Shown: positions 1-64,000 of the stretch, piece after piece
How the letters are laid out: each line of letters starts with the position of its first letter
Position numbering within the stretch: position 1 is the first letter of the stretch
DNA from: Methanobacteriota archaeon
Lineage (GTDB): Archaea > Thermoplasmatota > Thermoplasmata > UBA10834
NCBI GenBank assembly: GCA_020725925.1
Contig: DYTN01000004.1
Coordinates: forward strand, 2,802-66,801
Direction: 5' to 3'
Length of the DNA stretch: 64,000 bases
Notes under the pieces: model-generated
Databases searched by the model: none
What the model was told of the DNA's origin: nothing
What the model saw: the letters and a program-made list of their open reading frames with translations, nothing else
Position numbers and translations under genes: made by a program

Positions 1-1
1 T

Positions 2-220
2 GATGCTCCCCCCGAGAAGGTGTGCGAGCAGAAGAAGGAGGGGAAGGACGAGGCCGCCCCCGAAGACCTTGTGCTCGTGCGCGTGCTCGAGGACGTGCCC
101 ACGTTCGCTGGCGTCGACAAGGACTACAAGCTGAGGAAGGAGGACATCATCTCACTGCCCAGCAATGTAGCGAAGACGCTCGTCTCGCACGGCAAAGCCA
201 AAGTGATCGGCTCAGGCTAG
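2..220 (+). CDS. GINS subunit (Gins15/Gins51-like), C-terminal fragment; the CDS begins upstream of the window
   Basis: Frame 2 is open from nt 2. The C-terminal sequence LVLVRVLEDVPTFAGVDKDYKLRKEDIISLPSNVAKTLVSHGKAKVI matches the archaeal GINS B-domain pattern V.VLxDVPxFxGxDxxxYxLxKEDxxxLP, recalled from memory. Confidence 0.45.
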   Translation, partial: DAPPEKVCEQKKEGKDEAAPEDLVLVRVLEDVPTFAGVDKDYKLRKEDIISLPSNVAKTLVSHGKAKVIGSG

Positions 221-997
221 GTCGAACGGCCCGCTCATGCCCCCGTGCTCCGTCACTTCGACTCTCACAGGATGCTTGCGCCTGGCGAGGTTCTTCTCGA
301 CCGCCTTGCGGGCGATCTCAGGCATGTTGTTCTCTCTGCTCAGGTGGACGAGCACTACCTTTTTCGTCCTCTCCGTCGCGGCGGACCCTGACAGCTCGGC
401 CGCATCGTCGTTCGACAGATGCCCGTGGTCCCCCCTGATCGCTCGCTTCAGGAACTCCGGGTAGGTCCCGCGGAGGAGCATCTCCTCATCATAGTTCGCC
501 TCCACCAAGAGCATGTCCGCTCCAGCCATGTGCCTGACGACATCCGCGGTCACGCTTCCGAGGTCTGTGGCGATGCCCAGGCGCCTCGAGTCGAACGTCA
601 CGGAGAGCGCCACGGGCTCTGCGGCAAGATGTCTGACCTTGAACGGTTCGATCCTGAGCTCCCCGATGCGCACCTCCTTGCCCGATGCTATGGGTCTCGC
701 GTCCACGCCGTCAAGGGGCGTGAGCGCGAGCGTCCCCTTCGTGCCGTAGACGGGGACTGCGTAGTCGAGTGCGAACCTCCTCGCCCCTCGGACATGGTCG
801 GTATGTTCGTGCGTGAGCAGCACGGCCTCGACCTGCGTCGGCTCAGCGCCGAACACCGACATCCTCCGTTCCAGCTCTCGACATGACAGCCCTGCGTCGA
901 CCAGGAGACCCTTCCCCTCAGACATCACGAGTGCGGAGTTGCCGACGCTCCCGCTGCTCAGAATCGATACAGTGAGACGGTGCATCCAGCTCGCCAA
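212..997 (-). CDS. Metallo-beta-lactamase-fold hydrolase
   Basis: 261 aa with the HxHxDH motif (LLTHEHTDHVRG) and downstream His/Asp residues typical of MBL-fold enzymes. Confidence 0.6.
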   Translation of the reverse strand: MASWMHRLTVSILSSGSVGNSALVMSEGKGLLVDAGLSCRELERRMSVFGAEPTQVEAVLLTHEHTDHVRGARRFALDYAVPVYGTKGTLALTPLDGVDARPIASGKEVRIGELRIEPFKVRHLAAEPVALSVTFDSRRLGIATDLGSVTADVVRHMAGADMLLVEANYDEEMLLRGTYPEFLKRAIRGDHGHLSNDDAAELSGSAATERTKKVVLVHLSRENNMPEIARKAVEKNLARRKHPVRVEVTEHGGMSGPFDLA

Positions 998-1217
998 CGC
1001 TCAGCCCGGTGATAAAGCCTTTGATTTCGCGAAGAGACCCTTTCCTCCAACTGGCAGACCTCTCGGAGCAGCTTTTCTTAAATGCTTCGGCATCGGTTTA
1101 TCTAAACGAAGGATGTTGTCCGGCCGCCGGGAAGCCCGGTGGGGACGCGGACTGGACTGGCAAGGACAACTAGCCACCACGAAGTTGGTGCCGCGTCCGG
1201 AGTAGGAGGTTTCCGCC

Positions 1218-2684
1218 ATGGTATCGCAGAAGCAGATGTTGAAGGTGCTCGAGAAGGATCAGCTGGATGCGATTCACGGCGCCACTCTCCGAGTGCTCGA
1301 GCGCACGGGCGTGCTGGTCAACATGCCCGAGGCCCTTGACCTCCTCGACCAGAAGGGAATGCAGGTGGACCGCAGGACCAGGATTGTCAAGATGCCTGAG
1401 TCGATTGTGACGGAAGCGGTCAAGAGCTGCAAGAAGGACTTCAAGTGGCATGGTCGGAGCGAGAAGCACACGATAGATGTCGTGGACGGCAGGACGAAGA
1501 TCGGCCCCGGAGCAGAGTGCGTGTACTACATCGACCCGAAGACTGACGAGGTCAGGATTCCGACGCTCCAAGACGGCCTCCTGTGCTGCAGGCTCATGGA
1601 CGCCCTGGACAACGTCAAGATCGCCTATGTCCCGACCTACATCAGCGACGTTCCAGACACGGCGAGGAGGATCATATCGGTGGCCGCAGGCCTTCTCAAC
1701 TCCGGCAAGCCCACGTTCGGCGGCACCTTGGACAAGGACGATGTCGAGCTTTCGATCCGGCTGGGTGAGGCTATTCTCGGAGATCGGGAGAAGCTGAGGA
1801 AGACCCCGCTGTTCTGTGGCTACGTCGACCCGATTAGCCCCCTGGCACATGAGCACACGATGCTCGAGGTCCTGCTGGGCTACGCGCGGATTGACGCGCC
1901 CGTGTTCGTGACGGTCATGGCTCTCGCAGGAGGGACCGCACCGGCGTCCATAGCTGGCGTCCTGGTGCAGCAGAACGCCGAAGTGCTCAGTTCCGTGGTC
2001 ATCGCGAGCTGCGTCACAAAGGCGCCGAAGGTCGTCTACGGGTCCGTCTCCTGCCCACTTGACATGAGGACGGGAATGTCTGCGACCGGAGCACCCGAGT
2101 TCTCGCTCATCGGCGTCGGCGCGGTACAACTCGCCAAGCATTACGGCCTCCCGAGCAACATGGGCGTTCAGAGCGACTCGAAGACAGTCGACGAGCAGAC
2201 CGCCTACGAGAAGGCCTTCTCCGCTTTGGCCGCGGCAGCCGCGGGAGCGGATTTCTCCGACCTCTTCATCGGCTCGACCGAAGCCTTCAACACCTACTCC
2301 CCGATCCAGCTGGTGATCGACGAGGAGATCGCATCCAATGCCCTTCGGTTCGCCCAGGGCATAGAGGTCAACGACGAGACGCTCTCGGTGGACATGATCG
2401 CCAAGACGGGTCCGATGGGGAACTACCTCAAGCAGAAGCAGACCATGGCGCGGTTCAGGAAGGAGCACCTGCGCCCGAATTTGTCGGACAGGTGGAGCCG
2501 GATGCAATGGGCGGCTTCGGGGTCCAAGGACGCGAAGAGGAGGGCGAAAGAGAGGATGGTGGAGCTCCTGAGCTCGCACCACCCCGAGCCCCTCGAGACC
2601 GAGGTCAGGAAGAACATCGACAGCCTTCTGAAGGAGTATTCCAAGAGCTTCGGGGCCGACGTCCTGGTGAAACGTAGTCCTTGA
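1218..2684 (+). CDS. MttB-superfamily methyltransferase (trimethylamine/glycine-betaine:corrinoid methyltransferase family), non-pyrrolysine type
   Basis: 488 aa. The N-terminus MLKVLEKDQLDAIHGATLRVLERTGV fits the MttB N-terminal pattern and the protein is full length for the family. The ORF is uninterrupted, with no in-frame amber codon. An SD-like GGAGGT lies 9 nt upstream. Confidence 0.75.
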   Translation: MVSQKQMLKVLEKDQLDAIHGATLRVLERTGVLVNMPEALDLLDQKGMQVDRRTRIVKMPESIVTEAVKSCKKDFKWHGRSEKHTIDVVDGRTKIGPGAECVYYIDPKTDEVRIPTLQDGLLCCRLMDALDNVKIAYVPTYISDVPDTARRIISVAAGLLNSGKPTFGGTLDKDDVELSIRLGEAILGDREKLRKTPLFCGYVDPISPLAHEHTMLEVLLGYARIDAPVFVTVMALAGGTAPASIAGVLVQQNAEVLSSVVIASCVTKAPKVVYGSVSCPLDMRTGMSATGAPEFSLIGVGAVQLAKHYGLPSNMGVQSDSKTVDEQTAYEKAFSALAAAAAGADFSDLFIGSTEAFNTYSPIQLVIDEEIASNALRFAQGIEVNDETLSVDMIAKTGPMGNYLKQKQTMARFRKEHLRPNLSDRWSRMQWAASGSKDAKRRAKERMVELLSSHHPEPLETEVRKNIDSLLKEYSKSFGADVLVKRSP

Positions 2685-2777
2685 GTCTTCCCCAGACCCC
2701 GCCTGAACTCTCGGGCACGCAAACCCGGCCAACCTTTCATTCGTATGGAGAGTGATACCTGACCCTGTCAGGAGGAA

Positions 2778-4238
2778 GTGAGAACGATGGCAAGCTACGC
2801 GGACAAGTTCAAGGTCAAGACGAGATGCCAGCTGATGAGCACGGAGGACAAGAAGCTGATACACGAGTCGACGCTCGAGGTCATGGAGGACGTCGGCATC
2901 AAGATACACGGCAGGACTGCGCGCGCGGCTCTGGTGCGCGCGGGCGCGCACGCGGACGAGAAGGCGCAGGTCGTCAGGTTCCCGATAGGCGTTGTGAACT
3001 CGCTCGTGAGGAAGATACCCAGGACCTTCACGCTCGCGGGCCGTACACCTGAGTATGACCTGCCGCTGGACGGCACGCACAGCTATTTCACCACTGACGG
3101 CTGCGGCGTCGCCGTGTGGGAGCCGAAGACGAGGACGAGGAGAAGATCTCTGCTGGAGGACATCCGCAAGACGGCGATAGTCTCCGACTGGCTGCCGTAC
3201 GTGAGCATCTACGAACCTATGGTCGTCGCGCACGACGTCCCTGAGAAGGTGCACGTGGTCGAGGGCGTGAGGGTCGGGATGGAGAACACGTCGAAGCACA
3301 TACTGACCGAGTCGACCTCGAACCCTGACGAGGCTAGGACACAGGTGAGGATGGCGGCAGAGGTGGTTGGCTCGGTCGAGGAGCTGAAGAAGAGGCACTA
3401 CATCTCCGCGATGGTCTGCACCGTCTCACCGCTTGTGCTCGAAGGCCCAACGACAGAGGCGGCCATGGTGTGGGCGGAGAACCATGTCCCCGTTCACATC
3501 ACCGGGATGGCGCAGGCGGGGATGAGCGGCCCAGCCACGATCGCAGGAGACCTGGTGGTCAACCACGCAGAGACGCTGGCGCTCGCGTGCGCCATGCAGG
3601 CGCACGAGCCAGGTTCGCCCTTGATGTACGGCTCTGTGCTTTCCGCCATGGACCCGAGGAGCGGGGCGTACATAGGCGGGTCGCCCGAGAGCACGATCCT
3701 CTGCGCAGCAGCTGTCGAGATGGCTAACTTCTGCAAGATACCTAACTCGACAGGCGGACTGGGATCGAGCGCCAAGGTCCCGGGCGTGCAGGCCTCAATC
3801 GAGAACACCCTCTCGACGGCCGCGAGCATACTCGTCGGCGGCGAGGTCATAAACGGCCTCGGGGTCCCGGACGGCTCGACGCTGCTGTCTTACGAGCAGC
3901 TCCTGTTCGACCATGAGATCGCGGGCATGGCGCTCAGGGCCATGAGCGGTTTCGCGGTGAACGAGGAGACGCTCGCCGTGGATTTGATCAAGAGGATTGG
4001 GATCGGCGGCACCTATCTCGGCCAGAAGCACACGCTGGCGCACATCAGGGACTTCTACCTGCAGCTGATGTGGAAGACGGAATCCTTCGAGCAAGCAGTC
4101 CACAGGGGCGGCATGGACTCACTAGAGGCGGCTAACGAGCGCATTCAGGGGATACTGAAGGAGCACACGCCGGCGCCTCTCGACAAGGACATCGCGGGGC
4201 GGCTGAACCTGATTGTGAAGGACTTCTCGAAGGCATGA
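2778..4238 (+). CDS. MttB-superfamily methyltransferase paralog, non-pyrrolysine type
   Basis: 486 aa, collinear in organisation with the upstream paralog (LIHESTLEVMEDVGIKIHG at the N-terminus). The ORF is uninterrupted. Confidence 0.75.
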   Translation: MRTMASYADKFKVKTRCQLMSTEDKKLIHESTLEVMEDVGIKIHGRTARAALVRAGAHADEKAQVVRFPIGVVNSLVRKIPRTFTLAGRTPEYDLPLDGTHSYFTTDGCGVAVWEPKTRTRRRSLLEDIRKTAIVSDWLPYVSIYEPMVVAHDVPEKVHVVEGVRVGMENTSKHILTESTSNPDEARTQVRMAAEVVGSVEELKKRHYISAMVCTVSPLVLEGPTTEAAMVWAENHVPVHITGMAQAGMSGPATIAGDLVVNHAETLALACAMQAHEPGSPLMYGSVLSAMDPRSGAYIGGSPESTILCAAAVEMANFCKIPNSTGGLGSSAKVPGVQASIENTLSTAASILVGGEVINGLGVPDGSTLLSYEQLLFDHEIAGMALRAMSGFAVNEETLAVDLIKRIGIGGTYLGQKHTLAHIRDFYLQLMWKTESFEQAVHRGGMDSLEAANERIQGILKEHTPAPLDKDIAGRLNLIVKDFSKA

Positions 4239-4367
4239 CGTCCGCGGCCGAAACTATTTCCAATCGGATATTTTTATATAATTTACAGAATCGTCCAATC
4301 ACCGCACCTTGTCGGGCCATCCAGTCGCCGAAAACCCAGCCCTGAACGATCTCGTCTACCTCGATAG

Positions 4368-4376
4368 TTTTATAAA
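4368..4376 (+). promoter_or_regulatory. Archaeal TATA box (TTTTATAAA) with upstream BRE-like CGATAG, promoter of tRNA-Lys
   Basis: AT-rich octamer centred about 30 nt upstream of the tRNA 5' end at 4402, in otherwise GC-rich DNA. Confidence 0.6.
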
Positions 4377-4401
4377 TGGTCACCATATACTGCGGGTCTG
4401 C

Positions 4402-4506
4402 GGGGCTGTAGCTCAGCTAGGTAGAGCAACCGGCTCTTACTGTGCTGCTTCTGGCTGCGCAGGGGACACCGGTTGGCCAAGGGTTCGAATCCCTTCAGCC
4501 CCGCCA
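4402..4506 (+). tRNA. tRNA-Lys (anticodon CUU) with an intron of about 28 nt (roughly 4440-4467) next to the anticodon loop; CCA is encoded
   Basis: Hand fold. Acceptor GGGGCTG/CAGCCCC pairs perfectly. D-arm is GCTC-AGCTAGGTA-GAGC. Anticodon stem is ACCGG/CCGGT with loop CTCTTA(C) and anticodon CTT. T-arm is AAGGG-TTCGAAT-CCCTT. Discriminator is G, followed by CCA. Confidence 0.8.
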
Positions 4507-4581
4507 TCGTTGCCTCCCTCGGGGTATCCAGTCAACCATTAAGTAGCAACGGGGGTATCCCCGCTCTGTCGGAGAGGTATT

Positions 4582-4902
4582 TTGGCCAGAAACACCGGGT
4601 ACAAGAGGCGCAGGAGCGACGAGCTGAGGGAGTTCAGGCCACGCGAGAGCCAGAAGACAGCCATGCTGAATCTTCACAGAGTCTCCTCCTTCAGATACGA
4701 TCTCAAAGAGATCATGAGCCACTACGAAGTCAGCGAGGCCGTCGCGACATCGGTGATTGCGAGCGTCATCGCAAAAGGGTTTCGGGTTTCGATAGAGTCT
4801 GCCAGGGCTTTCGTGCGCGACCAGGGGAGGTTGGGTGCGTACCCGGTCGAGGTCTCAGACGAGATATGCAGCCTGCTTGACAGATGGTCGAGGCTCCGCT
4901 AG
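4582..4902 (+). CDS. Hypothetical small protein (106 aa)
   Basis: ORF only; no recognisable motif. It lies just downstream of the tRNA. Confidence 0.2.
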   Translation: MARNTGYKRRRSDELREFRPRESQKTAMLNLHRVSSFRYDLKEIMSHYEVSEAVATSVIASVIAKGFRVSIESARAFVRDQGRLGAYPVEVSDEICSLLDRWSRLR

Positions 4903-5042
4903 GGTCTCAATCGCAGGCGCCGCCTCATGCGACGCTCCCCGATATCAGGTGGCGTTTCTTCCTCTTCGGTGTTTCTGAGCGTTGCGAGACGCACGGGGAA
5001 ACCGAGGTGTGAATTGCCCTGGCAGGAGCTACGTGAATCGTC

Positions 5043-5555
5043 TCAGTCCAGGAAGAGCACCGAGCTCGGAGATTTGCGCTTCAGCTCAGCCTCCCCCTTC
5101 CTCAGGAATTCGGAGCGATTGCCCTTCTTCTCCTTGACGATCATTCCCACACCAAGCGCGCCGGTCCGCATGTGGCGCAGGAGCTTCAGGTTCTCGCAGG
5201 CTTCGCCGTCATTGCACTCGACGCACTCATGCAGGTGCTTGCCTGTGGCACATGCACGGATCTCGCAGTTCGTCCTCCCGCCGCCCCTGAGACAGCCAGG
5301 GCATGGAGGCTCTGCGTGGATTGAGGCCAGGCTTTCGTGAAGCCCTTTGTAGTCAACTCCCTTTGGACCCCATTCCTCAATCCCGTAGTCCTTGATCAGC
5401 TTCCCCAGCCTCCCCGCGAGCTCGGAGATGGTTCCGTTGCCGACCGCGCAGCTGCCACACCAGAGTCCGCAGTAGGCGATCTGACCTTTCACGTTCTCGA
5501 ATGCTGGCGCCCTTGCGGAGCGCTTGCGCATGGGCTTTCCTTTCGAGCGCTTCAT
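5043..5555 (-). CDS. DUF3795-like Cys-rich zinc-ribbon protein
   Basis: 170 aa with the Cys clusters YCGLWCGSCAVGNG ... CPGC ... CATGKHLHECVECNDGEAC, characteristic of the DUF3795 family. Confidence 0.45.
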   Translation of the reverse strand: MKRSKGKPMRKRSARAPAFENVKGQIAYCGLWCGSCAVGNGTISELAGRLGKLIKDYGIEEWGPKGVDYKGLHESLASIHAEPPCPGCLRGGGRTNCEIRACATGKHLHECVECNDGEACENLKLLRHMRTGALGVGMIVKEKKGNRSEFLRKGEAELKRKSPSSVLFLD

Positions 5556-5737
5556 CGTTCAACCCCTGACCGGTGTTCGCCGAGAACAACGGACTGTTGT
5601 ATATTACTTCCGTTTGGGCATGCGAAGGTGCGGGGGCCGCGTCGCGCCCGAAGAAAGGTGTCTCAGCATGGTCTTCGCCAACCCGGGACTTGTCCGAGCA
5701 AAGGTTAAGAGCAGAGAGCCACTTCAAGAGCTAGCCT

Positions 5738-6505
5738 ATGCCAGCGAAACACCTCTACTTCATCGGGACCGCTGGGTGCGGGAAGAGCACCCTCACCAAC
5801 GCCTACCTGCTCTGGCTCCAGAACCAGGGCTATGACGGAATCACCGTCAACCTCGATCCAGGCGCAGACACGCTCCTGTACACGCCCGATGTCGATGTCC
5901 AGGACTGGATCAACCTCACCGATGTCATGCGCGAGTGCGGACTCGGCCCGAACGGGGCGCAGATCGCGGCCGCGGATATGCTCGCGCTCAACATCAAGGA
6001 GATCGCCCAGGTCGTCGCGGGACACGACACTGATTTCGTCCTGCTCGACACTCCTGGTCAGGTCGAGCTCTTCACGTTCAGGAAGAGCAGTAAGATTGTG
6101 ATAGACGAGCTCAGCGGCGACCTTGCGTTGCTCGTGTACCTGTACGATCCCTCTCTTGCGAAGAGCGCGAACGGGTTTGTCTCCACACTGATGCTCTCGG
6201 CGAGCGTCCACTTCAGGCTTCCGTTCCCGATGCTGCCAGTGCTCGCGAAGGCGGACATGCTCACGGAGGTGGACAGGGAGAAGGTCGAGGCCTGGAGCAG
6301 GGACTACTATGCGCTTTTCAACGCGCTGCTCGACGAATCCGCTGAGAGCCAGACGCAGATCAACGCCGAGTTCCTGCAGGCGCTCGAGGCCGTCGGCGCC
6401 AGCAAGGCGGTCATGCCGGTCAGCGCGGACACCGGTGAAGGGCTCGAGGACATCTACAATGCCGCCCAGCAGGTTTTCGAGGGCGGCGAGGACGTCGAGC
6501 GGTGA
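5738..6505 (+). CDS. GPN-loop GTPase
   Basis: P-loop FIGTAGCGKST, a GPN motif (GLGPNGAQ) and DTPGQVE switch II. Size of 255 aa is typical. Confidence 0.75.
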   Translation: MPAKHLYFIGTAGCGKSTLTNAYLLWLQNQGYDGITVNLDPGADTLLYTPDVDVQDWINLTDVMRECGLGPNGAQIAAADMLALNIKEIAQVVAGHDTDFVLLDTPGQVELFTFRKSSKIVIDELSGDLALLVYLYDPSLAKSANGFVSTLMLSASVHFRLPFPMLPVLAKADMLTEVDREKVEAWSRDYYALFNALLDESAESQTQINAEFLQALEAVGASKAVMPVSADTGEGLEDIYNAAQQVFEGGEDVER

Positions 6506-6512
6506 GCCGGTT

Positions 6513-7157
6513 TCACGGTGTCATCCTGAGGGAGCGGAGTACCTCTATGCCCGATTCGGACAGCTGCGCCCTCACCTCGCCAGAGCTCAGTTCGGCCATG
6601 ACGAGCCCTTCCTTCCTGAGCTCTCTCAAGACCCTCTCCACTGCCAGCCTGCTCGTGGGCTTCAGCTTCTCCGCGAGCTTCGCGAGGGTCATCTGCCTGT
6701 CCCCGAGAGCCAGCATGAACCTGATCTGCGCCTGCGTGAACCTGTCCCTTGCTGTGGCGCCCCTCAGCACGGGCAGCTTCGTCACCCTTCCCTCGCAGTG
6801 GTAGGTCTCGACGCCCAGGCGGAACGCCGCCAATAGGGCCGCATCTCCCAGCAGCTTGCTGCCGCCGCTGATGTTGAGCACGACCGAGTTCGGCCTGCCC
6901 GGGGCGCGGGGGCGCATCAGATCCTGGAGGACTGATGCGACGGCGTCCGTCAGCTCCATGAACTCCAGCTCTCCGAGGGAGACCGCCTCCACGTCATGGC
7001 CAGCCATCTCTTCGAGCGCCTTGAGGCGCAGGAACGCATCGGTGTCCTCCGTCCCCTCAGCTCCGACGAGCACGAGCCTGTCGTAGGGCAACTTGGTCAT
7101 CGCGAGGATGATCTTCTCGCCGTCCCCGGGCCCGAAGGTGGAGACCAGGATCCTCAA
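6513..7157 (-). CDS. CARF-domain plus winged-HTH transcriptional regulator (Csa3-like)
   Basis: N-terminal Rossmann-like domain with the CARF signature [DN]x[ST]xxx[RK] (NISGGSK). C-terminal wHTH (QIRFMLALGDRQMTLAKLAEKLKPTSRLAVERVLRELRKEGLV). Paralogous to the adjacent gene. Confidence 0.5.
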   Translation of the reverse strand: MRILVSTFGPGDGEKIILAMTKLPYDRLVLVGAEGTEDTDAFLRLKALEEMAGHDVEAVSLGELEFMELTDAVASVLQDLMRPRAPGRPNSVVLNISGGSKLLGDAALLAAFRLGVETYHCEGRVTKLPVLRGATARDRFTQAQIRFMLALGDRQMTLAKLAEKLKPTSRLAVERVLRELRKEGLVMAELSSGEVRAQLSESGIEVLRSLRMTP

Positions 7158-7837
7158 GCGTCATCACCGAGCAGCAGCTCCGTGGACTCCTCGACGGTGA
7201 CGACCTTCTTCCTTGAGTCGGTCGGATGTGCGTCCAGCCTCACAGCACCTTTCGCCACCAGGTTCTTGATATGGTGGTTCACCGTGGCCTTGTGCTTGCC
7301 CACGAGCTTGGAGAGGTCAATCTCGGTCAGCTTCCTGGACCTGTTCCTCAGGAGGGTCCTGAGTATCTCCCTCTCCTCGCCCGACAGGACCTGGCTGTAC
7401 TCCATGCGGAGGAGCGGTAGAGGGATCTCCTCGTAGGTCACGTCATGGACGTAGACTGTTGGCACGCCCTCGAGGATGCATGCGAGGAGCGCCGCGGAGG
7501 AGGTCGGCCTCGTGCCTCCGGCGATGTTGAACACGGATATCTTCTTGCCTTCCCTCTTGTGTCTCCTTATGTCGCCCCTGATCCTGGTCGCGATGCTCTT
7601 GAAGTCGAACGGGTCCTCGAGGTCCACGGCATCCACCGCCAGCTTCATGCTCCTGCAGTAGTCAAGGACGGCCTTCCTCGCCTCGGCGACATTCCTGACG
7701 GCCTCTGGGTCGGCCCTGTCCGCGCCGCAGTAGAAGACTACCTTCTCCACGTTCGCTGTCGACCTGATCGTCGGGATGAGGGACTTCGGGCGGAACCCGA
7801 GCGTGCCGAACACAACCACCATATCTCGCACCAGCAC
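7154..7837 (-). CDS. CARF-domain plus winged-HTH transcriptional regulator (Csa3-like), paralog
   Basis: N-terminus MVVVFGTLGFRPKSL resembles the Csa3 N-terminus (xTLGFxE). It has a CARF-like NIAGGTR motif and a C-terminal wHTH (EREILRTLLRNRSRKLTEIDLSKLVGKHKATVNHHIKNLVAKGAV). It overlaps the downstream paralog by 4 nt. Confidence 0.5.
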   Translation of the reverse strand: MLVRDMVVVFGTLGFRPKSLIPTIRSTANVEKVVFYCGADRADPEAVRNVAEARKAVLDYCRSMKLAVDAVDLEDPFDFKSIATRIRGDIRRHKREGKKISVFNIAGGTRPTSSAALLACILEGVPTVYVHDVTYEEIPLPLLRMEYSQVLSGEEREILRTLLRNRSRKLTEIDLSKLVGKHKATVNHHIKNLVAKGAVRLDAHPTDSRKKVVTVEESTELLLGDDA

Positions 7838-7982
7838 ATGATTCGCGGGGGCCTAGGTCTGCTTTCTGTGATACCGTAAGAATCATTGTCATACAAATAT
7901 TTAATTGAGGGTCGAGCCCAGGCAGTATCGGAATCCGTGAGACGGTCTGCGGTTCCGATGAATAGACGTTGCAGCGCTCCAA

Positions 7983-8636
7983 GTGAACATGCAGGATAGG
8001 GATGCACCCATGGTGCAGAAGTTCAAGCACGTGTTCCTGGACGCCGAGGGGACTCTCTACGTCCCGAAGGACGGGAGATCGAGATGGGAGTTCTGGGCGG
8101 ACCCCAGCCCAGACAAGGCAGTCGAGTTCTTCGAGCTTGACACGGGCGTGAAGGAGTCGCTCGAGAGGCTCAGGTCACAGGTCATCACGCTGTGCCTCGT
8201 GTCGAGGAATCCGCCCGAGATCATCGACGCCCTGCTTGACAAGTTCGGGATCAGGCAGTACTTCGACGAGATCCTGCTCAACGGGAACAAGGGCAAGCAG
8301 ATCGCGAAGTACCTGTACAGACGGGGCTACCGGAGGGACGAGTCGGTCATGGTGGGGGACATGCCTGTGCTGGACCTGTACCCGGTCAAGAGGGTGGGCA
8401 TTGAGTCCATACTCGTCGACCGGGACTACAACGGCTTTGCGAAGGTCGAGCGGATCAGGGGCGTTTCCGAGCTGCCCAATTGGCTCAGGATCGCTGACAT
8501 CGCTGAAGGGGCTGGAAACCACAGGCCTTACATCGCCTCCTTGGACGATTTCGAGACCGCGGACACGATCGCGGCGAGGGCTGCGCGCTTATCCTCGAGG
8601 AGCACCCAAAGGTTGATTGCCGCTCAGGTTACTTGA
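7983..8636 (+). CDS. HAD-superfamily hydrolase-like protein
   Basis: A motif I-like FLDAEGTL near the N-terminus and a GDxxxD-like VMVGDMPVLD near the C-terminus. The variant Asp to Glu in motif I lowers confidence. Confidence 0.35.
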   Translation: MNMQDRDAPMVQKFKHVFLDAEGTLYVPKDGRSRWEFWADPSPDKAVEFFELDTGVKESLERLRSQVITLCLVSRNPPEIIDALLDKFGIRQYFDEILLNGNKGKQIAKYLYRRGYRRDESVMVGDMPVLDLYPVKRVGIESILVDRDYNGFAKVERIRGVSELPNWLRIADIAEGAGNHRPYIASLDDFETADTIAARAARLSSRSTQRLIAAQVT

Positions 8637-8651
8637 CTGCAGAGGGAAGGA

Positions 8652-10022
8652 ATGTCGTCCAAGGCGTTGTCCGTGACCGTATATGGCGGCGCGGACCAGA
8701 TAGGCGGGAACAAGATCCTGCTGGAGGACCGCGACACCCGGGTCTTCCTCGACTTCGGGGAGCCCTTCGGCCTGAAGGACGATTTCTTTGTCGATTGGCT
8801 CCAGCCGAGGGACAAGCGTACCGGCCTCAAGGACTACTTCCACTTCGACCTCATGCCGAAGATCAGGGGGCTCTACGGCCCCGATCAGCTCGAGGACACC
8901 GACCTCAGGTACTCGGAGCCCGAGTTCGACGCCGTGTTCATCTCGCACATGCACTTCGACCACGTCATGCACATCAAGTTCGTCGACGACAAGATACCCG
9001 TGCACCTCGGGTCCGCGGCCGAGCGCATCCGCCAGTCGTGGGAGGCGACCGGTGGGAACAACGTCACGTTCGGGGACCACGAGTTCAAGAGCTTCAGGAC
9101 GGGCGCGAAGGTGAAGGTCGGGTCGCTGGAGGTCGAGCCGATTCATGTGGATCATTCCGTCCCAGGGGCCTACGGATTCGTCATACACACGTCCGAAGGA
9201 TGCGTCGCGTACACTGGTGACATGCGGCTGCACGGGCCCAGGAGCGACATGACGAAGGAGTTCGTGCGACGCGCAGCCGAGGAGAAGCCCGTCGCCATGA
9301 TCTGCGAGGGGACCAGGGTCTCGGATGCCGACCCGAGGGAGGACCTGTCCGAGAAGGATGTGGAGGAGCGCGCGAAGCGTCTCGTCGCGGGCCACAAGAA
9401 GCTTGCGATCGTCTCATTCTATCCGAAGGATGTGGACCGCATCAGGACGTTCAGGGATGTCGCCAGGGCCTCGCGCAGGCGATTCGTGATCTCGACGAAG
9501 GTGGCGCATATGCTCCAGTCGCTCAAGGGGGACAAGCGGATTGACGTCCCCGACCCGATGGCGGACCCCAACATGTTGGTCTATGTCAGGAGCGGCCTGG
9601 CGAGGCCCCAGGCGTACGATAAGGTATACCTTGACAGGCTCGGGTCTAGCGACCACATCGTCGACGCATCGTACGTCGCCAAGCATCAGGATGAGCTGAT
9701 CTTCCACACGGACTTCATGCAGCTCGCCGAGCTGATAGACGTCGGTCCCAGCCCCGGCAGCCTGTTCATCAGGTCCAAGAGCGAGCCCTTCGAGGAGGAC
9801 GACGTGCAGGAGGAGGTGCTCAAGAACTGGATCTCCTGGTTCAAGCTGGACTTCCACCAGGCCCACGCCTCTGGCCATGCGAGCATGCGGGAGATCTTCG
9901 ACACGGTGAACAGGATCTCCCCCAAGGTCTTGATCCCAGTCCACACGGAGCATCCAGAGCTGTTCCGGAGGTGCTCCTGCCCGGTGCAGCCGCCGGAGGC
10001 GAGGAAGAAGATATCTCTGTAG
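8652..10022 (+). CDS. Archaeal RNase J-like beta-CASP ribonuclease (MBL fold)
   Basis: N-terminus VYGGADQIGGNKILLEDRDTRVFLDFG, HxHxDH (SHMHFDHV), and the beta-CASP C-terminal motif HASGHAS. At 456 aa the size fits aRNase J. Confidence 0.65.
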   Translation: MSSKALSVTVYGGADQIGGNKILLEDRDTRVFLDFGEPFGLKDDFFVDWLQPRDKRTGLKDYFHFDLMPKIRGLYGPDQLEDTDLRYSEPEFDAVFISHMHFDHVMHIKFVDDKIPVHLGSAAERIRQSWEATGGNNVTFGDHEFKSFRTGAKVKVGSLEVEPIHVDHSVPGAYGFVIHTSEGCVAYTGDMRLHGPRSDMTKEFVRRAAEEKPVAMICEGTRVSDADPREDLSEKDVEERAKRLVAGHKKLAIVSFYPKDVDRIRTFRDVARASRRRFVISTKVAHMLQSLKGDKRIDVPDPMADPNMLVYVRSGLARPQAYDKVYLDRLGSSDHIVDASYVAKHQDELIFHTDFMQLAELIDVGPSPGSLFIRSKSEPFEEDDVQEEVLKNWISWFKLDFHQAHASGHASMREIFDTVNRISPKVLIPVHTEHPELFRRCSCPVQPPEARKKISL

Positions 10023-10118
10023 CCTCGACTGATCCCCGCAATCCTTTGTAGTAGTCCCGAATCGCTTAATAAGGGAAATCAATGTCCACTCTTGAGCAAT
10101 TGGGGCAGTGACCGCTCG

Positions 10119-11186
10119 ATGCATGCAGTCGTGAAGCGCAGAAGGGAGCCGGGAGCCGAGATCGAGGACGTCCCCAAGCCGACCATCGGCAAGGGCGAGG
10201 TCCTGGTCGAGACGAAGATGACATCCATCTGCGGCACGGACGTCCACATCTGGGACTGGAACCACTGGGCCCAGAGGCGCGTCAGGGCCCTGCCGATCAT
10301 ATTCGGCCACGAGATGTGCGGCGAGGTCGTCGGGCTCGGGAACGGCGTCAAGTCGGTCAAGGTCGGGGACCTCGTGTCCGCGGAGACTCACATCGTCGAC
10401 GGCACGTGCTACCAGTGCAGGACCGGCAGGATGCACATCTGCAGGAACATGAAGATCCTCGGTGTGGACACGGACGGCGTTTTCGCCGAGTTCGTGCGCC
10501 TCCCTGAGATGAACGCGCGCAAGCTCCCGAAGGGGATCGAGCCCGAGGTCGGCTCGCTCCTGGAACCGCTCGGCAACGCCACGTTCACGGTCCTGCCCAA
10601 CGGCTGCGTCACAGACATCAGGGGCAAGAGCGTCGTCGTCACTGGCTGCGGGCCCATCGGTCTCATGGCGATTGCGGTGCTCAAGGTCGTGGGTGCGGAG
10701 AAGGTCATCGCGACGGAGCTCGCGAGCGAGAAGGTGCGCACATCCCTCGCGAAGACCATGGGTGCGGACCTCGTGCTCGACGCGGCGATGGGCCACGACG
10801 CGCTCGTGAAGCGGGTCAAGGAGGAGACGAACGGAGACGGGGCTGATGTCTGCCTCGAGATGTCCGGTGCCGCGCCTGCCCTGAAGCAGGTGTTCGACAT
10901 GCTCACGCCCGGCGGGAGGGTCTCAATCCTTGGGCTATACAACGACCCCGTCACGCTCGATGTGAACAACATGATCACGTTCAAGTCCGCCACAGTCTAC
11001 GGCATCACTGGCCGGAGGATGTTCGAGACCTGGGACAGGATGTACGCGCTGCTCAGGATGCCAGGTTTCAAGACGAAGCTTTCATCTATCGTCAGCCACA
11101 CGTTACCCATCCGGGACATCGAGAAGGGCATGGAGCTCATACGGACGAAGAAGGCCGCCAAGGTGTCCCTGAGGCCCGAGTGGTGA
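10119..11186 (+). CDS. tdh: L-threonine 3-dehydrogenase (zinc-dependent MDR family)
   Basis: The N-terminus (VPKPTIGKGEVLVETKMTSICGTDVHIWDWNHWAQ) fits zinc-dependent Tdh. The GCGPIGL Rossmann motif is present. The adjacent kbl gene gives the canonical tdh-kbl pair. The ORF track begins at 10092; the start is more likely the MHAVVK methionine. Confidence 0.8.
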   Translation: MHAVVKRRREPGAEIEDVPKPTIGKGEVLVETKMTSICGTDVHIWDWNHWAQRRVRALPIIFGHEMCGEVVGLGNGVKSVKVGDLVSAETHIVDGTCYQCRTGRMHICRNMKILGVDTDGVFAEFVRLPEMNARKLPKGIEPEVGSLLEPLGNATFTVLPNGCVTDIRGKSVVVTGCGPIGLMAIAVLKVVGAEKVIATELASEKVRTSLAKTMGADLVLDAAMGHDALVKRVKEETNGDGADVCLEMSGAAPALKQVFDMLTPGGRVSILGLYNDPVTLDVNNMITFKSATVYGITGRRMFETWDRMYALLRMPGFKTKLSSIVSHTLPIRDIEKGMELIRTKKAAKVSLRPEW

Positions 11187-11190
11187 GGAG

Positions 11191-12390
11191 ATGGCTGTCA
11201 GAGACCCGACCGGGTTCCTACGAAGGGAGTACGAGCAGCTGGTGGAGAACGAGCTCGACTGGAAGCTCAGGGTCCTGGATGGCCCGAGCCTCCCGAGGTG
11301 CGTCGTCGACGGCCGGAAGGTCCTGATGCTGTGCTCGAACAACTACCTGAGCATGAGCAACCACCCGAAGGTCAAGAGGGCGGCCATCGATGCGATCAAG
11401 ACGCACGGCGCAGGTTCCGGCTCCGTTAGGCCCATCGCGGGCAACATGGATCTTCATGTCGAACTCGAGAGAAGGCTCGCCAGGTTCAAGGACGCAGAGG
11501 CATCGCTCGTGTACCAGACCGGGTTCGCGGCCAACGCAGGCCTGATACCGCAGCTCGCGGACGCTGGCGACCTGATTGTGAGCGACGAGCTCAACCACGG
11601 GAGCATCATCGATGGCGTCAGGCTGTCCAAAGCGGACAGGGCTGTGTACAAGCATTGTGACGCCGAGGACCTGAAGAAGGTCCTCGAGAAGGCCGAGGAG
11701 CACTCGCCCGCATACCGCAGGGTCCTCATAATCACGGACGGCGTGTTCAGCATGGACGGGGACATCGCCCCCTTGGACGGGATCGCTGCCCAGGCCCACG
11801 ACCACGGAGCCATGGTGTACGTCGACGACGCCCATGGCGAGGGCGTGCTCGGTAAGGGCGGGAGGGGGATCGTTTCACATTTCATGCTCAGGCGGGAGGA
11901 AGTCCAAGTCGAGATGGGCACCTTCTCAAAGGCGTTCGGCGTGGTCGGAGGACACGTCTCGGGCAGCAGAGACCTCGTCAACTATGCCCTCAACAAGTCG
12001 AGGACCTGGCTCCTGAGCGGCTCCCACCCACCGGCGGTCGCGGCCGCGTGTATCGCGGCCATAGACGTGCTCGAGAAGGAGCCCGAGCATGTCCGCGACC
12101 TTTGGGTCAACACTGAGTACTTCAGGAAGGGCATCAGGAGCATGGGGTTCGACACGGGCAAGAGCCAGACGCCCATCGTGCCCGTCATGATCGGGGAGAG
12201 TGGCGCTGCCAAGAAGTTCAGTTCGAGGCTGTTCGAGCTGGGGATCTTCGCCCTGCCAATCGTGTTCCCGATGGTCGCGAGGGACAAGGCCAGGATACGA
12301 ACAATCATGAATTCGGCCCTGACGCGCAAGGACCTCGACGAGGCCCTGGCCGCATTCCAGAAGGTGGGCAAGGAGCTGGGGCTTCTCTAG
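11191..12390 (+). CDS. kbl: 2-amino-3-ketobutyrate CoA ligase (glycine C-acetyltransferase), PLP-dependent
   Basis: 399-aa member of the alpha-oxoamine synthase family (SNNYLSMSNHPKV ... FSKAFGVVGGHVSG with the PLP lysine) immediately downstream of tdh. Confidence 0.8.
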   Translation: MAVRDPTGFLRREYEQLVENELDWKLRVLDGPSLPRCVVDGRKVLMLCSNNYLSMSNHPKVKRAAIDAIKTHGAGSGSVRPIAGNMDLHVELERRLARFKDAEASLVYQTGFAANAGLIPQLADAGDLIVSDELNHGSIIDGVRLSKADRAVYKHCDAEDLKKVLEKAEEHSPAYRRVLIITDGVFSMDGDIAPLDGIAAQAHDHGAMVYVDDAHGEGVLGKGGRGIVSHFMLRREEVQVEMGTFSKAFGVVGGHVSGSRDLVNYALNKSRTWLLSGSHPPAVAAACIAAIDVLEKEPEHVRDLWVNTEYFRKGIRSMGFDTGKSQTPIVPVMIGESGAAKKFSSRLFELGIFALPIVFPMVARDKARIRTIMNSALTRKDLDEALAAFQKVGKELGLL

Positions 12391-12396
12391 CGATCA

Positions 12397-12999
12397 CTAC
12401 TCGGTCTCGCCTTCGTGCTCGGACTCCTGCCGCTCGGTCACCGCGATCTTGAACTCCTCCATGGGCGCGACGACCTCGAACACAATCGTGTCGACGATCC
12501 CCTTCTCCTTCATGGACTGTTGGGGCGGGAGGAGGTGGTGCTTCTCGAAGAACTTGGTCAATTGATCCCTTCCGTTGTCGTCAACGGCCTTCTTGATCAC
12601 CGCGGGCTTCTTCCAGAACTGCGGTCCCAGGGTCGCGACGGTCCTCCTGCCCTCTATGTGGAGCACGACCATGTCGTTCTTCCTTGAGAAGTACTTGTCC
12701 CTGTCGCTCTGGGAGACCTCGATGCCCCTTGAGCGGCTCGGGCCCTGCCATATGGTGCAGTCGAAGGTGTCGCCCATGGCGGACGCCGGCGCGGCGCCGG
12801 GGGTCCGGGGAGGGTAGGTGAGGACGTGACACGCGGGGCAGAACATCTGCTCGGTCTCCTTCTTGCACCTGTTGCACACGCGCACGGCTGCCTCCTCCCA
12901 GGCAAAGGGGAAGCCGTACAGAGGCTTCAAAGTTCGTATCGGTCGTCCGCGAGCCGTCGTCACGCATCGGCAGCCAGATCCGATTCGACAAGCGGTCAC
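12397..12999 (-). CDS. Hypothetical protein with an N-terminal CxxC...CxxC zinc ribbon
   Basis: CNRCKKETEQMFCPAC near the N-terminus; the rest has no recognised motif. The start is uncertain. Confidence 0.3.
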   Translation of the reverse strand: MTACRIGSGCRCVTTARGRPIRTLKPLYGFPFAWEEAAVRVCNRCKKETEQMFCPACHVLTYPPRTPGAAPASAMGDTFDCTIWQGPSRSRGIEVSQSDRDKYFSRKNDMVVLHIEGRRTVATLGPQFWKKPAVIKKAVDDNGRDQLTKFFEKHHLLPPQQSMKEKGIVDTIVFEVVAPMEEFKIAVTERQESEHEGETE

Positions 13000-13059
13000 G
13001 CGTGCCGAATCCTTTAAGAGCGCTGACGGCTTCCGCTGAATGGTCTAGGAGGACTTTCT

Positions 13060-13536
13060 ATGGTGAAGATATTGATATGCTACTATTCCAGGTCCGGGAA
13101 CACGAAGAAGATGGCGTACCTGATACAGCAGGGCGTCATGAAAGAGGATGTCGAGGTCGACACGAAGAGCGTGAAGGAGGTCAAGCTGGACGACCTGAAG
13201 GACTACGACGGGTTCATCTTCGGGTCTCCGACTTACTACGGAGGCCCTGCTGCTCCCATCAAGGACCTTCTGGACCGGAGCATCAAGTTCCACGGCAAGC
13301 TCCAGGACCGGGTCGGGGGAGCGTTCTCGTCATCAGCGAACGTCGGCGGAGGGAATGAAACCACCATACTGTCGATCCTCCAGAGCCTCCTGATTCACGG
13401 CATGGTCGTGTGCGGGGACTCATCGGGTGATCACTACGGGCCCGTCGCAATCGAGAAGCCGGACAAGCGGGCGGAGAGGAACTGCATCAGGTATGGCAGG
13501 CGGATCGCCAGGCTGACGAAAGAGCTGCGCGGCTGA
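13060..13536 (+). CDS. Flavodoxin-like / NAD(P)H-dependent FMN reductase family protein
   Basis: MVKILICYYSRSGNTKKMA flavodoxin FMN-binding loop; 158 aa. Confidence 0.55.
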   Translation: MVKILICYYSRSGNTKKMAYLIQQGVMKEDVEVDTKSVKEVKLDDLKDYDGFIFGSPTYYGGPAAPIKDLLDRSIKFHGKLQDRVGGAFSSSANVGGGNETTILSILQSLLIHGMVVCGDSSGDHYGPVAIEKPDKRAERNCIRYGRRIARLTKELRG

Positions 13537-13599
13537 GCCCGCGGCGACTCCGGAAATCGGATTCTCCACAGAGCTCGTGTCTCAAATGAGGGAATCCTT

Positions 13600-16500
13600 C
13601 TACAGCCTAGAGAGATCCTCTTCCTCTGCCGGCTTCTTCTTCTGAGGCCGCTGCTCCTTCGAACGCCTTCTGGGCCGCTCCTCCGCCTCCTCGCGCTCCT
13701 CTTCCTCGGGCTCTTCCTCGGGTTCCCGCCCACGCTCGCGCCTGCGCTCCCTGGTCTCCTCGACCGCCTTTAGGGGCGTGTTGCACCTCGGGCACCTATC
13801 CGACCCCCGCACGCACTCCTTGCACAGGATGGCCTTGCACTTCTGGCATCTCGCTACCGCGATCCCGCCATGGAACAGGCATCTCCTGCCGACGAGGTCA
13901 GAAGGCACCTCCTTCTCCTTGCGCTCCTCCTCCCTGGGGAGCCTCTGCTTGGGCGCTCGCTCGCGGGGCCTCTCCCTGAAGGCCTCGACCTCCCTGCTGT
14001 ACCTGGGCCTGACCCTCGGCGGCTCCTCCTCCACTTCCTCCTCGTACTCCGAAGGCATCGGAGGAGCTCTCCTGTGCGGCTCCCTCGGCTCCTCCCTGTA
14101 GGCCTCCTCCCGCGGAGGCCGCTCGCGCCTCATCGCCCTTTCATCATACGGCATGTACTGCCCGTAGCCCTCGCTCACGATGGATTTCAGCGAGACAGTC
14201 GGGGACTCGTACCCTGCGCCCTCGAAGGTCTGCAGGATGGTCGTGAGCTGTCTCGCCCAGTAGGCCCCGATCCCCAGGTTGCGGATCAGGCCCAGCACGT
14301 TCTTCTGGTCGTTCGGTATCTCGAGGGCCTGCCTGAGCAGCGCCTCTGTCTGCGGGTCGGTGGACTTCGTGCTGAACTCGTGGTTGTCGACGGCCTGGAT
14401 GTAGCTCAGGATCTTCTTCGCGCTCGAGATCTTCAGCTCAGGGAAGTTGACCGTGATGTCGCACAGCCTGAGCCCGTGCGCCGCGAGGTCCCGCTTCTCC
14501 ATGGCGTTCACGAGCACCTCCCGGGACATCTTCTCGTACCTGTCGAACTCCTCCTTGCTCATGCCCGACAGGCTGATCTCCGCCTTGCCGCTCAGGAAGT
14601 CCATGACGTCGCCCAGGAAAGCGTACGGTATGCCGCAGACCCTGAAGGCCTCCTCCTTGGTGACGGGCCTGCCGTTGGAGTACTCGAAATCGAGCACCGA
14701 CCTCGCGTAGTCCTCTATCTTGCTCTTCCGGATGTCCGCCTCTGCCTGCTTCCGCCCCTCCGTCGCCGCCTCGAAGTACGGGTCGATGCTGAGCGCGTGG
14801 TCGAAGCACCTGAGGGCCTGCTCCGGCCGGTTGAGCGTGAGCAGTACCTGGGCCTTGCTCTTCCAGGCCTCTTTGTCGTTGGAGTCGAGGCCTATCGCCC
14901 TGTCGTACGAACTCACGGCTTCCTCGAACAATCCTTGCTTCTCCATCGCGTAGCCCTTGCTCATCCAGATCTTCGAGTTGGAGCTGTCGATGTCGAGGGC
15001 CTTGTCGAAGCAGTTGTTGGCGTCCTGGAACCTGTTGACTTCCAGGTGCAGGAGCCCGAGCCTGTACCAAGCCGCCTGGTCCGTCTGGTCGGCTTCTAGG
15101 GCCTTCATGTAGGACTTGATGGCCTCCTCCTTGTTCCCCGTGGCCTCGAACGCCTTCGCCCTGCTCTTCCACATGTCCTTGTCGTTCGAGCCCAGCCTGA
15201 TGGCCTCATCGAACGAGCCCAACGCTTCAGAGACCCTGTTGAGCTTCAGCAGGGCCATGCCCATGTACTTGAAGGTGGAGACGTCGTTCGGCGAGAGCCT
15301 CCTGGCCTCGTTGAACGAGCCGATGCTGTCCTCGAACCTGCCCATGGCTGCGAGCGCGCGCCCCTCGTTGGTGTGGAACTCAGCCGCGTTGGGGAGTATC
15401 TTGATGGCCTTCTTGAAGTCCGAGAGGGACTCCTCGAACCGCCTGAGCTCGAGGTACGCCCTGCCCCTGTTGTTCAACACGAACGGCTGGCTCGAGTCCA
15501 ACTTGATGGCGTGCTCGAACGACTCCGCGGCCTGGGCAGGGTTCCCGGCGGCGAGGAGCAGCAGCCCCTTCCTGTTCAGCAGGAATATGTCCTTCGGGTC
15601 CAGGACCAGAGCGCTCTCGTAGCTCCTGAGGGCCTCGTCGCTCCTCCCGAGCTTCTCGAGGGCGCTCGCGCGGTCGGAGAGCGCGTTCTTATTCTTCGGG
15701 CTGATCCGGAGTATCTGGTCGGTGACATGGATGACGCTCTCAGGCTCGTCCAAAGCGATGAGCGCGAGCTTCTTGAGCTCGAGCGTGTCGAGGTCGTCTG
15801 TGTGATGCTCAAGGGCCTTGTTGAAGCAGGCGAGCGCCTCGTTCGGGCGCTTCAGGAACAGGGAAGCGCTGCCCTTGTCCAGGAGCGCCTCTCGGTCCTT
15901 CGGGGAGACCTGAAGGATCTCGTTGCAGACGGCTGTGACCTCCTCGTTGCGCTTCAGGGACTTGAGCAGGTCCTTCTTCGCGTTGAGCACGGGGATGTTC
16001 TTGGCGGAGATCCTGAGCGCCTCGTCGTACGCCCTCAGGGCCTCCTCCATCCTGCCGAGCTTCGTGAGTATCTGGCCCTCCTTGATCCTCAGCTCGGACG
16101 AGGCCACGTTGAGCCGGACGGCCTCCCTGATGGATGTGAGGGCCTCGTCCCTGCGCTCGAGCCACTCGAGCGCGAGCGTTCTCTGGAGCCAGATATCCGG
16201 GTCCCTCGGGTCAACCTTGAGCGCGCGGTCGAAGGAGACGAGCGCCTGCTCGTACCTCTTCAGCTCTATCAGCGCCTTGCCCATGGTCGTGTACGCCAGC
16301 TTGTCGCTCGGGTCCAGCTCGACGGCCTTCGCGTACGAGCTCACCGCCTCGTCGTATTCCTTGCCTCTGAAGGCCGCCTCGCCCCTCACGCGCCAGAGCG
16401 CGATGCTGTTCGGGGCGGCATGCAGGCCCTGTTTGGCGTAGTCAAGGGCCTCCTTCGGCTTGCCCACCCTGAGGAACATGGACGATACGTTGTAGTAGAC

Positions 16501-18060
16501 TTCGGGGTTGCTAGGATCGTGCTTCAGCGCGAGCCTGTACGCCGCGAGGCTGTCGTCGAACCTCTCAAGCCTGTCCAGGGCGACGGCCTTGTCGAAGTGC
16601 GCCGCCTTGTTCTTCTCGTCCGCGGCGATGATCCTGTCGCATGTGTGGATGACGTCGGCATCCTTCTGCAGCTGCTTGTAGGCCTCCTTGAGGCTCTCGA
16701 GCATCGGGAGCTGGTCCGGGGCGCTCTTGAGTGCCTTCTCGAAGGTCTTGACCGCGTCATGCGGCTTCGCGGACTTCATCTGGGCAACGCCCTTGTCGTG
16801 CATGGCCACGAGGTCGTTGGGATCGAGGTCCAGGATTCTGTTGCACACTGCTATGACCTCGCCGTGCCTCTGTAGCTTGATCAGGCAGTCCTTCTTGAGG
16901 AACAGCGAGTCCTTGGATTTCGGGGACAGGTTGAGCGCAGCGTCTGCGAATGTAAGTGCCTCGCCATGCCTGCCCAGCGCTGCCAGCGCCTTCGCCTTGT
17001 CCAGAAGAGTTTCGTGGTCCTGAGGGCTGAGAAGGAGTATCCTGTCGCATGTCGCGGCAACGTCCTCGTGCCTCCCCGACTTCTGGAGGGTCTTCTTCCT
17101 GTTCACGAGCACGTTGAGGTCGTTCGGATCGATCCTGAGGGCCCTGTCAAAGGATTCGAGGGCCCTGTCGTGCATGCCTAGCTCCTCCTGCACAACCCCC
17201 AGCTCGTTCCAGACGATCTTGTTGCCGTGGTCTATCTCCGCCGCTTTGGAGAAGCACTCGAGCGCCTCTTGTGGTCTGCCGAGCTTGTGAAGAATGCGGC
17301 CCATGTTGTCAAGGCAGTACGCGTCGTTCGGGTCCACCTTGAGGGCGGCACCGAGCGACTGCACGGCCTCCTCCCTCTTGCCCGCGAGGTTCTGTGAGGT
17401 CGCTTTTGCTATCCAGAGGTCCTTGTCCTTGGGCTTGAGCTGTATGGCCGCCTGGAACGTGCGCGTGGCGTCGTCATGTCGCTGCAGGCGCGTGAGCGCG
17501 AGCCCCTTCTTTCGTATCATCTCGACATCGCTGGGCGTGTGCGCGAGTATGCCGTCGTAGTGTATGATCCCGTCCGGGTTGATCTCGATGGCCTTCCCGT
17601 AGCTGTCGACCGCGTTCGTGATTTCACCCGCGACGTCGTACGCCTCCCCGAGTGCGTGCCAAAGCATCTCAGCCTGAGGGACTAAGGCGACGGCCTTCTT
17701 CAAGGAGCTGATCGCCTCCTGGGTCATGCCTAGCCTGAGCGCGGCCCGTCCCTCGACCCCCATCGCCTCCGCGTTGTCACTATTCAGCTGGAGGGCGACC
17801 TTGGCGGCATCCTGGGCCATCTGCGCGCGGTCGAATGTGAGGTACTTCGCCCCGAGGGCGGAGAATATCTGGGAGAACTCCACCCTCATCTTGCCGATGA
17901 AGAGCATGTTCTCCTTGAGCATGTTGCTGGTCTTGTCGAGCTCGGCGAGGGCCTCCTTGGGCCTGCCGCCGCGCTCGAGCGAGTCGACTTTGGCCAGTTC
18001 CTTCTTGGTCTTCTCGAGGAGCTTCTTCTCCTTGTTCAGCAGAGCATCGAACAATCCCAA
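13600..18060 (-). CDS. Giant TPR-repeat protein (1486 aa) with a C-terminal Cys zinc ribbon and a highly charged Glu/Arg-rich tail
   Basis: More than 30 tandem 34-residue TPR-like units (W/L-G-Y-A-F-P pattern) over about 1000 aa. Then a non-repeat region, a zinc ribbon CLFHGGIAVARCQKCKAILCKECVRGSDRCPRCN, and an ERRRERGREPEEEPEEEEREE tail. Confidence 0.75.
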   Translation of the reverse strand: MGLFDALLNKEKKLLEKTKKELAKVDSLERGGRPKEALAELDKTSNMLKENMLFIGKMRVEFSQIFSALGAKYLTFDRAQMAQDAAKVALQLNSDNAEAMGVEGRAALRLGMTQEAISSLKKAVALVPQAEMLWHALGEAYDVAGEITNAVDSYGKAIEINPDGIIHYDGILAHTPSDVEMIRKKGLALTRLQRHDDATRTFQAAIQLKPKDKDLWIAKATSQNLAGKREEAVQSLGAALKVDPNDAYCLDNMGRILHKLGRPQEALECFSKAAEIDHGNKIVWNELGVVQEELGMHDRALESFDRALRIDPNDLNVLVNRKKTLQKSGRHEDVAATCDRILLLSPQDHETLLDKAKALAALGRHGEALTFADAALNLSPKSKDSLFLKKDCLIKLQRHGEVIAVCNRILDLDPNDLVAMHDKGVAQMKSAKPHDAVKTFEKALKSAPDQLPMLESLKEAYKQLQKDADVIHTCDRIIAADEKNKAAHFDKAVALDRLERFDDSLAAYRLALKHDPSNPEVYYNVSSMFLRVGKPKEALDYAKQGLHAAPNSIALWRVRGEAAFRGKEYDEAVSSYAKAVELDPSDKLAYTTMGKALIELKRYEQALVSFDRALKVDPRDPDIWLQRTLALEWLERRDEALTSIREAVRLNVASSELRIKEGQILTKLGRMEEALRAYDEALRISAKNIPVLNAKKDLLKSLKRNEEVTAVCNEILQVSPKDREALLDKGSASLFLKRPNEALACFNKALEHHTDDLDTLELKKLALIALDEPESVIHVTDQILRISPKNKNALSDRASALEKLGRSDEALRSYESALVLDPKDIFLLNRKGLLLLAAGNPAQAAESFEHAIKLDSSQPFVLNNRGRAYLELRRFEESLSDFKKAIKILPNAAEFHTNEGRALAAMGRFEDSIGSFNEARRLSPNDVSTFKYMGMALLKLNRVSEALGSFDEAIRLGSNDKDMWKSRAKAFEATGNKEEAIKSYMKALEADQTDQAAWYRLGLLHLEVNRFQDANNCFDKALDIDSSNSKIWMSKGYAMEKQGLFEEAVSSYDRAIGLDSNDKEAWKSKAQVLLTLNRPEQALRCFDHALSIDPYFEAATEGRKQAEADIRKSKIEDYARSVLDFEYSNGRPVTKEEAFRVCGIPYAFLGDVMDFLSGKAEISLSGMSKEEFDRYEKMSREVLVNAMEKRDLAAHGLRLCDITVNFPELKISSAKKILSYIQAVDNHEFSTKSTDPQTEALLRQALEIPNDQKNVLGLIRNLGIGAYWARQLTTILQTFEGAGYESPTVSLKSIVSEGYGQYMPYDERAMRRERPPREEAYREEPREPHRRAPPMPSEYEEEVEEEPPRVRPRYSREVEAFRERPRERAPKQRLPREEERKEKEVPSDLVGRRCLFHGGIAVARCQKCKAILCKECVRGSDRCPRCNTPLKAVEETRERRRERGREPEEEPEEEEREEAEERPRRRSKEQRPQKKKPAEEEDLSRL

Positions 18061-18215
18061 AGGCGGTCACCTGGCTGGTTGCGACTTAATGCGCTTGTCT
18101 TCATAAAAGGGTTTGCGGGTTGGAGGCGCACGAATGAAGGATAGCGGAGATTCCGTGTCTGACACCGCCTATGTGAGGGATCGGTCAACGGCGACAGGAA
18201 TCGGCAATTCCAGAT

Positions 18216-18238
18216 GAGAAATCTCACGGAGATTTCTC
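18216..18238 (+). promoter_or_regulatory. Perfect 10-bp inverted repeat GAGAAATCTC-acg-GAGATTTCTC (operator-like palindrome or hairpin)
   Basis: Read directly. It lies about 90 nt upstream of the small ORF at 18325 and about 60 nt upstream of a TATA-like box. Confidence 0.4.
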
Positions 18239-18297
18239 GCGGAACCGATTGAACCAGAGTCCGACGGTCCTGCTGCGGAAACCCGACATTCTGCGAA

Positions 18298-18307
18298 TCT
18301 ATAAATA
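18298..18307 (+). promoter_or_regulatory. TATA box (TCTATAAATA) for the leaderless ORF at 18325
   Basis: Strong AT-rich TATA consensus about 20-27 nt upstream of the ATG. Confidence 0.35.
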
Positions 18308-18324
18308 GATGCCAGCGGCATACG

Positions 18325-18612
18325 GTGGAACAGCTGACAAATCGTCAGACAAACGCTTTAGGATGGGATGCAATGAAGCACAGGAACGTGTGGCAGGCAG
18401 CGGTCCGGAACACCCAAGCGATACAGTGGGCTAAGACACACACGCTTCAAGACCTCGAGGATCTCGTGAACGAGATGTCGGGTCTCGGAGAAGATGTCAC
18501 GGACATCTCGCAGCTCCTGAATGATCTGTCTGAGATAGATCGGAGCCTGCATACCGACGCGCTAGCGGTTCCTGAGCCTGAGGCATGTGAGTACGCAGAA
18601 ATCGCAGGATAG
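18325..18612 (+). CDS. Hypothetical small acidic protein (95 aa)
   Basis: ORF with an upstream TATA box; no recognisable motif. Confidence 0.3.
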   Translation: MEQLTNRQTNALGWDAMKHRNVWQAAVRNTQAIQWAKTHTLQDLEDLVNEMSGLGEDVTDISQLLNDLSEIDRSLHTDALAVPEPEACEYAEIAG

Positions 18613-18810
18613 GTGACTGAAATGGTACGAGTGAGAAGACTGAAGAAGCCAACGACTGACATCGAAGACGACTTCCTGGGCCTTGAAGAGTACAAGGCCA
18701 CGGAGTTCCACCCGCACTGCTACATTCAGCAGCTCGCGCTCGCCGAAGCGAAGAAGTTCGACGAGGACTATGCCCTGGCGCATGCCCCTGTGCGCGGAGA
18801 CAAGGAGTAG
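18613..18810 (+). CDS. Hypothetical small protein (65 aa)
   Basis: ORF immediately following the previous one; no motif. Confidence 0.25.
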   Translation: MTEMVRVRRLKKPTTDIEDDFLGLEEYKATEFHPHCYIQQLALAEAKKFDEDYALAHAPVRGDKE

Positions 18811-18870
18811 AGGGTTGGCGCAGGCGCAGACATGCAGACCGCACTGAACTGAAACTCTGTGGACCGAAAG

Positions 18871-18982
18871 TGCAGGTGCCGGGATTCGAACCCGGGCCGT
18901 TGGCTTTCGTCCCTCTCCATTTTATCTTCTTTCAACGGAGCGGCTGGAAGGCCAAGATCCTAACCAGCTAGATTACACCTGC
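18871..18982 (-). tRNA. tRNA-Gly (anticodon UCC) with an intron of about 40 nt (roughly 18905-18944) adjacent to the anticodon loop; no encoded CCA
   Basis: The reverse-complement strand folds. Acceptor GCAGGTG/CACCTGC. D-arm ATCT-AGCTGGTTA-GGAT. Anticodon stem TTGGC/GCCAA with loop CTTCCA(G) and anticodon TCC. T-arm CCGGG-TTCGAAT-CCCGG. Discriminator A. Confidence 0.75.
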
Positions 18983-19006
18983 CCGTGGTTGGAAAACGCG
19001 TACTCT

Positions 19007-19014
19007 GATAAATA
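19007..19014 (-). promoter_or_regulatory. TATA box (TATTTATC on the minus strand) for tRNA-Gly
   Basis: Lies 25-32 nt upstream of the tRNA 5' end. Confidence 0.45.
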
Positions 19015-19160
19015 CGTGATTGTGCGGCTCACTCCCCCATTGCTATCCCACTGGGCGAGCGGGCGGTGACCGGGATCTCGCGAGTACATCCTCATGGGTA
19101 GCACTCTTTGTCTTTCCACCCCGCAAGAAATAACATCCTCTGAGCCAATCACTCCATTCG

Positions 19161-20219
19161 TTGTCGCTGCTTTCCGACATACACAGAGCGGTCGAGGAGA
19201 CGTCCAGGAAACTCTTGCAGGTGTCCGTCCCGCCCGTCAAGTACTGGCTTCTCGTGGACACGCTCGAGAAGGACGAGAGGGACCCCCTCGTGCGGAGGAC
19301 CGTCGCTGAGTGCGCGACCTATCCTCCGAGGGACAAGCTCCTCAGGACCCTGGGGCCGGACGGGACCTGGCCGATATCCAAGGCCAGGAAGGCAGCTGAA
19401 GATGCGGGTCCTGGCCCTCCTGTCGGATGGACATATGTCACCATCCTCAGGAACCTGCAGCTCTTGGAGGACATGAAGACCGACAGGGAGGACGGGCACA
19501 TTGAGGCGGCCCTTGAGAGGATCCTCGGCTGGCAGTCGAAGGAAGGCTACATACTCGGCCCGAAGCACGACATCTTCCCGCTCCCCCACTACAACGGCTA
19601 CGCTGTGAGGAACCTCTTCATCTATGGTATGGACGACGACCCGCGTGTGAAGAGGCTTGCCGACTGGCTGCTCAGCATTCAGAGACCGGACGGCGGCTGG
19701 GCGATTCCCTATCTGCAGGATGTCAAGTATCTCCCCGAGTACAAGGACATGAAGACGCGCAACTTCCTGGAGCTCGTGCGAAAGGGCAAGACACCGAGAT
19801 CGGACCCGAAGGGATTCGAGGACGTTCCGAGCTGCATCTGGACCACGATGATGGTCGTTCGGGGCCTTGCCCGGGGGAAGGACTACCGGCCTCGGAAGGA
19901 ACTCCTGAGGGGGGCCGACTTCTTCCTCGACAGGTTCTTCAAGCCGAACTGGCACACGTCCTACTATCGCTCCGCGAAGTATTGGACCCAGCTGAAGTAT
20001 CCGCCTTGGCCGGGCAATGGGCTCACCGCCCTGTACCTTCTCACGATCCTCGGCTACGGCCCTGGGGACGAGCGGATGGAGAAGCCGATCAGATGGCTGC
20101 TGAGCACCAGGCATGGAGACGGTTTCTGGTGGCAGTCGGACAGGCCGCACGTCCAGAAGGACCAGTGGATAACTGGGTTCGCGGTCGATGTCCTGGCCAG
20201 ATGTGCGAGGAACCAGTAG
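19161..20219 (+). CDS. Prenyltransferase/squalene-oxidase-repeat protein (alpha-alpha toroid fold)
   Basis: Repeated QxxDGGW/DGxW-type motifs (RPDGGWAIPY, HGDGFWWQS, KEGYILG). High-GC, core-like composition. Confidence 0.45.
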   Translation: MSLLSDIHRAVEETSRKLLQVSVPPVKYWLLVDTLEKDERDPLVRRTVAECATYPPRDKLLRTLGPDGTWPISKARKAAEDAGPGPPVGWTYVTILRNLQLLEDMKTDREDGHIEAALERILGWQSKEGYILGPKHDIFPLPHYNGYAVRNLFIYGMDDDPRVKRLADWLLSIQRPDGGWAIPYLQDVKYLPEYKDMKTRNFLELVRKGKTPRSDPKGFEDVPSCIWTTMMVVRGLARGKDYRPRKELLRGADFFLDRFFKPNWHTSYYRSAKYWTQLKYPPWPGNGLTALYLLTILGYGPGDERMEKPIRWLLSTRHGDGFWWQSDRPHVQKDQWITGFAVDVLARCARNQ

Positions 20220-20551
20220 GTGGTCTCCGCGGCCGCCAAGGGTCGTCCTTCTTCAAGTGATAGGGTCATGACAAGCATGGGGCTCTGGACGACCTGAAGC
20301 CCAGGACTCACGAAACCAGCAAGAGAGAAGTGACCAGATGGGGGCAGGCCGACATCGAACTGACACATACTGACTAGATTTCAATCGGGCGGAATTGAAT
20401 TTCGGGAGAACGCACCAAACCTCTTTCTTTTTCTATGGATTTTCGTGATGATGATTCATTAGGGGTTCGAACACCATTGCATGCAAATCGTGTGCTCTTT
20501 CATGAACCATATCCGAAGTCAGTTCGTGTCGAGATTTCTGTCTTCGACTCT

Positions 20552-21553
20552 TTAAGCGACAAAAGCCGATGCCTTGTCCTTCCACCGACCAACGTATTCC
20601 GCAAACATATGCTCGCTGCTCTTGAAAAGGGAGACCGGTCTCCCTCTCTCTACTGAGAAGACGCCAATTTCAGCCATCTGTGAAGCTCGAGATAGGACTT
20701 TGCTCTGTGGTTTGGGCTTGATTCCGTAGAGTCTGTGCTGATACTCTGAGAGATCCTTGTCGCTCATCCCGAGTCTTCTGTCTGCGAAATATGACGGGAG
20801 ATAGTTTGAGTTTGTCAGTCTTATGAAGGGCGTTATGTGTGTAAAATGAAGGAGATCAGCCATATATGCATGACCCTTCAGAATCGATTCAGACAATACG
20901 GTTGCATAAAGGTCCTCCAAGCTGCTGTCTTCCTTCAACTTCCTCGCACCGATCTCTCCGAAAACGTACTGCCCATCTTCCTTCTTCAGAATCTCCAATT
21001 CCACAAGGAACCTCAGGTACTGATTGACCTTGGTCTTGGATCTCCTTCCGTGAACGAAATCTGAAGCCTTGACAGTGTTTCTCATAACCACATTCGTTAC
21101 TATCTCATAGAGCGGGTTCATCTGATTCCGGATCTGATACAGCCTAAGGAATCGGCCGCCAATCACGCCCAGTAGTGCTCCTTCAGAACTGCTTCTGAAG
21201 CTGCCGAACTTAGATTCGATTCGCTCCGCAACGAACTTGCGATTTGGCAAGTCCAAATGCCAGCCGCCTTCGTCATGATCCACCTTGGTCTCGAAGACAT
21301 CCCTGAAGGGAGTGAACCTGACCTTGAAGAATCCTTCAGACGCGTCCCAGAGGTGTTGCTCTTTGACCGTCCCAAATGAATACACTTCCTCATTTCTGGC
21401 AGATGGCAATTCAGATAGAAAGAAGGACGTCCCCATGGTCCTGCGAACCAATGCCTCCACTTCGCGGGTGGAAACCTTCTGAGTGGTTAGAGGAATCCTG
21501 ATTATTTCGGACTCAGCTTTCGAGTTAGTCATGGTTCGCACCCATAATCCCAT
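20552..21553 (-). CDS. Hypothetical 333-aa protein, downstream partner of the C39-like peptidase
   Basis: ATG-initiated ORF overlapping the 3' end of the peptidase gene by 29 nt, which suggests translational coupling. Low GC. No recognised domain. Confidence 0.5.
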   Translation of the reverse strand: MGLWVRTMTNSKAESEIIRIPLTTQKVSTREVEALVRRTMGTSFFLSELPSARNEEVYSFGTVKEQHLWDASEGFFKVRFTPFRDVFETKVDHDEGGWHLDLPNRKFVAERIESKFGSFRSSSEGALLGVIGGRFLRLYQIRNQMNPLYEIVTNVVMRNTVKASDFVHGRRSKTKVNQYLRFLVELEILKKEDGQYVFGEIGARKLKEDSSLEDLYATVLSESILKGHAYMADLLHFTHITPFIRLTNSNYLPSYFADRRLGMSDKDLSEYQHRLYGIKPKPQSKVLSRASQMAEIGVFSVERGRPVSLFKSSEHMFAEYVGRWKDKASAFVA

Positions 21554-22175
21554 ACTTGTCTAGTGGTCCAGCAGGTCTCTGAACCCACATCACCCAGCGG
21601 GTCTCTTTACCCTCATCCCAGTATTTCAGCATTCTCACATCGGGGAGTGAGTTCTTGAAGCTTATTGCTCTACTCATATGTCCGGCAAATGGTTTGTAGG
21701 GGTCATGAAACCATACCATGCCGTCTTCAATCGCAACGACAACGAGGACATGATCCAGAATCATGCCTTCGAGATTGACCGGTTGCTGAGTGTGGTATTC
21801 AGGGCTTACGCCGACAATTGGATAAGATGCTGCCTCATCTTCGATTATTGATTTCAGCATCTGGAGCGTATTTCCACGATCTGCCTTCTCGAATACCCTG
21901 AAGGGGCTCCGCTTCTTGGCCAGATGGCTGTTGATGCTGGGAGTGACCGTCCCAATGGCACACCCTACTCCCTTTACATAGCCACATAGCTCATGCATGG
22001 TGCTCATCTTGATTCTCAACTCAGGAGATCCGGTCCTGGTCGCCAGGTCATCAAAGATATTCTTGAGGCAGGTCGGCCAACAAGTGTCTTTCAGATGCTG
22101 GACTTGCCATTTTGATGTCAGAAGTTCGAACTCAATATCATCCATTGTACCAGGCCTTGATTGATTTGCGAGCAT
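21525..22175 (-). CDS. Papain-like (C39-like) cysteine peptidase
   Basis: Gln/Cys-Trp catalytic motif QHLKDTCWPTC and His motif DHVLVVVAIEDGMVWFHDP (HxVVV...DP, as in the peptidase C39 family). The ORF is open to 22223, where the ORF track calls a TTG start; the first in-frame ATG (MLANQ) is at 22175. Confidence 0.45.
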   Translation of the reverse strand: MLANQSRPGTMDDIEFELLTSKWQVQHLKDTCWPTCLKNIFDDLATRTGSPELRIKMSTMHELCGYVKGVGCAIGTVTPSINSHLAKKRSPFRVFEKADRGNTLQMLKSIIEDEAASYPIVGVSPEYHTQQPVNLEGMILDHVLVVVAIEDGMVWFHDPYKPFAGHMSRAISFKNSLPDVRMLKYWDEGKETRWVMWVQRPAGPLDKYGIMGANHD

Positions 22176-22838
22176 TCCCCCAGATGCAGAGTTGATTATG
22201 CTGCATGTACCTCTCCTAGGCAACTACGCAGCAATCGAGTACTATCAGATAAATCCTTCCTGTGCCTGGATGAGGTGCATCGCGACAGAAACGCACCATT
22301 CAACAACTCATGCTTGACGATGAACTCACATAACTGCCTGAGACACTTGCGGGGTTCACATTCTGATGCATATGAACCGGGCTTCATCGAGACTTCTTTG
22401 CCTGCAGAGATGATGTTCTGATTCTGAACTCGTAGGCGGTCTGGCAGGCATCAAACGCTTGGAGCCTTACACTGTTCAAAACAAGACTCGGGCCTCGGAA
22501 AAGACCTCTATGATGAAGTGTCCCCTGCGCCTGGTCTGAATCGATGTTGTCGTTCTTCTTGGTTTGCCTCCGGTCGGGTTTCAGTCTGATTGGAGTTCGG
22601 ACATGCCTCCATTTGCGGTTTTCCCGTGATATGGCCACTTCGTCCATTGTCAGGGATCATCCCCAATCCCTACGTCGCACTCATTGCGTGCAGGAAGAAG
22701 ACCGGGGTCCAATCCTTGACTGCGACGTGAGGTCTCTGGAACCGAGCATAGCATGGCCTCTCGCTTATTCGTAGTTTCGCCTCTTGACGCAGGCGAAGAC
22801 CCTCTTCCACATACCATCCTTGTGGGCATTCTCGGAAA

Positions 22839-23573
22839 TTGAATACGATGAAGGTCGCGTTTCGCGAAATGCATATAAATGAATCAGCACATAACTTGGT
22901 CATGACATTCAAGATTAGTCCGAAGTACGATGCCGACTATCTGAAGGGAGATTCTGATATCGACAAGAAGTTGGACGTTTTTGAGGATCGTACGAAAGGA
23001 TGGACCCTTGAATGGGCCAAGAGACTCAGCGAGACTGAGCACGCTGGCTTCGCCGCGCTTGCTATAGCTCTCACTTACTTTGAAGCTCATGCTATCTACT
23101 ATAAGGGTGAGAGTTCAAATCCCAATAAATCGAAACAATTCTTCCGCGATGCATTCATTGATGTTTATGGGCATCATGTTCTTGGGATGGACCTGGCTGG
23201 CCGAATTGCAGATAATGTGTATGACCAAGGACGTTGCGGACTCTTCCACGAGGGAATGACAAAGGCAAAATTGCTGTTGAGGGATGATAACGGATCTGTG
23301 ACCTACTCCGAGGATTTCAACACTCATGAGCTTGTTGAGATATCGATAAATGTTCAAGAGTTCGTAAAGGAAATCGAGGCACATTTCCAAGAATACATGC
23401 AGAGACTACGAAAAAGCAGTGAAGTGACGTTGCGCAGGGATTTCGAGAGGTCATGGGACCGGGACTATCAACTCTCCATTCAGGCTTTGAGACAAGGCAC
23501 ACCGACGGAGGCGGTCCCAAGCACTCCACCGAATCCGGCTGCATCAGGTTCTCATTTGAGAGGGAACCCATAG
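22839..23573 (+). CDS. Hypothetical 244-aa protein with a possible HEPN-like Rx4H motif
   Basis: QGRCGLFHEG contains R-x4-H. There is no other motif. Low GC. Confidence 0.4.
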   Translation: MNTMKVAFREMHINESAHNLVMTFKISPKYDADYLKGDSDIDKKLDVFEDRTKGWTLEWAKRLSETEHAGFAALAIALTYFEAHAIYYKGESSNPNKSKQFFRDAFIDVYGHHVLGMDLAGRIADNVYDQGRCGLFHEGMTKAKLLLRDDNGSVTYSEDFNTHELVEISINVQEFVKEIEAHFQEYMQRLRKSSEVTLRRDFERSWDRDYQLSIQALRQGTPTEAVPSTPPNPAASGSHLRGNP

Positions 23574-23664
23574 TGCCCATTCTGCCGGGATCTGGACCCG
23601 GCGCGAGCTACACATCCTTTTTCTGATCTCAATCAAGTGGCGAATGTGCTCGCAGTTGAAACGC

Positions 23665-24966
23665 TTACTGTGGGGCTGGATTGCCCACAATTGATGCCTC
23701 GATTTGGCGAATCATTTCATCGCGAGATTGAATTTGATCCTTCAGGCACTTGCACAAGGCCTCTCGAGTAATCTCCTCCATGGCCGACGTTTGAGCCATA
23801 AGCTTGCTCTGGTCAAGATTTCTGGCGCCATGCAAGAGAAGTCCTCGTGCACGGTAAGCCTCCTTGACGGTGGCACGAATCTTCTTTCTTTCGACCGGTT
23901 CGGTCCCCAGGAAGTGAGCGATTCTCAGGCTGAGTCTATATGCGAACTCTCCGAATTCGACATCCTCTCCGAACAGCGATTCACAGGCAATCCAGTAATC
24001 AACCAAGGCTTCGTCCGGCCGTGGCCTGTCCACTGCATCACAGAATCTCTGAAGAGCCACCTTCCAGAAGGGAGGCTGTTTTTCTGCAATCTGTTCTACT
24101 AGCTTCCAGTAATGCCTAAGTCTAGGCAGACTCTGACTTTGGAGTGTGTAAGGTCTGCCAACTATTCTCCGTCGTGGGTAGGCAGTGCCTACGCGAACCG
24201 ACATGCCAGTCCAGCTCAGTGGTCGGCACCAGATAGTATCAAACCCTACTGACCCCGTCTCAGTCAACTTCATGATAGCTACGAACCACCAAAAGCAGTC
24301 TTGGTGCGTCTGTGTGAGTGCTGGGAAACCCCGCTTGACGACTGCTGTCATTTCAAGCACGAATCTCAGATGCCCGAATGGGAAGATTCTCGCTAGCGAA
24401 TCAGAGTCTGCTGCGATGCCATTGTACACAGCAAACTCATCAGCGTTCAACTTGCGAATGTTGAAAGGACCGACACGCTCCATGTCTGCTTCCATGGCGA
24501 AGTTGGCAAGCGGAGCTGAGAGGAGGTACTCGTCTTCCTCGCTGTTTAGGTAGTCTTCGAATGACTTGTAGTTCGATTCAAACTCTGCTTCCTTGAACTC
24601 GACGCCATCTTGCATGATTAGCTGGCGCGTAATCATTGGCTGGAGAATGTTGTATGCAAATGCCATGGGAACTACAGACGCTCCTTTGTCTTTGAGCAGA
24701 CTTGCTATGCTGCCGTGCCGAAGGAGGCCATTGGTCAAGGCTTCATTGGTCTTGTCATTGACGAAATCCAACGCAGTCGTTGCAGCAAGCAGTCGAAAGT
24801 CAGGCTTCGATTCTGACCCTACTGAAAAGGAACCATCCTTGCCAAACTCCACCTTGGGAACAAGCCTCTGTGGGAGTCCTCCTCTTCGGAGCACCGAGTC
24901 CCTAAGGACGCTCATGTAGCGAACAGTGAGGTCCTTGAGGGCGTTATACAAGATCTGATCTCGCAT
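23665..24966 (-). CDS. HEPN-domain abortive-infection-like protein (Abi/Apea-like)
   Basis: The C-terminal region YRLSLRIAHFLG ... KEAYRARGLLLHGARN contains the canonical HEPN Rx4-6H motif. Size is 433 aa. It lies in the low-GC island. Confidence 0.5.
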   Translation of the reverse strand: MRDQILYNALKDLTVRYMSVLRDSVLRRGGLPQRLVPKVEFGKDGSFSVGSESKPDFRLLAATTALDFVNDKTNEALTNGLLRHGSIASLLKDKGASVVPMAFAYNILQPMITRQLIMQDGVEFKEAEFESNYKSFEDYLNSEEDEYLLSAPLANFAMEADMERVGPFNIRKLNADEFAVYNGIAADSDSLARIFPFGHLRFVLEMTAVVKRGFPALTQTHQDCFWWFVAIMKLTETGSVGFDTIWCRPLSWTGMSVRVGTAYPRRRIVGRPYTLQSQSLPRLRHYWKLVEQIAEKQPPFWKVALQRFCDAVDRPRPDEALVDYWIACESLFGEDVEFGEFAYRLSLRIAHFLGTEPVERKKIRATVKEAYRARGLLLHGARNLDQSKLMAQTSAMEEITREALCKCLKDQIQSRDEMIRQIEASIVGNPAPQ

Positions 24967-25369
24967 GCAGAGGGTACACTGACCTCGAGCTTGATGAGGA
25001 AATCGGTTGCTGTGACGCCCTTCCTTCTCTAGAGGCTTTTCCGATTGCTCAAGGCTACTTGTTGAGTATCATGCTCCTCTCAGAACCACCCGAAGGAAAG
25101 TTTCTGTCTTGTTGATGTTTCCTTTCCCAAGGATGTTATGATGAAGTGGTCCCCTGTCAGATGGAGACTTCAGCATAGACGCTTTGCTAGGGCCGACTTC
25201 CTCGTATCCTTTTAACTTCGGTTAAATGATCAATAGAACGAAGACCGAAGAGGAACATGGGAATCTGACGAGCATGCGAAGGAGGAATTCCCGATTGTTA
25301 AGAATGCCGGACATCCGGTGAAGCATTGATGGTGCAAGTGTTTTCAATTTGCCGACAAACGGGCCTCGA

Positions 25370-25580
25370 TGTCTATGGAAAACATCGAGAACTCATGAGA
25401 ATGGGAAAAGACAACGGAAGAAGAGTCGAGACGGCACGAGCCTTTTTCATACGAGAAAATCCTCATGTTTTTCCATGGTTTTCCATAATTCTCAATGACT
25501 CTCATAGCTCATCTGAGATTCGCTGGCAAGAGCCTCAAATGAGGGTCTTTTCTCAATGATCTTTCCATTGATTCTCATGC
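25370..25580. repeat. Non-coding repeat locus A: a cluster of short motifs (CATGAGAA, ATTCTCAATGA, TTCCATGG), homologous in inverted orientation to locus B at 41640-41960
   Basis: Locus A 25477-25510 is GGTTTTCCATAATTCTCAATGACTCTCATAG. The reverse complement of locus B 41847-41884 is GGTTTTCCATAtgggatAATTCTCGTGACTTTTCCATAG. Locus A 25541-25575 (reverse complement CATGAGAATCAATGGAAAGATCATTGAGAAA) aligns with locus B 41735-41765 (CATGAGAACCATTGAGAATCTATGGAGAAAT). Confidence 0.6.
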
Positions 25581-25915
25581 GCTTATCAGATTACCTGGCA
25601 AGAAGCGTATGCGAGAGATTTTCTTCGGAGTGAGCGATTGCTCTTGTGTGAAGCACGTGCCGAGGCATCTCCTCCTCATGAAACCGTTCGGCGGTGAAGA
25701 ACCGACTTGACTCTTCAGTCCGATCGGTTGGAATTGAAATCGTGCTTTGGTTATCTGGCTAAGGGCTTGATCGGGCCCAGTTTGACTCACCGAGGTCCAT
25801 ACTGAGGGAGAAGCGGCGAAAAGTTGTATTCCCGAGAAGATCTGCGATCGGCATTCAGCCAGTATTTCGAGTTCAACCACTGTCCCTCGCCACTTGGCTC
25901 CAGTAGGATCAAGCA

Positions 25916-26950
25916 ATGTATGTCTGGCTAGAGCGGTTTCGTGTCTCGCCGCCGACTCCGAGACCAACGGCATACGTTTCATATCGAATGATTTACAATA
26001 CCCATCAGCTCGGTATGCCGAACATTCGCAAATCTGTATTCGGCTCAAGGTCGGAAAGGAATCTGTACGCTACTCTTACTTCTAGATGGTCCAACCGTTT
26101 CAACGTTTACCCGAACCTTCCTTTCCTCAATATCATCGAAGTCAAGAAGAACGAACTGCCCGTCTTCGACTTTGAGGTTTTGAAGAAATCGAGCGTTGAT
26201 TACACACTCTGCACCAAGGATGACGCACCCGTTCTATCAATCGAATTCGATGGACTCGGCTACGGCTTCTCCCGAGATGGGAAGTACGTTCCCGTCGTCT
26301 ATGACATTCCCGACCCATACAGGCAGGAAAAGATGAATCGAAAATTGAGGGCCGCCGACAAAGCGAATTACCCTCTCGTAATACTGTCCTATTTCGAGAA
26401 GGAACCGATCGGCAAAGATCTTCAGATAACCTTGGTTGACGGAATCATCGGACAGATCCTTTCGAGACGACGGTTTGATGAACTGATGAATGAACGTCTC
26501 AAGGAGGAACCCGACATTCTGTCAAGACTATCCAAACGGGAGATGGATGACCTGATTGATGGCATCGAGATAGAGGCAGATTTCGAGGAGAATCCTCTTT
26601 CGCGGAAGGCGGCAATCGCTGAGGTGGAAGCTGTGAAGCGAGGCCTCTTGAAACGATGGTCATTCCATTATTTTGAGGAGCCTACTGCACCTGACCTCCT
26701 TTCCTGGCCGCCTGATCCTGAATCTCTTTCACGGAGAATTGATGCACTCAGGAACGCCGAATGGATTGGTGCTCGTATTGTTTCTGACACCCCTTCTGGG
26801 ATAGTATTGGAAACCGCAGCGAAAATCCGGAGCATCTCGGGCCATGGAGTCTCTCCCTTGATTCTCGTTGAGGATATCGTCAGACTTCTGCATGCAACGA
26901 AACTGCTGGACGACCACACTGAAGAGATCCCTAACAGAACCTCAACCTGA
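25916..26950 (+). CDS. DUF2726/NERD-like PD-(D/E)xK-type nuclease-related protein
   Basis: VDYTLCTKDDAPVLSIEFDGLGYGF fits the DUF2726 core (DF-hl...p-l-IE-DG), recalled from memory. 344 aa, low GC, next to the methyltransferase. Confidence 0.35.
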   Translation: MYVWLERFRVSPPTPRPTAYVSYRMIYNTHQLGMPNIRKSVFGSRSERNLYATLTSRWSNRFNVYPNLPFLNIIEVKKNELPVFDFEVLKKSSVDYTLCTKDDAPVLSIEFDGLGYGFSRDGKYVPVVYDIPDPYRQEKMNRKLRAADKANYPLVILSYFEKEPIGKDLQITLVDGIIGQILSRRRFDELMNERLKEEPDILSRLSKREMDDLIDGIEIEADFEENPLSRKAAIAEVEAVKRGLLKRWSFHYFEEPTAPDLLSWPPDPESLSRRIDALRNAEWIGARIVSDTPSGIVLETAAKIRSISGHGVSPLILVEDIVRLLHATKLLDDHTEEIPNRTST

Positions 26951-27027
26951 GAGGTCTCCTATGCCATCGCCGCGTCCAGTATGATTGGCCCGGTGACGGT
27001 CATCTGACGACGCGCTCTCGTTCTCAC

Positions 27028-28563
27028 TTATGAAGAGTGCTCAGATAGCCTCGACTGTTTCTCCCTCTTCGCCAGCGGCTGTTTCTTCGCCTTTGGAGCT
27101 TGTGTGAATGTGGGATTGGTCTCCCTTGATGATACTGAATCAGGGCACTCAACCTTCTTGCCCTTCAATAGGTCTTCTATCGTAAGTAGCTGGATTCTCG
27201 GGTACTTCGGATTCCCAAGTTCTTTTGAAGTATAGAATCCCGCATCGGCGGCTTCAGAACGCATCTGTGGGGTGGGCTCGTTCAGACTGATCAACACGCC
27301 AATTGCAGCCTTCTCACGATCCACGACTCCATGTAGGTCTCTGACGTGGGCTGATGTTACATTGCCGGCCTTCACCGAGAATATGATTTGCTCCGACTTG
27401 GACCTCTCCACGAAGAAGTATAGGCGGCCGTCGATTCCCTTGTCAGCGCCCTTCTTCTGCTCGACGGGTCTAGCGCCTACTAGTCCGAGAGCCCACCATT
27501 GGAATTGGTATGGGTCTTGCTGGGCCAGTGCCTGCGCATCAGGTAGCGATACTGGTTCCCCAATCACCGTGTAGGATACCGTCTCTCCAAAAGCATCCTT
27601 GAGGCGATGTCTCATGAGTGTGATCGCAAGATGGGTGATATCAATTCCAATCCACTGTCTCCTCAGACGCTGGGCAACAGCAATTGTGGTCCCACAACCG
27701 CAGAACGGATCAAGCACCAAATCGCCCTCATTGCTACTCGTCGAGATAATCCGCTCAAGTAGACTTTCGGGCTTCTGAGTGGGATACCCAAGCCTCTCCT
27801 TCTTTGAGCCTGCAATGATTGATAATTCCCACACATCTCTCCGAGGCATGCCCCGAGTCTCCGCCTCCAACGTTATCTTCCTTGTTCCAGTCTCTGGGTC
27901 CAGCATCTGTGTCTTACCCTTGAACCTCTTCCAGTAGCTCTCGCTGACTGGTTCGTAGTCGACATTAAAGGTAATCGTTTGATTCGGGTCTCTCACATAG
28001 AAGAGAATCACGTCGTGCATGCGCTGATACATCTTCGAAGGCGTCGGCCACCTCCGATAGCTCCAGATGATTTCATTCTTGAAACAAGCTGGACTAAAGA
28101 CGGCATCCATAAGAATCTTGAGATGATGGCTTGCCGTTGGATCGCAATGCAGGTATATCGTCCCAGCTTGCTTGAGGACTCTCTTCATCTCGATTAGTCG
28201 GGGCGCCATCATTGATAGATAGGCGAGCATGTCGTTTGACCTGAGGATTCTTCTAAAAGCCTCCATTGTGTCTGCAAGCCTGCCGCCAAATGTGAGTGCA
28301 TCTTCGAATGCTTTGGCAGCTGCTTGGTCCCAATGCCAGGTGTCCTCAAAGGCCATGATTTGGGCTGCGGAACTGCTTCCATTGTGTTCCTTGAAAAGTA
28401 CGTTGTAATCTTGACCACTCTGAAAAGGTGGGTCAAGATAGATCAGATCAACGGTCTCGTCCTTGATGTACCGCTTGAGAATGTCGAGGTTGTCTCCGTA
28501 ATAGAGCATGTTTTCGGCTTTCCCTTCTGGCGTGTCCATCGTGTGGGAAATGGCTATTTGCAT
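27028..28563 (-). CDS. Beta-class N6-adenine/N4-cytosine DNA methyltransferase fused to a C-terminal Mrr-like restriction-endonuclease domain
   Basis: Motif IV DPPF (IYLDPPFQSGQDYN) precedes motif I (VLDPFCGCGTTIAVAQRL), which is the beta-class order. The C-terminal 150 aa carry KGADKGIDGRLYFF ... IIFSVKAGN, resembling the Mrr catalytic core (GIDG ... QxK-like). Confidence 0.7.
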   Translation of the reverse strand: MQIAISHTMDTPEGKAENMLYYGDNLDILKRYIKDETVDLIYLDPPFQSGQDYNVLFKEHNGSSSAAQIMAFEDTWHWDQAAAKAFEDALTFGGRLADTMEAFRRILRSNDMLAYLSMMAPRLIEMKRVLKQAGTIYLHCDPTASHHLKILMDAVFSPACFKNEIIWSYRRWPTPSKMYQRMHDVILFYVRDPNQTITFNVDYEPVSESYWKRFKGKTQMLDPETGTRKITLEAETRGMPRRDVWELSIIAGSKKERLGYPTQKPESLLERIISTSSNEGDLVLDPFCGCGTTIAVAQRLRRQWIGIDITHLAITLMRHRLKDAFGETVSYTVIGEPVSLPDAQALAQQDPYQFQWWALGLVGARPVEQKKGADKGIDGRLYFFVERSKSEQIIFSVKAGNVTSAHVRDLHGVVDREKAAIGVLISLNEPTPQMRSEAADAGFYTSKELGNPKYPRIQLLTIEDLLKGKKVECPDSVSSRETNPTFTQAPKAKKQPLAKREKQSRLSEHSS

Positions 28564-28788
28564 ATTAAGACAAGTGCTACCCGGAGGCTACACCGAAGGG
28601 CCATTGAGTCAATTCGCCCCAGCCCTTCTCGATCGGCAAATTCAAACCCGTTGCTTTGGCAGGCGTTCCTCTGAGTGTCATATGGTTTCTCAGTAAGTTG
28701 TACTGTATGACGAATCCGTCCAAAGCGTTCCCCGCACCGATTCTGCTTCCAAATCTTCTTACCTCCTTGAAGGAAAAGACTACTTAGG

Positions 28789-29019
28789 TTGACCTCACTA
28801 CCAGATTGGACGCTTGATATGGCAATAGTAAAGAGCCTGGGTATCACCGGTGGCGTTGTACTCGCAGTCTTCATTGCGGCGTATTTGTTTCTGCAGGCAG
28901 GGCAGTTCTTCAAAGAACTGAAGAAGGTTGGCTACGATCTTCTTGCCTTCGCTATTGTTATCGTTATTGTTGTCATAGCCGTGGTCCTGGCCATCGAATG
29001 GATGAAACACAGAAGCTGA
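28789..29019 (+). CDS. Small membrane protein with two predicted TM helices (76 aa)
   Basis: Hydrophobic stretches GGVVLAVFIAAYLFL and LLAFAIVIVIVVIAVVLAI. Confidence 0.3.
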   Translation: MTSLPDWTLDMAIVKSLGITGGVVLAVFIAAYLFLQAGQFFKELKKVGYDLLAFAIVIVIVVIAVVLAIEWMKHRS

Positions 29020-29105
29020 GTCAGGGCGGGTCGAATGCCCACCAAGGAGTCCTCCTTACTCAGCACAAGGTCCATATGGAAGAATAGAAGATACGGTAGA
29101 GCTTT

Positions 29106-29522
29106 ATGCAACTATCGCGTTATCGCACTATCGCAGGCAATTGGGAGAGGAGCGAGATGGCAAAAGCAACAATGACGATGCCCTCTGGAACAACGGTTGT
29201 GATCGAAGGCTCAGAGGGGGAAATCGAAACTATACTCCGACGAATCGATAAGGCACCTGAGAAGAGTCGCGCTCGGACAACCGAGCGATCGAAAGGCCGC
29301 AAAGGAGAGTCCGAGAAAGCTCTCGGGGACTACGTCTTGGAGCTGCGAGAGGCCGGCCTCTTCGAGAAGCCGCAAGGACTCGCCGACATCAAGAACGCTC
29401 TTCAGGCCGAAGGGCATATTGTCCCCATCACTACATTGTCAGGGGTCATGCTCAGAAGGGTCAAGAACCGCGAGCTGCGTCGATTCAAAGAAGAGAAGAC
29501 TTGGAAGTATGTCAAACGATAG
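29106..29522 (+). CDS. Small basic protein (138 aa), paralog of the next gene; probable winged-helix-like domain
   Basis: Shares the pattern LRxxGxFxxPxxxxxxxxLxxExHxxPxxxxxxxxxRxxxRxLRR with the 29562 ORF. Confidence 0.4.
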   Translation: MQLSRYRTIAGNWERSEMAKATMTMPSGTTVVIEGSEGEIETILRRIDKAPEKSRARTTERSKGRKGESEKALGDYVLELREAGLFEKPQGLADIKNALQAEGHIVPITTLSGVMLRRVKNRELRRFKEEKTWKYVKR

Positions 29523-29561
29523 AAAACGTATATCTGCACACCTAGTCTGGAGATGTGATTC

Positions 29562-29900
29562 ATGAAAGCCAAGATTGAAGTTGTTGACGGCAACGGCAGA
29601 GTCTTTGTTGGCATGACCGAACTTGTTGAGTCTACGCAGAAGCGTCGCAAACCATCGACGGGAGTGCCAACCGAAATCCGAAAAGAATTTTCACTGCCTG
29701 ACAGAATTGTTCAACTGAGGGACCAAGGTTTCTTTTCAACACCGAAGACGAGTCCAGAGGTTCATAAGGAATTAGCCAAGGAATATCACTGCGAGCCAGA
29801 TCGTGTAACCATGGCCCTAGGGCGTCTTCAGACAAGGAACCAACTTCGCAAAGCATCAGCAACGTTCGAGGACAAGAAAGTCAATGCTTACACATGGTGA
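29562..29900 (+). CDS. Small basic protein (112 aa), paralog of the previous gene
   Basis: Collinear similarity to the 29106 ORF (RIVQLRDQGFFSTPKTSPEVHKELAKEYHCEPDRVTMALGRLQTRNQLRK). Confidence 0.4.
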   Translation: MKAKIEVVDGNGRVFVGMTELVESTQKRRKPSTGVPTEIRKEFSLPDRIVQLRDQGFFSTPKTSPEVHKELAKEYHCEPDRVTMALGRLQTRNQLRKASATFEDKKVNAYTW

Positions 29901-29933
29901 AGGGTGTAGACGCACATACTACGAGAGGATTCC

Positions 29934-30737
29934 ATGGAAATAACCAAACAAGCAAGAATCGAAATGGAATCAAAGAAACTCGCAATGAAGATTCGGAATG
30001 TGAAGAGCGAACTTCCTGATATTCACTCGCTTCAGAGCCCGCTACACAAGTCACTGTGGGCACTCGCGGCAGCTAAGGAGGCAGGGGAGGACAGACCTCT
30101 GACATCGCAGAGAATGAGGATTCTTCTCGAGGTGTTCGATGTGGCAATCACGGACAGTCAGATCACAAACGCCCTGTCCAGATCCGGGGACAAGATCATC
30201 AGGAAGAATCGCGATGGAGTGCGAGGATACAAGATTGCCTTCACCGGTAAGACAGCTCTCATGAATACCGCTGGTGGGGAAGGTATCGAGGTGATATATG
30301 CAGAACCCGGCAACCGATGGAAGGCGCGAAGGCAATTGAGTGAACTTGCTGGCTCATTGAAGGGAGACCTTCTAGCTGTCGACAAGTATTATGGAGAGAG
30401 GACCCTGTACACACTCGAAACTCTAGCTAATCGCAAAGAGAATGTGCGATTCATTACATCCCATACAAGAGAGAATGCGCAGAAGCTCTCTGCGCTCTTT
30501 GGAGACCTCATGAATGCCAAGCCGAACTTGGAGGTTAGATTGTATTCCGGGAAGCATGACCTGCATGATAGGTACATCCTGTCAGACGATGCTCTTGTAC
30601 TGGTTGGTCACGGCCTCAAGGATTTGGGAGCGAGCGAGTCGTTCGTTGTTCGACTTGACACCAGGGTTGTCGGTGAACTCATGTCGCTTGTACGATGTAG
30701 TTTTGAAGATCGTTGGAGCAAATCGACTCCCATTTAG
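29934..30737 (+). CDS. Hypothetical 267-aa protein with an N-terminal wHTH-like region and a possibly divergent PLD-like (HxK to HxR) C-terminal motif
   Basis: C-terminal SGKHDLHDRYILSDDALVLVGHGLKD loosely resembles the HxKx4Dx6GSxN phospholipase-D/nuclease motif, with Arg in place of Lys and GHG in place of GSxN. The N-terminal region resembles the two small upstream proteins. Confidence 0.35.
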   Translation: MEITKQARIEMESKKLAMKIRNVKSELPDIHSLQSPLHKSLWALAAAKEAGEDRPLTSQRMRILLEVFDVAITDSQITNALSRSGDKIIRKNRDGVRGYKIAFTGKTALMNTAGGEGIEVIYAEPGNRWKARRQLSELAGSLKGDLLAVDKYYGERTLYTLETLANRKENVRFITSHTRENAQKLSALFGDLMNAKPNLEVRLYSGKHDLHDRYILSDDALVLVGHGLKDLGASESFVVRLDTRVVGELMSLVRCSFEDRWSKSTPI

Positions 30738-30845
30738 ACACATGGAAGAAGGAGAGATGTTCGTGCCGGCTGACCCCTTGAACAAAAAAAAAGAAGTTTA
30801 GCTCGGTGCTAAGATCGCGAAATTGAAATTTAGCCAATATCGAAA

Positions 30846-30866
30846 GTTCAAATCCGGCTCACTGCA
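30846..30866 (+). other. tRNA 3'-end-like fragment (GTTCAAATCCGGC TCACTGCA); possible att-site remnant at the right island boundary
   Basis: A 13-nt identity to the T-arm of tRNA-Pro (GTTCAAATCCGGC) is followed by an acceptor-3'-like tail. No upstream tRNA body is present, because the preceding CGAAAG cannot form a T-stem. Confidence 0.35.
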
Positions 30867-31264
30867 AGAAAATGACACGGAAAGGAATTGTTCCCTTCGA
30901 CTTCTTCGTATTCTAGTTATGGTGCGGTCGACCAATCCGCTTTCGATTGCAGCGGCAATCTTCCTGCGGCGCATGAATCTAGGGGTTGGTCGATTATCTC
31001 GTGTCCTAGACCTCTGCAACGATTCTAGCGCGCTAATCGGGGCCTCCCTCAGCCTTCGAACAGATCAAGCCAGTGTCTCAAGAAATGAGGGAAAAACTGC
31101 AATTTACATGAACGGTCAAAGGGGCTTATGTCCTTCACCTGGCACATTCTTGACATACTGGCTTCGTACCTCCCATAAAGGTTAATATGGGACGGCATCG
31201 TTGGTGGCGCTCACGAACAGAGCAAGGTTCCAGATCGACATTCTTATCAGAGCCAGGGGGAAGC

Positions 31265-32293
31265 ATGCTGAAGAGCGGTTTCGTGCCGAGGATTCTGTCC
31301 TGGAACACCACTAACAGATGTAATCTCAAATGCGCTCACTGCTACATGGATGCGAAGGACAGAGCGAGCACTAACGAGCTCACGACTGATGAGGGCAGGA
31401 AGCTCATAGACGAGATTTCTGAGGTTTCCAAGTGCGTCCTCGTTCTCAGCGGCGGGGAGCCGATGCTGAGAGCAGACATCTACGAACTGGCTGCTCACGC
31501 GAGATCCAAAGGACTCCGGGTCGTCATGGGCACGAATGGTACCTTGATTTCAAGAGAGGCTGCGAGGAATCTAGTCTCGGCAGGAGTATCCAGAGTCGCC
31601 ATATCCCTGGACGGGTGCGATGCGGCAATGCACGACTCGGTCAGGAGGGTTGAGGGTGCGTTCGAGGCCGCAATTGCGGGTGCGGAGGCCTGCAGGACCG
31701 CAGGTCTCGAGTTCCAGGTGAACTCGACGGTTTTCCCCCACAGCTTCAGTAGGATTCCTGACACTATCAGGACCGCGAAGAGAATCGGTGCGGCGGAGTT
31801 CCACCTGTTCTTTCTCGTCCCCACTGGTAGAGGTGTGTCCTTGAAGGACGTCGGCCCTTGGGACTACGAGAACATGCTACACCAGCTCTTGCCTCTTGAG
31901 AAGGAGGTCGGAATCCACATAAAGCCGACCTGCGCTCCGATGTACATGCGGGTATCCAAGCAGAGAGGAGGGAACGCCACAGAGAGATACTCACGGGGCT
32001 GTCTGGCCGGGATTTCGTACTGCAGGATAAGTCCGGAGGGAGGGGTTTACCCGTGCCCGTACCTGCCACTGGAGGTCGGCAGCGTTCGATCCCACAGCTT
32101 CGGAGAGATCTGGTTCAACGCACCCTTGTTCGCCGACCTGAGGAACTTCTCAAAGCTCAAGGGGAAGTGCAGAGTGTGCGAATTCAACGATATCTGCGGT
32201 GGCTGTAGGGCGCGGGCGTACGCGCTCGCTGGCGACGTTCTCGCTCCTGATCCGTGGTGCGTTCATGTGCCCAAGAGGAATCGAAATGGTTAG
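31265..32293 (+). CDS. Radical-SAM/SPASM enzyme of the AhbC/AhbD (NirJ-like) family: Fe-coproporphyrin III synthase or heme synthase
   Basis: CNLKCAHCY (CxxxCxxC) radical-SAM cluster motif and a C-terminal Cys-rich SPASM region (CRVCEFNDICGGCRARA), in an ahb/hem cluster. The start is more likely the MLKSGF methionine than the ORF-track start at 31187. Confidence 0.7.
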   Translation: MLKSGFVPRILSWNTTNRCNLKCAHCYMDAKDRASTNELTTDEGRKLIDEISEVSKCVLVLSGGEPMLRADIYELAAHARSKGLRVVMGTNGTLISREAARNLVSAGVSRVAISLDGCDAAMHDSVRRVEGAFEAAIAGAEACRTAGLEFQVNSTVFPHSFSRIPDTIRTAKRIGAAEFHLFFLVPTGRGVSLKDVGPWDYENMLHQLLPLEKEVGIHIKPTCAPMYMRVSKQRGGNATERYSRGCLAGISYCRISPEGGVYPCPYLPLEVGSVRSHSFGEIWFNAPLFADLRNFSKLKGKCRVCEFNDICGGCRARAYALAGDVLAPDPWCVHVPKRNRNG

Positions 32294-32780
32294 AGGACAT
32301 CCCGACTATCTTGACAAGAAGCTGGTCGCTGAACTCCAGCTGAGGTTTCCCCTGACAGAGAGGCCGTTCGAGGAAGTGGGGAGGCGACTTGGACTTTCGG
32401 AGGCGGAAGTGCTGAGCCGAACCCGGGAAATGATCCGCGAGGGAATCGTCCGGAGAATCGGATACATGGCGGGGAAGAGTCTTCAGAAGATGAAATCGAG
32501 CACACTCGTCGGAATGAAAGTCGAGACGGACAGAGCTGACTGGGCAGCGTCGGTCATCAGCAACTACAGAGAAGTCACCCACAACTATCTCCGAGACAAC
32601 GAACTCAATCTTTGGTTCACGGTGAGCGCATCCGACCGAGGACGTCTCGAGGACGTGGTTCGGGAAATTGTGACGAAAGTGCGGCCGCTCGACTGGATCG
32701 AGCTGCCATCCGTGAAGTCCTTCAAGCTTCTCACACCATCTGTCGGCATTTCCGAACAGGGGGTATCTTCACTTGGCTGA
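32286..32780 (+). CDS. Siroheme decarboxylase subunit (AhbA/AhbB, NirDL-like Lrp/AsnC fold)
   Basis: LDKKLVAELQLRFPLTERPFEEVGRRLGLSEAEVLSRTREMIREGIVRRIGY matches the NirD/L/G/H pattern. The ATG overlaps the upstream stop codon. Confidence 0.65.
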   Translation: MVRGHPDYLDKKLVAELQLRFPLTERPFEEVGRRLGLSEAEVLSRTREMIREGIVRRIGYMAGKSLQKMKSSTLVGMKVETDRADWAASVISNYREVTHNYLRDNELNLWFTVSASDRGRLEDVVREIVTKVRPLDWIELPSVKSFKLLTPSVGISEQGVSSLG

Positions 32781-33228
32781 CCTCACGATTCTAAGGGCAG
32801 TGGAAGACGGCATCGAGATGGTACCGAGGCCCTTCGAGGCAGCTGCGAAAAGGGCCGGCACTGACGAGGAGTCTGTGGTTCGCGAATTGAAAACTGTGCT
32901 CGAAAATGGCACGATACGCTTCTTCGGGGCGATCGTGGACCACAGAACTCTCGGGAAGCTCGTCAATGCGATGGTCGCGTGGGATGTGGAGGACAGCGCG
33001 GTAGATTCAGTCGGCAGGTCGTTCGCCGCAATCCCGATGGTCAGCCACTGTTACGAGAGGACGAGGGTTCCTGGCAAGTGGAAATACAACCTGTTCACAA
33101 TGGCTCACGCTGGGAACGAAGATGAACTCGAAGCGTTTCTCAAGGAGGGGCGTCGCCTGACGACAGGCGCAGACTGCATCGTGCTCAGGACCCTGAAAGA
33201 ATACAAGAAGACGGGGGTGAAGTTCTGA
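32773..33228 (+). CDS. Siroheme decarboxylase subunit (AhbA/AhbB), second paralog
   Basis: Same family (LTILRAVEDGIEMVPRPFEAAAKRAGTDEESVVRELKTVLENGTIRFFGA). Tandem with the previous gene. Confidence 0.65.
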   Translation: MADLTILRAVEDGIEMVPRPFEAAAKRAGTDEESVVRELKTVLENGTIRFFGAIVDHRTLGKLVNAMVAWDVEDSAVDSVGRSFAAIPMVSHCYERTRVPGKWKYNLFTMAHAGNEDELEAFLKEGRRLTTGADCIVLRTLKEYKKTGVKF

Positions 33229-33248
33229 AGTCGTCACTTGTCCCTCTG

Positions 33249-33863
33249 ATGATAGATTTCAATGGGAGGTTGGTGATCATCATCGGAGGAGGGCAGGTTG
33301 GTCTCAGGAAGGCGAGTGTCTTCTGTCGCGCAGGAGCTGATGTGCGCGTGATCAGCAAGGATTTCGCGAAGGGATTCAAGAGACTCCCCGCGAAGCTTGT
33401 GAAGGTCAGGAACTTCGAAGACCTGGGGTTGCTGAAGCATGCGTTCCTCGTGGTTGCAGCCACGAACGACCATGACCTGAACTCGCAAATCAAGCGCTCG
33501 TGCCGAGAGGCGGGAGTGATGTGCAACTCAGTGGACGACGAGGATTCAGATGTGTACCTTCCCTCAATCATCGCGCGAGGTCCCCTGACCATCTGCATAA
33601 GCACCCGTGGTGCGAGCCCAGCCCTTTCAAAGAGAGCCCGAATCATGATAGAGGAATTCATAGGGCCTGAATGGGGAAAGATGGCCGTCCTGTTGGCCGA
33701 GGCTAGAGTGATGCTCAAAAGCTCAATTGCCGCTCAGTCGTCGAGGAAGGAGGTCCTGAGTGGGATCCTCAATGACAAGGCAATATGGTCACAGCTGAGG
33801 AAAGGAGACATCGCAGGGGCGCGACGAACGATAACCAAGAGGCATCTGGAGGGAGGCAAGTGA
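33249..33863 (+). CDS. Precorrin-2 dehydrogenase / sirohydrochlorin ferrochelatase (SirC/CysG N-terminal domain-like)
   Basis: NAD-binding motif LVIIIGGGQVGLRKASVFCRAGADVRVI. At 204 aa the size is typical for SirC. Confidence 0.65.
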   Translation: MIDFNGRLVIIIGGGQVGLRKASVFCRAGADVRVISKDFAKGFKRLPAKLVKVRNFEDLGLLKHAFLVVAATNDHDLNSQIKRSCREAGVMCNSVDDEDSDVYLPSIIARGPLTICISTRGASPALSKRARIMIEEFIGPEWGKMAVLLAEARVMLKSSIAAQSSRKEVLSGILNDKAIWSQLRKGDIAGARRTITKRHLEGGK

Positions 33864-35119
33864 TTGGAGTCATAAGCGCTCACATAACGCACAGATGGGT
33901 CGACATCAAGAAGCTCGAGTTGTACGCAGCGAAGGAGGCAAGATCCCTACTCTCGTCAATAAAGGACCTCGATTCGGTGTGCGAGTGTGCTCTGCTCAAG
34001 ACGTGCAACAGGGTGGAGATATATGTTGCGACCACAAACCCCGAAAGGACCAAAGCTGCACTCGAAGCAATGATTCTCAATTTCGTCGAGGGTTCTGAGA
34101 GAAACCATGTTCAGTTCCTCTCCTCGACGGGCTCTGTCAGGCACCTCGCAAGGGTCACCAGCGGGCTCGACAGCATGATCGTGGGCGAGGACCAGATTCT
34201 TGCACAGGTGAAAGAGGCCTACGAGTTCGGGATCAAGGAGGGCACGATCGGTAAGACATTGGGGGAGGTTTTCCGAAAGGCGATCAGCATCGGGAAGAAG
34301 GTCAGAACAGAGACTGGTGTGAACAAGGGTGGCGTGTCGATCGGGTCTGCAGCTGTCGAACTGGCCAATGGGCTGCTCTCGTCGCTCCAGAACCGTACCA
34401 TACTCGTTGTCGGTGCGGGAGAAGTCTCCAGACTAGTGGCCAGGTCCCTCGCAAGTCACAATGTCAAGGCAATTTTCGTGGCCAACAGAACCTACGACGC
34501 CGCCGAGCAACTAGCCGCTGAACTCGGTGGAGAAGCAGTCCACTTCGACAGGCTCCCTGAGCGCCTTAGGATGAGCGACGTCGTGATCTGTGGAACCTCT
34601 GCGCCACATGTTGTCATTGACAAATCGGATCTAGTTCGTGCATTCGGCCCCGCTGGTCCAGCAACCCCTCTCCTGATGATCGACATAAGCAACCCCAGGA
34701 ACATCAGCGAGGATGTCCTTGAGCTGCCGAACGTCCAGCTTCACGACATGGACGGCCTCAAAGAGGTTGCGGAGAGGAATGAGGAACGAAGGAAGAATGA
34801 AATCGAGAGGGCCGAAAAGACGATTGACTCGGAACTCGAGCTGATGAAGTCCAGGTTCGAGGAAAGGAGAGACTCCGAGGAGACAGTCCGACTCCTCCAC
34901 ACATATGTGGGCCGGATAAGGGAATCCGAGTATGCAAAAGCAGTGAATAAGCTCAACGGTGTCGACGAGCGCCAGAAGAAGGTGATGTACGATATGCTGA
35001 TGTCCGTCACGAAAAAGATCCTCGCCGAACCCACGGAGAGCCTCAAGGAAGCCTCCAAGAACGGAGAGCAGGAACTCATCGATGCAACGGAGAAGCTCTT
35101 CAAGCTCAGGAGGAGATGA
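33860..35119 (+). CDS. hemA: Glutamyl-tRNA reductase
   Basis: Catalytic Cys motif LLKTCNRVEIY, NADPH-binding LVVGAGEVSRLVARSL, and a C-terminal dimerisation helix. A GTG start at 33860 overlaps the sirC stop codon (the ORF track is open from 33785). Confidence 0.8.
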   Translation: MIGVISAHITHRWVDIKKLELYAAKEARSLLSSIKDLDSVCECALLKTCNRVEIYVATTNPERTKAALEAMILNFVEGSERNHVQFLSSTGSVRHLARVTSGLDSMIVGEDQILAQVKEAYEFGIKEGTIGKTLGEVFRKAISIGKKVRTETGVNKGGVSIGSAAVELANGLLSSLQNRTILVVGAGEVSRLVARSLASHNVKAIFVANRTYDAAEQLAAELGGEAVHFDRLPERLRMSDVVICGTSAPHVVIDKSDLVRAFGPAGPATPLLMIDISNPRNISEDVLELPNVQLHDMDGLKEVAERNEERRKNEIERAEKTIDSELELMKSRFEERRDSEETVRLLHTYVGRIRESEYAKAVNKLNGVDERQKKVMYDMLMSVTKKILAEPTESLKEASKNGEQELIDATEKLFKLRRR

Positions 35120-35120
35120 A

Positions 35121-36101
35121 GTGTTCCCAAAGACAAGGCTCAGAAGGACCCGCAGCACACCCGAGCTCAGAGCGCTGGTGCGGGAAACCGAGGTCTTCCC
35201 AGGAGATCTTGTCTATCCGATGTTTGTGGACGAGACAATCTCGATCCCGAGACCTATACCTTCGATGCCCGGGATATTCTCATATCCGCTCAGGAGATTC
35301 GTTGCAGAGGCGGAGCGGGCGGAATCGCTCGGCGTGCCCGCAGTGATGATCTTCGGCGTCCCGAAGAAGAAGGATCCCCTCGGAAGACAGGCGTATGCTC
35401 GCGAAGGCATAGTCCAGAGATCCCTCAGGAAACTCGACGAGCGCACAAACCTGATACTCATAGCCGATCTGTGCCTCTGCGAGTATACCAGTCACGGTCA
35501 CTGCGGTGTGGTGATCGATGGACGAGTGCATAATGACAAGACGCTTGACCTGTATGGCAGGACGGCGGTCTCCCAGGCAGAGGCAGGAGCTGATGTAATT
35601 GCTCCCAGCGGCATGATGGACGGGATGGTGTCCGCCATCAGAGCCGCTTTGGACGATGCCGGTTTTGAGCAGACACCAATCATGTCATACAGCGCGAAAT
35701 TTGCATCCTCGTTCTACGGGCCTTTCAGGGACGCAGCCTCTTCGGCACCAGCCTTCGGTGACCGGCGCTCCCACCAGATGGACGGCTGCAATCTCCGCGA
35801 GGCCATCAGGGAGATCGAGCTGGACATTGCTGAGGGGGCGGACATAGTCATGGTCAAGCCCGCTCTGCCGTACTTGGACGTGATCAGAGAGGCGAGGAGG
35901 TCCTTCACGGTGCCTCTCGCCGCATACTGCGTGAGCGGAGAGTACGCGATGCTGAAGGCTGCCGCGTCTAGTGGTTATCTCGACTACGACGCTGTTCTGA
36001 AGGAGACCTTGTTGTCCATCAGACGGGCAGGGGCGGACATCATAGTCACGTACTCTGCCCTGGACTTCGCTGAGAAGAAGCATAAGGAAGAAAGAGGGTG
36101 A
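35121..36101 (+). CDS. hemB: Porphobilinogen synthase (delta-aminolevulinic acid dehydratase)
   Basis: A family-typical N-terminus RLRRTRSTPELRALVRETEV, the active-site motif VKPALPYLD, and a metal-binding Cys cluster CLCEYTSHGHCG. A GTG start follows the hemA stop codon. Confidence 0.8.
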   Translation: MFPKTRLRRTRSTPELRALVRETEVFPGDLVYPMFVDETISIPRPIPSMPGIFSYPLRRFVAEAERAESLGVPAVMIFGVPKKKDPLGRQAYAREGIVQRSLRKLDERTNLILIADLCLCEYTSHGHCGVVIDGRVHNDKTLDLYGRTAVSQAEAGADVIAPSGMMDGMVSAIRAALDDAGFEQTPIMSYSAKFASSFYGPFRDAASSAPAFGDRRSHQMDGCNLREAIREIELDIAEGADIVMVKPALPYLDVIREARRSFTVPLAAYCVSGEYAMLKAAASSGYLDYDAVLKETLLSIRRAGADIIVTYSALDFAEKKHKEERG

Positions 36102-36104
36102 GCG

Positions 36105-37373
36105 ATGTCGAAATCCGAGAAGCTCTACGAGAAGGCTAAGGAACTGATGCCTGCGGGGGTCTCGAGCCCGGTGCGAGCATTCGAGCCCTATCCGAGATAC
36201 ATAGAGTCGGCAAAGGGCTCAAGGATGAGGGATGTTGACGGGAAGGAATACGTTGACTATTGCATGGCATTCGGGCCGCTCATACTTGGTCACTCCCCAC
36301 CGAACGTCGTGACGGTAGTGAAGAAGATGCTCGAAAAAGGGAGTGTGTTCGGCGCGCCAACAGAGCAAGAGATCGTGCTCGCCGAGAAGATACGCAGTCA
36401 TTACCCAGCAGCAGAGATGCTGAGGCTCGTGAACACAGGAACCGAAGCCACCATGCATGCGCTCAGGTTGGCCAGGGGTTTCACGGGGAGAAAGAAGGTC
36501 GTGAAGGTCGAGGGGGCGTACCACGGAGCCCACGATGCCATGCTGGTCAAGGCAGGCTCGGGAGCGTTGACGCACAGCGCGCCCAATTCCCTCGGCGTGC
36601 TTGAAGACGTCGCGAAGCATACCATGCTTGTGCCATACAACAACTCAAGGGCTCTGCGAAATGCGCTGAAAGGCGAACATGGTGACGTCGCAGCGATGAT
36701 CATCGAGCCCGTGCTAGGCAATGTCGGTCCAATCCTGCCCGAGGAGGGGTACCTACAAGAAGTCAGGGAGATCACCTTGGACGAGGATGTTCTCCTGATT
36801 CTCGACGAGGTGATCACGGGCTTCAGGCTGGGCCTCGGAGGCGCACAGGAGATGTTCGGCATCAAGCCCGATCTGCTCACTCTGGGCAAGATTGTTGGAG
36901 GAGGATTCCCAATAGGCGTGTTTGGCGGGCGGAGGGAAATAATGGAGAAGATCTCGCCTCTGGGGGGAGTGTATCAGGCAGGCACGTTCAGCGGCAACCC
37001 GATCAGCGTCTCGGCCGGTCTCGAGACCATACGCACAATGGAAAAGAAAGGATACGCCTCTCTCGAGAGACGGTCGAGGAATCTTCGAGAGGGCTTGGAG
37101 GACGTGCTAGAGCGCTCCTCGCTGGGATATCAGGTTTCGGGCATAGGCTCTATGTTCCAGATATTCTTCACAAACGCAAAGATGCGGAACTGGGACGATA
37201 TACGGACTTCGGACACGGCGAGATTCATGCAGATGTTCCGGCGTCTCTTGGATGAAGGAGTCTATGTGCCGCCGAGCCAGTTCGAGACCAATTTCCTCTC
37301 GACTGCGCACAGTGATGCCGATGTCGAATTCACCATCGCGGCCTATGAAGGGGCCATCAGAGGACTCTCATGA
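36105..37373 (+). CDS. hemL: Glutamate-1-semialdehyde 2,1-aminomutase
   Basis: 422-aa class-III aminotransferase, with GAYHGAHDAMLVKAGSG and LILDEVITGFR around the PLP lysine, in hem context. Confidence 0.85.
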   Translation: MSKSEKLYEKAKELMPAGVSSPVRAFEPYPRYIESAKGSRMRDVDGKEYVDYCMAFGPLILGHSPPNVVTVVKKMLEKGSVFGAPTEQEIVLAEKIRSHYPAAEMLRLVNTGTEATMHALRLARGFTGRKKVVKVEGAYHGAHDAMLVKAGSGALTHSAPNSLGVLEDVAKHTMLVPYNNSRALRNALKGEHGDVAAMIIEPVLGNVGPILPEEGYLQEVREITLDEDVLLILDEVITGFRLGLGGAQEMFGIKPDLLTLGKIVGGGFPIGVFGGRREIMEKISPLGGVYQAGTFSGNPISVSAGLETIRTMEKKGYASLERRSRNLREGLEDVLERSSLGYQVSGIGSMFQIFFTNAKMRNWDDIRTSDTARFMQMFRRLLDEGVYVPPSQFETNFLSTAHSDADVEFTIAAYEGAIRGLS

Positions 37374-38287
37374 TGATCTGTGGCACCAGGGGGAGTCAGC
37401 TCGCACAGGTACAGACGCAGCTCGTGCTCCACAGGCTCGAACGGCTGTTTCCCCACATCGGCGTCGTCAGGCGCGTGGTCAGGACTTCGGGAGATGTGTT
37501 CAAACAGAGCCCCCTAACCGAGTTCGGAGGCACAGGGGCATTCGTCAAGGAGATCGACAATCTCCTGCGCAAGGGCGACATCGACTTTGCAGTGCACAGC
37601 CTCAAGGATGTTCCGACAAGGCTCAGGGAAGGAATCGAGATTGCCGCCGTGTTGCCGAGGGGGAACCCGAGAGACTACCTGATTTCAGATTTCCCGCTCG
37701 GCAGGCTACCTGCAGGGACAAAGGTTGGAACGTCCAGCCTCCGGAGGAAGGCGCAGCTTTTGAGACTGCGACCCGACCTCACAGTGGTGCCGTTGCGTGG
37801 AAACGTGCCGACCAGGGTGAGAAAGGTGGAGGATGGTGGACTTGACGCCGCAATCGTCGCAAGAGCAGGGCTTGACAGACTCGGTCTAAGTCCGCCCGGC
37901 TACACGCTCAGAATCAAGGACTTCGTCCCTTCCCCCTCCCAGGGCGCGATCGCAGTGGTTGCTAGGAAGGGCTCCGAAAGCTCGGCAATGATCGGGCGTT
38001 TGAACCACGGGCCGACTAGGCTAGCGACCGAGGTGGAGAGGCTCGCAATGGCCTTGCTCAGGGCAGGGTGTACTGCCCCTGTCGGGATCTACGCTACCTG
38101 CATCGGAGACAGAATCAGGATCCGAGGGATGGTGCTCAGCACGGACGGAAGAGAGAGCGTTGAACATGAGGCGACATTCCCTCACGGAAAAGCCCATGAC
38201 GGCGTGAAGAGGTTCGTGGAGGAATTGCGGAGCCTGGGAGGTGAGGCGCTTGTCAAAGAGGCGGGCGAGGCGGCACGCGCGTGGTAA
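37370..38287 (+). CDS. hemC: Hydroxymethylbilane synthase (porphobilinogen deaminase)
   Basis: MMICGTRGSQLAQVQTQLV N-terminus, plus KVGTSSLRRKAQLL and a dipyrromethane-cofactor Cys region. Confidence 0.8.
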   Translation: MMICGTRGSQLAQVQTQLVLHRLERLFPHIGVVRRVVRTSGDVFKQSPLTEFGGTGAFVKEIDNLLRKGDIDFAVHSLKDVPTRLREGIEIAAVLPRGNPRDYLISDFPLGRLPAGTKVGTSSLRRKAQLLRLRPDLTVVPLRGNVPTRVRKVEDGGLDAAIVARAGLDRLGLSPPGYTLRIKDFVPSPSQGAIAVVARKGSESSAMIGRLNHGPTRLATEVERLAMALLRAGCTAPVGIYATCIGDRIRIRGMVLSTDGRESVEHEATFPHGKAHDGVKRFVEELRSLGGEALVKEAGEAARAW

Positions 38288-39017
38288 GGTTTACCTTGTT
38301 GGAGCAGGCCCAGGGGATCCAGGTCTCATGACCGTCCGGGCAGTTGAGTTGCTGAAGAAGGCGGACGTCGTGATACACGACCGACTGATAGGAGTGGGAA
38401 TCGAGGCGCTGATCCCCAAGCATGCAAGGAGGATCGATGCTGGCAAGTCTGGGGTGCAGCACAATCTCGACCAGGCGGAGATAAACGATGTGATGGTTGA
38501 GCTCGCATCCTCTGGCAAGACCGTGGTGAGACTGAAAGGGGGCGACCCCTACCTTTTCGGGAGAGGAGCCGAGGAAGCGGAGTTCCTGACCAGCAGAGGC
38601 ATTGCCGTCGAGGTTGTGCCTGGCGTGACATCGGCCATCTCCGTTCCCGCTCTGGCAGGGATACCTGTGACCCATCGGGACATCGCCTCCGTGGTGACAA
38701 TCGTAACGGGACACGATTCCCCGCAGAAGAGAGGGGCGAGCGTAGACTGGGGAGCGCTCGCCCGCCTCGATTCGACCATTGTGGTGCTCATGGGAGTGAA
38801 GAACCTGGGACGAATAGCCAAGAAGCTGATGAGCGAGGGTAAGTCCGGAACAACTCCGGTTGCCGTAATAGAGCGCGGAACATGGCAGGACCCTGTCGTC
38901 ACCGTGGGCAACCTGCGGAACATTTCCAGGATGGCCAAGGAGGCCAACGTGAAGCCCCCTGCGATCATAGTCATAGGCGACATTGTGAGGTTAAGGGAAC
39001 GCCTGGAGGAATTATGA
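38241..39017 (+). CDS. cobA: Uroporphyrinogen-III C-methyltransferase (SUMT; CobA/SirA)
   Basis: KVYLVGAGPGDPGLMTVRAVELLKKADVVIHDRL and VRLKGGDPYLFGRGAEE, typical of tetrapyrrole methylases. Confidence 0.8.
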   Translation: MRRLSKRRARRHARGKVYLVGAGPGDPGLMTVRAVELLKKADVVIHDRLIGVGIEALIPKHARRIDAGKSGVQHNLDQAEINDVMVELASSGKTVVRLKGGDPYLFGRGAEEAEFLTSRGIAVEVVPGVTSAISVPALAGIPVTHRDIASVVTIVTGHDSPQKRGASVDWGALARLDSTIVVLMGVKNLGRIAKKLMSEGKSGTTPVAVIERGTWQDPVVTVGNLRNISRMAKEANVKPPAIIVIGDIVRLRERLEEL

Positions 39018-39802
39018 CGAGGACCATCGCCCTGATGAGGCCGGCGTCATCGCTGGGCGAGTCTGTGCGCTTGGCGAAGGAGAAGGGCTTCTACGTGCTC
39101 GGGGCACCTGTGATCGAGCTGGAGGCCATCGCGAACGGACAGTTCAACGAGTTTGTCGAAAGTCTCTCAAGAGGGTATGTCGACTATGTTGTATTCACGA
39201 GCGCGAATGGCCTGCGGTTTTCGCTCGGGCTCGCAGAGGGATTCATCGGAAAGGACGAGTTCATAGTCCTGCTCAGGAGAGCGAAGGTCGTTGCGATTGG
39301 CGCGAAGACGAGACAGGCGCTGAGCACCGCAGGAGTGAAGGTGAGCCACACGCCAAGCACCTATAGCTCCGAGGGGCTCGCGCATCTCTTCAAGAGGCTT
39401 TCTCCGAAGGGGTCGCGCATCGTTCTGGTGAGGAGCGCGCAGGGCTCAGGAGACCTCGTGCCAGCCCTCGAGGCATTGGGTGCAAGGGTGACGGATGTGC
39501 AAGTGTACAGGGTGAGAATGCCCGGGAGCCTGAAGGACGCGCAGGACTTGGTCAAGAGAGCCGCCAACGGGGAGGTGGACGTATTCTGTTTCACCAGCGC
39601 GATGACAGTGCTCAACTTCCTCGATATCGCACGCTCACTCGGACTCCTCGATGAAGTCATCTTGAAGATCAACCGAGCATGCGTTGCAGCCATAGGCCAA
39701 CCGACTGTGCGAGCACTGAAGAGCAATGGCATGGATGTGGACATAGTGCCTGAGGAACAGACATTCGAGGCCCTCTTGGACGAAGTGGTGAGAAAGGGAT
39801 GA
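39014..39802 (+). CDS. hemD: Uroporphyrinogen-III synthase
   Basis: An ATG at 39014 overlaps the cobA stop (ATGA). A 263-aa HemD-like two-domain protein (VFTSANGLRF ... FCFTSAMTV). The ORF track lists a longer out-of-context start at 38882. Confidence 0.6.
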   Translation: MTRTIALMRPASSLGESVRLAKEKGFYVLGAPVIELEAIANGQFNEFVESLSRGYVDYVVFTSANGLRFSLGLAEGFIGKDEFIVLLRRAKVVAIGAKTRQALSTAGVKVSHTPSTYSSEGLAHLFKRLSPKGSRIVLVRSAQGSGDLVPALEALGARVTDVQVYRVRMPGSLKDAQDLVKRAANGEVDVFCFTSAMTVLNFLDIARSLGLLDEVILKINRACVAAIGQPTVRALKSNGMDVDIVPEEQTFEALLDEVVRKG

Positions 39803-40971
39803 TAATATTCTCGAAAGTTCTCGGGAACAAAGGAACCGTGTATGACGCCCTTCGGGCGGGCGCCGCATGCGGCAGGGATGTACCGGACGACATGATCAGG
39901 TTCTCGAAGGAGCAAAGGCCGGTCGTGGTCTGGAACATCACGAGAAGATGCAACCTCAGGTGCGAACACTGCTACCTTGATGCGAGCGACACTGCCGACG
40001 ACGAGATGTCTCTGGAGGACTTCGGAGAGGTCGTCAACGACCTCGTGAAGTGCGAGGTCCCGCTAATAATATTCAGCGGTGGTGAGCCTCTAGTCAGGAA
40101 GGATTTCTTTGAGATTCTCAAGCTGGTGAAAGATGCGGGTCTCAAGAGCGTCATCAGCACAAATGGTACGCTGATCACGCCCGAGAACGCAGAGCGTCTG
40201 GCGGAGCTCGGCGTGAGATACGTTGGGGTGAGCCTCGACGCCGCATGCCCCGAGATCCACGACAGGTTCAGAGGCGTTAAGGGTTCGTGGGAGAAGGCCG
40301 TCGAGGGGGTCAGAAACGCAAAGACCGCGGGCATACGAACGGGCCTCAGAATAACCGTTACCAAGGACAACTACAGGGAACTTCCTGCACTTCTGGACCT
40401 CGCTCTCCGAGAAGGCGTCGAGAGGTTCTGCGTGTATCATCTGATACCAACAGGCCGTGGAGCATCAATGATAGCGAAGGATCTGGACAAGAACGAGCGC
40501 GAGTGGGTCCTCTCATTTCTCTATGAGAAGTCCATTGAACTCAGAGACAAGGAGATCGAGATACTCACAACGGATTCACCGATGGATGGCGTCTACATCC
40601 TGGAGCGGCTCAGGCGAGAGAACCCGGAGGCGTATGCCGATGCGCGAAAGCTCCTCGCGATAGGCAGCGGCTGTACAATAGGCACTAAGATTGCCAACAT
40701 AGACTACAGGGGCGATGTGATGCCATGCCATTTCGCGCCGGAAATCGTGGTCGGAAACGTCCGTGAGAAGACTTTCGCCCAGTTGTGGATCAAGGAACCA
40801 TGCAATGAGCTCACTGAGCTCAGGGAGATTTCTTCCAGACTGAAGGGGAAGTGTGGAAGGTGCGATTATCTTGATGTGTGCAGAGGATGCAGGAAGAGGG
40901 CACTGTTTCACACTGGCGACTGGAAGGGCGAAGATCCCTCTTGCTTGTATGACCCACCGGCACGGGTTTGA
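39799..40971 (+). CDS. Radical-SAM/SPASM enzyme of the AhbC/AhbD (NirJ-like) family, second paralog
   Basis: MIIFSKVLGNKGTVYDALRAG N-terminus, CNLRCEHCY cluster motif, and a C-terminal SPASM Cys motif CGRCDYLDVCRGCRKRA. Confidence 0.7.
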   Translation: MIIFSKVLGNKGTVYDALRAGAACGRDVPDDMIRFSKEQRPVVVWNITRRCNLRCEHCYLDASDTADDEMSLEDFGEVVNDLVKCEVPLIIFSGGEPLVRKDFFEILKLVKDAGLKSVISTNGTLITPENAERLAELGVRYVGVSLDAACPEIHDRFRGVKGSWEKAVEGVRNAKTAGIRTGLRITVTKDNYRELPALLDLALREGVERFCVYHLIPTGRGASMIAKDLDKNEREWVLSFLYEKSIELRDKEIEILTTDSPMDGVYILERLRRENPEAYADARKLLAIGSGCTIGTKIANIDYRGDVMPCHFAPEIVVGNVREKTFAQLWIKEPCNELTELREISSRLKGKCGRCDYLDVCRGCRKRALFHTGDWKGEDPSCLYDPPARV

Positions 40972-41109
40972 GTCCTCATAGCCCACGTCCAATCCAGGAG
41001 AGCTCAGGAGTTTGGATTCGGAAATGACTCTGAGGGCAGGCAGCAATCACGCGGACAGACCCGGAACGGTTATATGAAGTGTTCAGGATTCCTCAGGTCA
41101 AGACCGGAG

Positions 41110-41406
41110 CGCCCGCCCGGCGAACGGGAGACACCGGAGTTGCACGACATCCTCATCACACACGGAAAGGTCATAGACGGGACCGGGTCGCTGGTTGCGC
41201 TCTTGGATGTGGCCATCGACGGCACAAGGATTTCAGGCCTGTACAAGCATTCGGGGGGAAGGCGTCGATTACAATCGACGCCGAGGGAATGGTCGTCTGT
41301 CCGGGATTCATAGACATACACTCGCATTCCGAACTCGCACTCCTGGCAAACCCGCTGGCTAAGAGCAAGATCAGGCAGGGGGTGACGACTGAGCTCGTTG
41401 GCAACA
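41110..41406 (+). pseudogene. Frameshifted, 3'-truncated amidohydrolase (N-acyl-D-amino-acid deacylase/dihydroorotase-like) gene remnant
   Basis: Two frames encode HDILITHGKVIDGTGSLVALLDVAIDGTRI and then ITIDAEGMVVCPGFIDIHSHSELALLANPLAKSKIRQGVTTELVGN, the conserved N-terminal 100 aa of D-aminoacylase-type amidohydrolases. The reading frame is lost after GN at about 41407, where AT-rich non-coding DNA begins. Confidence 0.6.
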
Positions 41407-41639
41407 CTTTTTTCTCATTTTCTAGGTTCCTTTCTTAATCAACTTGAGACGATGTAGGCCCAACTGGGCCCAATCAGATCAAGAGCCAGATAGTCGAAGT
41501 GTGATTTCAACTCCAGCCGATCAGACTGAAGAGCGGAGTCGGTTTTTCGCCGCCGAGTGTTTTCACTAGGAGGAGATGATGCCTCGACACGCTCTTGGCA
41601 CAGAAGCAATCGCTCAGTCCGAAGAAAACTCTCATGTGC

Positions 41640-41960
41640 GCTTCTGCCAGGAATCTGAGAATCGTATAGGAAGTGCTGAAATGCATGAGAATCACTAAGA
41701 TAATGATTGAAGCTAAATCCTCATGCCAGCTCCCATGAGAACCATTGAGAATCTATGGAGAAATGATCGAGAAAAAACTCTCATTCAAGGCCCTTGCCAG
41801 CTAATTTCAGAGGAGCATTGAGAATCATTGGGAATGTATGGAAACTATGGAAAAGTCACGAGAATTATCCCATATGGAAAACCCTCGTGCCGTCTCGACT
41901 CTTTTTCCATCGTCCTTCTCCATTCTCATCAGTTCTCAATACTTTCCATGGGCATCGAGG
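41640..41960. repeat. Non-coding repeat locus B (CATTGAGAATC, CATGAGAA and CCATGGAAA motif cluster), homologous in inverted orientation to locus A
   Basis: See locus A. CATTGAGAATC occurs twice, together with multiple (T)ATGGA(A)A units. Confidence 0.6.
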
Positions 41961-42407
41961 CCCGTTCTTCGGCAGATTGAAGACACCTGCACCGTCAGTG
42001 CTCCATTGGATGGCCTGAATTCTCAACAATCGGGAATTCCTCCTTCGCATGATTGTCAGATTCCCATGTTCCTCTTCGGTCTTCGTTCTATTGCTCATTT
42101 GACCGAAGTCAAAAGCTGAATCACGTGAGTAGCTCAAACCTCGACGACGGAGAAGAGAGAGTCGGGCGCTTGAGCCTGTCCTATGCCGATCATCGCCAGT
42201 ATCGTCTCTCATGGCTTGGGCTTCAAGTCCCTGGCGTTCCTGACTGCGATCATCTCTCTCTTCGTGTCACTTTTTTCGCGCCGAAAGAAGCGTGGTTCTG
42301 AGGTAACAGCTCTCTTTGCAGTTTCGCCAACCTCGTGCAAAGCTACCTGTACTCAACAGTCATGAGAGACCTATAATCGTCCAAGGACGATCGGAGATGA
42401 GGCCACA

Positions 42408-42731
42408 ATGACACAAGAAGTCTGGCATAATCGCATGCTAATGAACGAGGCGAACGTCAACCGTTATGTGGAGCAAAAGGCGGGCGTGTACGGACTTTTC
42501 GAGAACATGCCCGATGATAAGTACTACTTTAGGTACGCCGGGCAGTCGGCAGATCTGAGAACCCGATTGCTCCAGCATCTCGCAGACAGCGAGCCAAATG
42601 CCTGCATAAAGCAGTTGGTCAGAGGAGGAAGCTGCACTTTCGGGTTCGCGTATGTTGGTACGCAAGCAGAACGGGATGCGATTGAGAAAGGATACAGAGA
42701 GAACTGGGATTTGAAGTGCAACAAGGTCTAG
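42408..42731 (+). CDS. GIY-YIG nuclease-domain protein (107 aa)
   Basis: GVYGLFENMPDDKYYFRYAGQSADLRTRLLQH is the GIY-(x10)-YIG motif with downstream Arg and Glu residues (ERDAIEKGYREN). Confidence 0.55.
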   Translation: MTQEVWHNRMLMNEANVNRYVEQKAGVYGLFENMPDDKYYFRYAGQSADLRTRLLQHLADSEPNACIKQLVRGGSCTFGFAYVGTQAERDAIEKGYRENWDLKCNKV

Positions 42732-42738
42732 CCGCGAC

Positions 42739-43314
42739 TTAGGATTTCGCGGCTTCTTCCTCTTTCTTCAACGCCTCAAGTATCGGCCGTCCCATCTTCA
42801 AGTCTTCAGTTCTTACCTCGATGCGGTGCGTGATGGTGACGAACTCCCTCATCTTCACGATGGCGCCGAAAGAGGCGACGCCGCCCAGGAGTAGCGCCAT
42901 TTTCCAGTTTGACTCTACTTCATCAAAGACTAGCAAGAGGCATGCCCCCGCGAAGAAAACGCCGGAGGCAAATGCGAAACCAGCAGTTGCTCGTAAAGCC
43001 GACTTGCCTCTGGAGATATGAGAAGCCCACTCCTCAATCTTCGACCCGATCCACGAGAGGTCGTTCAGTTCGGGCAGAACCACTTTGAGATCCTCGATCT
43101 TGATTCCCTTCGTCTTCTTGTTAAGCTTCTCGACGCCGTCCTTCAGCTGGATGAAGAGATGATCCACAACTTTCTGATTCTTTGACTCGAATTCTCTCGA
43201 GAAGCTCTCAGTCTTGAACAGAATCCCCATTGAGATGTTGATTGCGCCAATCAGAATCGTTCCCGCGACAATAAGCAACTCGTCCATTCCCCTAACCCTC
43301 TGGTCTAGCACCAC
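42739..43314 (-). CDS. Hypothetical membrane protein (191 aa, two or three TM segments)
   Basis: Hydrophobic N-terminal segment (LLIVAGTILIGAINISMGILF) and central segments (FAFASGVFFAGACLLLVF; LLLGGVASFGAIV). Confidence 0.35.
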   Translation of the reverse strand: MVLDQRVRGMDELLIVAGTILIGAINISMGILFKTESFSREFESKNQKVVDHLFIQLKDGVEKLNKKTKGIKIEDLKVVLPELNDLSWIGSKIEEWASHISRGKSALRATAGFAFASGVFFAGACLLLVFDEVESNWKMALLLGGVASFGAIVKMREFVTITHRIEVRTEDLKMGRPILEALKKEEEAAKS

Positions 43315-43724
43315 AGCGGCCCAGTATTGGGAATCGCGAGTATAAAGGTGCTAGCTCTGGAGCCTGGCTCACTCTGTCTCCCTTCTGGACTTGATAGCTC
43401 CTATAATCTGGACCAGAATCTCAATCTGGTACGTCCACAGGAACAGCGACACCATCGTGCAACTTGAACCCTGATTGGTCTCAGAGAATGGGTATCTGGC
43501 TGGCTCGCGATTCAAATCCCTTCGAGCCTTGACCAATCCTATTTTCAGGAATCAATGCAAGAAAGCCGAGTGACCCATGGTCAAACAAGAAGTTGGACCC
43601 AAACGGACTACCGAGCTTTCACGACGAGTACTTCCTTGATGACAAACGGTGCGAGGTTTCACAACCGTCAATCCAATAGAACCCTCATCGAGAGGCGTGG
43701 CCTGTAGTATCCCAATCAGTGTTC

Positions 43725-44696
43725 TCAGGAGAGGAATCCCGACAGCGCGATGCCTGCCGTTAGGAGCACACCGCCAAACAAATGGATCTGAACGGTCATG
43801 GCCTGCGCAGGCAGCAGCGCGCGGACATTCTCTGGGTTGCTAAGAACTACCTTCGAGGCCTTGATAGCCAGTGGGATGGTGAGGAAGAACAGCAGGGCAA
43901 GAGCTGGCAACAGAGAGAAGAGGATCGCGATGGCAGCCCATCCATATGCGGCGCAGAGTATTATCGGATATCCGACGGACGCTTTCTTCCTCCCGAGCCT
44001 CACGACCCAGTGGCGTTTCCCCACGCTCGCGTCTGCTTCCATATCTGGGAACTGGTTGATGTAAAGGACCAGGGCGATGAGGAGGCCGATTGGAACACCG
44101 GCAAGAAATACGGGAACGTTGACGTCTCCAGTGAGCACGATGTACGTGCCGAGGACCACGAGAGGGCCGAACCCAAGACATACCCCGATCTCGCCAACCC
44201 CGCGTCGAGCAAGGTTCACCTTCGGGGCGATGTACAGGAAGCCCAGCAGCCCGCCAGCGATCCCAACGGGCAGGATCCACCAACTGATAGTCCATGCCAG
44301 ATAGAGGCCTATCGCGGCACCTATGCCGAAGCCAGTCAGGGCGGCCAGAAAGACCTTCTTCGGTTCGAGTACCCCGCCTATCAGGAAAGGAGTCCCTCCG
44401 TTGAACTGCGTCCTCGCGTTGTTTATTGCGTCCCCGCCGTTTTCGTAGTCGAAATAGTCGTTGATCATGTTAGTTCCTGCGTGCAGAGACACGGTCCCTG
44501 CCATCGTCACTAGGAGCAGGACGAGATCGAAAACCCCTCTCTCCCAGTACACGAGGGCGGCGCCGAAGAGCACTGGCACTATAGCCGCCGTGAAGAAGGG
44601 AGCTCTGAGTTCGAGCAGCCAGATCTTCACCATCCTTCCAAACGAAGCAGGCTCCTTTGCCCCGGCCGAGGTACCTTGTACGTTCTGTCCGTCCAT
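43725..44696 (-). CDS. UbiA-family prenyltransferase (MenA-like polyprenyltransferase)
   Basis: At least eight TM helices. The Asp-rich motif GTNMINDYFDYENGGD is the UbiA NxxxDxxxD box. High GC. Confidence 0.7.
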   Translation of the reverse strand: MDGQNVQGTSAGAKEPASFGRMVKIWLLELRAPFFTAAIVPVLFGAALVYWERGVFDLVLLLVTMAGTVSLHAGTNMINDYFDYENGGDAINNARTQFNGGTPFLIGGVLEPKKVFLAALTGFGIGAAIGLYLAWTISWWILPVGIAGGLLGFLYIAPKVNLARRGVGEIGVCLGFGPLVVLGTYIVLTGDVNVPVFLAGVPIGLLIALVLYINQFPDMEADASVGKRHWVVRLGRKKASVGYPIILCAAYGWAAIAILFSLLPALALLFFLTIPLAIKASKVVLSNPENVRALLPAQAMTVQIHLFGGVLLTAGIALSGFLS

Positions 44697-45405
44697 TTCA
44701 AATTCCCCGCTGAGAGACAGAGTAGTCTCAGATGACCGAAACCATGTCTTTCATACTCTGCATCTTCTTAAGCCTATCGGTGATTGTTGCCTTCGATGTG
44801 ACGGGCGATGATCTGCACGACCGCTATGCTGCCCTTCTGCCTCCTTCTTCAGATGCCCGAGATGAATGGCCGTTGGTCCCGGAAATGTTTCGGGCTCGTC
44901 TCGAGTCTTGAGAGGAACTCGAAGAGGTCCAAGGGCTAGATTTCGATGAGAAGAGGTCTCGAGACGCTGTTGATGGCTTCGTTGTTCTGCCATCTCTGTT
45001 TTGCAGGGAGATGATCTTGTTCGAGCTCGGAAGTTGACACAGGTTCAGAAGCCGCATGGGTCCTTCACACTGGTGTGGAGCTCGGAGTCATGCTACGTCT
45101 TTCTGGTTTTTCCATTTCTAGCTCCCAGCTCTAACTGCTGGATGATTTCATATCGCAATCCGTGTATGAAAAAAGAAGGTCAAAGGGTTTCTTGGACTGG
45201 CCTTGCACCTTCGCTACCGAATTGAAATCCGAGCTGGATTGTCTGGCTGTGGACTAGTTCTGGCTCGGTTGGGCCCACTTCACTATCAAGCCAGAGAAAG
45301 GCTCCCAGAATTCAGACTATGCGACTTCATTCTTGATTGAAATCCTCAAGATGCTTGCTGGGTGCACCTAGGTTCGGACCACTTCGCGCCCACCATTTCC
45401 AAGAC

Positions 45406-45891
45406 TCATTTACATCGGATAACATTTCTATTTCGGGGCTCTGTTCTGTATCTTTTCTGCGGGTTCCTTCGTTTTGAGTGGTGGAATTGCTTTCCCTTGG
45501 GTTGGATTGCCAATACTTTCGGCTCGAATCTGCCCCCTGTTCTGAAGTAGACACGCTTCCTACCTTCCGAATCTGTCTCTTCCGAGCGAGCGGCATAGCC
45601 TTCCTCTTCGAGGAATTCGAGGACTCCGTAGACGAATTGATAGCTCGCCCCTCTGCTCCTTTGCCTCCGAGATCCCTCTTTCCTTTTCTTGATCCTCGGA
45701 TAATCCATTTTTAGCTCGCTAACAGTGTACAGCGGAGAGATGCGACCATCGGGATTCTTCTCCATCTCTTTGTCATGCTGTTCTTGTCGCTTTTCTATCA
45801 TCCTCATGATCCTCTTCGCCGGACCACGAAGATTCGCGTAGGGGTCTTTTTGGCGCATGTGCTCAACTCGAGTCTTACCTTCCCTTGACAC
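45406..45891 (-). CDS. Hypothetical basic protein with a winged-helix-like segment (161 aa)
   Basis: YQFVYGVLEFLEEEGYAARSEETDSEGRKRVYF resembles the PadR/wHTH recognition-helix-wing region. Low GC. Confidence 0.3.
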   Translation of the reverse strand: MSREGKTRVEHMRQKDPYANLRGPAKRIMRMIEKRQEQHDKEMEKNPDGRISPLYTVSELKMDYPRIKKRKEGSRRQRSRGASYQFVYGVLEFLEEEGYAARSEETDSEGRKRVYFRTGGRFEPKVLAIQPKGKQFHHSKRRNPQKRYRTEPRNRNVIRCK

Positions 45892-46005
45892 TGCAATACA
45901 TGTCTTGGTTGATAAATACTGCCGTGGCCAGCATTGAAGATATGTGGAAATGTTGGTTGCGACACCTGAATCACATATGAATCGAAATGGAGTTTAGTAT
46001 ACTGA

Positions 46006-46191
46006 ATGGGAGGCAAGCTTAGACGTGGACTATGCGTGGTATCTGGCGTCGTCGAGGTCAGAATCAGAAGCGACCTAGATGAGCTGAGAGCAAAGCGCAA
46101 TATCCCGTCTCGTTCCAAACTGATTGGTTGGATCCTGAGGTCGTACATAGATTCGCTGCGCGACCAAGGAGGCTCAGATGGCTGCTTGTAA
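46006..46191 (+). CDS. Ribbon-helix-helix (CopG/Arc-like) DNA-binding protein (61 aa)
   Basis: VRIRSDLDELRAKRNIPSRSKLIGWILRSYIDS matches the RHH beta-strand plus two-helix pattern. It lies immediately upstream of the integrase. Confidence 0.4.
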   Translation: MGGKLRRGLCVVSGVVEVRIRSDLDELRAKRNIPSRSKLIGWILRSYIDSLRDQGGSDGCL

Positions 46192-46520
46192 GCCCGATCG
46201 CTTCCCAGAGCATCATAGCACTCATCTTAGATGCAGTCGAGCGCAGAAGGCTGCTTCTAAGCTCTCCTCTGACGAACCAACTTCGGGAAACATCATTAGG
46301 CCCGACTGTAATGCTCCTGTCGAGACGAGGATACCGCAACTACATGGACAACTCGTCTTGGGAGCGTGCCCAAACGGCCGACAGAGCCGAGTTTCCCGCG
46401 GTCGCGCAGGCACCTCTGTGGGCTCGAGAAAAGGCCATCGGAGAAGGGGATCGAGAAGCTTGGGCCGGTTTCCGTTCCTAGCGGCTGCAAACGCGCTACT
46501 GACGGAAACCCAGCCGTTCT

Positions 46521-47465
46521 ATGACGCACAAGGAAAGGTGTCGCAAGTTCAGAAGAGTGGGCGAGATTCTGGAAATACTGAAGAGCGAGCGCAGAATCGC
46601 CTCCACCAGCCCCTTGAAGATGAACGAAGCAGATGTTTGCGAATTCATCGGCTGGTGCAAAAGGAACCTCGACTCGACGACAGCTGCGCACTATCTGAAG
46701 TTCCTGGACGAGATACTTCAGTCGGTCGGGAACAACTCAGTCTTGATGGTGAAGACGAAGCGGAAGAGCCTGATACCCCATGTCACACCCAAATCCGTGC
46801 GCACAATCCCCAATGACAGCCTCCTAACCATTCTGTGCGGTAGCTACCGCTTGGGCGATGAGTGGTGGGACGAGGTGGGAAAGACTGCTGCGACTCTCTA
46901 CTTCCACACCGGATTGAGGGTATCTGAGCTCAGACTCGCCAAAGTCGGCGACCTTGACCTGACGAGAGAGCTGATTGTGGTCAGCAGTCCTAAGGGCATA
47001 GGCAGGTGGACGAATGGAACCGAGTCTTCTCCAATCATGTCTGGGGTCGAGAACCTGCTTCGGAACTATCTGCGCATCAGGGAGCACGTTATCGTGCGAT
47101 CCGGAGCAAAACCAGCCAACGTGGAGCCCCTCTTCCCTTATATGACGAAGAAAGGCAGGGTCGGCTACTGGTCTCAGGTCATGTGGGGGCGGCTAAAGCG
47201 GCAGATGGAACTTGCGACAGGCGTCAGGTTCCGCTGGAAGGACTTCCGGCCAACGTACGCACAGCGGCTGAAGGATCTCGGGGCCCCTATCGAGGCGGTG
47301 TCCAAATGCCTCCGGCACAAGGACACCGGCACCACAGAGGAGTACTATGCGCGTATCCGCAGTGAGACCGCGTTCTCCCAAGTGAGACGGGTATGGGAAA
47401 CACCCGTTGCGGAATTTCAATCCGGCGAAATTGAAAATCAGCCAGATAGGATGGTAATGGGGTAG
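46521..47465 (+). CDS. Tyrosine recombinase / phage-type integrase (intact)
   Basis: C-terminal catalytic region with Arg (GLRVSEL), FRPTYAQRL, and LRHKDTGTTEEYYARI containing the terminal Tyr nucleophile. 314 aa. The stop codon overlaps the tRNA-Pro 3' end. Confidence 0.8.
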   Translation: MTHKERCRKFRRVGEILEILKSERRIASTSPLKMNEADVCEFIGWCKRNLDSTTAAHYLKFLDEILQSVGNNSVLMVKTKRKSLIPHVTPKSVRTIPNDSLLTILCGSYRLGDEWWDEVGKTAATLYFHTGLRVSELRLAKVGDLDLTRELIVVSSPKGIGRWTNGTESSPIMSGVENLLRNYLRIREHVIVRSGAKPANVEPLFPYMTKKGRVGYWSQVMWGRLKRQMELATGVRFRWKDFRPTYAQRLKDLGAPIEAVSKCLRHKDTGTTEEYYARIRSETAFSQVRRVWETPVAEFQSGEIENQPDRMVMG

Positions 47466-47531
47466 GCCGGATTTGAACCGACGGTCACGTGGTCCCGAAC
47501 CACGGATCATACCAAGCTAGACCACTACCCC
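47458..47531 (-). tRNA. tRNA-Pro (anticodon CGG), 74 nt, no encoded CCA
   Basis: The reverse-complement strand folds. Acceptor GGGGTAG/CTACCCC. Anticodon stem CGTGG/CCACG with loop TTCGGGA and anticodon CGG. T-arm GTCGG-TTCAAAT-CCGGC. Discriminator A. The D-stem has one mismatch and a 9-nt loop. Confidence 0.65.
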
Positions 47532-47552
47532 GCGTAGGTCGGGCGGGTGAGG

Positions 47553-47560
47553 TATAGAAA
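47553..47560 (-). promoter_or_regulatory. TATA-like box (TTTCTATA on the minus strand) upstream of tRNA-Pro
   Basis: Lies 22-29 nt upstream of the tRNA 5' end. Confidence 0.3.
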
Positions 47561-47786
47561 GGGGTGGCTATTAAGACATAGCGAAGCGCTCGAAATCACC
47601 TCTTGGGGAATGCTAGAACCTCCTCTTCGTCCTCGTGCATTCGACGCTGAGACATGTCTGAGCGAAGGAGGTCCGTCTGTCACTCGACATGCTAAGGAAT
47701 GATCGCTGCCAGACTCCGGCGTATCGTCTATTGCCGTGGCTTAGATACGGCAAACTATAAGTAGCCACCAATCTCCTCCCAGTCAC

Positions 47787-48470
47787 ATGCGAGACCAAGT
47801 CAGGGAAAAGATCGCGGGCGAGATATGTCTTTCTGACGAGCCTGGCAAGACCATACGCAAGTGGCGGGAGCAGTTCAGCATCTCACAGCAGGAGCTCTCG
47901 AGGCACTTGGGCGTCTCCCCTTCTGTCATAAGCGACTACGAGGCCGGGAGGAGGAAGTCGCCGGGCATCGTGACCGTGCGCAAGATCGTCGACGCCTTCC
48001 TCGACATCGACGAGAAGACCGGCGGCGCCATACTCAAGCAGTATTCCCTCGCGTCCAAGACGGACTCCATCATATCCATCAAGGAGTTCGCAAAGGAGGT
48101 CGTGGCATCGGACCTCGTACACAAGATCGACGGCGAGAACCTCACGCCCGCGATTCCGCTGGACAAGCACATACACGGCTACACCGTGATAGACAGCGTG
48201 AGGGCAATCACATCGCTGAGCTCTTTCGACTATCTCAAGATCTACGGCTGGAGCAGCCAGAGGGCGCTCGTGTTCACGGGCGTCAGGTTCGGTCGTTCCC
48301 CCATGATAGCCATCAGGGCGCATCCTCTCAAGCCCGCGATGGTCGTCTACCAGAAGCCTGAGCAGGTGGACGAGCTCGCGATACGCTTGGCAGAGCTGGA
48401 GAACATACCCCTGATCAGGACCACCTTGGCCATAGGCGATCTCGTTGATGAGCTCCAGTCTCTCGGCTGA
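47787..48470 (+). CDS. XRE-family HTH domain protein with a C-terminal domain of unknown function
   Basis: [37 protein letters not shown] is a classic HTH_3 segment. It lies upstream of the HMG-CoA synthase operon. Confidence 0.5.
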
Positions 48471-48495
48471 GCGCAAGTCTGGAAGGGATGCAACC

Positions 48496-49548
48496 ATGGA
48501 AGTCGGAATAGTCAGCTACGGCGCCTACGTGCCACGCTACCGGATAACTCCGGAGGAGATCGGCAAGGTCTGGGGCGTGGATGGCAAGTCGATGAGCAAG
48601 GGCCTCATGATCAGCTGCAAGTCGGTGCCCTCGCCGGAGGAGGACACGATCACCATATCCGTCGAGGCTGCGCGGAACATGATGCGCAGGTGCGAGGTGA
48701 ACCCGAAGGACATAGGCGCCATCTATGTCGGCTCGGAGTCGCATCCATACGCCGTCAAGCCGTCCGGCACGATCGTCGCTGAGGCCATCGAGGCCGCCCC
48801 GCACCTGACAGTGGCGGACTTCGAGTTCGCGTGCAAGGCCGGCACCGCGGCGATACAGACCTGCATGGGCCTTGTCGGGTCGGGGATGATCAAGTACGGG
48901 GTCGCAATCGGTGCGGACACGTCTCAGGGAGCGCCTGGGGACGCGCTCGAGTATTCCGCATCTGCCGGCGGAGCGGCTTTTCTCATTGGAGCGGAGAAGA
49001 CAATTGCCACCATCGACCACACATATTCCTACACGACGGACACGCCCGACTTCTGGCGCAGGGAGGGACAGATGTATCCCAGGCACGGGGGCAGGTTCAC
49101 GGGCGAGCCAGCATACTTCAAGCATGTCATCAGTGGAGCGAAGGGCCTTCTTGAGCGCACGAACACGACAGCGAAGGACTACACATATGCCGTGTTTCAC
49201 CAGCCGAACGGGAAGTTCCCCACGAGGGTCGCGAAGCAGCTGGGGTTCGCGGACCTGCAGCTCACGACCGGCCTGCTCGCGCCGACCATAGGCAACACCT
49301 ACTCCGGTGCGGTGCCCCTTGGCCTCGCGGCCATCCTGGACGAGGCGAAGCCAGGGGACAGGATTTTCGCCGTCGCATACGGCTCCGGCGCGGGTTCAGA
49401 CGCATTTGCGATCACGGTGACGAACGAGATCGACTCATATCCGCGCCACAAAGCGCCGAGCGTCAAGGACCTCAACTCGAACCTCAAGTTCCTGGACTAC
49501 GCGACCTACGCGAAGTTCAGGGGCAAGATCATGCTGGGGAGTGAGTGA
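48496..49548 (+). CDS. Hydroxymethylglutaryl-CoA synthase (archaeal type)
   Basis: [28 protein letters not shown]-terminus. The catalytic Cys lies within [10 protein letters not shown]. The gene is first in a three-gene operon with thiolase and DUF35. The ATG at 48496 is preferred over the ORF-track start at 48445. Confidence 0.8.
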
Positions 49549-50717
49549 GCATGAGGCGCGTTGCTGTGATAGGCATCGGCGACACCGAGTTCGGTGAGCT
49601 CTGGGACTCGAGCTTCAGGGAGATAGGCATCCAGGCGGGGCTCATCGCAGTCGCGGATGCCAACATAAGCGCGGACAAGATCGACGCCCTCTTTGTGGGC
49701 AACATGTCCGCTGGGCGGTTCATAGAGCAGGAGCACATAGGTGCCCTCATCGCGGACTACTCCGGCCTTGCGAGAGACCACATACCGGCCACGAGGGTGG
49801 AGGCCGCTGGTGCCTCCGGCGGGCTCGCGCTCAGGCAGGGCTTCCAGGCGGTCGCTTCCGGACTTCACGACATCGTCGTTGTTGGAGGGGCGGAGAAGAT
49901 GACAGACGTGAGCGACACCGAATCATCCATGATTCAGTCCTCCGCAGCTGACCAGGAGTGGGAGACCGTTCTGGGCGCAACGTTCCCCGCGCTGCATGCT
50001 CTCATCGCGAGGAGGCACATGCATCAGTTCGGCACCACCAGGGAGCAACTGGCGGACGTCGCCGTCAAGAATCACAAGAACGGCTCGCTCAACCCGAAGG
50101 CGCAGTTCCAGCGGGAGATCACCAGGGAGACCGTCCTCTCGTCGCCGGTCGTATCCTCTCCGCTCAGGGTGTTCGACTGCGCGCCAAGCTCGGACGGGGC
50201 TGCGGCAGTCGTTCTCTGTCCCCTTGACCAGGCGAAGAAATACACCGACATGCCCATCGAGATCGCTGGGTCGGGCCAGGCCAGCGACACCCTCTCCCTC
50301 CACGACAGAAAGGACATCTGCACCATGGAGGCGACGAGGGTGGCCGCGAAGCGCGCGTTCGACATGGCTGGAATATCGCACAAGGACATCGACGTGGCGG
50401 AGGTGCACGACAACTTCACGATCAGCGAGATACTCGCCATCGAGGACCTGGGGTTCTTCAACAAGGGCGAGGGCGGCAAGGCCACCGAGGCGGGCCTCAC
50501 TGCACTGGAAGGCCAGGTGGCAGTGAACACCTCGGGCGGGCTCAAGGCCAGGGGCGACCCCATAGGAGCGACGGGGCTGGCCCAGGCGGTGGAGATCGTC
50601 ACGCAGCTTCGGGGCACCGCAGGCAAGAGGCAGGTCAAGGATGCGACGATAGGCCTCGCTCACAACGTCGGCGGGACCGGTGCAACTGTCGTAGTCCATG
50701 TGCTCAGGAGGGTCTGA
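49545..50717 (+). CDS. Acetyl-CoA C-acetyltransferase (thiolase), archaeal
   Basis: [17 protein letters not shown]-terminus and a thiolase fold ([13 protein letters not shown] ... [16 protein letters not shown]). The start overlaps the HMGCS stop codon. Confidence 0.85.
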
Positions 50718-50718
50718 C

Positions 50719-51135
50719 ATGGCCACGGCACCGAGGTTCTGGAGGGAGAACCCCAGCAGGTACAACCTCGTGGGCGTGGAGTGCCACAACTGCGGAAGGC
50801 ACTTCTTCCCGCCAAGGAGCATCTGCCCCGTATGCCACAGGAAGAGCGTCGGCAAGATGGAGAAGGTCAAGCTCAAGGGCGAGGGGAAGATATTCTCCCT
50901 GACAGAGGTCCAGGAGAGCCCAGAGGAGATCTCCATGCAGAAGCCCTACGTGCTCGCGATGGTGGAGCTCGTAGAGGGCGCGAGAGTGTCGGGCCAGGTG
51001 ATCGACTGCGACGCCTGCGACCTGGAGATAGGCACGCCCGTCCGGGTGACGCTCAGGAAGCTCAGCGAGGAGGGCCCGTCGGGCATCATCCACTACGGCT
51101 ACAAGTTCGTCCCCCTCAAGGAGAAAGCTCCTTAA
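50719..51135 (+). CDS. DUF35 OB-fold/zinc-ribbon scaffold protein of the thiolase/HMG-CoA synthase complex
   Basis: Zinc ribbon CHNCGRHFFPPRSICPVC followed by an OB-fold region. The gene order is conserved. Confidence 0.75.
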   Translation: MATAPRFWRENPSRYNLVGVECHNCGRHFFPPRSICPVCHRKSVGKMEKVKLKGEGKIFSLTEVQESPEEISMQKPYVLAMVELVEGARVSGQVIDCDACDLEIGTPVRVTLRKLSEEGPSGIIHYGYKFVPLKEKAP

Positions 51136-51199
51136 GTGCGCGGACCGACTTCAGGTATCTGAGGGCTTTCGAGCTCAAGCGCAGCGCGGCGGTCTCACC

Positions 51200-52753
51200 A
51201 TGGCAGTGTCGAAGCGAGTCTCAAGCGACCGCGTAGCGGTCGACGGGAGAAGTTTGACGATCGAGAAGGTCGTGCGCGTGGCGCGCTCGCGCGCCTGCGT
51301 CGAGCTGCCATCGAGCACGCACGAGATGATGCTTCGCTCCCGCAAGGCCCTCGAGAAGCTCGTCGAGGACGGAAGGGTCATCTACGCCGTGAACACGGGC
51401 GTGGGCGAGCTTGTCGACGTGAAGATACCCAAGGACGAGCTCAAGAGCCTCCAGGTGAACCTGCTCCGGAGCCATGCCTGCGGTGTCGGCGAGCGCTATC
51501 CGACCGAGGTCGTCAGGGCGATGATGCTCCTGAGGGCTAACGCGCTCGCGAAGGGCTACTCGGGCGTCAGGCCAGAGGTCGTCCGGATGATCGTCGACAT
51601 GCTGAATGCCGGAGTCCATCCGGCCATTCCTCGGCAGGGCTCCGTCGGCGCGAGCGGCGACCTCGTCATGCTCGCCCACCTCGGCCTCGCGATGATCGGC
51701 GAGGGGGAGGCGGACGCGGGCAAGGGGTTCGAGCCAGGAGCGAAGGCGTTGCGCAGGAAGAAGCTCGAGCCCATCTCGCTCGAGGCAAAGGAAGCGATAT
51801 CGATCATCAACGGCACTCAGGCGATGGCTGCCGTCGGAGCGTTGACCGCCAAGGACGCAGCCGTCCTCGCAGACAACGCGCAGATTGCGGCCGCGATGTC
51901 GCTCGAGGCCCTCAAGGGGACCTCATCGGCCTTCGACATGAAGGTCTCCAAGGTCCGCCCCCACAAGGGCCAGCTGCGCGTGTCTAGGAACATGCTCGCG
52001 CTCCTCCAGGGGAGCGAGATCATGGTCTCTCACCACGACTGCCCCAAGATACAGGACGCGTACACGCTGCGGTGCATTCCCCAGGTCATGGGCGCCAGCC
52101 TCGACGCGATCTGGTACGCCGAGGACGTGCTCGACGTGGAGATCAACTCCGCCACGGACAACCCGCTCTTCTTTCCGGACGAGGGGATGGTCATCTCCGG
52201 CGGCAACTTCCACGGCCAGCCCGTCGCGCTCGCCATGGACTTCCTCGGGCTCGGGGTGCACGAGCTCGGGAGCTTCTCCGAGAGGAGGACCGCGAGGCTC
52301 GTGGACGAGAAGCTCAGCGGCCTGCCAGCGTTCCTGACCAGGCACGGCGGAGTTGCCTCCGGCCTCATGGTCCCCCAGTACGTTGCCGCGTCCATGGTCA
52401 GCGAGAACAAAGTGCTGGTCCATCCTGCATCTGCGGATTCGATTCCCACGAGCGCCAACCAGGAGGACCACAACAGCATGGGCACGATAGCCGCCTGGAA
52501 GGCCAGACAGATAGCAGAGAACGTGAGGCGCGTGGTCGCGATCGAGATGATCACGGCGGCCCAAGGGCTGGACTTCATACATCTCTCCTCGAGCCCGGCA
52601 GTCGAGAAGGTGAGGAGGGTCCTCAGGAAAGCTGTCCCGACCTTGGAGGAGGACAGGCCTCTGGCTGACGAGATAGAGAAGGTGGCCAGGATGATCTCGG
52701 ACGGCGTGTTCGTCCAGGCTGCCGAAGGCGCATGCGGTTTCGAGCGCACGTGA
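51200..52753 (+). CDS. MIO-dependent ammonia-lyase (histidine/aromatic amino-acid ammonia-lyase family)
   Basis: ASG tripeptide in GSVGASGDLVMLAHL (the MIO cofactor precursor). Size is 517 aa. Confidence 0.75.
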   Translation: MAVSKRVSSDRVAVDGRSLTIEKVVRVARSRACVELPSSTHEMMLRSRKALEKLVEDGRVIYAVNTGVGELVDVKIPKDELKSLQVNLLRSHACGVGERYPTEVVRAMMLLRANALAKGYSGVRPEVVRMIVDMLNAGVHPAIPRQGSVGASGDLVMLAHLGLAMIGEGEADAGKGFEPGAKALRRKKLEPISLEAKEAISIINGTQAMAAVGALTAKDAAVLADNAQIAAAMSLEALKGTSSAFDMKVSKVRPHKGQLRVSRNMLALLQGSEIMVSHHDCPKIQDAYTLRCIPQVMGASLDAIWYAEDVLDVEINSATDNPLFFPDEGMVISGGNFHGQPVALAMDFLGLGVHELGSFSERRTARLVDEKLSGLPAFLTRHGGVASGLMVPQYVAASMVSENKVLVHPASADSIPTSANQEDHNSMGTIAAWKARQIAENVRRVVAIEMITAAQGLDFIHLSSSPAVEKVRRVLRKAVPTLEEDRPLADEIEKVARMISDGVFVQAAEGACGFERT

Positions 52754-52809
52754 CTGGCGATAGCTTGAACATCTAGATTCTCAATTCCCGCGCAAAGTGA
52801 GGGCACTGA

Positions 52810-54204
52810 ATGGAAGACCTCGCAGAGGGCATCATCAAGCACGCGCAGAAGCTCGGGGCGGAGTTCGCCGACCTCAGAATCGAGAACGCTTCTGGCACGA
52901 CGATCGTGGTCATGGACGGCAGGACCAAGGCGATGACGACCTCCGTCGAGACCGGCTGCGGCATCAGAGCCTTCGTGGGCGGTGCGTGGGGGTTCGCCTC
53001 GACGAACACTCTGACAAGGACTTCTCTCAGACAGGCGACTGAGGCCGCAGTCGACCTGGCAAAGGCCGCGAAGGCAAAGGCCAAGCTGGAGTTCGAGATT
53101 GTCCACGCGAAGCCCGTCAGGAGAAAGGAGGTCTACAGGTGCAGGGAGCGCGCCGCGGACGTCGCCATCGAGGACAAGCTCGCGTATGTTCTCGGCCTGG
53201 ACAAGAGCATGAAGGCGCTCGACCAGAGGATCTCCAGCACGAGTGCCAGGTACGACGACCTCGAGGCGGACCGAGTGGTCGCCAATTCGTTCGGGACGCT
53301 GTCCAGAATCACGGAGCGGTGGCTCATATCCGCATGCTCTGCGTGGGCGAGGTCGGAGGGCGTCGCCCAGAGAGGCCATGCCTCGCTCGGCAACGTTGGA
53401 GGCTATGAGCTGATGAGGAGGGAGTCCGCCGAGAGGCTGGGGGTCGAGGCTGCCGAGCAGGCCATTCGCTTGCTGGACTCGAAGCCCGTCCCCGCGGGCA
53501 AGTTCACGTGCATACTGGACAACAAGATGACGGGCATGCTGGCCCACGAGGCGTTCGGGCATGCGTGCGAGGCCGATTCTGTGCTCGCGAGCTCGTCCGT
53601 CCTTGAAGGCAAGATGGGCAAGAGGGTCGCGAGTGAGGACATCAGCCTGATAGACGACCCCACGATACCGAGCACGTTCGGCTACTTCTCACTCGACTGG
53701 GAGGGCGTTGGGGCGAAGAGGCACGCGCTCATCGAGGACGGGGTTCTGGTGGGTTACATGCACAACCTCGAATCGAGCAGCAGGATGGGCGTTAGGCCCA
53801 ACGGCTCATCGAGGGCGCAGGCGTTCAACAGCCCGCCCATCATACGAATGAGCAACACGTACATCGCCGGCGGGGACTGGAAGAAGGAAGAGCTGATCGA
53901 GGAGCTCAGGCACGGGCTCCTGATCCAGGGCAGCCAGTACGGATACGTCGAGACCGCGAAGGGCCAGTTCATGTTCAAGTGCGACGAGGCCTACCAGGTC
54001 GACAGAGGGGAAGTCGGCCAGCGCTATCGGGACGCATCCCTATCCGGCGTCATACTCGACGTCCTGAAGAACGTCAAGGGGCTCGCGGACGATTTCATGC
54101 TGGCTGATGCGGGCTATTGCGGAAAGGGGGCGCAAACCGCACGGACGACGGATGGTGGACCGCACATGTGCGTCTCGGACATGGTCGTCGGAGGGTTGGC
54201 CTGA
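52810..54204 (+). CDS. TldD-family metalloprotease-like protein
   Basis: 464-aa protein of the TldD/PmbA fold with an HExxxH-like FGHACEAD, paired with a PmbA-like gene. Confidence 0.7.
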   Translation: MEDLAEGIIKHAQKLGAEFADLRIENASGTTIVVMDGRTKAMTTSVETGCGIRAFVGGAWGFASTNTLTRTSLRQATEAAVDLAKAAKAKAKLEFEIVHAKPVRRKEVYRCRERAADVAIEDKLAYVLGLDKSMKALDQRISSTSARYDDLEADRVVANSFGTLSRITERWLISACSAWARSEGVAQRGHASLGNVGGYELMRRESAERLGVEAAEQAIRLLDSKPVPAGKFTCILDNKMTGMLAHEAFGHACEADSVLASSSVLEGKMGKRVASEDISLIDDPTIPSTFGYFSLDWEGVGAKRHALIEDGVLVGYMHNLESSSRMGVRPNGSSRAQAFNSPPIIRMSNTYIAGGDWKKEELIEELRHGLLIQGSQYGYVETAKGQFMFKCDEAYQVDRGEVGQRYRDASLSGVILDVLKNVKGLADDFMLADAGYCGKGAQTARTTDGGPHMCVSDMVVGGLA

Positions 54205-54210
54205 GGTGAC

Positions 54211-55566
54211 GTGATGGTCGATATCAAGGGACTGGCCGAGAAGACGGTCCGCCAGGCCATGAAGCTGGGGGCGACCCACTGCGATGTGATGGTCGCGGAC
54301 GCGAAGTACGTGTCAGCAGAGATAGAGAAGGGTTCCATCAAAGCTGCGAGCATGCTGTTCGACCCGGGAGTGGCCGTTCGCGTGTTCATGCAGGGTTCGC
54401 AGGGGTTCTCGTCCTGCACAGGCCATGACGCGAAAGCTGTCTGCAGGGCAGTAGAGCTGGCCGTCTCACATGCCAAGGCTGGCACGCGGGATCCTGATTT
54501 CAGAGACCTCCCGTACAAGTCGCCGGGGGGCAGAGCTTCGGGCCTGTTCGAGAAGAGGCTCGCGTCAACGAGCGTCGATGAGATCGTGTCCATGGCCATC
54601 GCCCTCGCGGACAAGGCCGGAGACGACAAGAGGATCGTGGGCGTGAACGCCTCGGTGAACGTTGGGACGGGGACCTACGCCCTCGCGAACAGCAATGGCA
54701 TCTCGCTGTCCCAGAGGCTCAGCTCGTTCGAGCTCGGCGCAGAAGCGGTTGCCAGGTCGGGCGACAAGATGTTCTCGGGCATGGACGGCTTGTGGTCCAG
54801 GAGGCTCGACAGAGCCGCATTGGGGAGGGTCGGAGAGAGCGCGAAGGAGCACGCGCTCCTGGGATTGCGGCAGGTGAAGATCCCGACGGGCGACCGGCCT
54901 GTCGTGATGGATCCGTTGGCGTTCGGTTTCATCCTATCGTCGGCCATCGGCGGGGGAGTGAATGCCGAGAGCATCCAGAGGAAGAGGAGCTACCTCACAG
55001 GGAAGCTGAACCAGGTCATAGGCTCTGACGGCCTCACAGTCATCGACGACCCGACGATCGAATGGGGGCCTGGAAGCTACGCGTTCGACGGCGAGGGAAC
55101 GCCAGCCCGCAAGACCTTGATCGTGGATGGCGGCCTCCTGAGGTCGTATCTTTACGACAGCTACACCGCTGGCAAGGACTGCGTCGAGAGCACTGGCAAC
55201 TCGTCCCGCGGGTCTTCCCTGTGGAGCTTCAGGCATGTGCCGTCGATTTCGAGCTCGAACCTGGTCGTCACACCGGGTGACAGCACTCTGAAGGAGATGG
55301 TCCGGGAGACGAGCAAGGGAGTGTACCTGAGGGTCACGTTCGACTCCCCGAACCTTGCCACCGGCGAGTTCTCAGGTCTCATGATGGAGAGCTTCAGGAT
55401 AGACAAGGGTGAGCTGGGGCCGTCCATCCGCCAGTCTACCATTGGCATCGGCGTGGTAGACATGCTCTCCAGGATTGACATGATCGGCAAGGACCCCAGG
55501 GAATCGTTCGGTGTGCGAACGCCTGCGGTCAGGGTCTCCAAAGCCAGGATAGCGGGCTCAGGCTAG
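54211..55566 (+). CDS. TldE/PmbA-family protein
   Basis: 451 aa of the TldD/PmbA fold, lacking the metal-binding motif. It follows the TldD-like gene directly. Confidence 0.7.
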   Translation: MMVDIKGLAEKTVRQAMKLGATHCDVMVADAKYVSAEIEKGSIKAASMLFDPGVAVRVFMQGSQGFSSCTGHDAKAVCRAVELAVSHAKAGTRDPDFRDLPYKSPGGRASGLFEKRLASTSVDEIVSMAIALADKAGDDKRIVGVNASVNVGTGTYALANSNGISLSQRLSSFELGAEAVARSGDKMFSGMDGLWSRRLDRAALGRVGESAKEHALLGLRQVKIPTGDRPVVMDPLAFGFILSSAIGGGVNAESIQRKRSYLTGKLNQVIGSDGLTVIDDPTIEWGPGSYAFDGEGTPARKTLIVDGGLLRSYLYDSYTAGKDCVESTGNSSRGSSLWSFRHVPSISSSNLVVTPGDSTLKEMVRETSKGVYLRVTFDSPNLATGEFSGLMMESFRIDKGELGPSIRQSTIGIGVVDMLSRIDMIGKDPRESFGVRTPAVRVSKARIAGSG

Positions 55567-58500
55567 AAGTCGTATTTCTGCCCGCAGATCGGGCACGCGC
55601 CCGTCCTCTTGGCGCAAGACAGGTGCAGCTGCCCCCCGCATCTGCAGTTCACGATGTCGAACCCTGGCTTGATCCTGCCCTGGCATGAGATGCATCTGGT
55701 GACATCGGTCGCCCTGCCAAGCTTGAACGGCGGGCCCGCAGGGAACACGTTGACCGTGTCCTCGATCTCGAAGCTCTGGACCCTGCCGTCGAGCTGTCTC
55801 CTGGCCGAGATTGTGAGCTTGATCGGCACGCTCCCGCTCTGCCTCGGGACCAGCCTGAGCACGATGTTCGCCTCGGCCCCCGGCTTGAGAGCAGCGACGG
55901 CCGGCGTAGCCTTCGTCTCGAAGTCGCCTGAGACGGCCACGGACACATCTCTCGCAAGGGCCCTGCCCGTGTTCCTGACGGTGAGGGTGAGCTCGCCATC
56001 GGCCCCGTCCTGCAGTCCCGTCGCCACCATGGTTCCCATGATCTCCGGCGAGTACGCCTCTGCAAGCTCCTTTGCAGTGTCCAGCGCCTCTGCCACGAGC
56101 TCGATGGCGGAGTCGTAGTCCTTCTCCCGCTCGATCTCGGCCATCGCTATGAGCCTCTCCGGCTCCCTCTTCGATAGCCCGAACCTGCCCAGGGCCTCCA
56201 TGGAGCTCTCAGCGGCGATCGAGATGTCCATGTACTTCTTGTGCAGCTCCTCGACCCCGAGCATCCTCTGGTCCGCGTCCATCAGCAGCTGGAACGCGAC
56301 CGCGGTGTCTCCTGCGTCCGCGGCCCCCTTGGCTTGCTCGACCATCCCCTCGACGACGCGCACGGAGGCTCCGAACTTCCGGAGCGACTCAGTTTTATCG
56401 TTGATCTCGTCCACGAGGTTCGTTATCTTCTTGGCCATCAGCCCGAGGCAGGTATCCCTGCATGCCATGGCCTGCTGGTACGCGAAGTCCCAGAGCTTCT
56501 CCTGGAAGGAGGTGTTCGCGACCTCGAGCAGGTCCTCGCACGCCTTGGCATTGACTCCCATCTCCTTGGCCTTGGCGATCATCTTCCTGTTCTGGTTCAT
56601 TATGTCCTCGATGGAGTCCTCGAACAGGGTGACGGCCTTGCTCGAGGCGCGCCTGAGGGCGTCCCTGAACTTCGCGAACTCGTGCGCCGCGAGGTACTCC
56701 TGCGCCATGTCGAGTATCTCGTCGCACTCGGCGGTGTCTATCATGACCTTCTTGAGCCTTTCGATGCGCTCCCTGGTCGCGCTCAGCTCTATCCTGCAGC
56801 TGTCCAGGTTCTCCCTGATGGCATGGAGCTCGTCCCCGCTCTCTATCGCAGCGGTCATCGCGTCCACGTACTTGCCCTCTCGGAACAGCCCCTCGGCCCG
56901 GGTCACGAGGTCCGCCAAGCGATCGCTCTTTATGCCCTCGGCGGTCGCGTCCGCGAGCTTCTTCTTGGCGAGGTCTACTGCGCGGGCGCTTATGTCCCTC
57001 TGCAGCTCCGCGCGCTCCATCTCCATCTCGCACTTCATCGCGAGCTTGAGGGCGTCCTGGTACCTTCCCTCCCTGAACGCCTGGAATCCGTCCGCGACGC
57101 AGCTCCCGGCCATGCCCACCTGGAGCCCTTCGGACTCGGCCTTGTCCAGCCTGTCCTTGAACCGCTCCAGCGTGCCCCAGATCCTCGACTTGGTGACTTC
57201 GGACGAGGCCTCTGAGGACTTGCGCGCGAGTTCGAGGGCTATCGCGTACTGATGCCTAGTCAGGGCCTCCACTGCCTGCTCCAGGTACTCGCGGGACTTG
57301 CCGACATCCATGTCCAGCGTCTCGGCGTCCTTGAGGTTGTTGCGCGCCACCCTGATTTCCAGGGCGGCCTGGGAGCTGAGGTTCTTGACATGGTTGATGT
57401 CGTCCTTCGCGGACGAGACGCACCTGAGGGCCTCGACGTAGCCTCCTGTTCTGGCAAGCTCCATCGCCTTCTCCGCCAGCTTCTCCGGCCCCGTGGTGTC
57501 GACACCGACGTTCCTCGCATCCGTCAATAGCCTCTGGAGGTCATGGGTCATCACGGCGATGGCCGACACGATGGCTGCCCTGGTCTCCTGGTCGCACTTC
57601 TTCGCAGCCGCAAGGGCCTCGTCGTAGTTCTTCTGCTTCATGGACTCCTTGGCACGAGTCAGGAGCGCGAGCGGGCTGTCCATGTTGATGCCATTGACTA
57701 TCGCGAGGTCCATGCTCTCCTTTGAGCTGAGTATGAACTTGGCCGCGAGGTACATCGCGAGGCTCTTTTCCGTCTCGGCCATTGTGCTGTCGACCAATCC
57801 CTCTGCGGCATCCACATCTCCTGACACGAACGCCGTTCTGGCCTCCTCCAGCCTCCGGAGGAGGGATGAGACATCCGTCCTCGTCTTGCCCGCCTCGGAA
57901 ATCAGCTCCTCGGTCCTGCGTATCTTGCCTTTGATCGTGTCGAACCTGGTTATGTTGGACTGGAGAGCCGTCTTCGTATCCCTGATGATTCTGAAGGCAA
58001 CACCGTAGTCTCCCGCCTCCGTCTTCCCGCGGACCTCCTTGAGCTGCAGCTTGGCCTCCTCGACGTCCATGCCTATCGTCTTGGCCTCTTCCAGGGAGTC
58101 CTTCACAGACGACAGCTCCGCCTGGACGAGCTTGGTCATCATCTCGTCCGCGTGCTGGATTATCTCTCTCGCCCTGGAGGTGGCATCCTCGTAGACCCTC
58201 CGCGCCAGCGCATCGTTTGCGCGCGTCAGGAGTATCTCCAGGTCCGCGACGTCCCCGTTCATGGAGCGGAGGGCGGCGATCTTCTCGTTCGCGCTCGCGA
58301 TCACCCGGTCGCACTCAGCCTGGCCGATGCCCTCGATCTTGTGCGTGACCTGCTGCAGCAGGTCGTGGGCCTTGTCGAACTCGAACCCCGCGACGTGCTG
58401 CCTTGCCAACGTGATGAAATCAGAAACCTCGCTCAGGGCTTCCCCGCTGTAGCCCTTCACGAACTGGTCTATGCTCTGCAGCCTGTCGCTCATGAGCCTC

Positions 58501-60071
58501 GTCATGGCCATGCCGCCGGCTTCCTTGGAGGCCTCAGCGAGCTTAATGCTCTCGCCCATGTCCTCCTTCGAGAGGGCGTCCAGCGCCTTCTGCAGGATGC
58601 CCTCGGCCTCCGTCATGTCCGCGCCGATCTGCTTGCCCAGCTTGACCGCCTTGTCCGAGACCTCGATGGCGCCCATCGCTGCGTCGTGGGCGATCTTCTT
58701 GACCTCTCCCAGCCCGCGCTTGGTGAGGTCTGTCGTGGCCTCATAATCCCTCGCCTCGAAGGACTTCCTGGCCTGTGTCAGCATGCCCTTGACCGAGGTC
58801 GGGTCGGCACCGAGGTCGACCGCGAACTTCACAGCCTTGGCGAGATCGACTATCTGGTCCCTTGCCTTGTAGAACTTGTCGAGGGCCGAGTCGACCTCCT
58901 TCTTGCTCTGCGCGGCGTAGTCCATGGCGTCCTCGAACTTGCCCGCCTTCAGGTTGTCCCTTGCGGTGTTGAGAAGGAGGATGGCCTTGGTCATGTCCAC
59001 GCCCACCTTCTTGGCGAGGACGAACTTGTCCCTGGCCTCGGATATGACCTGGAGCACGGAGTTGAACTCCGCCTGATGCACGCGCTCGTGCGCTGTGTTC
59101 AGCGCGTGGAGCGCCTCGATGTACTTCTTCTCCTTGAGGGCGCTCACTGCCTGGTCGAGGAGCTGCTGCGGGACCGTGACATCCTCCTTCGCGGCCTTCA
59201 TCTTCCGGATGTTCTCCCTGGTCTCCCTGGCCATCTCCTGGAACCTCGCGGAGATGGAATTCTCCCCCTCCGCCTCGGCCTTCTTCGCGTACGAGAGTGA
59301 TTCCTTGAACCTGAGCGACCCGAGGGCGGTCTTCGCCCGCTCCACATGCGACTCGACCCGGGACATGTCTGCACCGAGCTCCGCCCCCGCAGAGACGAGC
59401 TCCTCTGCCCTCGATATGGTGGAGTTGATCCTCGACTTCAGGTCCTCCCCGGCACCGTCCAGGACCTCCTTTATCTGGCTCATGCATGATTCGTATTCCT
59501 GGCTCTCCAGGGCGGACTTGGCTCTCGAGAGCTGGTCCTCGAAGATGGTGACGTCCTCCCCGAAGTCCTTCGCCTGCATAATCGTCTCCTGGGCCTGCGA
59601 GAACAGTTGTGAGAACAGTTCGTGGACCGCCCTCTCAGCGACGTCGTACGCGTTCTTGGCGTACTTCATGGCGCCCTCGAGGTCCTCCGCAACGACCCGC
59701 TCCTTGCTCCTCTCCAGCAGCTCGCGGGCGTTCTTCGCCTCTCCACCGGAGCCCTGCATGAGCGCGAGCAGCGCCTCGACGGAGTCGCCGACATCGCCCA
59801 GCTTGCGGACATAGGCTGCACGGGCGGCCTCCATCGCCTTCCGGACGTGCCCTAGGGCGGTCTGGTAGTCCTTGGTCGCCATGGCGGCGTCGAAGTCCCT
59901 CTTCGGCCTCTCGACCTCTGAGAGGTCCGCGTCGATCTCCCTGCAGGTCTTCAGGAACTGCTCCAGAGCCTCGAGCTCCTTCTCAGCAAATTCCTTGTTC
60001 CGAGTGGCCTCCTTAGCACGCTCTTCTAGCTGCTTAGCTAACTGGAGGCTCTTTAGGTAGCTTCCCGCCAA
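55563..60071 (-). CDS. Giant alpha-helical tandem-repeat protein (1502 aa) with a C-terminal beta-sandwich (CARDB/Ig-like) domain and a Cys4 zinc ribbon
   Basis: About 15 copies of a degenerate unit centred on [LIV]G[AVM]D[MPTV] followed by helical segments, at roughly 90-aa spacing (LGADMSRV, VGVDMTKA, LGADPTSV, IGADMTEA, IGMDVEEA, VGVDTTGP, LDMDVGKS, MGVNAKAC). C-terminal ELTLTVRNTGRALARDVSVAVSG ... CISCQGRIKPGFDIVNCRCGGQLHLSCAKRTGACPICG. Confidence 0.7.
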   Translation of the reverse strand: MAGSYLKSLQLAKQLEERAKEATRNKEFAEKELEALEQFLKTCREIDADLSEVERPKRDFDAAMATKDYQTALGHVRKAMEAARAAYVRKLGDVGDSVEALLALMQGSGGEAKNARELLERSKERVVAEDLEGAMKYAKNAYDVAERAVHELFSQLFSQAQETIMQAKDFGEDVTIFEDQLSRAKSALESQEYESCMSQIKEVLDGAGEDLKSRINSTISRAEELVSAGAELGADMSRVESHVERAKTALGSLRFKESLSYAKKAEAEGENSISARFQEMARETRENIRKMKAAKEDVTVPQQLLDQAVSALKEKKYIEALHALNTAHERVHQAEFNSVLQVISEARDKFVLAKKVGVDMTKAILLLNTARDNLKAGKFEDAMDYAAQSKKEVDSALDKFYKARDQIVDLAKAVKFAVDLGADPTSVKGMLTQARKSFEARDYEATTDLTKRGLGEVKKIAHDAAMGAIEVSDKAVKLGKQIGADMTEAEGILQKALDALSKEDMGESIKLAEASKEAGGMAMTRLMSDRLQSIDQFVKGYSGEALSEVSDFITLARQHVAGFEFDKAHDLLQQVTHKIEGIGQAECDRVIASANEKIAALRSMNGDVADLEILLTRANDALARRVYEDATSRAREIIQHADEMMTKLVQAELSSVKDSLEEAKTIGMDVEEAKLQLKEVRGKTEAGDYGVAFRIIRDTKTALQSNITRFDTIKGKIRRTEELISEAGKTRTDVSSLLRRLEEARTAFVSGDVDAAEGLVDSTMAETEKSLAMYLAAKFILSSKESMDLAIVNGINMDSPLALLTRAKESMKQKNYDEALAAAKKCDQETRAAIVSAIAVMTHDLQRLLTDARNVGVDTTGPEKLAEKAMELARTGGYVEALRCVSSAKDDINHVKNLSSQAALEIRVARNNLKDAETLDMDVGKSREYLEQAVEALTRHQYAIALELARKSSEASSEVTKSRIWGTLERFKDRLDKAESEGLQVGMAGSCVADGFQAFREGRYQDALKLAMKCEMEMERAELQRDISARAVDLAKKKLADATAEGIKSDRLADLVTRAEGLFREGKYVDAMTAAIESGDELHAIRENLDSCRIELSATRERIERLKKVMIDTAECDEILDMAQEYLAAHEFAKFRDALRRASSKAVTLFEDSIEDIMNQNRKMIAKAKEMGVNAKACEDLLEVANTSFQEKLWDFAYQQAMACRDTCLGLMAKKITNLVDEINDKTESLRKFGASVRVVEGMVEQAKGAADAGDTAVAFQLLMDADQRMLGVEELHKKYMDISIAAESSMEALGRFGLSKREPERLIAMAEIEREKDYDSAIELVAEALDTAKELAEAYSPEIMGTMVATGLQDGADGELTLTVRNTGRALARDVSVAVSGDFETKATPAVAALKPGAEANIVLRLVPRQSGSVPIKLTISARRQLDGRVQSFEIEDTVNVFPAGPPFKLGRATDVTRCISCQGRIKPGFDIVNCRCGGQLHLSCAKRTGACPICGQKYDF

Positions 60072-60231
60072 GGGACATCAAGCTCCATGCGCCAGAGGCC
60101 TGACTCGAAGTGGACCACTGACACTCTTGGACTGAGTTATCATTTTTGTATGCGCATATAAATGTATCGTTTTCTCTATCAGAACTGATACGATTGCCAG
60201 AAGTGCTCACATCCAATGTCCCGAAGCTCTC

Positions 60232-60912
60232 TCACAGCCTTGCCAGCAGGTCCTTGACGAGCGCATTCCCCCTGCGCTCCAGGGCGGACGCCGATGACCC
60301 CAAGGCATCGGCAGCGGGCCGGTCCGTGAGCCCAGCGACGTTGATCCTGACGTTCATCAGCGCTCCCCTGAGGCCGGCATCCGCCAGGAGCACGGCGACA
60401 CCGACGTCGGACCTCGCGCTCTTCTTGCCGATCTCCTCCACCCTTAGCCCCTTGGACAATACCTCGTAGCACGCCTGTGCCGTCCTCATGGGCACCTCGG
60501 CCGCGTGCGCCAACGCGCGCTCGTAGTCATTCGAGGTCTTCCTGGACCGGCTCAGGCCCTTCTCCCTCGCCGCCTTTACGACGAGGTCGTAGGCCTCGGC
60601 ATCCATGGTCGCGAGCCGCACCAGCTCGTCCCTCTTCTCGGCGAACGACCTCCTGAGGTCCTCAAGCTCCAGCCGGTCCGCCTCGTGCTTCCTGCTCTTG
60701 GCGGTGATGGCGCACACCATGGACATGAGCGACGCGGCCATCGCGCCCGCAACGGCGGAGGCGGTCCCTCCGCCCGGCGACGGCTCGTCGCTCGAGAGCT
60801 CCGCGCAGAGGCTCCTGAGGGCGTCGAGGTCCTTCACGCCCAAATTCTCCTCTCCAGGACCTGGTTGCTGGAAAAACCGCCCAGCTTCAGGAACTTGGCC
60901 GCGAGGTCGCAC
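60232..60912 (-). CDS. Formiminotetrahydrofolate cyclodeaminase-domain protein (FtcD C-terminal-domain-like)
   Basis: LCAELSSDEPSPGGGTASAVAGAMAASLMSMVCAIT matches the cyclodeaminase signature (PGGGsasA). The start is uncertain because the listed ORF overlaps the upstream gene by 79 nt. Confidence 0.55.
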   Translation of the reverse strand: MRPRGQVPEAGRFFQQPGPGEENLGVKDLDALRSLCAELSSDEPSPGGGTASAVAGAMAASLMSMVCAITAKSRKHEADRLELEDLRRSFAEKRDELVRLATMDAEAYDLVVKAAREKGLSRSRKTSNDYERALAHAAEVPMRTAQACYEVLSKGLRVEEIGKKSARSDVGVAVLLADAGLRGALMNVRINVAGLTDRPAADALGSSASALERRGNALVKDLLARL

Positions 60913-61733
60913 ACGGCGTCGAGCGGTATGAGGCCGATGATCTCGCTCTCGACCACCTCGACCCCTCTTGCCTCAGCCTCGGCCTTGACCGTCTCGAAGA
61001 CCTTGGAGATTGGGGTGACGGTGTAGTCCGTGAGGTTCATGGACACCTGGACCACGCCCTTCGCCTCCAGGTAGAATCCCAGGGCCTTCACCTTGGGCAT
61101 GCCACCGCTGCTGGCCCTGATCTTCCTGGCTATCTCCTTGGCGACCTTCAAGTCCTTCGAGTCGAGATTGATGTTGAACGCGATCAGAGGCATCCTAGCG
61201 CCCACCGCGATGGCTCCTGCGGTCGGGTGGATCATCCGCGGGCCGTAGTCCGGGTACCTTGATTCGTCCGTGAGGATGGCCTCCTTGAGCACTTCGAACT
61301 CCCCCTTGCGAACGTTCTCGAGGTTGGCCCTCTCCGGCCGCTTGGCCGCGGCCTCGTACATGTACACGGGTATCTTGAGCCCCTTCCCGATGCGCGCGCC
61401 GACCTTGTTGGCTATCTCGACGCAGTCCTCCATCGTGACGCCCGCGATGGGCACGAAGGGCAGCACGTCGAGGGCGCCCATGCGCGGGTGCTCTCCTTCG
61501 TGCTTCGTGAGGTCTATGAGTTCCGACGCGGCCCTCGCGCCCCTGTAGGCCCCTTCCTGGATGTTCTCCTTGCCCCCCGCGAAGGTCACCACGGACCTGT
61601 TGTGGTCGGGGTCCATCTGCACGTCGAGGATCTTGATGCCAGGGACTGACCTTATCGAGAAGACGATTCTGTCGATGACATCCTTCCTGCGCCCCTCGCT
61701 GAAGTTCGGAACGCATTCCACAATCGCGGGCAT
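60834..61733 (-). CDS. ftcD: Glutamate formimidoyltransferase (FtcD N-terminal-domain-like)
   Basis: MPAIVECVPNFSEGRRKDVIDRIV N-terminus is typical of formiminotransferase domains. 299 aa. Confidence 0.7.
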   Translation of the reverse strand: MPAIVECVPNFSEGRRKDVIDRIVFSIRSVPGIKILDVQMDPDHNRSVVTFAGGKENIQEGAYRGARAASELIDLTKHEGEHPRMGALDVLPFVPIAGVTMEDCVEIANKVGARIGKGLKIPVYMYEAAAKRPERANLENVRKGEFEVLKEAILTDESRYPDYGPRMIHPTAGAIAVGARMPLIAFNINLDSKDLKVAKEIARKIRASSGGMPKVKALGFYLEAKGVVQVSMNLTDYTVTPISKVFETVKAEAEARGVEVVESEIIGLIPLDAVCDLAAKFLKLGGFSSNQVLERRIWA

Positions 61734-61796
61734 GGTCCTCGGACCGGGCTACGGCATTGGCTAGCCTGTAGTTATAACCGTCGAGCCTGGGCCAAA

Positions 61797-62333
61797 TCAC
61801 TTCTTCGTGACGTCGACGGACGCCACGCGCTCGAGGACGAGTTCTCCCGTCCTGTCACCTTTGACCGTCTCCAGCTCAGTCCTCGCTATCCCGAACCTCA
61901 GCAGTCGCTCAGAGTCGATGTCCTTCTCCATGTCCGGTAGCTCGGACCATCCGGCTCCTGGTCGAACTGGTCTGTCTGTCAGCTGGGCGACTACGATCTC
62001 CTCCGTCCCCTCGCCAACGGACATCTTCTTGATGGCGCTGCTGAGCTGTCTCTCCCCGGAAGCGTAGAGAAGCGTCTCCATCGCGAGCGAGGACGACGAG
62101 TTCGTCCCATCGGCGATAGCCCTCAGGGCATGATAGAGGGCGGTCCTCAGGTGATCGGCCCCGAAGATGAGGTCCGCCTTGGCGATTACAACCTCTGCCC
62201 CTGCTGCGCCCGCCTCGTCCATGATCTCCTGCATGAGCGAGGGCGCCTGGCCCTTCCTCGCAGGGACCATCCACGCCCTGAGGTATTTCGTGGTCTCCAG
62301 AAACGCGTCTGCCATATGAAACGCCCTCAGCAC
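61797..62333 (-). CDS. KEOPS complex subunit Cgi121-like protein
   Basis: The pattern SLAMETLLYASGERQLSSAIKKMSVGEGTEEIVVA and a C-terminal ELVLERVA resemble archaeal Cgi121, as recalled from MJ0187 (ILVRASGQRQIHEAIKIIG). Confidence 0.45.
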   Translation of the reverse strand: MLRAFHMADAFLETTKYLRAWMVPARKGQAPSLMQEIMDEAGAAGAEVVIAKADLIFGADHLRTALYHALRAIADGTNSSSSLAMETLLYASGERQLSSAIKKMSVGEGTEEIVVAQLTDRPVRPGAGWSELPDMEKDIDSERLLRFGIARTELETVKGDRTGELVLERVASVDVTKK

Positions 62334-62352
62334 GTACGTATGTGTAGATTAA

Positions 62353-64000
62353 TCATCTGTATTCCTTGAGGGACCTCTGCCGGTCCTCGAGCTCCGGAGG
62401 CATCGTCGGGTCCGTCTGGCCGAGCTGGTTCTTGATCGACCTGGCCACCGCCTCGCCTATCGTGGGTATCTGCTTGAGCCTGTCGTAGCTCGTGTTCCTC
62501 AGGTCCTCGATGGACCTGAGCCCGCGGTCGTAGAGCGCCCTCGCCCTCACGCGCCCCACGCCTCCGAGCTTGACGAGATCGAGCAGCTCGCGCTTTATGC
62601 CGTACCCCACCCGAGTCCTCATCTCCCGGGCTGGCTCGACGGCGTCCTTGGAGAACAGCTCCGCGAGCCTGGCCGCAGCGTGGACAAGCCACTCGGCCAT
62701 CTCCATCTTGTTCCTGATGTCTCCCGGCCCTACCCCGAACGCCTCCGCGATGTCGTTCTCGTGCACCTCGGAGACCCAGTCGTGGAGGAGCTTGGCGGTC
62801 TTGAGCTCCGCCAGGAAGAACTCGTACTTGGTCAGGTCAGACGGCGGTTCGATCAGGAGCTGGTCGCTCGCCTCGCTCTCGAACTCCTCTATCCAGCCGT
62901 AGTCCGACTGGCGCAGATACATCACGGGCATGTCGGGGACCGCGCTGATGGCGTGGAGCATGCCGAACTCCTTGCCCGGCTTGTACTTAGTGAGGGCGTC
63001 CCGGATGATCGTGGCCGACTGCGGGTCGATGTACAGGTCGCTCACCCACCTCCCGAACATGGTCGCGCGGAGCGGGTCGCCGTCGTGCAGCATCCCCTCT
63101 CTCCTAAGGAATTCGACGACCCCCGAGATCGTGTCGCTCAGGTAGGCAGCTTCTGTCTGGTGCGCAAGGAACGTCTTCGAGAAGAACGAATTCAGATCGT
63201 CGAAGGACGACGCCGCCTTGGTGGCTATGAGCGCGAGCACATGAGACCTTATCGCGGGCTCGGTGCCAAGCTTGGAGTAGATGTCCTCGTTCTCCCCGAG
63301 CAGGTAGTTCTCCAGGAGCAGGTCCTTCTCCTCCTCGTCCCTCGCGACCAGGATCGCCTCACCGTAGGTGTCGAACCTCGGTCTGCCAGCCCTCCCGCAC
63401 ATCTGCTTGACTTCCAGCACAGGGATTGTCGACCACCCGGCGTTCGCATCGAACCGTCTCACATCCCGCACGATGACCGTCCTCGCGGGGAGATTGATGC
63501 CCGCCGCGAGGGTGGGAGTGGCGACTATGCACCTGAGGAGCCCGCTCTTGAAGGTCGTCTCGACGAGCTTTCTCTGGGCGCTCGTGAGGCCGGCGTGATG
63601 GAACGCGCAGCCGCTCTTGATGCATCTCCCGAGCTTGCTGCCCATGGTCGTGGGCTCGTCCTGCTCGCCTATGAGCCTCTTCGAGGCCTTCGCCAGGTCC
63701 TGGGCCTGATATCCTCCAGAGGATTTCACCACCGCACCGAGGTGGGTCGCAAGCGATTCGCTCGCCTTCCTAGTGTTCACGAACACGAGGCACTGTCCTC
63801 CGGACTCCAGGGCGCTCTTCACCAGCGCGTGCACGGGCTCTTCGGCCTCCAGCAGAACGCGCTTCCTATTGTCCGTGAAGAACACTTTGCCCTCGGCGTA
63901 GACGCCCTCTCGTAGTGGCACCGGCCTCCAGGAGCTCTCCACGAGCGTCGCGCCGAGCCACTCGGCCAGCTCCCGGGCGTTCCTGATCGTGGCCGAGAGG
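62353..64000 (-). CDS. Hel308/Ski2-type DNA helicase, C-terminal two-thirds; the CDS continues beyond the window end
   Basis: RecA-like domain 2 (VFVNTRKASESLATHL ... RDVRRFD), then winged-helix, ratchet and C-terminal HhH (KQIPTIGEAVARSIKNQLG) regions. The frame stays open to nt 64000 (upstream residues IRNARELAEWLGATLV). Confidence 0.75.
   Translation of the reverse strand, partial: LSATIRNARELAEWLGATLVESSWRPVPLREGVYAEGKVFFTDNRKRVLLEAEEPVHALVKSALESGGQCLVFVNTRKASESLATHLGAVVKSSGGYQAQDLAKASKRLIGEQDEPTTMGSKLGRCIKSGCAFHHAGLTSAQRKLVETTFKSGLLRCIVATPTLAAGINLPARTVIVRDVRRFDANAGWSTIPVLEVKQMCGRAGRPRFDTYGEAILVARDEEEKDLLLENYLLGENEDIYSKLGTEPAIRSHVLALIATKAASSFDDLNSFFSKTFLAHQTEAAYLSDTISGVVEFLRREGMLHDGDPLRATMFGRWVSDLYIDPQSATIIRDALTKYKPGKEFGMLHAISAVPDMPVMYLRQSDYGWIEEFESEASDQLLIEPPSDLTKYEFFLAELKTAKLLHDWVSEVHENDIAEAFGVGPGDIRNKMEMAEWLVHAAARLAELFSKDAVEPAREMRTRVGYGIKRELLDLVKLGGVGRVRARALYDRGLRSIEDLRNTSYDRLKQIPTIGEAVARSIKNQLGQTDPTMPPELEDRQRSLKEYR

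Follow-up and report, generated by a model that had tools for sequence, protein, structure and literature searches.

Two mutually inverted, homologous repeats of about 0.6 kb, here called arms A and B, bracket a 15.65-kb segment with a complete alternative heme-biosynthesis (ahb/hem) cluster in the window, the 64,000-nt stretch of DNA that was analysed, whose host is a Methanomassiliicoccales-like archaeon. Both arms lie within a low-GC integrative element of 27 kb (20378-47435) that carries its own tyrosine integrase and abuts a tRNA-Pro gene. Their position, their internal boxes and the point at which their homology stops suggest that the arms are recombinase-site-derived junction DNA of mobile elements, a reading to which we assign a probability of about 0.5.

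Arm A (25209-25795, plus strand) occupies a divergent intergenic region between a HEPN-like gene (23665-24966, minus strand) and a DUF2726 gene (25916-26950, plus strand). Arm B (41446-42115, minus strand) is reverse-complementary to it and contains one extra internal module of about 81 nt (41665-41745). The arms, delimited by blastn and MAFFT, measure 0.58 kb (A) and 0.67 kb (B) and are 78-84% identical. When the two intergenic regions were compared by blastn, 25209-25577 matched 42115-41746 (83.6% over 371 nt, E=4e-110) and 25580-25782 matched 41664-41462 (77.7% over 206 nt, E=1e-40); the longest perfect run was 39 nt. Between the inner end of arm B and a truncated amidohydrolase fragment (41079-41438) there are 8-24 nt, and the outer ends of the homology fade rather than stopping sharply. 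The first-pass annotation had described two homologous loci in inverted orientation, which proved correct, the homology being much longer than first described. Its detailed pairings were off: 41847-41884, which it had set against 25477-25510, is colinear with approximately 25440-25478, and its match of 41735-41765 to 25541-25575 was shifted by about one 10-bp unit. Because the internal boxes repeat, several local alignments are possible, and the earlier pairings fall inside the homology, displaced by at least one repeat unit. The short words that had been noticed as dense in both loci (TATGGAAA, ATGGAAAA and ATTGAGAA) do occur 70-490 times as often in the arms as elsewhere in the window, and all three exact occurrences of CATTGAGAAT in the 64 kb fall in the arms. 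The description of the loci as AT-rich is accurate relative to the host (GC about 47% in the arms, 62% in host DNA) and not in absolute terms.

Frame-by-frame comparison of the arms agreed with the earlier assignment of the loci as non-coding. Amino-acid identity was 51-75% in every frame, no better than nucleotide identity, ORF lengths were not conserved and arm A contained no conserved ORF, so protein-coding arms were rejected. A protein-level duplication extending past the arms was also rejected, and the genes at the outer ends (HEPN-like at A, GIY-YIG-like at B) are unrelated to each other. No integrase gene lies beside either arm. Searches of three public collections, of plasmids and phages and of 113 fetched loci revealed no copy of the entire 0.6-kb arm beyond the window. 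Exact 20-34-mers taken from its most conserved stretches had zero matches in genome_contigs, metagenome_contigs and viral_contigs, a blastn search of the plasmid and phage collections with the arm gave no match, and arm-like DNA was absent near relatives of the heme cluster (L081-L087), near HEPN-like homologues (L088-L090) and from 80 Methanomassiliicoccales and other archaeal loci.

Each arm is a mosaic of a conserved block, a box dyad, degenerate modules and a terminal module, an architecture common to both, with two degenerate modules in A and three in B. At the outer edge of arm A, sequence reading and RNAalifold pair counts placed a hairpin, TTTAAC-TTCG-GTTAAA (25211-25226, plus strand), whose counterpart in arm B is TTTGAC-CGAA-GTCAAA (42098-42113), with one compensated base pair. 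Next comes the most conserved block, of about 100 nt and 90-95% identical (25231-25299, plus strand; approximately 42025-42093 in arm B), with perfect runs of 39 and 27 nt and an inverted GGGAAT box pair; a permutation test on the sliding identity between the arms gave P of about 0.003-0.008 for this block. A repeat search in both arms identified the dyad (25374-25487 in arm A), in which three boxes of about 10 bp, TATGGAAAAC / ATCGAGAAC / TCATGAGAAT (25374-25402), face inverted copies at 25459-25487. The boxes are of the ATTGAGAAT/ATGGAAAA type in both arms and surround a spacer fixed at 56 nt, which includes the GC-rich GAGTCGAGACGGCACGAG and in arm A holds a perfectly conserved 20-mer (25421-25440); the arm B dyad (41838-41865 / 41922-41949) has the same geometry and spacer. 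Direct-repeat families (D1-D3 in arm A, D1-D5 in arm B) and a line-up of the modules resolved the next stretch of arm A (25488-25603, plus strand) into two tandem degenerate modules of about 72 nt, each with ATTGAGAA-type boxes followed by a CTGGCAAG box. CTGGC boxes stand at 25523 and 25595 in these modules, and at 41650, 41729 and 41800 (minus strand) in the three modules of arm B (approximately 41640-41835).

The island that contains the arms can be recognised by comparison and by composition. In the closest genome (L001) only 3.1 kb separates two tRNA genes that in the window are separated by 28.4 kb of low-GC DNA. At the left border, 20378-20399, GC falls from 60% to 50%, and this border is itself an imperfect palindrome with two ATTGAA half-sites, the left att core ATTTCAATCGGGCGGAATTGAA. 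The 3' end of the tRNA-Pro gene is 23 nt away from the right att core, ATTTCAATCCGGCGAAATTGAA (47414-47435), which is contained in the final codons of the integrase gene and is followed by AATCAGCCAGAT, an AGCCAGAT box. The two cores are identical at 20 of 22 positions, a score that none of 2000 shuffles reached, and no other site in the window matches the right core as well as the left core does. Their 22-bp consensus, ATTTCAATCsGGCGrAATTGAA, is dyad-symmetric and bounds the island on both sides. The integrase gene (46521-47465, plus strand) encodes a XerA-like Phage_integrase protein (Pfam 1.5e-11; NCBIfam XerA_Arch 1.7e-10, a score below the cut-off) and sits at the right end of the island, abutting the integration target, a tRNA-Pro (CGG) gene found by ARAGORN and Rfam (47458-47531, minus strand). 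It is the island as a whole that is bounded by repeated cores beside an integrase and a tRNA gene. Close relatives of this integrase were absent from viral_contigs, and among its homologues one lies beside a tRNA gene (L097) and another beside an element of the repeat family described below (L100). An internal att site splitting the island had been considered, from an 18/20 direct repeat (30817-30836 / 47425-47444) and an apparent fragment of a tRNA 3' end (30846-30866). It was dropped because this stretch is part of a non-coding block of about 375 nt that is 80-85% conserved in L092, L105 and L108; the 18/20 repeat is a further instance of the box pair ATTGAAAT+AGCCA.

Boxes related to the att core are concentrated in the island. 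Boxes of the ATTGA[AG]A type are closely packed in the arms and hardly occur outside the island, and 17 of the 18 ATTGA[AG]A[AT][TC] boxes in the window fall between 20.3 and 47.5 kb. The arm boxes ATTGAGAAT and ATGGAAAA are similar and not identical to the att half-site ATTGAAAT, the commonest ones differing from it by an indel or a substitution. Related boxes were present at all three integrase-proximal junctions (in the window, L097 and L100), with which the terminal module of the arms has GAATTGAAATC and TCTGGCT in common. The arms do not have the direct-repeat arrangement of attL and attR: they are mutually inverted, and nhmmer found no co-oriented partner element for either. Judged by sequence similarity, ATTGAGAAT, ATTGAAATC and CTGGCAAG are candidate integrase-binding boxes; we know of no description of arm-type sites for archaeal integrases.

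The terminal module connects the arms to a dispersed repeat family. In arm A it spans 65 nt (25731-25795, plus strand) and reads GAATTGAAATC-N12-TATCTGGCT...GGGCCCAG, a pattern also written GAATTGAAATC-N12-TATCTGGCT-...-GGGCCC, and it is homologous to the 3' module of the family. The arm B module (41446-41514, minus strand) was matched by the nhmmer family profile at E=1e-4 (model positions 230-298), and a full-length diverged member, copy C, lies between UbiA and the integrase module (45116-45291, plus strand; nhmmer E=8e-27), and its 30-nt box pair recurs after it in inverted form. The arms have only their terminal 62-65 nt in common with the family, and beyond the 3' boundary of the family arms A and B cease to be homologous. 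A search with the pattern common to both arms and copy C matched 23 metagenomic contigs against about one expected by our own rough estimate, and approximately 20 of these carry a 170-300-nt element, at least 95% identical, with a sharp 3' end. The hosts are uncultured Thermoplasmata contigs; L091-L113 come from sediment samples of the Ga0315xxx series. There are up to three copies per contig (up to three within 5 kb), always co-oriented, and partial copies correspond to different segments of the model. The DNA on either side of the terminal module differs from contig to contig: no fewer than 13 groups of upstream flanks and 9 of downstream flanks occur in reticulate combinations, which could be assembly chimeras at the repeat. 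Copies often lie 10-40 nt after the stop of a co-oriented gene. Neither the family copies nor copy C had an Rfam match at E<=1, and the predicted RNA fold of the element had no excess stability (z about 0). A search of the literature on heme and menaquinone synthesis in Methanomassiliicoccales, their mobile elements, and archaeal intergenic repeats and MITEs yielded nothing specific; the family has no Rfam counterpart and no published description that we could find.

Several contigs place the family near integrases or near the genes carried by the island. In L100, the stop of a Phage_integrase ORF (Pfam 1.2e-7; 34% identity to the window integrase) and the 3' end of a family element are 53 nt apart, and a second, inverted 30-nt box pair lies across a GGGCCCAACCGGGCC centre; this is the one contig of about 20 in which an integrase abuts the element, much as the integrase of the window adjoins tRNA-Pro. 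L097 has a module of tRNA, integrase, small ORF and wHTH genes that resembles 45406-47531 of the window, where the wHTH gene occupies 45406-45891, with AGCCAGTAT...TTCAATC boxes at the tRNA junction. L095 encodes a UbiA 89% identical to that of the window, with a family element nearby, and in L086 direct 50-nt repeats of the family 5' module flank a heme and UbiA cluster. The genes between metagenomic copies are housekeeping genes (TBP, GNAT, diphthamide synthase and ABC transporters), so that the family cannot simply consist of att scars. No kinship was detectable between the small GIY-YIG-like ORFs beside arm B and beside the family element of L111.

The segment between the arms (25796-41445) was characterised by Pfam scans and by colinearity with L081, L083 and L086. 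It begins with the DUF2726 gene, an MTase-Mrr fusion, a PLD-like gene and small ORFs, continues with the conserved non-coding block mentioned above (30800-31175) and the heme cluster (31187-40971; ahbC-ahbAB-sirC-hemA-hemB-hemL-hemC-cobA-hemD-ahbD), and includes the amidohydrolase fragment. The first-pass annotation had pointed out that recombination between the inverted loci would invert the heme genes. Mechanistically this is valid, given 0.6 kb of homology at 80-84% identity with a 39-nt run, and the arms could serve as a substrate for such an inversion. Gene order in relatives places an inversion breakpoint between ahbD and UbiA, the site of arm B, and the terminal module of arm B paired with copy C could equally explain the orientation of UbiA.

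These observations are best accommodated if the arms are recombination-site-derived DNA, either left over or accessory. Their boxes, which run in both orientations with a phasing of about 10 bp and are related to the half-site ATTGAAAT, may together with the CTGGC(A/T)A boxes be binding sites of this tyrosine-integrase family. The arms would then be accreted or duplicated att-type junctions, that is, the ends of earlier nested or tandem insertions, and the two to three degenerate modules of about 72 nt would be remnants of reiterated sites. The island probably brought them in from a Thermoplasmata donor of lower GC content. At present they encode nothing, and their role is probably structural, as inverted homology and possibly as secondary recombinase sites; a recombination event between the two would reverse the 15.65-kb stretch of heme and defence genes. 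Of the options raised in the first-pass annotation, ends of related mobile elements, or an array of protein-binding sites, come closest to this reading, since the arms lie in an integrase-bearing island, end at the family 3' boundary and contain boxes that resemble att half-sites. Counterweights exist: the arms are inverted, whereas the att junctions of one insertion are direct repeats, and only the last 65 nt of an arm have relatives elsewhere. A bolder version, in which the ATTGAAAT/CTGGCT modules would be working secondary sites for cassette-like capture, exchange and flipping of genes, and the arms an integrase-driven inversion switch for the 15.65-kb segment, is speculative and in our view improbable. 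If it were true, the modules moved would be the heme cluster here, heme and UbiA in L086, and TBP and defence genes elsewhere.

Alternatively, the arms might be a passive, dispersed, modular intergenic repeat of the BOX/REP or MITE kind, long composite variants of which were carried along with donor chromosomal DNA. They would then have no connection with the integrase, and their sole importance would be as homology on which rearrangements can act. The family and the arms do show the multi-copy, intergenic, mosaic and module-variable character of BOX/REP-like repeats: the family lies in many copies between housekeeping genes, the number of internal modules differs between the arms, and the UbiA gene and nearby family element of L095 show that the right part of the island is donor chromosomal DNA. 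Left unexplained by a passive repeat are the occurrence of the same boxes in the att core and at the three integrase-proximal junctions, and the fact that arm homology stops exactly at the recombination-prone 3' boundary of the family. The related suggestion of MITE-like elements stands insofar as a multi-copy family exists and fails insofar as only the terminal 65 nt of an arm belong to it, the whole arm having two known copies, both in the window. A repeat search found no terminal inverted repeats, each arm showing internal dyads and scattered short complementarities with differing centres, and no target-site duplication was visible at either arm, though at 17-20% divergence a short one could have decayed. 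We regard a passive repeat as unlikely. A transposon-like unit of 16.9 kb (25209-42115), with the arms as long terminal inverted repeats and the heme cluster as cargo, fits the inverted bracketing and recalls L086, where heme and UbiA genes are also bracketed by short repeats of the family. It is hardly credible, as the unit contains neither a transposase nor a casposase, the DNA between and next to the arms lacks Cas1 and PolB domains, the outer borders fade with no target duplication seen, each arm has its sharp end, defined by the family, on the inner side, the repeats in L086 are direct rather than inverted, and a divergence of 17% means that the arms are no recent pair of ends.

Structured non-coding RNA paralogues, or cis-regulatory leaders of the flanking HEPN-like and GIY-YIG-like nuclease genes, would be consistent with the position of both genes 243-293 nt beyond the same arm end and with the cUUCGg-type edge hairpin and its compensated pair. 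An RNA, or a single strand with structure, could also account for the 95%-conserved 100-nt block and the few compensated pairs, the sole substitution cluster in this block (GAG to AAT) is matched by a complementary change about 320 nt away, and folding z-scores were -2.4 to -4.1. However, compensated pairs were similar on the two strands (7 versus 6), as were the z-scores, which is what inverted DNA boxes alone yield. The arms had no match in Rfam 15 at E<=1 and no conserved TATA-like promoter on sequence reading, HEPN-like homologues elsewhere have short upstream regions with no arm-like sequence, and the family element, as noted, has no fold stability of its own; an RNA nature of the arms seems improbable. 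The proposal of iterons or an origin is not supported. The phased boxes of about 10 bp, in two opposed clusters of variable number, do resemble parC-type centromeres and iteron origins, and an origin or partition site of an integrated plasmid, present twice, could have this form. Scans with Pfam, PHROGs and NCBIfam detected no Rep, primase, MCM, Orc1/Cdc6, ParA or ParR-like gene in the island, and no rep, orc1/cdc6 or par gene lies near the loci. The dyad spacer is GC-rich, not an AT-rich unwinding element, plasmid and phage collections had no match, and the boxes match the att half-site instead. The consensus of origin recognition boxes is of the TTCCA-N-TGGAAA type, and no dyad of this type was present on sequence reading. 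We consider an origin or centromere very improbable. The origin, RNA and transposon explanations are each less supported than derivation from recombinase sites.

A complete heme-biosynthesis cluster is thus carried on a tRNA-Pro integrative island, bracketed by recombination-prone repeats, in Methanomassiliicoccales, which are generally regarded as lacking cytochromes. The family 3' module behaves like a hotspot of integration and rearrangement, and the 22-bp dyad core with ATTGAA half-sites is a candidate recognition sequence for one archaeal integrase family. If the integrase binds the boxes, these elements would help to explain the shuffling of metabolic and defence modules among these archaea; if it does not, the arms would be ordinary repeat-rich junction DNA. 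If there were a transcript of about 150 nt ending at GGGCCCAC, the family would be an sRNA gene that is targeted by integration.

Three kinds of known systems have features in common with the arms. Like invertible segments between inverted IS, rRNA or prophage copies, the inverted 0.6-kb arms surround a 15.65-kb segment with a breakpoint near arm B; unlike them, the arms are only 80-84% identical, with a longest run of 39 nt, and the segment is known here from one orientation. Bacterial BOX elements (boxA-boxB(n)-boxC), REP/BIME and Correia/ERIC-type MITEs resemble the arms in being non-coding, intergenic, mosaic and variable in module number, and resemble the family in being multi-copy, with conserved ends and rearrangements at the copies. 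The arms and family differ from them in being archaeal (Thermoplasmata), in having no terminal inverted repeats or target duplications, in the co-orientation of the copies, in the association with integrase junctions and in that only the terminal module of the arms is multi-copy. Tyrosine-integrase att regions are the third. A lambda-type attP consists of a core of two inverted half-sites around an overlap region, with clusters of accessory or arm-type sites. Unlike such regions, the arms lie in the interior of the island, extend over 0.6 kb and are mutually inverted, with no adjoining integrase and with binding sites that are putative. The likeness to lambda-type attP and to tRNA-targeting archaeal elements lies in the integrase of the island at a tRNA 3' end with a 22-bp dyad core at both borders, in the clustering within the arms of short boxes that run in both orientations and resemble the core half-site, and in the terminal module of the arms, which elsewhere is abutted by an integrase gene of the same family.

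The two arms of the inverted repeat, arm A at 25209-25795 (+) and arm B at 42115-41446 (-), bracket 15.65 kb of the window. Comparison of the two intergenic regions by blastn showed that arm A 25209-25577 was 83.6% identical to arm B 42115-41746 over 371 nt (E = 4e-110), and that arm A 25580-25782 was 77.7% identical to arm B 41664-41462 over 206 nt (E = 1e-40). A MAFFT alignment of the arms agreed with blastn, with about 81 additional nt in arm B relative to arm A. The first-pass annotation had paired inverted blocks of 30-40 nt near 25.5 and 41.8 kb. An inverted-repeat search, blastn and MAFFT all showed that the inverted homology is real and much longer than those blocks; the block pairings lie inside the true homology but are register-shifted matches between internal repeat units. 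In other words, the feature is real and bigger than first described. Both loci had also been described as dense in the same short words, and 8-mers such as TATGGAAA, ATGGAAAA and ATTGAGAA are indeed enriched 70-490 times in the arms, while all three exact occurrences of CATTGAGAAT in the window fall within them. The arms are non-coding DNA, since protein-level conservation did not exceed DNA-level conservation in any frame when arm A was compared with arm B.

Read in the orientation of arm A, the arms begin with an edge hairpin (TTTAAC-TTCG-GTTAAA in arm A, TTTGAC...GTCAAA in arm B) that contains a compensated pair between the arms. The conserved block at 25215-25314 reaches 90-95% identity and includes uninterrupted matches of 39 and 27 nt (permutation P about 0.003-0.008); it holds GGGAAT boxes as an inverted pair. 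A dyad has three boxes of about 10 bp on either side of a 56-nt spacer that includes a perfect 20-mer, its geometry and spacer length being common to both arms. Degenerate modules of about 72 nt, two in arm A and three in arm B, each consist of ATTGAGAA-type boxes and then a CTGGCAAG box. A right-hand block separates these from the terminal 65-nt module, GAATTGAAATC-N12-TATCTGGCT-...-GGGCCCAG.

Two tRNA genes detected by Rfam and missed by ARAGORN, at 4402-4503 (+) (102 nt) and 18871-18982 (-) (112 nt), presumably carry introns, and together with the archaeal mevalonate-pathway genes in the window they point to an archaeal host. The HMG-CoA synthase matched Methanomassiliicoccales/Thermoplasmata metagenome-assembled genomes, most closely L001 (83%), and the host is Methanomassiliicoccales-like; this order is usually regarded as cytochrome-free. 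GC content is 48-58% between about 20 and 47.5 kb and 60-64% on either side. L001, the closest genome, is syntenic on both flanks, but 28.4 kb of the window correspond to 3.1 kb there. The gene for a tyrosine integrase (46521-47465) runs into the 3' end of tRNA-Pro, and the borders are 22-bp imperfect palindromes, ATTTCAATCGGGCGGAATTGAA on the left (20378-20399) and ATTTCAATCCGGCGAAATTGAA on the right (47414-47435). These sites are identical at 20 of 22 positions, a score reached by none of 2000 shuffles, and nothing else in the window, apart from the right site itself, matches the right site as well as the left one does. The low-GC span, the gap in L001, the integrase and the repeated border sites together indicate that the arms lie inside a 27-kb integrative element.

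The cargo of this island includes a HEPN-like gene, a DUF2726 gene, a methyltransferase-Mrr fusion and a PLD-like gene. The HEPN-like reading of the 433-aa protein encoded at 23665-24966 (-), which has an R-x4-H motif and no Pfam match, comes from the sequence only; the protein has 16 homologues (39-73% identical), and all three fetched contexts resemble regions of defence genes, with type I R-M, SLFN/AlbA_2 and HNH-repeat proteins. No arms were found in these regions. The fusion of an N6/N4 DNA methylase to an Mrr-type restriction endonuclease domain (27028-28563, -), the adjoining DUF2726 gene and a nearby weak PLD-like ORF (29934-30737) resemble a small defence cluster lying between the arms. 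The remaining cargo includes a complete ahb/hem cluster, an amidohydrolase fragment, a GIY-YIG-like ORF, a menA-like UbiA prenyltransferase and a wHTH gene. The alternative heme pathway (ahbC, split ahbA/ahbB, sirC, hemA, hemB, hemL, hemC, cobA, hemD, ahbD) and the UbiA gene are absent from the same site in L001. Of the amidohydrolase gene, the window contains only an N-terminal Amidohydro_3 fragment (41079-41438; 119 aa, covering Pfam positions 2-51 of 472), which breaks off 8-24 nt short of arm B's inner end; its remainder was not found anywhere else in the window. Small GIY-YIG-like ORFs lie beside arm B (42408-42731, +) and beside a family element, described below, in the fetched locus L111 (8979-9476, -); the two proteins have no detectable relationship, and both Pfam matches are below the curated cut-off.

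A third match to the inner end of both arms, a weak one, was found at 45219-45281. A pattern derived from the three diverged copies, GARTTGAAATC-N5-T-N-G-NN-T-N-TCTGGCT, matched 23 metagenomic contigs, against our own chance expectation of about one, and about 20 of these share an element of 170-300 nt that is at least 95% identical. The element ends sharply at ...GGCCCGGTTGGGCCCAC, and its flanks vary on both sides. They fall into at least 13 groups upstream and at least 9 downstream, combined in a reticulate way, which reflects either recombination at the element or chimeric assembly at a repeat. Contigs carry multiple copies, always co-oriented, with housekeeping genes between them, and the best named relatives of an asparagine synthase encoded next to the family are labelled 'Thermoplasmata archaeon'. 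The family does not occur in 1.2 Mb of other Methanomassiliicoccales and archaeal loci or in the host portions of the window; it matches nothing in Rfam and shows no excess fold stability. Its profile identified a full copy at 45116-45291 (+; E = 8e-27), referred to as copy C, and the end of arm B (E = 1e-4). The arm profile matches the family solely over its last 62-65 nt, and the homology between the arms ends exactly at the family's 3' boundary.

In a subset of copies the 30-nt box pair recurs in inverted orientation about 40 nt past the GGGCCC hairpin, forming a long imperfect palindrome (window 45221-45250/45290-45319; L100 669-698/728-757), and the remaining copies end at GGGCCCAC. In another contig, L101 (about 1100-700, minus strand, some 450-900 nt past its family element on the downstream side), the full element is succeeded by a degenerate second copy and six tandem GGTGATGACAT(A/G)-type repeats of 11-12 nt before a small ORF; these repeats are an iteron-like array of a plasmid-like element that is probably integrated.

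ATTGAA-type and AGCCAG/CTGGCT boxes were present at each of the three junctions seen near an integrase. In L100, 53 nt separate the end of a Phage_integrase ORF (Pfam 1.2e-7; 34% identical to the window integrase) from the 3' end of a family element, and the junction is a long palindrome of two inverted 30-nt box pairs around GGGCCCAACCGGGCC. L097 contains a tRNA-integrase-small ORF-wHTH module resembling window 45406-47531, with AGCCAGTAT...TTCAATC boxes at the tRNA junction. In the window, the right att core is followed by AATCAGCCAGAT. The att core itself consists of two inverted ATTGAA half-sites, and 17 of the 18 ATTGA[AG]A[AT][TC] boxes in the window fall inside the island.

The heme cluster (31253-40955) is colinear with those of L081, L083 and L086 at 68-70% nucleotide identity, and no arm-like DNA was found in these three loci. 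In the relatives, UbiA borders the cluster and runs in the same direction, upstream in L081 and downstream in L086 and L087; the window's UbiA lies on the opposite strand, 2.75 kb past ahbD, with arm B between. This difference places an inversion breakpoint in the region of arm B. The other breakpoint could be arm A, with the heme segment flipped, or copy C, with the UbiA segment flipped. In L095, a UbiA 89% identical to that of the window has a family element nearby. In the metagenomic relative L086, whose AhbD is 77% identical, 50-nt direct repeats (98-147 and 12356-12405; 82%) corresponding to the family's 5' module flank the heme and UbiA cluster, followed 2-4 kb downstream by an integrase and a DDE transposase. 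The L095 gene and the L086 repeats indicate that the island cargo came from a repeat-bearing lineage, where repeats also mark module borders.

Directly upstream of ahbC, a stretch of about 375 nt (30800-31175) is 80-85% identical to stretches just past TBP in L092, L105 and L108, far better conserved than neighbouring genes (heme genes about 69%). Its translated matches lose frame and fall on both strands, so the stretch is apparently non-coding. Rfam gave no match to it; it includes a tRNA-T-arm-like GTTCAAATCCGGCTCACTGCA as well as a ATTGAAAT+AGCCA box pair, and may be an undescribed RNA gene.

Several explanations of the arms were weighed. A purely passive BOX/REP-like repeat is unlikely, though the most probable of the four alternatives. 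That the arms are an ncRNA or RNA leader is improbable. They do fold with z-scores of -2 to -4, but on both strands, and RNAalifold compensated pairs numbered 7 (+) vs 6 (-), so the signal is not strand-specific and is what inverted DNA boxes alone would give; the arms also had no Rfam match even at E ≤ 1. An iteron origin or centromere, with which the reiterated modules are compatible, is slightly more doubtful again. Transposon ends would be inverted as the arms are; this is the least probable of the four.

The best-supported explanation is that the arms are recombination-site-derived junction DNA. The arms would be clusters and reiterations of boxes that this integrase family uses, would end in the hotspot module of the dispersed family, and would have arrived together with the island. 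We infer that the integrase binds the boxes, that the arms originated by accretion, and that inversion actually occurs. The weaknesses of this explanation are that the full arm is unique so far, that its boxes are similar and not identical to the att half-site, that the arms are mutually inverted without partner junctions, and that the adjacency of family and integrase comes from one contig. Site-specific inversion or cassette exchange, if true, would raise the significance of the arms. As they stand, they belong with known kinds of sequence, the site clusters of integrative elements and dispersed repeats of modular build, here in an archaeal lineage that has been little studied.

Follow-up and report, generated by a model that had tools for sequence, protein, structure and literature searches.

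The window, a 64,000-nucleotide stretch of contig DYTN01000004.1 from a Thermoplasmatota archaeon, carries on its minus strand a gene of 1502 codons plus a stop that begins with TTG (positions 55563..60071). The predicted open reading frame is real, since an identical protein is already on record (P0001), and the gene is conserved in 146 close homologues and 42 GTDB species, with only 4 indel sites in 1502 residues among 117 sequences. Homologues that begin MAG(N/S)YLK at the same codon support the start, and a weak TTG or GTG start is kept across 18 loci. The product is acidic (165.2 kDa; pI 5.3). No signal peptide or transmembrane segment was found in the 1502-residue protein (maximum KD19, 1.11), and the invariant zinc-binding cysteines of its RING finger would call for a reducing, intracellular location; we infer that the protein is cytoplasmic.

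Alignment of 18 loci revealed a conserved upstream region on the minus strand. A palindrome, TATCAGTTCTGATA (TATCA-N4-TGATA; 60177..60190), lies just upstream of a promoter core in which an invariant, BRE-like CGATAC is followed by the TATA-like box ATTTATAT (60156..60169); the core sits in the 160-nucleotide gap after an FTCD_C gene. A conserved block containing the Shine-Dalgarno-like GGAGC (60082..60086) is found 10 nucleotides upstream of the TTG start. The ATCA and TGATA of the palindrome were invariant in all 18 aligned loci, including L040, where the known upstream genes were undetected and the palindrome was still present, and this element is likely a putative transcription factor operator. 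In the window clade, the gene has a conserved promoter of its own, which is predicted to be regulated.

Residues 35 to 1346 (56034..59969, minus strand) form an array in which a helical unit of about 62 residues occurs 21 times, as defined by profile periodicity, an HMM, and AF2 models. The units start at residues 35, 97, 159, 221, 286, 345, 409, 471, 533, 593, 655, 719, 782, 844, 908, 970, 1034, 1098, 1160, 1222, and 1285 (high-coordinate DNA ends on the minus strand, in the same order, 59969, 59783, 59597, 59411, 59216, 59039, 58847, 58661, 58475, 58295, 58109, 57917, 57728, 57542, 57350, 57164, 56972, 56780, 56594, 56408, and 56219) and share the consensus xAxExLxxAKxxGxDVxxxExLLExAxxALxxGDYxxALxLAxxA.... 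That the protein is periodic, as the original prediction proposed, is confirmed far above chance (profile autocorrelation z = 11.1; highest value among 200 column shuffles, 4.6), and the eight motifs quoted there were all found, with their G-x-D glycines at residues 233, 357, 421, 483, 667, 856, 920, and 1172. However, both the period and the copy number had been misjudged: the motifs recur at intervals of 62, 64, and multiples of about 62 residues rather than 85 to 95, autocorrelation peaks fall at 62, 124/126, 186-190, 248, 310, and 374 with none at 85-95, and 21 units were counted instead of about 15. The part of the protein outside the seed scored 73.8 bits against the seed HMM (shuffles, 0.3 +/- 2.0).

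The AF2 models (mean pLDDT, 90.6 for residues 1098-1502 and 83.0 for residues 1-1159) agree with the claim that the repeat is helical but redraw its unit as a 15-residue helix followed by one of about 40 residues within 62 residues, and helices of 15 and 38-41 residues alternate strictly. A hydrophobic stripe with a spacing of roughly 3-4 residues spans the entire long helix into the next unit, and since it is continuous, both halves of the helix are probably buried. Identity between units of the same protein is 10-24%, against 48-80% for orthologous units, and no tandem repeat was found at the DNA level in the array; judged from these comparisons, the array is old, and its units are ancient and individually conserved.

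No Pfam or NCBIfam family exceeded threshold for the unit, whether the full protein, single units, or distant relatives were searched; the PDB gave no sequence match to the full protein, and Foldseek found nothing significant for the helical model against the PDB (best E-value, 0.46) and no TPR structure. The repeat was thus rightly called unrecognised insofar as no entry in these collections covers it, but its central 33 residues bear a weak TPR-like signature, and to state that it is not TPR was too strong, since the TPR motif can be aligned to unit positions 15-47. Apparently shared with TPRs (TPR_1/TPR_2; CTPR 8bu0 and 1na0) are the helix-turn-helix, a loop D, a small helix-A packing residue, the G-D-Y turn, and a helix B starting xxAxxxxxxA; unit columns 27 and 39 are A in 75% and 74%, and column 36 is Y or F in 74%. 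The unit profile matched consensus-TPR (CTPR) proteins with a summed E-value of 2.4e-8, amounting to only about 7 bits per repeat, hhalign paired the unit with the canonical TPR repeats of another window protein (63% probability; P = 7e-5) over only 22 columns, and some source pipelines (JGI) name homologues "TPR repeat protein." Pfam matches to ANAPC3 were weak, as were those of the full protein to TPR_2 (14.0 bits; cut-off, 27) and TPR_12 (14.3 bits; cut-off, 30.1), and the best single unit reached 17.9 bits against TPR models, also below threshold. On the basis of the motif alignment, the CTPR and hhalign matches, and the TPR labels, the most apt description of the unit is a hairpin derived from the TPR with a second helix extended by about 28 residues. 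It differs from TPRs in its period (62 rather than 34 residues) and in a helix B of about 40 residues that continues into the next unit; a 34-residue period is absent from the autocorrelation (z = 1.6 at lag 31, 2.2 at lag 33, and -1.9 at lag 34).

A precomputed match to DUF8042 (PF26154), a domain of which we found no mention in the literature, occurs on some homologues and is mostly faint. PADLOC anti-phage defence models returned 0 families at E <= 0.01. The spectrin repeat was rejected, the unit being 62 residues long with no Spectrin match in Pfam at E <= 1.

Preceding the array, residues 1-34 (59970..60071, minus strand) form a conserved N-terminal segment with a column entropy of 0.64, among the lowest in the protein. 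In the AF2 model, they make up the opening half of a helix of 44 residues (residues 2-45) and have no preceding hairpin to pack on. The motif YLKxxQLxKQLEEKAKEA is retained in orthologues at 19-30% identity, and we infer that the segment is a candidate docking or self-association helix.

The array is followed by a CARDB-type (Ig-like) beta sandwich at residues 1347-1455 (55707..56033, minus strand), which Pfam, AF2, and Foldseek all support. The original prediction of a CARDB-like domain was borne out by a Pfam match of 28.2 bits (cut-off, 22.7; residues 1351-1421; E = 2.3e-6). The AF2 model has eight strands (pLDDT, about 90), and the closest known counterpart in both sequence and fold is the CARDB domain (PF07705), as seen in PF1109 from Pyrococcus furiosus (3idu/2kl6; Foldseek probability, 1.00); Foldseek also returned TRAP-beta and complement MG domains. 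CARDB domains, named for "cell adhesion related domain found in bacteria," are mostly extracellular, whereas the basic copy described here (pI 9.5) would be intracellular and is placed after the helical array and before the RING finger.

The C terminus, residues 1456-1502 (55566..55706, minus strand), is a RING finger of the C4HC3 cross-brace type, as indicated by invariant ligands, Prok-RING_1 matches, and an AF2 model with beta-beta-alpha elements. Its ligands, C1460, C1463, C1476, C1478, H1483, C1486, C1493, and C1496 (C-x2-C-x12-C-x-C-x4-H-x2-C-x6-C-x2-C, the last pair being C-P-x-C), were invariant in 20 sequences and in 33 diverse sequences at 29-53% identity. The earlier assignment of this region as a zinc ribbon proved wrong: eight invariant ligands imply two zinc sites, as in a binuclear RING, the best matches are RING families, and the zinc ribbon, with a single zinc site and two CxxC knuckles, was rejected because Zn_ribbon models matched only 1-2 of the 33 members. 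Prok-RING_1 (PF14446) scored 31.6 bits (cut-off, 29.1) on the 49-residue domain alone and a sub-cut-off 23.7 bits in the full-length scan; it matched 32 of the 33 diverse members, and zf-RING_2 matched 29. Against the PDB, the RING profile found the RING-H2 E3s Arkadia, RNF165, RNF126, and RNF4 (E = 3e-6 to 5e-4) with all ligands covered, and the Arkadia and RNF165 domains aligned over the full length of the profile at E of about 3e-6. The same type of ligand pattern (C4HC3 with x4-H-x2-C) occurs in the small RING protein encoded in the Ub/E1/E2 operon of Caldiarchaeum subterraneum (PMC3082918). Unlike these relatives, the window RING is fused to a 1450-residue scaffold and has a very short loop 2 (6 residues), and, unlike the Caldiarchaeum gene, it is not encoded beside E1, E2, or Ubl genes. 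In 117 orthologues, the net charge is about -56 for the rod and about +5 for the beta domain and RING head; among deep relatives, the head is not consistently positive (18 of 31).

The repeat family comprises at least 1412 protein clusters at 50% identity, 282-7686 residues long. A new repeat family had been suggested, and it is indeed large and uncatalogued, although its unit is better seen as TPR-derived. The original prediction had also proposed a survey of its taxonomic distribution; every member with a source name came from a Thermoplasmata/Thermoplasmatota MAG and was annotated "hypothetical." The gene is real, conserved in uncultured Thermoplasmata, and, judged from the named members, specific to the phylum Thermoplasmatota. 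Complete genomes that carry it include CP070732, CP070736, CP070748, and OY970070. Two relatives differ in their surroundings: in P0213, what by eye appears to be a canonical TPR array is joined to units of the 62-residue type, and the distant P0195 has an extracellular PKD/Big_7 region, with its repeats on the cytoplasmic side of a single transmembrane helix.

In 31 clusters at 21-36% identity, single BLASTP HSPs covered almost the whole length in nearly all of those listed, and the N-terminal motif and the beta domain were separated by a median of 1342 residues (interquartile range, 1332-1346). Array length thus stays constant to about 1% at this divergence, whereas the size of related paralogues runs from 282 to 7686 residues. 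Few repeat proteins keep so constant a length, and the finding points to a role in which physical extent matters, as in a ruler, strut, or tether; a near-constant repeat number across very distant relatives suggests a fixed-length scaffold.

We tentatively favor, at somewhat less than even confidence, a model in which the protein is a fixed-length cytoplasmic scaffold or tether made of an N-terminal docking helix, a 21-unit array, and an Ig+RING head. In this model, the long helices would bridge successive hairpins to give an unbroken chain of small three-helix bundles, so that the array would extend as a strut tens of nanometres long, in contrast to the compact superhelix of TPRs. The free N-terminal half-helix would dock to one partner or to another copy of the protein, and the head, held at a fixed distance, might bind a second partner, mediate self-assembly, or recruit a conjugating enzyme, while every unit could present its own conserved surface to additional partners. 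The proposed rod geometry derives only from secondary structure and hydrophobic patterns, and the pTM of the long AF2 model (residues 1-1159) is 0.33; the array may instead form a TPR-like superhelix from which helices protrude. Spectrin, with units of 106 residues and three long helices, and Staphylococcus Ebh, a FIVAR-GA three-helix-bundle rod with about 63 residues per bundle, would offer parallels to such a rod in their successive bundles, uninterrupted linking helices, elongated form, and set number of modules, but they lack a RING and have no sequence or Foldseek similarity to the window protein.

The gene neighbourhoods provided no consistent functional clue, and neighbours varied by clade. 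In four divergent loci (L044, L045, L047, and L049; SMC about 52% identical), the gene comes immediately after smc-scpA-scpB in the same orientation, separated from it by 88-135 nucleotides, in two others it is divergent from topoisomerase I, and Hel308 and Cgi121 precede it in the window clade and at L050. An accessory role in chromosome organization or DNA transactions, alongside SMC-ScpAB condensin or DNA-topology enzymes, would fit these arrangements, but we regard it as very unlikely: the SMC linkage is limited to one clade, no SMC gene being present in the window or within the 10-kb flanks of 42 related loci, TATA-like boxes in the gaps after ScpB make an independent promoter likely there, the window clade has a conserved promoter of its own, and the strongly acidic rod argues against DNA binding along its length. 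Whole-region synteny is high within each clade examined, so the adjacencies may simply be inherited. RING fingers are a hallmark of eukaryotic ubiquitin ligases, and E3 activity of this one is possible. A true RING-type E3 resembling Listerin, Bre1, or TRIM proteins, with an array that would bind substrates or a large complex and a RING that would recruit an E2-like enzyme charged with a Ubl (the modifier could be SAMP or a eukaryote-type Ubl), draws support from the invariant ligands and C-P-x-C pair, the matches to Prok-RING_1, zf-RING_2, and the RING-H2 E3s, and the likeness to the Caldiarchaeum protein. We nevertheless consider it unlikely, because no E1, E2, Ubl, or JAB gene was present in the 51 neighbourhoods examined and ligands 4 and 5 are separated by 4 residues rather than the 2-3 of canonical E2-binding RINGs. 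Furthermore, the RING is absent from about 9 of the 31 deep clusters, which end after the beta domain, and from the 1445-residue orthologue at the syntenic locus L050; these keep the remaining architecture, which speaks for a core role as scaffold rather than as an obligatory E3.

A conventional long TPR adaptor, in which a superhelix would offer a peptide-binding groove and constant length would merely reflect slow evolution and have no ruler role, is suggested by the TPR-like signature of each unit, the weak Pfam matches, the JGI labels, and the junction in P0213. It seems quite unlikely, however, given the period of 62, a helix B of about 40 residues with a hydrophobic stripe over its full length, the failure of any TPR model to reach threshold on the window protein or of Foldseek to find a TPR structure, and an array length held nearly constant while paralogues vary so widely. 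The CARDB name and the extracellular region of P0195 might bring to mind a secreted or surface adhesin, a notion that is almost certainly incorrect for a protein that has neither signal peptide nor transmembrane segment and RING cysteines that would need a reducing cytoplasm; the repeats of P0195 itself are on the cytoplasmic side.

The scaffold or tether that we favor has architectural analogues elsewhere. Listerin/Ltn1 is an elongated alpha-solenoid with a C-terminal RING and, at the opposite end, a conserved N-terminal docking domain. Vps8/11/18/39, Sea4, and alpha-COP are long alpha-solenoid proteins with a C-terminal RING (PMC4678705). The window protein shares with all of these a helical body of about 1000-1500 residues, a small domain, and a C-terminal RING, but the resemblance is an analogy of architecture only: no helical homology was detected, the repeat is of another type, there is no beta-propeller, and the lineage is Thermoplasmatota rather than Asgard archaea or eukaryotes.

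These findings place an archaeal RING at the end of a giant scaffold, outside any ubiquitin operon, and the definition of the 62-residue unit provides a profile with which hundreds of giant proteins now labelled "hypothetical" can be annotated. They also bring forward candidate cytoskeletal or quality-control machinery for archaeal cell biology. A bolder idea, which we judge to be a long shot, is that the protein is the first representative of a cytoskeletal or ruler system found throughout Thermoplasmatota, a spectrin- or Listerin-like strut of fixed length made of new TPR-derived three-helix modules with the RING head as an E3 or assembly node. We know of no RING-based modification or assembly pathway in Thermoplasmatota. 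If this idea were true, the system would be a new element of archaeal cell architecture with such a pathway attached, and the paralogues of up to 7686 residues, or about 70 units, would be longer versions built on the same principle.

The giant gene (55563..60071, minus strand) is, as the original prediction stated, an open reading frame of 1502 codons, here with a TTG start; an identical protein (P0001) is on record, and a MAG(N/S)YLK opening lies at the equivalent position in close homologues. The product has a mass of 165 kDa and a pI of 5.3, and no membrane-spanning hydrophobic segment was found in it, which excluded a reading as a surface adhesin. The same prediction described about 15 copies of a ~90-aa repeat recurring every 85 to 95 residues. 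All eight motifs quoted in its favor were found in the protein, but their spacings (124, 64, 62, 184, 189, 64, and 252 residues) are 62 to 64 or multiples of about 62 to 63, and three independent tests gave a period of 62 residues. Autocorrelation of the family profile, which is free of assumptions, peaked at lag 62 (z = 11.1; maximum of 4.6 over 200 column shuffles), with harmonics at 124/126, 186 to 190, 248, 310, and 374 and no signal at lags 85 to 95. With an HMM trained on nine seed units, 21 units were located from residue 13 to residue 1337, the nonseed part of the protein scoring 73.8 bits (shuffles, 0.3 ± 2.0), and per-unit family profiles matched several other units with hhalign probabilities of 82 to 97%. 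The longer period and the lower copy number are ruled out by the autocorrelation and the HMM mapping. The 21 units align almost without gaps and are only 10 to 24% identical to one another, and TRF found no DNA-level tandem repeats in the gene; this low identity and the lack of a DNA-level repeat indicate, on sequence grounds, that the array is ancient.

The unit is best described as a hairpin derived from the tetratricopeptide repeat (TPR), which it resembles, with helix B predicted to be longer by ~28 residues. This description follows from alignment of positions 15 to 47 of the unit profile with consensus TPR proteins (summed E = 2.4e-8, ~7 bits per repeat) and from a comparison with canonical TPR repeats encoded elsewhere in the window (hhalign, 63%; P = 7e-5). 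The original view that no named repeat applies thus holds for formal membership, since neither the period nor the model thresholds of TPR were matched and spectrin membership was likewise not found, but it is too strong for positions 15 to 47, with their TPR-like signature. DUF8042 (PF26154) is recorded as a match, mostly faint, on some homologues. A full-length sequence search of the PDB returned no match, and the 1159-aa helical model gave no significant PDB match in Foldseek; NCBIfam gave only a subthreshold SAXB match, and PADLOC defense models and Rfam gave none. Pfam searches of distant relatives and their nonrepeat segments returned only CARDB, DUF5915, PKD/Big_7, C1_2, and subthreshold TPR and YfdX. 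In the literature, we found no paper on this repeat-protein family and none mentioning DUF8042/PF26154.

Two AlphaFold2 models, built with a 117-sequence alignment as input, covered residues 1 to 1159 (pLDDT of 83.0, pTM of 0.33) and 1098 to 1502 (mean pLDDT of 90.6). In both, helices of 15 and of 38 to 41 residues alternate strictly, the G-x-D motif lying in the loop ahead of the short helix and G-D-Y/F forming the turn after it. A single stripe of conserved hydrophobic or small positions runs along the whole long helix and on into the next unit. We infer that the first half of each long helix would pack in one bundle and the second half in the next, giving a string of three-helix bundles whose build, so inferred, resembles that of spectrin/Ebh rods. 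The N-terminal 34 residues, whose conservation is among the highest in the protein, are modeled as a half-helix that lacks an upstream hairpin as a packing partner.

C-terminal to residue 1346 lies a CARDB-type beta sandwich, recognized by Pfam above its cutoff and by Foldseek matches to 3idu/2kl6, the beta domain alone giving matches when the C-terminal model was searched; the CARDB-like domain originally proposed was thereby confirmed. The zinc ribbon said to follow it is instead a RING finger, the earlier label being ruled out by the ligand pattern and the RING family matches: 33 sequences of 29 to 53% identity all keep the eight ligands (C-x2-C-x12-C-x-C-x4-H-x2-C-x6-C-x2-C) without change, and the domain scanned alone reached 31.6 bits against Prok-RING_1 (cutoff, 29.1), which 32 of the 33 members match. 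It resembles both archaeal and eukaryotic RING fingers; the whole length of the RING family profile could be aligned to the RING-H2 domains of Arkadia and RNF165 (E of about 3e-6), and the small RING protein encoded in the ubiquitin operon of Caldiarchaeum subterraneum has a ligand pattern of the same type (PMC3082918). CARDB and RING (Prok-RING_1) were the only family memberships found for the protein. In the close family the net charge is about -56 for the rod of repeats and about +5 for the head; binding of a polyanion by a conserved basic head was rejected, as the positive charge is not kept in deep relatives.

The close family comprises 146 matches, nearly all of 1498 to 1510 aa and 48 to 100% identical, in 42 GTDB species, all of them Thermoplasmata or Thermoplasmatota metagenome-assembled genomes, and only four indel sites occur across 117 of its sequences. 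Searched against 1.84 billion representative proteins, the unit profile matched 1412 clusters with E <= 1e-3, of which 144 reached E <= 1e-30; the proteins are 282 to 7686 aa long and contain as many as 57 matched stretches, a number that rose to about 70 when the profile was iterated. Members with a named source are all Thermoplasmata/Thermoplasmatota "hypothetical proteins" except two short fragments binned as Planctomycetota. Dozens of clusters share one architecture: the N-terminal motif, about 21 units, the beta domain, and the RING. For 31 clusters sharing only 21 to 36% identity with the window protein, the BLASTP results listed show single HSPs that extend nearly end to end, and the N-terminal motif is separated from the beta domain by a median of 1342 aa (interquartile range, 1332 to 1346); the colinear alignment A5 agrees with a constant array length. 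As judged from these comparisons, array length is under strong constraint. Variants include orthologues of about 1443 aa that lack the RING, proteins of about 3100 aa that retain the same head, others in which a beta domain recurs about every 505 aa, a form anchored in the membrane whose PKD/Big_7 region is extracellular, and giants without the head. The anchored relative (P0195; 2083 aa, metagenomic) has a signal peptide and one transmembrane helix; its extracellular part comprises a Gly-rich beta-helix-like region and Big_7 and PKD domains, and its intracellular part a CxxC...CxxC knuckle and 14 copies of the 62-aa unit. In the paralogue class P0187/P0179, the C-terminal region is roadblock/LC7-like by eye and is followed by DUF5915.

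In the window clade, the giant gene follows Hel308, Cgi121, FTCD_N, and FTCD_C, and two TldD/PmbA genes, HAL, an OB-fold ChsH2 protein, and thiolase converge on it from the opposite side, an order that recurs in nearly all of 42 loci where the flanks are covered. Its 3' end overlaps that of the second TldD/PmbA gene (54211-55566, plus strand) by 4 nt, tail to tail (55563-55566); in related loci the two are convergent and at most a few bases apart. The FTCD_N (60834-61733) and FTCD_C (60232-60912) frames, as mechanically listed, overlap by 79 nt (60834-60912), and the true start of the downstream FTCD gene is probably later. A promoter module that is conserved across 18 loci lies in the 160-nt gap upstream of the giant gene, with a palindrome, TATCA-N4-TGATA (60190-60177, minus strand), an invariant CGATAC with a TATA-like box (60169-60156, minus strand), a GGAGC element, and a conserved TTG/GTG start. 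The gene thus seems to form a transcription unit of its own, probably under regulation and with weak initiation.

Neighbors differ among deep orthologues: topoisomerase I is divergent from the orthologue in two loci, Cgi121 lies upstream and OB-thiolase downstream in one (L050), and two have unrelated neighbors. In one deep locus (L045), the SMC gene (2272-6441) carries an intein (Intein_splicing inside SMC_N), its product having 1389 aa versus about 1196 aa in sister loci. Three clade B loci have a small Arf/Ras/Roc-type GTPase gene 4 to 6 kb downstream of the orthologue (L045, 17769-19248; L047, 16695-17288; L049, 18379-20284), with a DUF7121 gene beside it in two. At locus L043, a 1650-aa protein (12624-17576, minus strand) with TPR-like repeats and a series of CPxCG zinc knuckles by eye, and no Pfam match, converges on the orthologue P0125.

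Elsewhere in the window, a second giant frame (13600-18060, minus strand; 1486 aa, TTG start) encodes about 30 canonical 34-aa TPR repeats (TPR_1 E = 4.8e-134), then a region without repeats, a low-complexity charged stretch, and, at the C terminus, a Cys-rich finger (RRCLFHGG...CQKCKAILCKECVRGSDRCPRCN), so that a long helical array with a terminal zinc finger occurs twice in one window. The region from ~20000 to 47500 has a lower G+C content (0.49 to 0.59 versus 0.62 in the flanks) and ends at a tyrosine-integrase gene (46521-47465) abutting tRNA-Pro(CGG) (47458-47531, minus strand), and it is therefore probably an integrated island. It encodes a DNA methylase-Mrr fusion (27028-28563) and a UbiA prenyltransferase (43725-44696), together with a heme-pathway-like set made up of glutamyl-tRNA reductase (33785-35119), a class III aminotransferase (36105-37373), and a pair of radical-SAM/SPASM proteins (31187-32293 and 39799-40971).

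The protein is cytoplasmic, polar, and conserved; a conserved helix at its N terminus is followed by 21 helical units, each conserved in its own right, and by an Ig+RING head. We propose that it would serve as a scaffold or tether, elongated and of fixed length, in which the N-terminal half-helix would bind one partner and tie it to whatever the head binds, while unit-specific surfaces would take further partners. The RING may function as an E3, but an obligatory E3 role is less likely because some syntenic orthologues lack the RING and no E1, E2, or Ubl genes were found in the 51 neighborhoods examined. We think it unlikely that the protein is a plain TPR-superhelix adaptor. A role in chromosome organization draws on four deep loci in which smc-scpA-scpB lies directly upstream; it seems less probable still, and the SMC-operon idea is weakened, since this linkage is confined to one clade, no SMC gene was found near the giant gene in the window clade, and the gaps after the ScpB genes contain TATA-like boxes. 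Taken as a whole, genomic context hints at information-processing surroundings without establishing a partner.

In overall design, the protein put forward here as a scaffold is like the long solenoid-plus-RING protein Listerin and like Vps11/18 and alpha-COP (PMC4678705). It is a helical-repeat protein and putative scaffold with a RING, in which the 62-aa unit and the unusual conservation of length are the new elements. Its family is clearly delimited, spans the phylum, and carries no annotation, and the structural hypothesis put forward for it can be tested.
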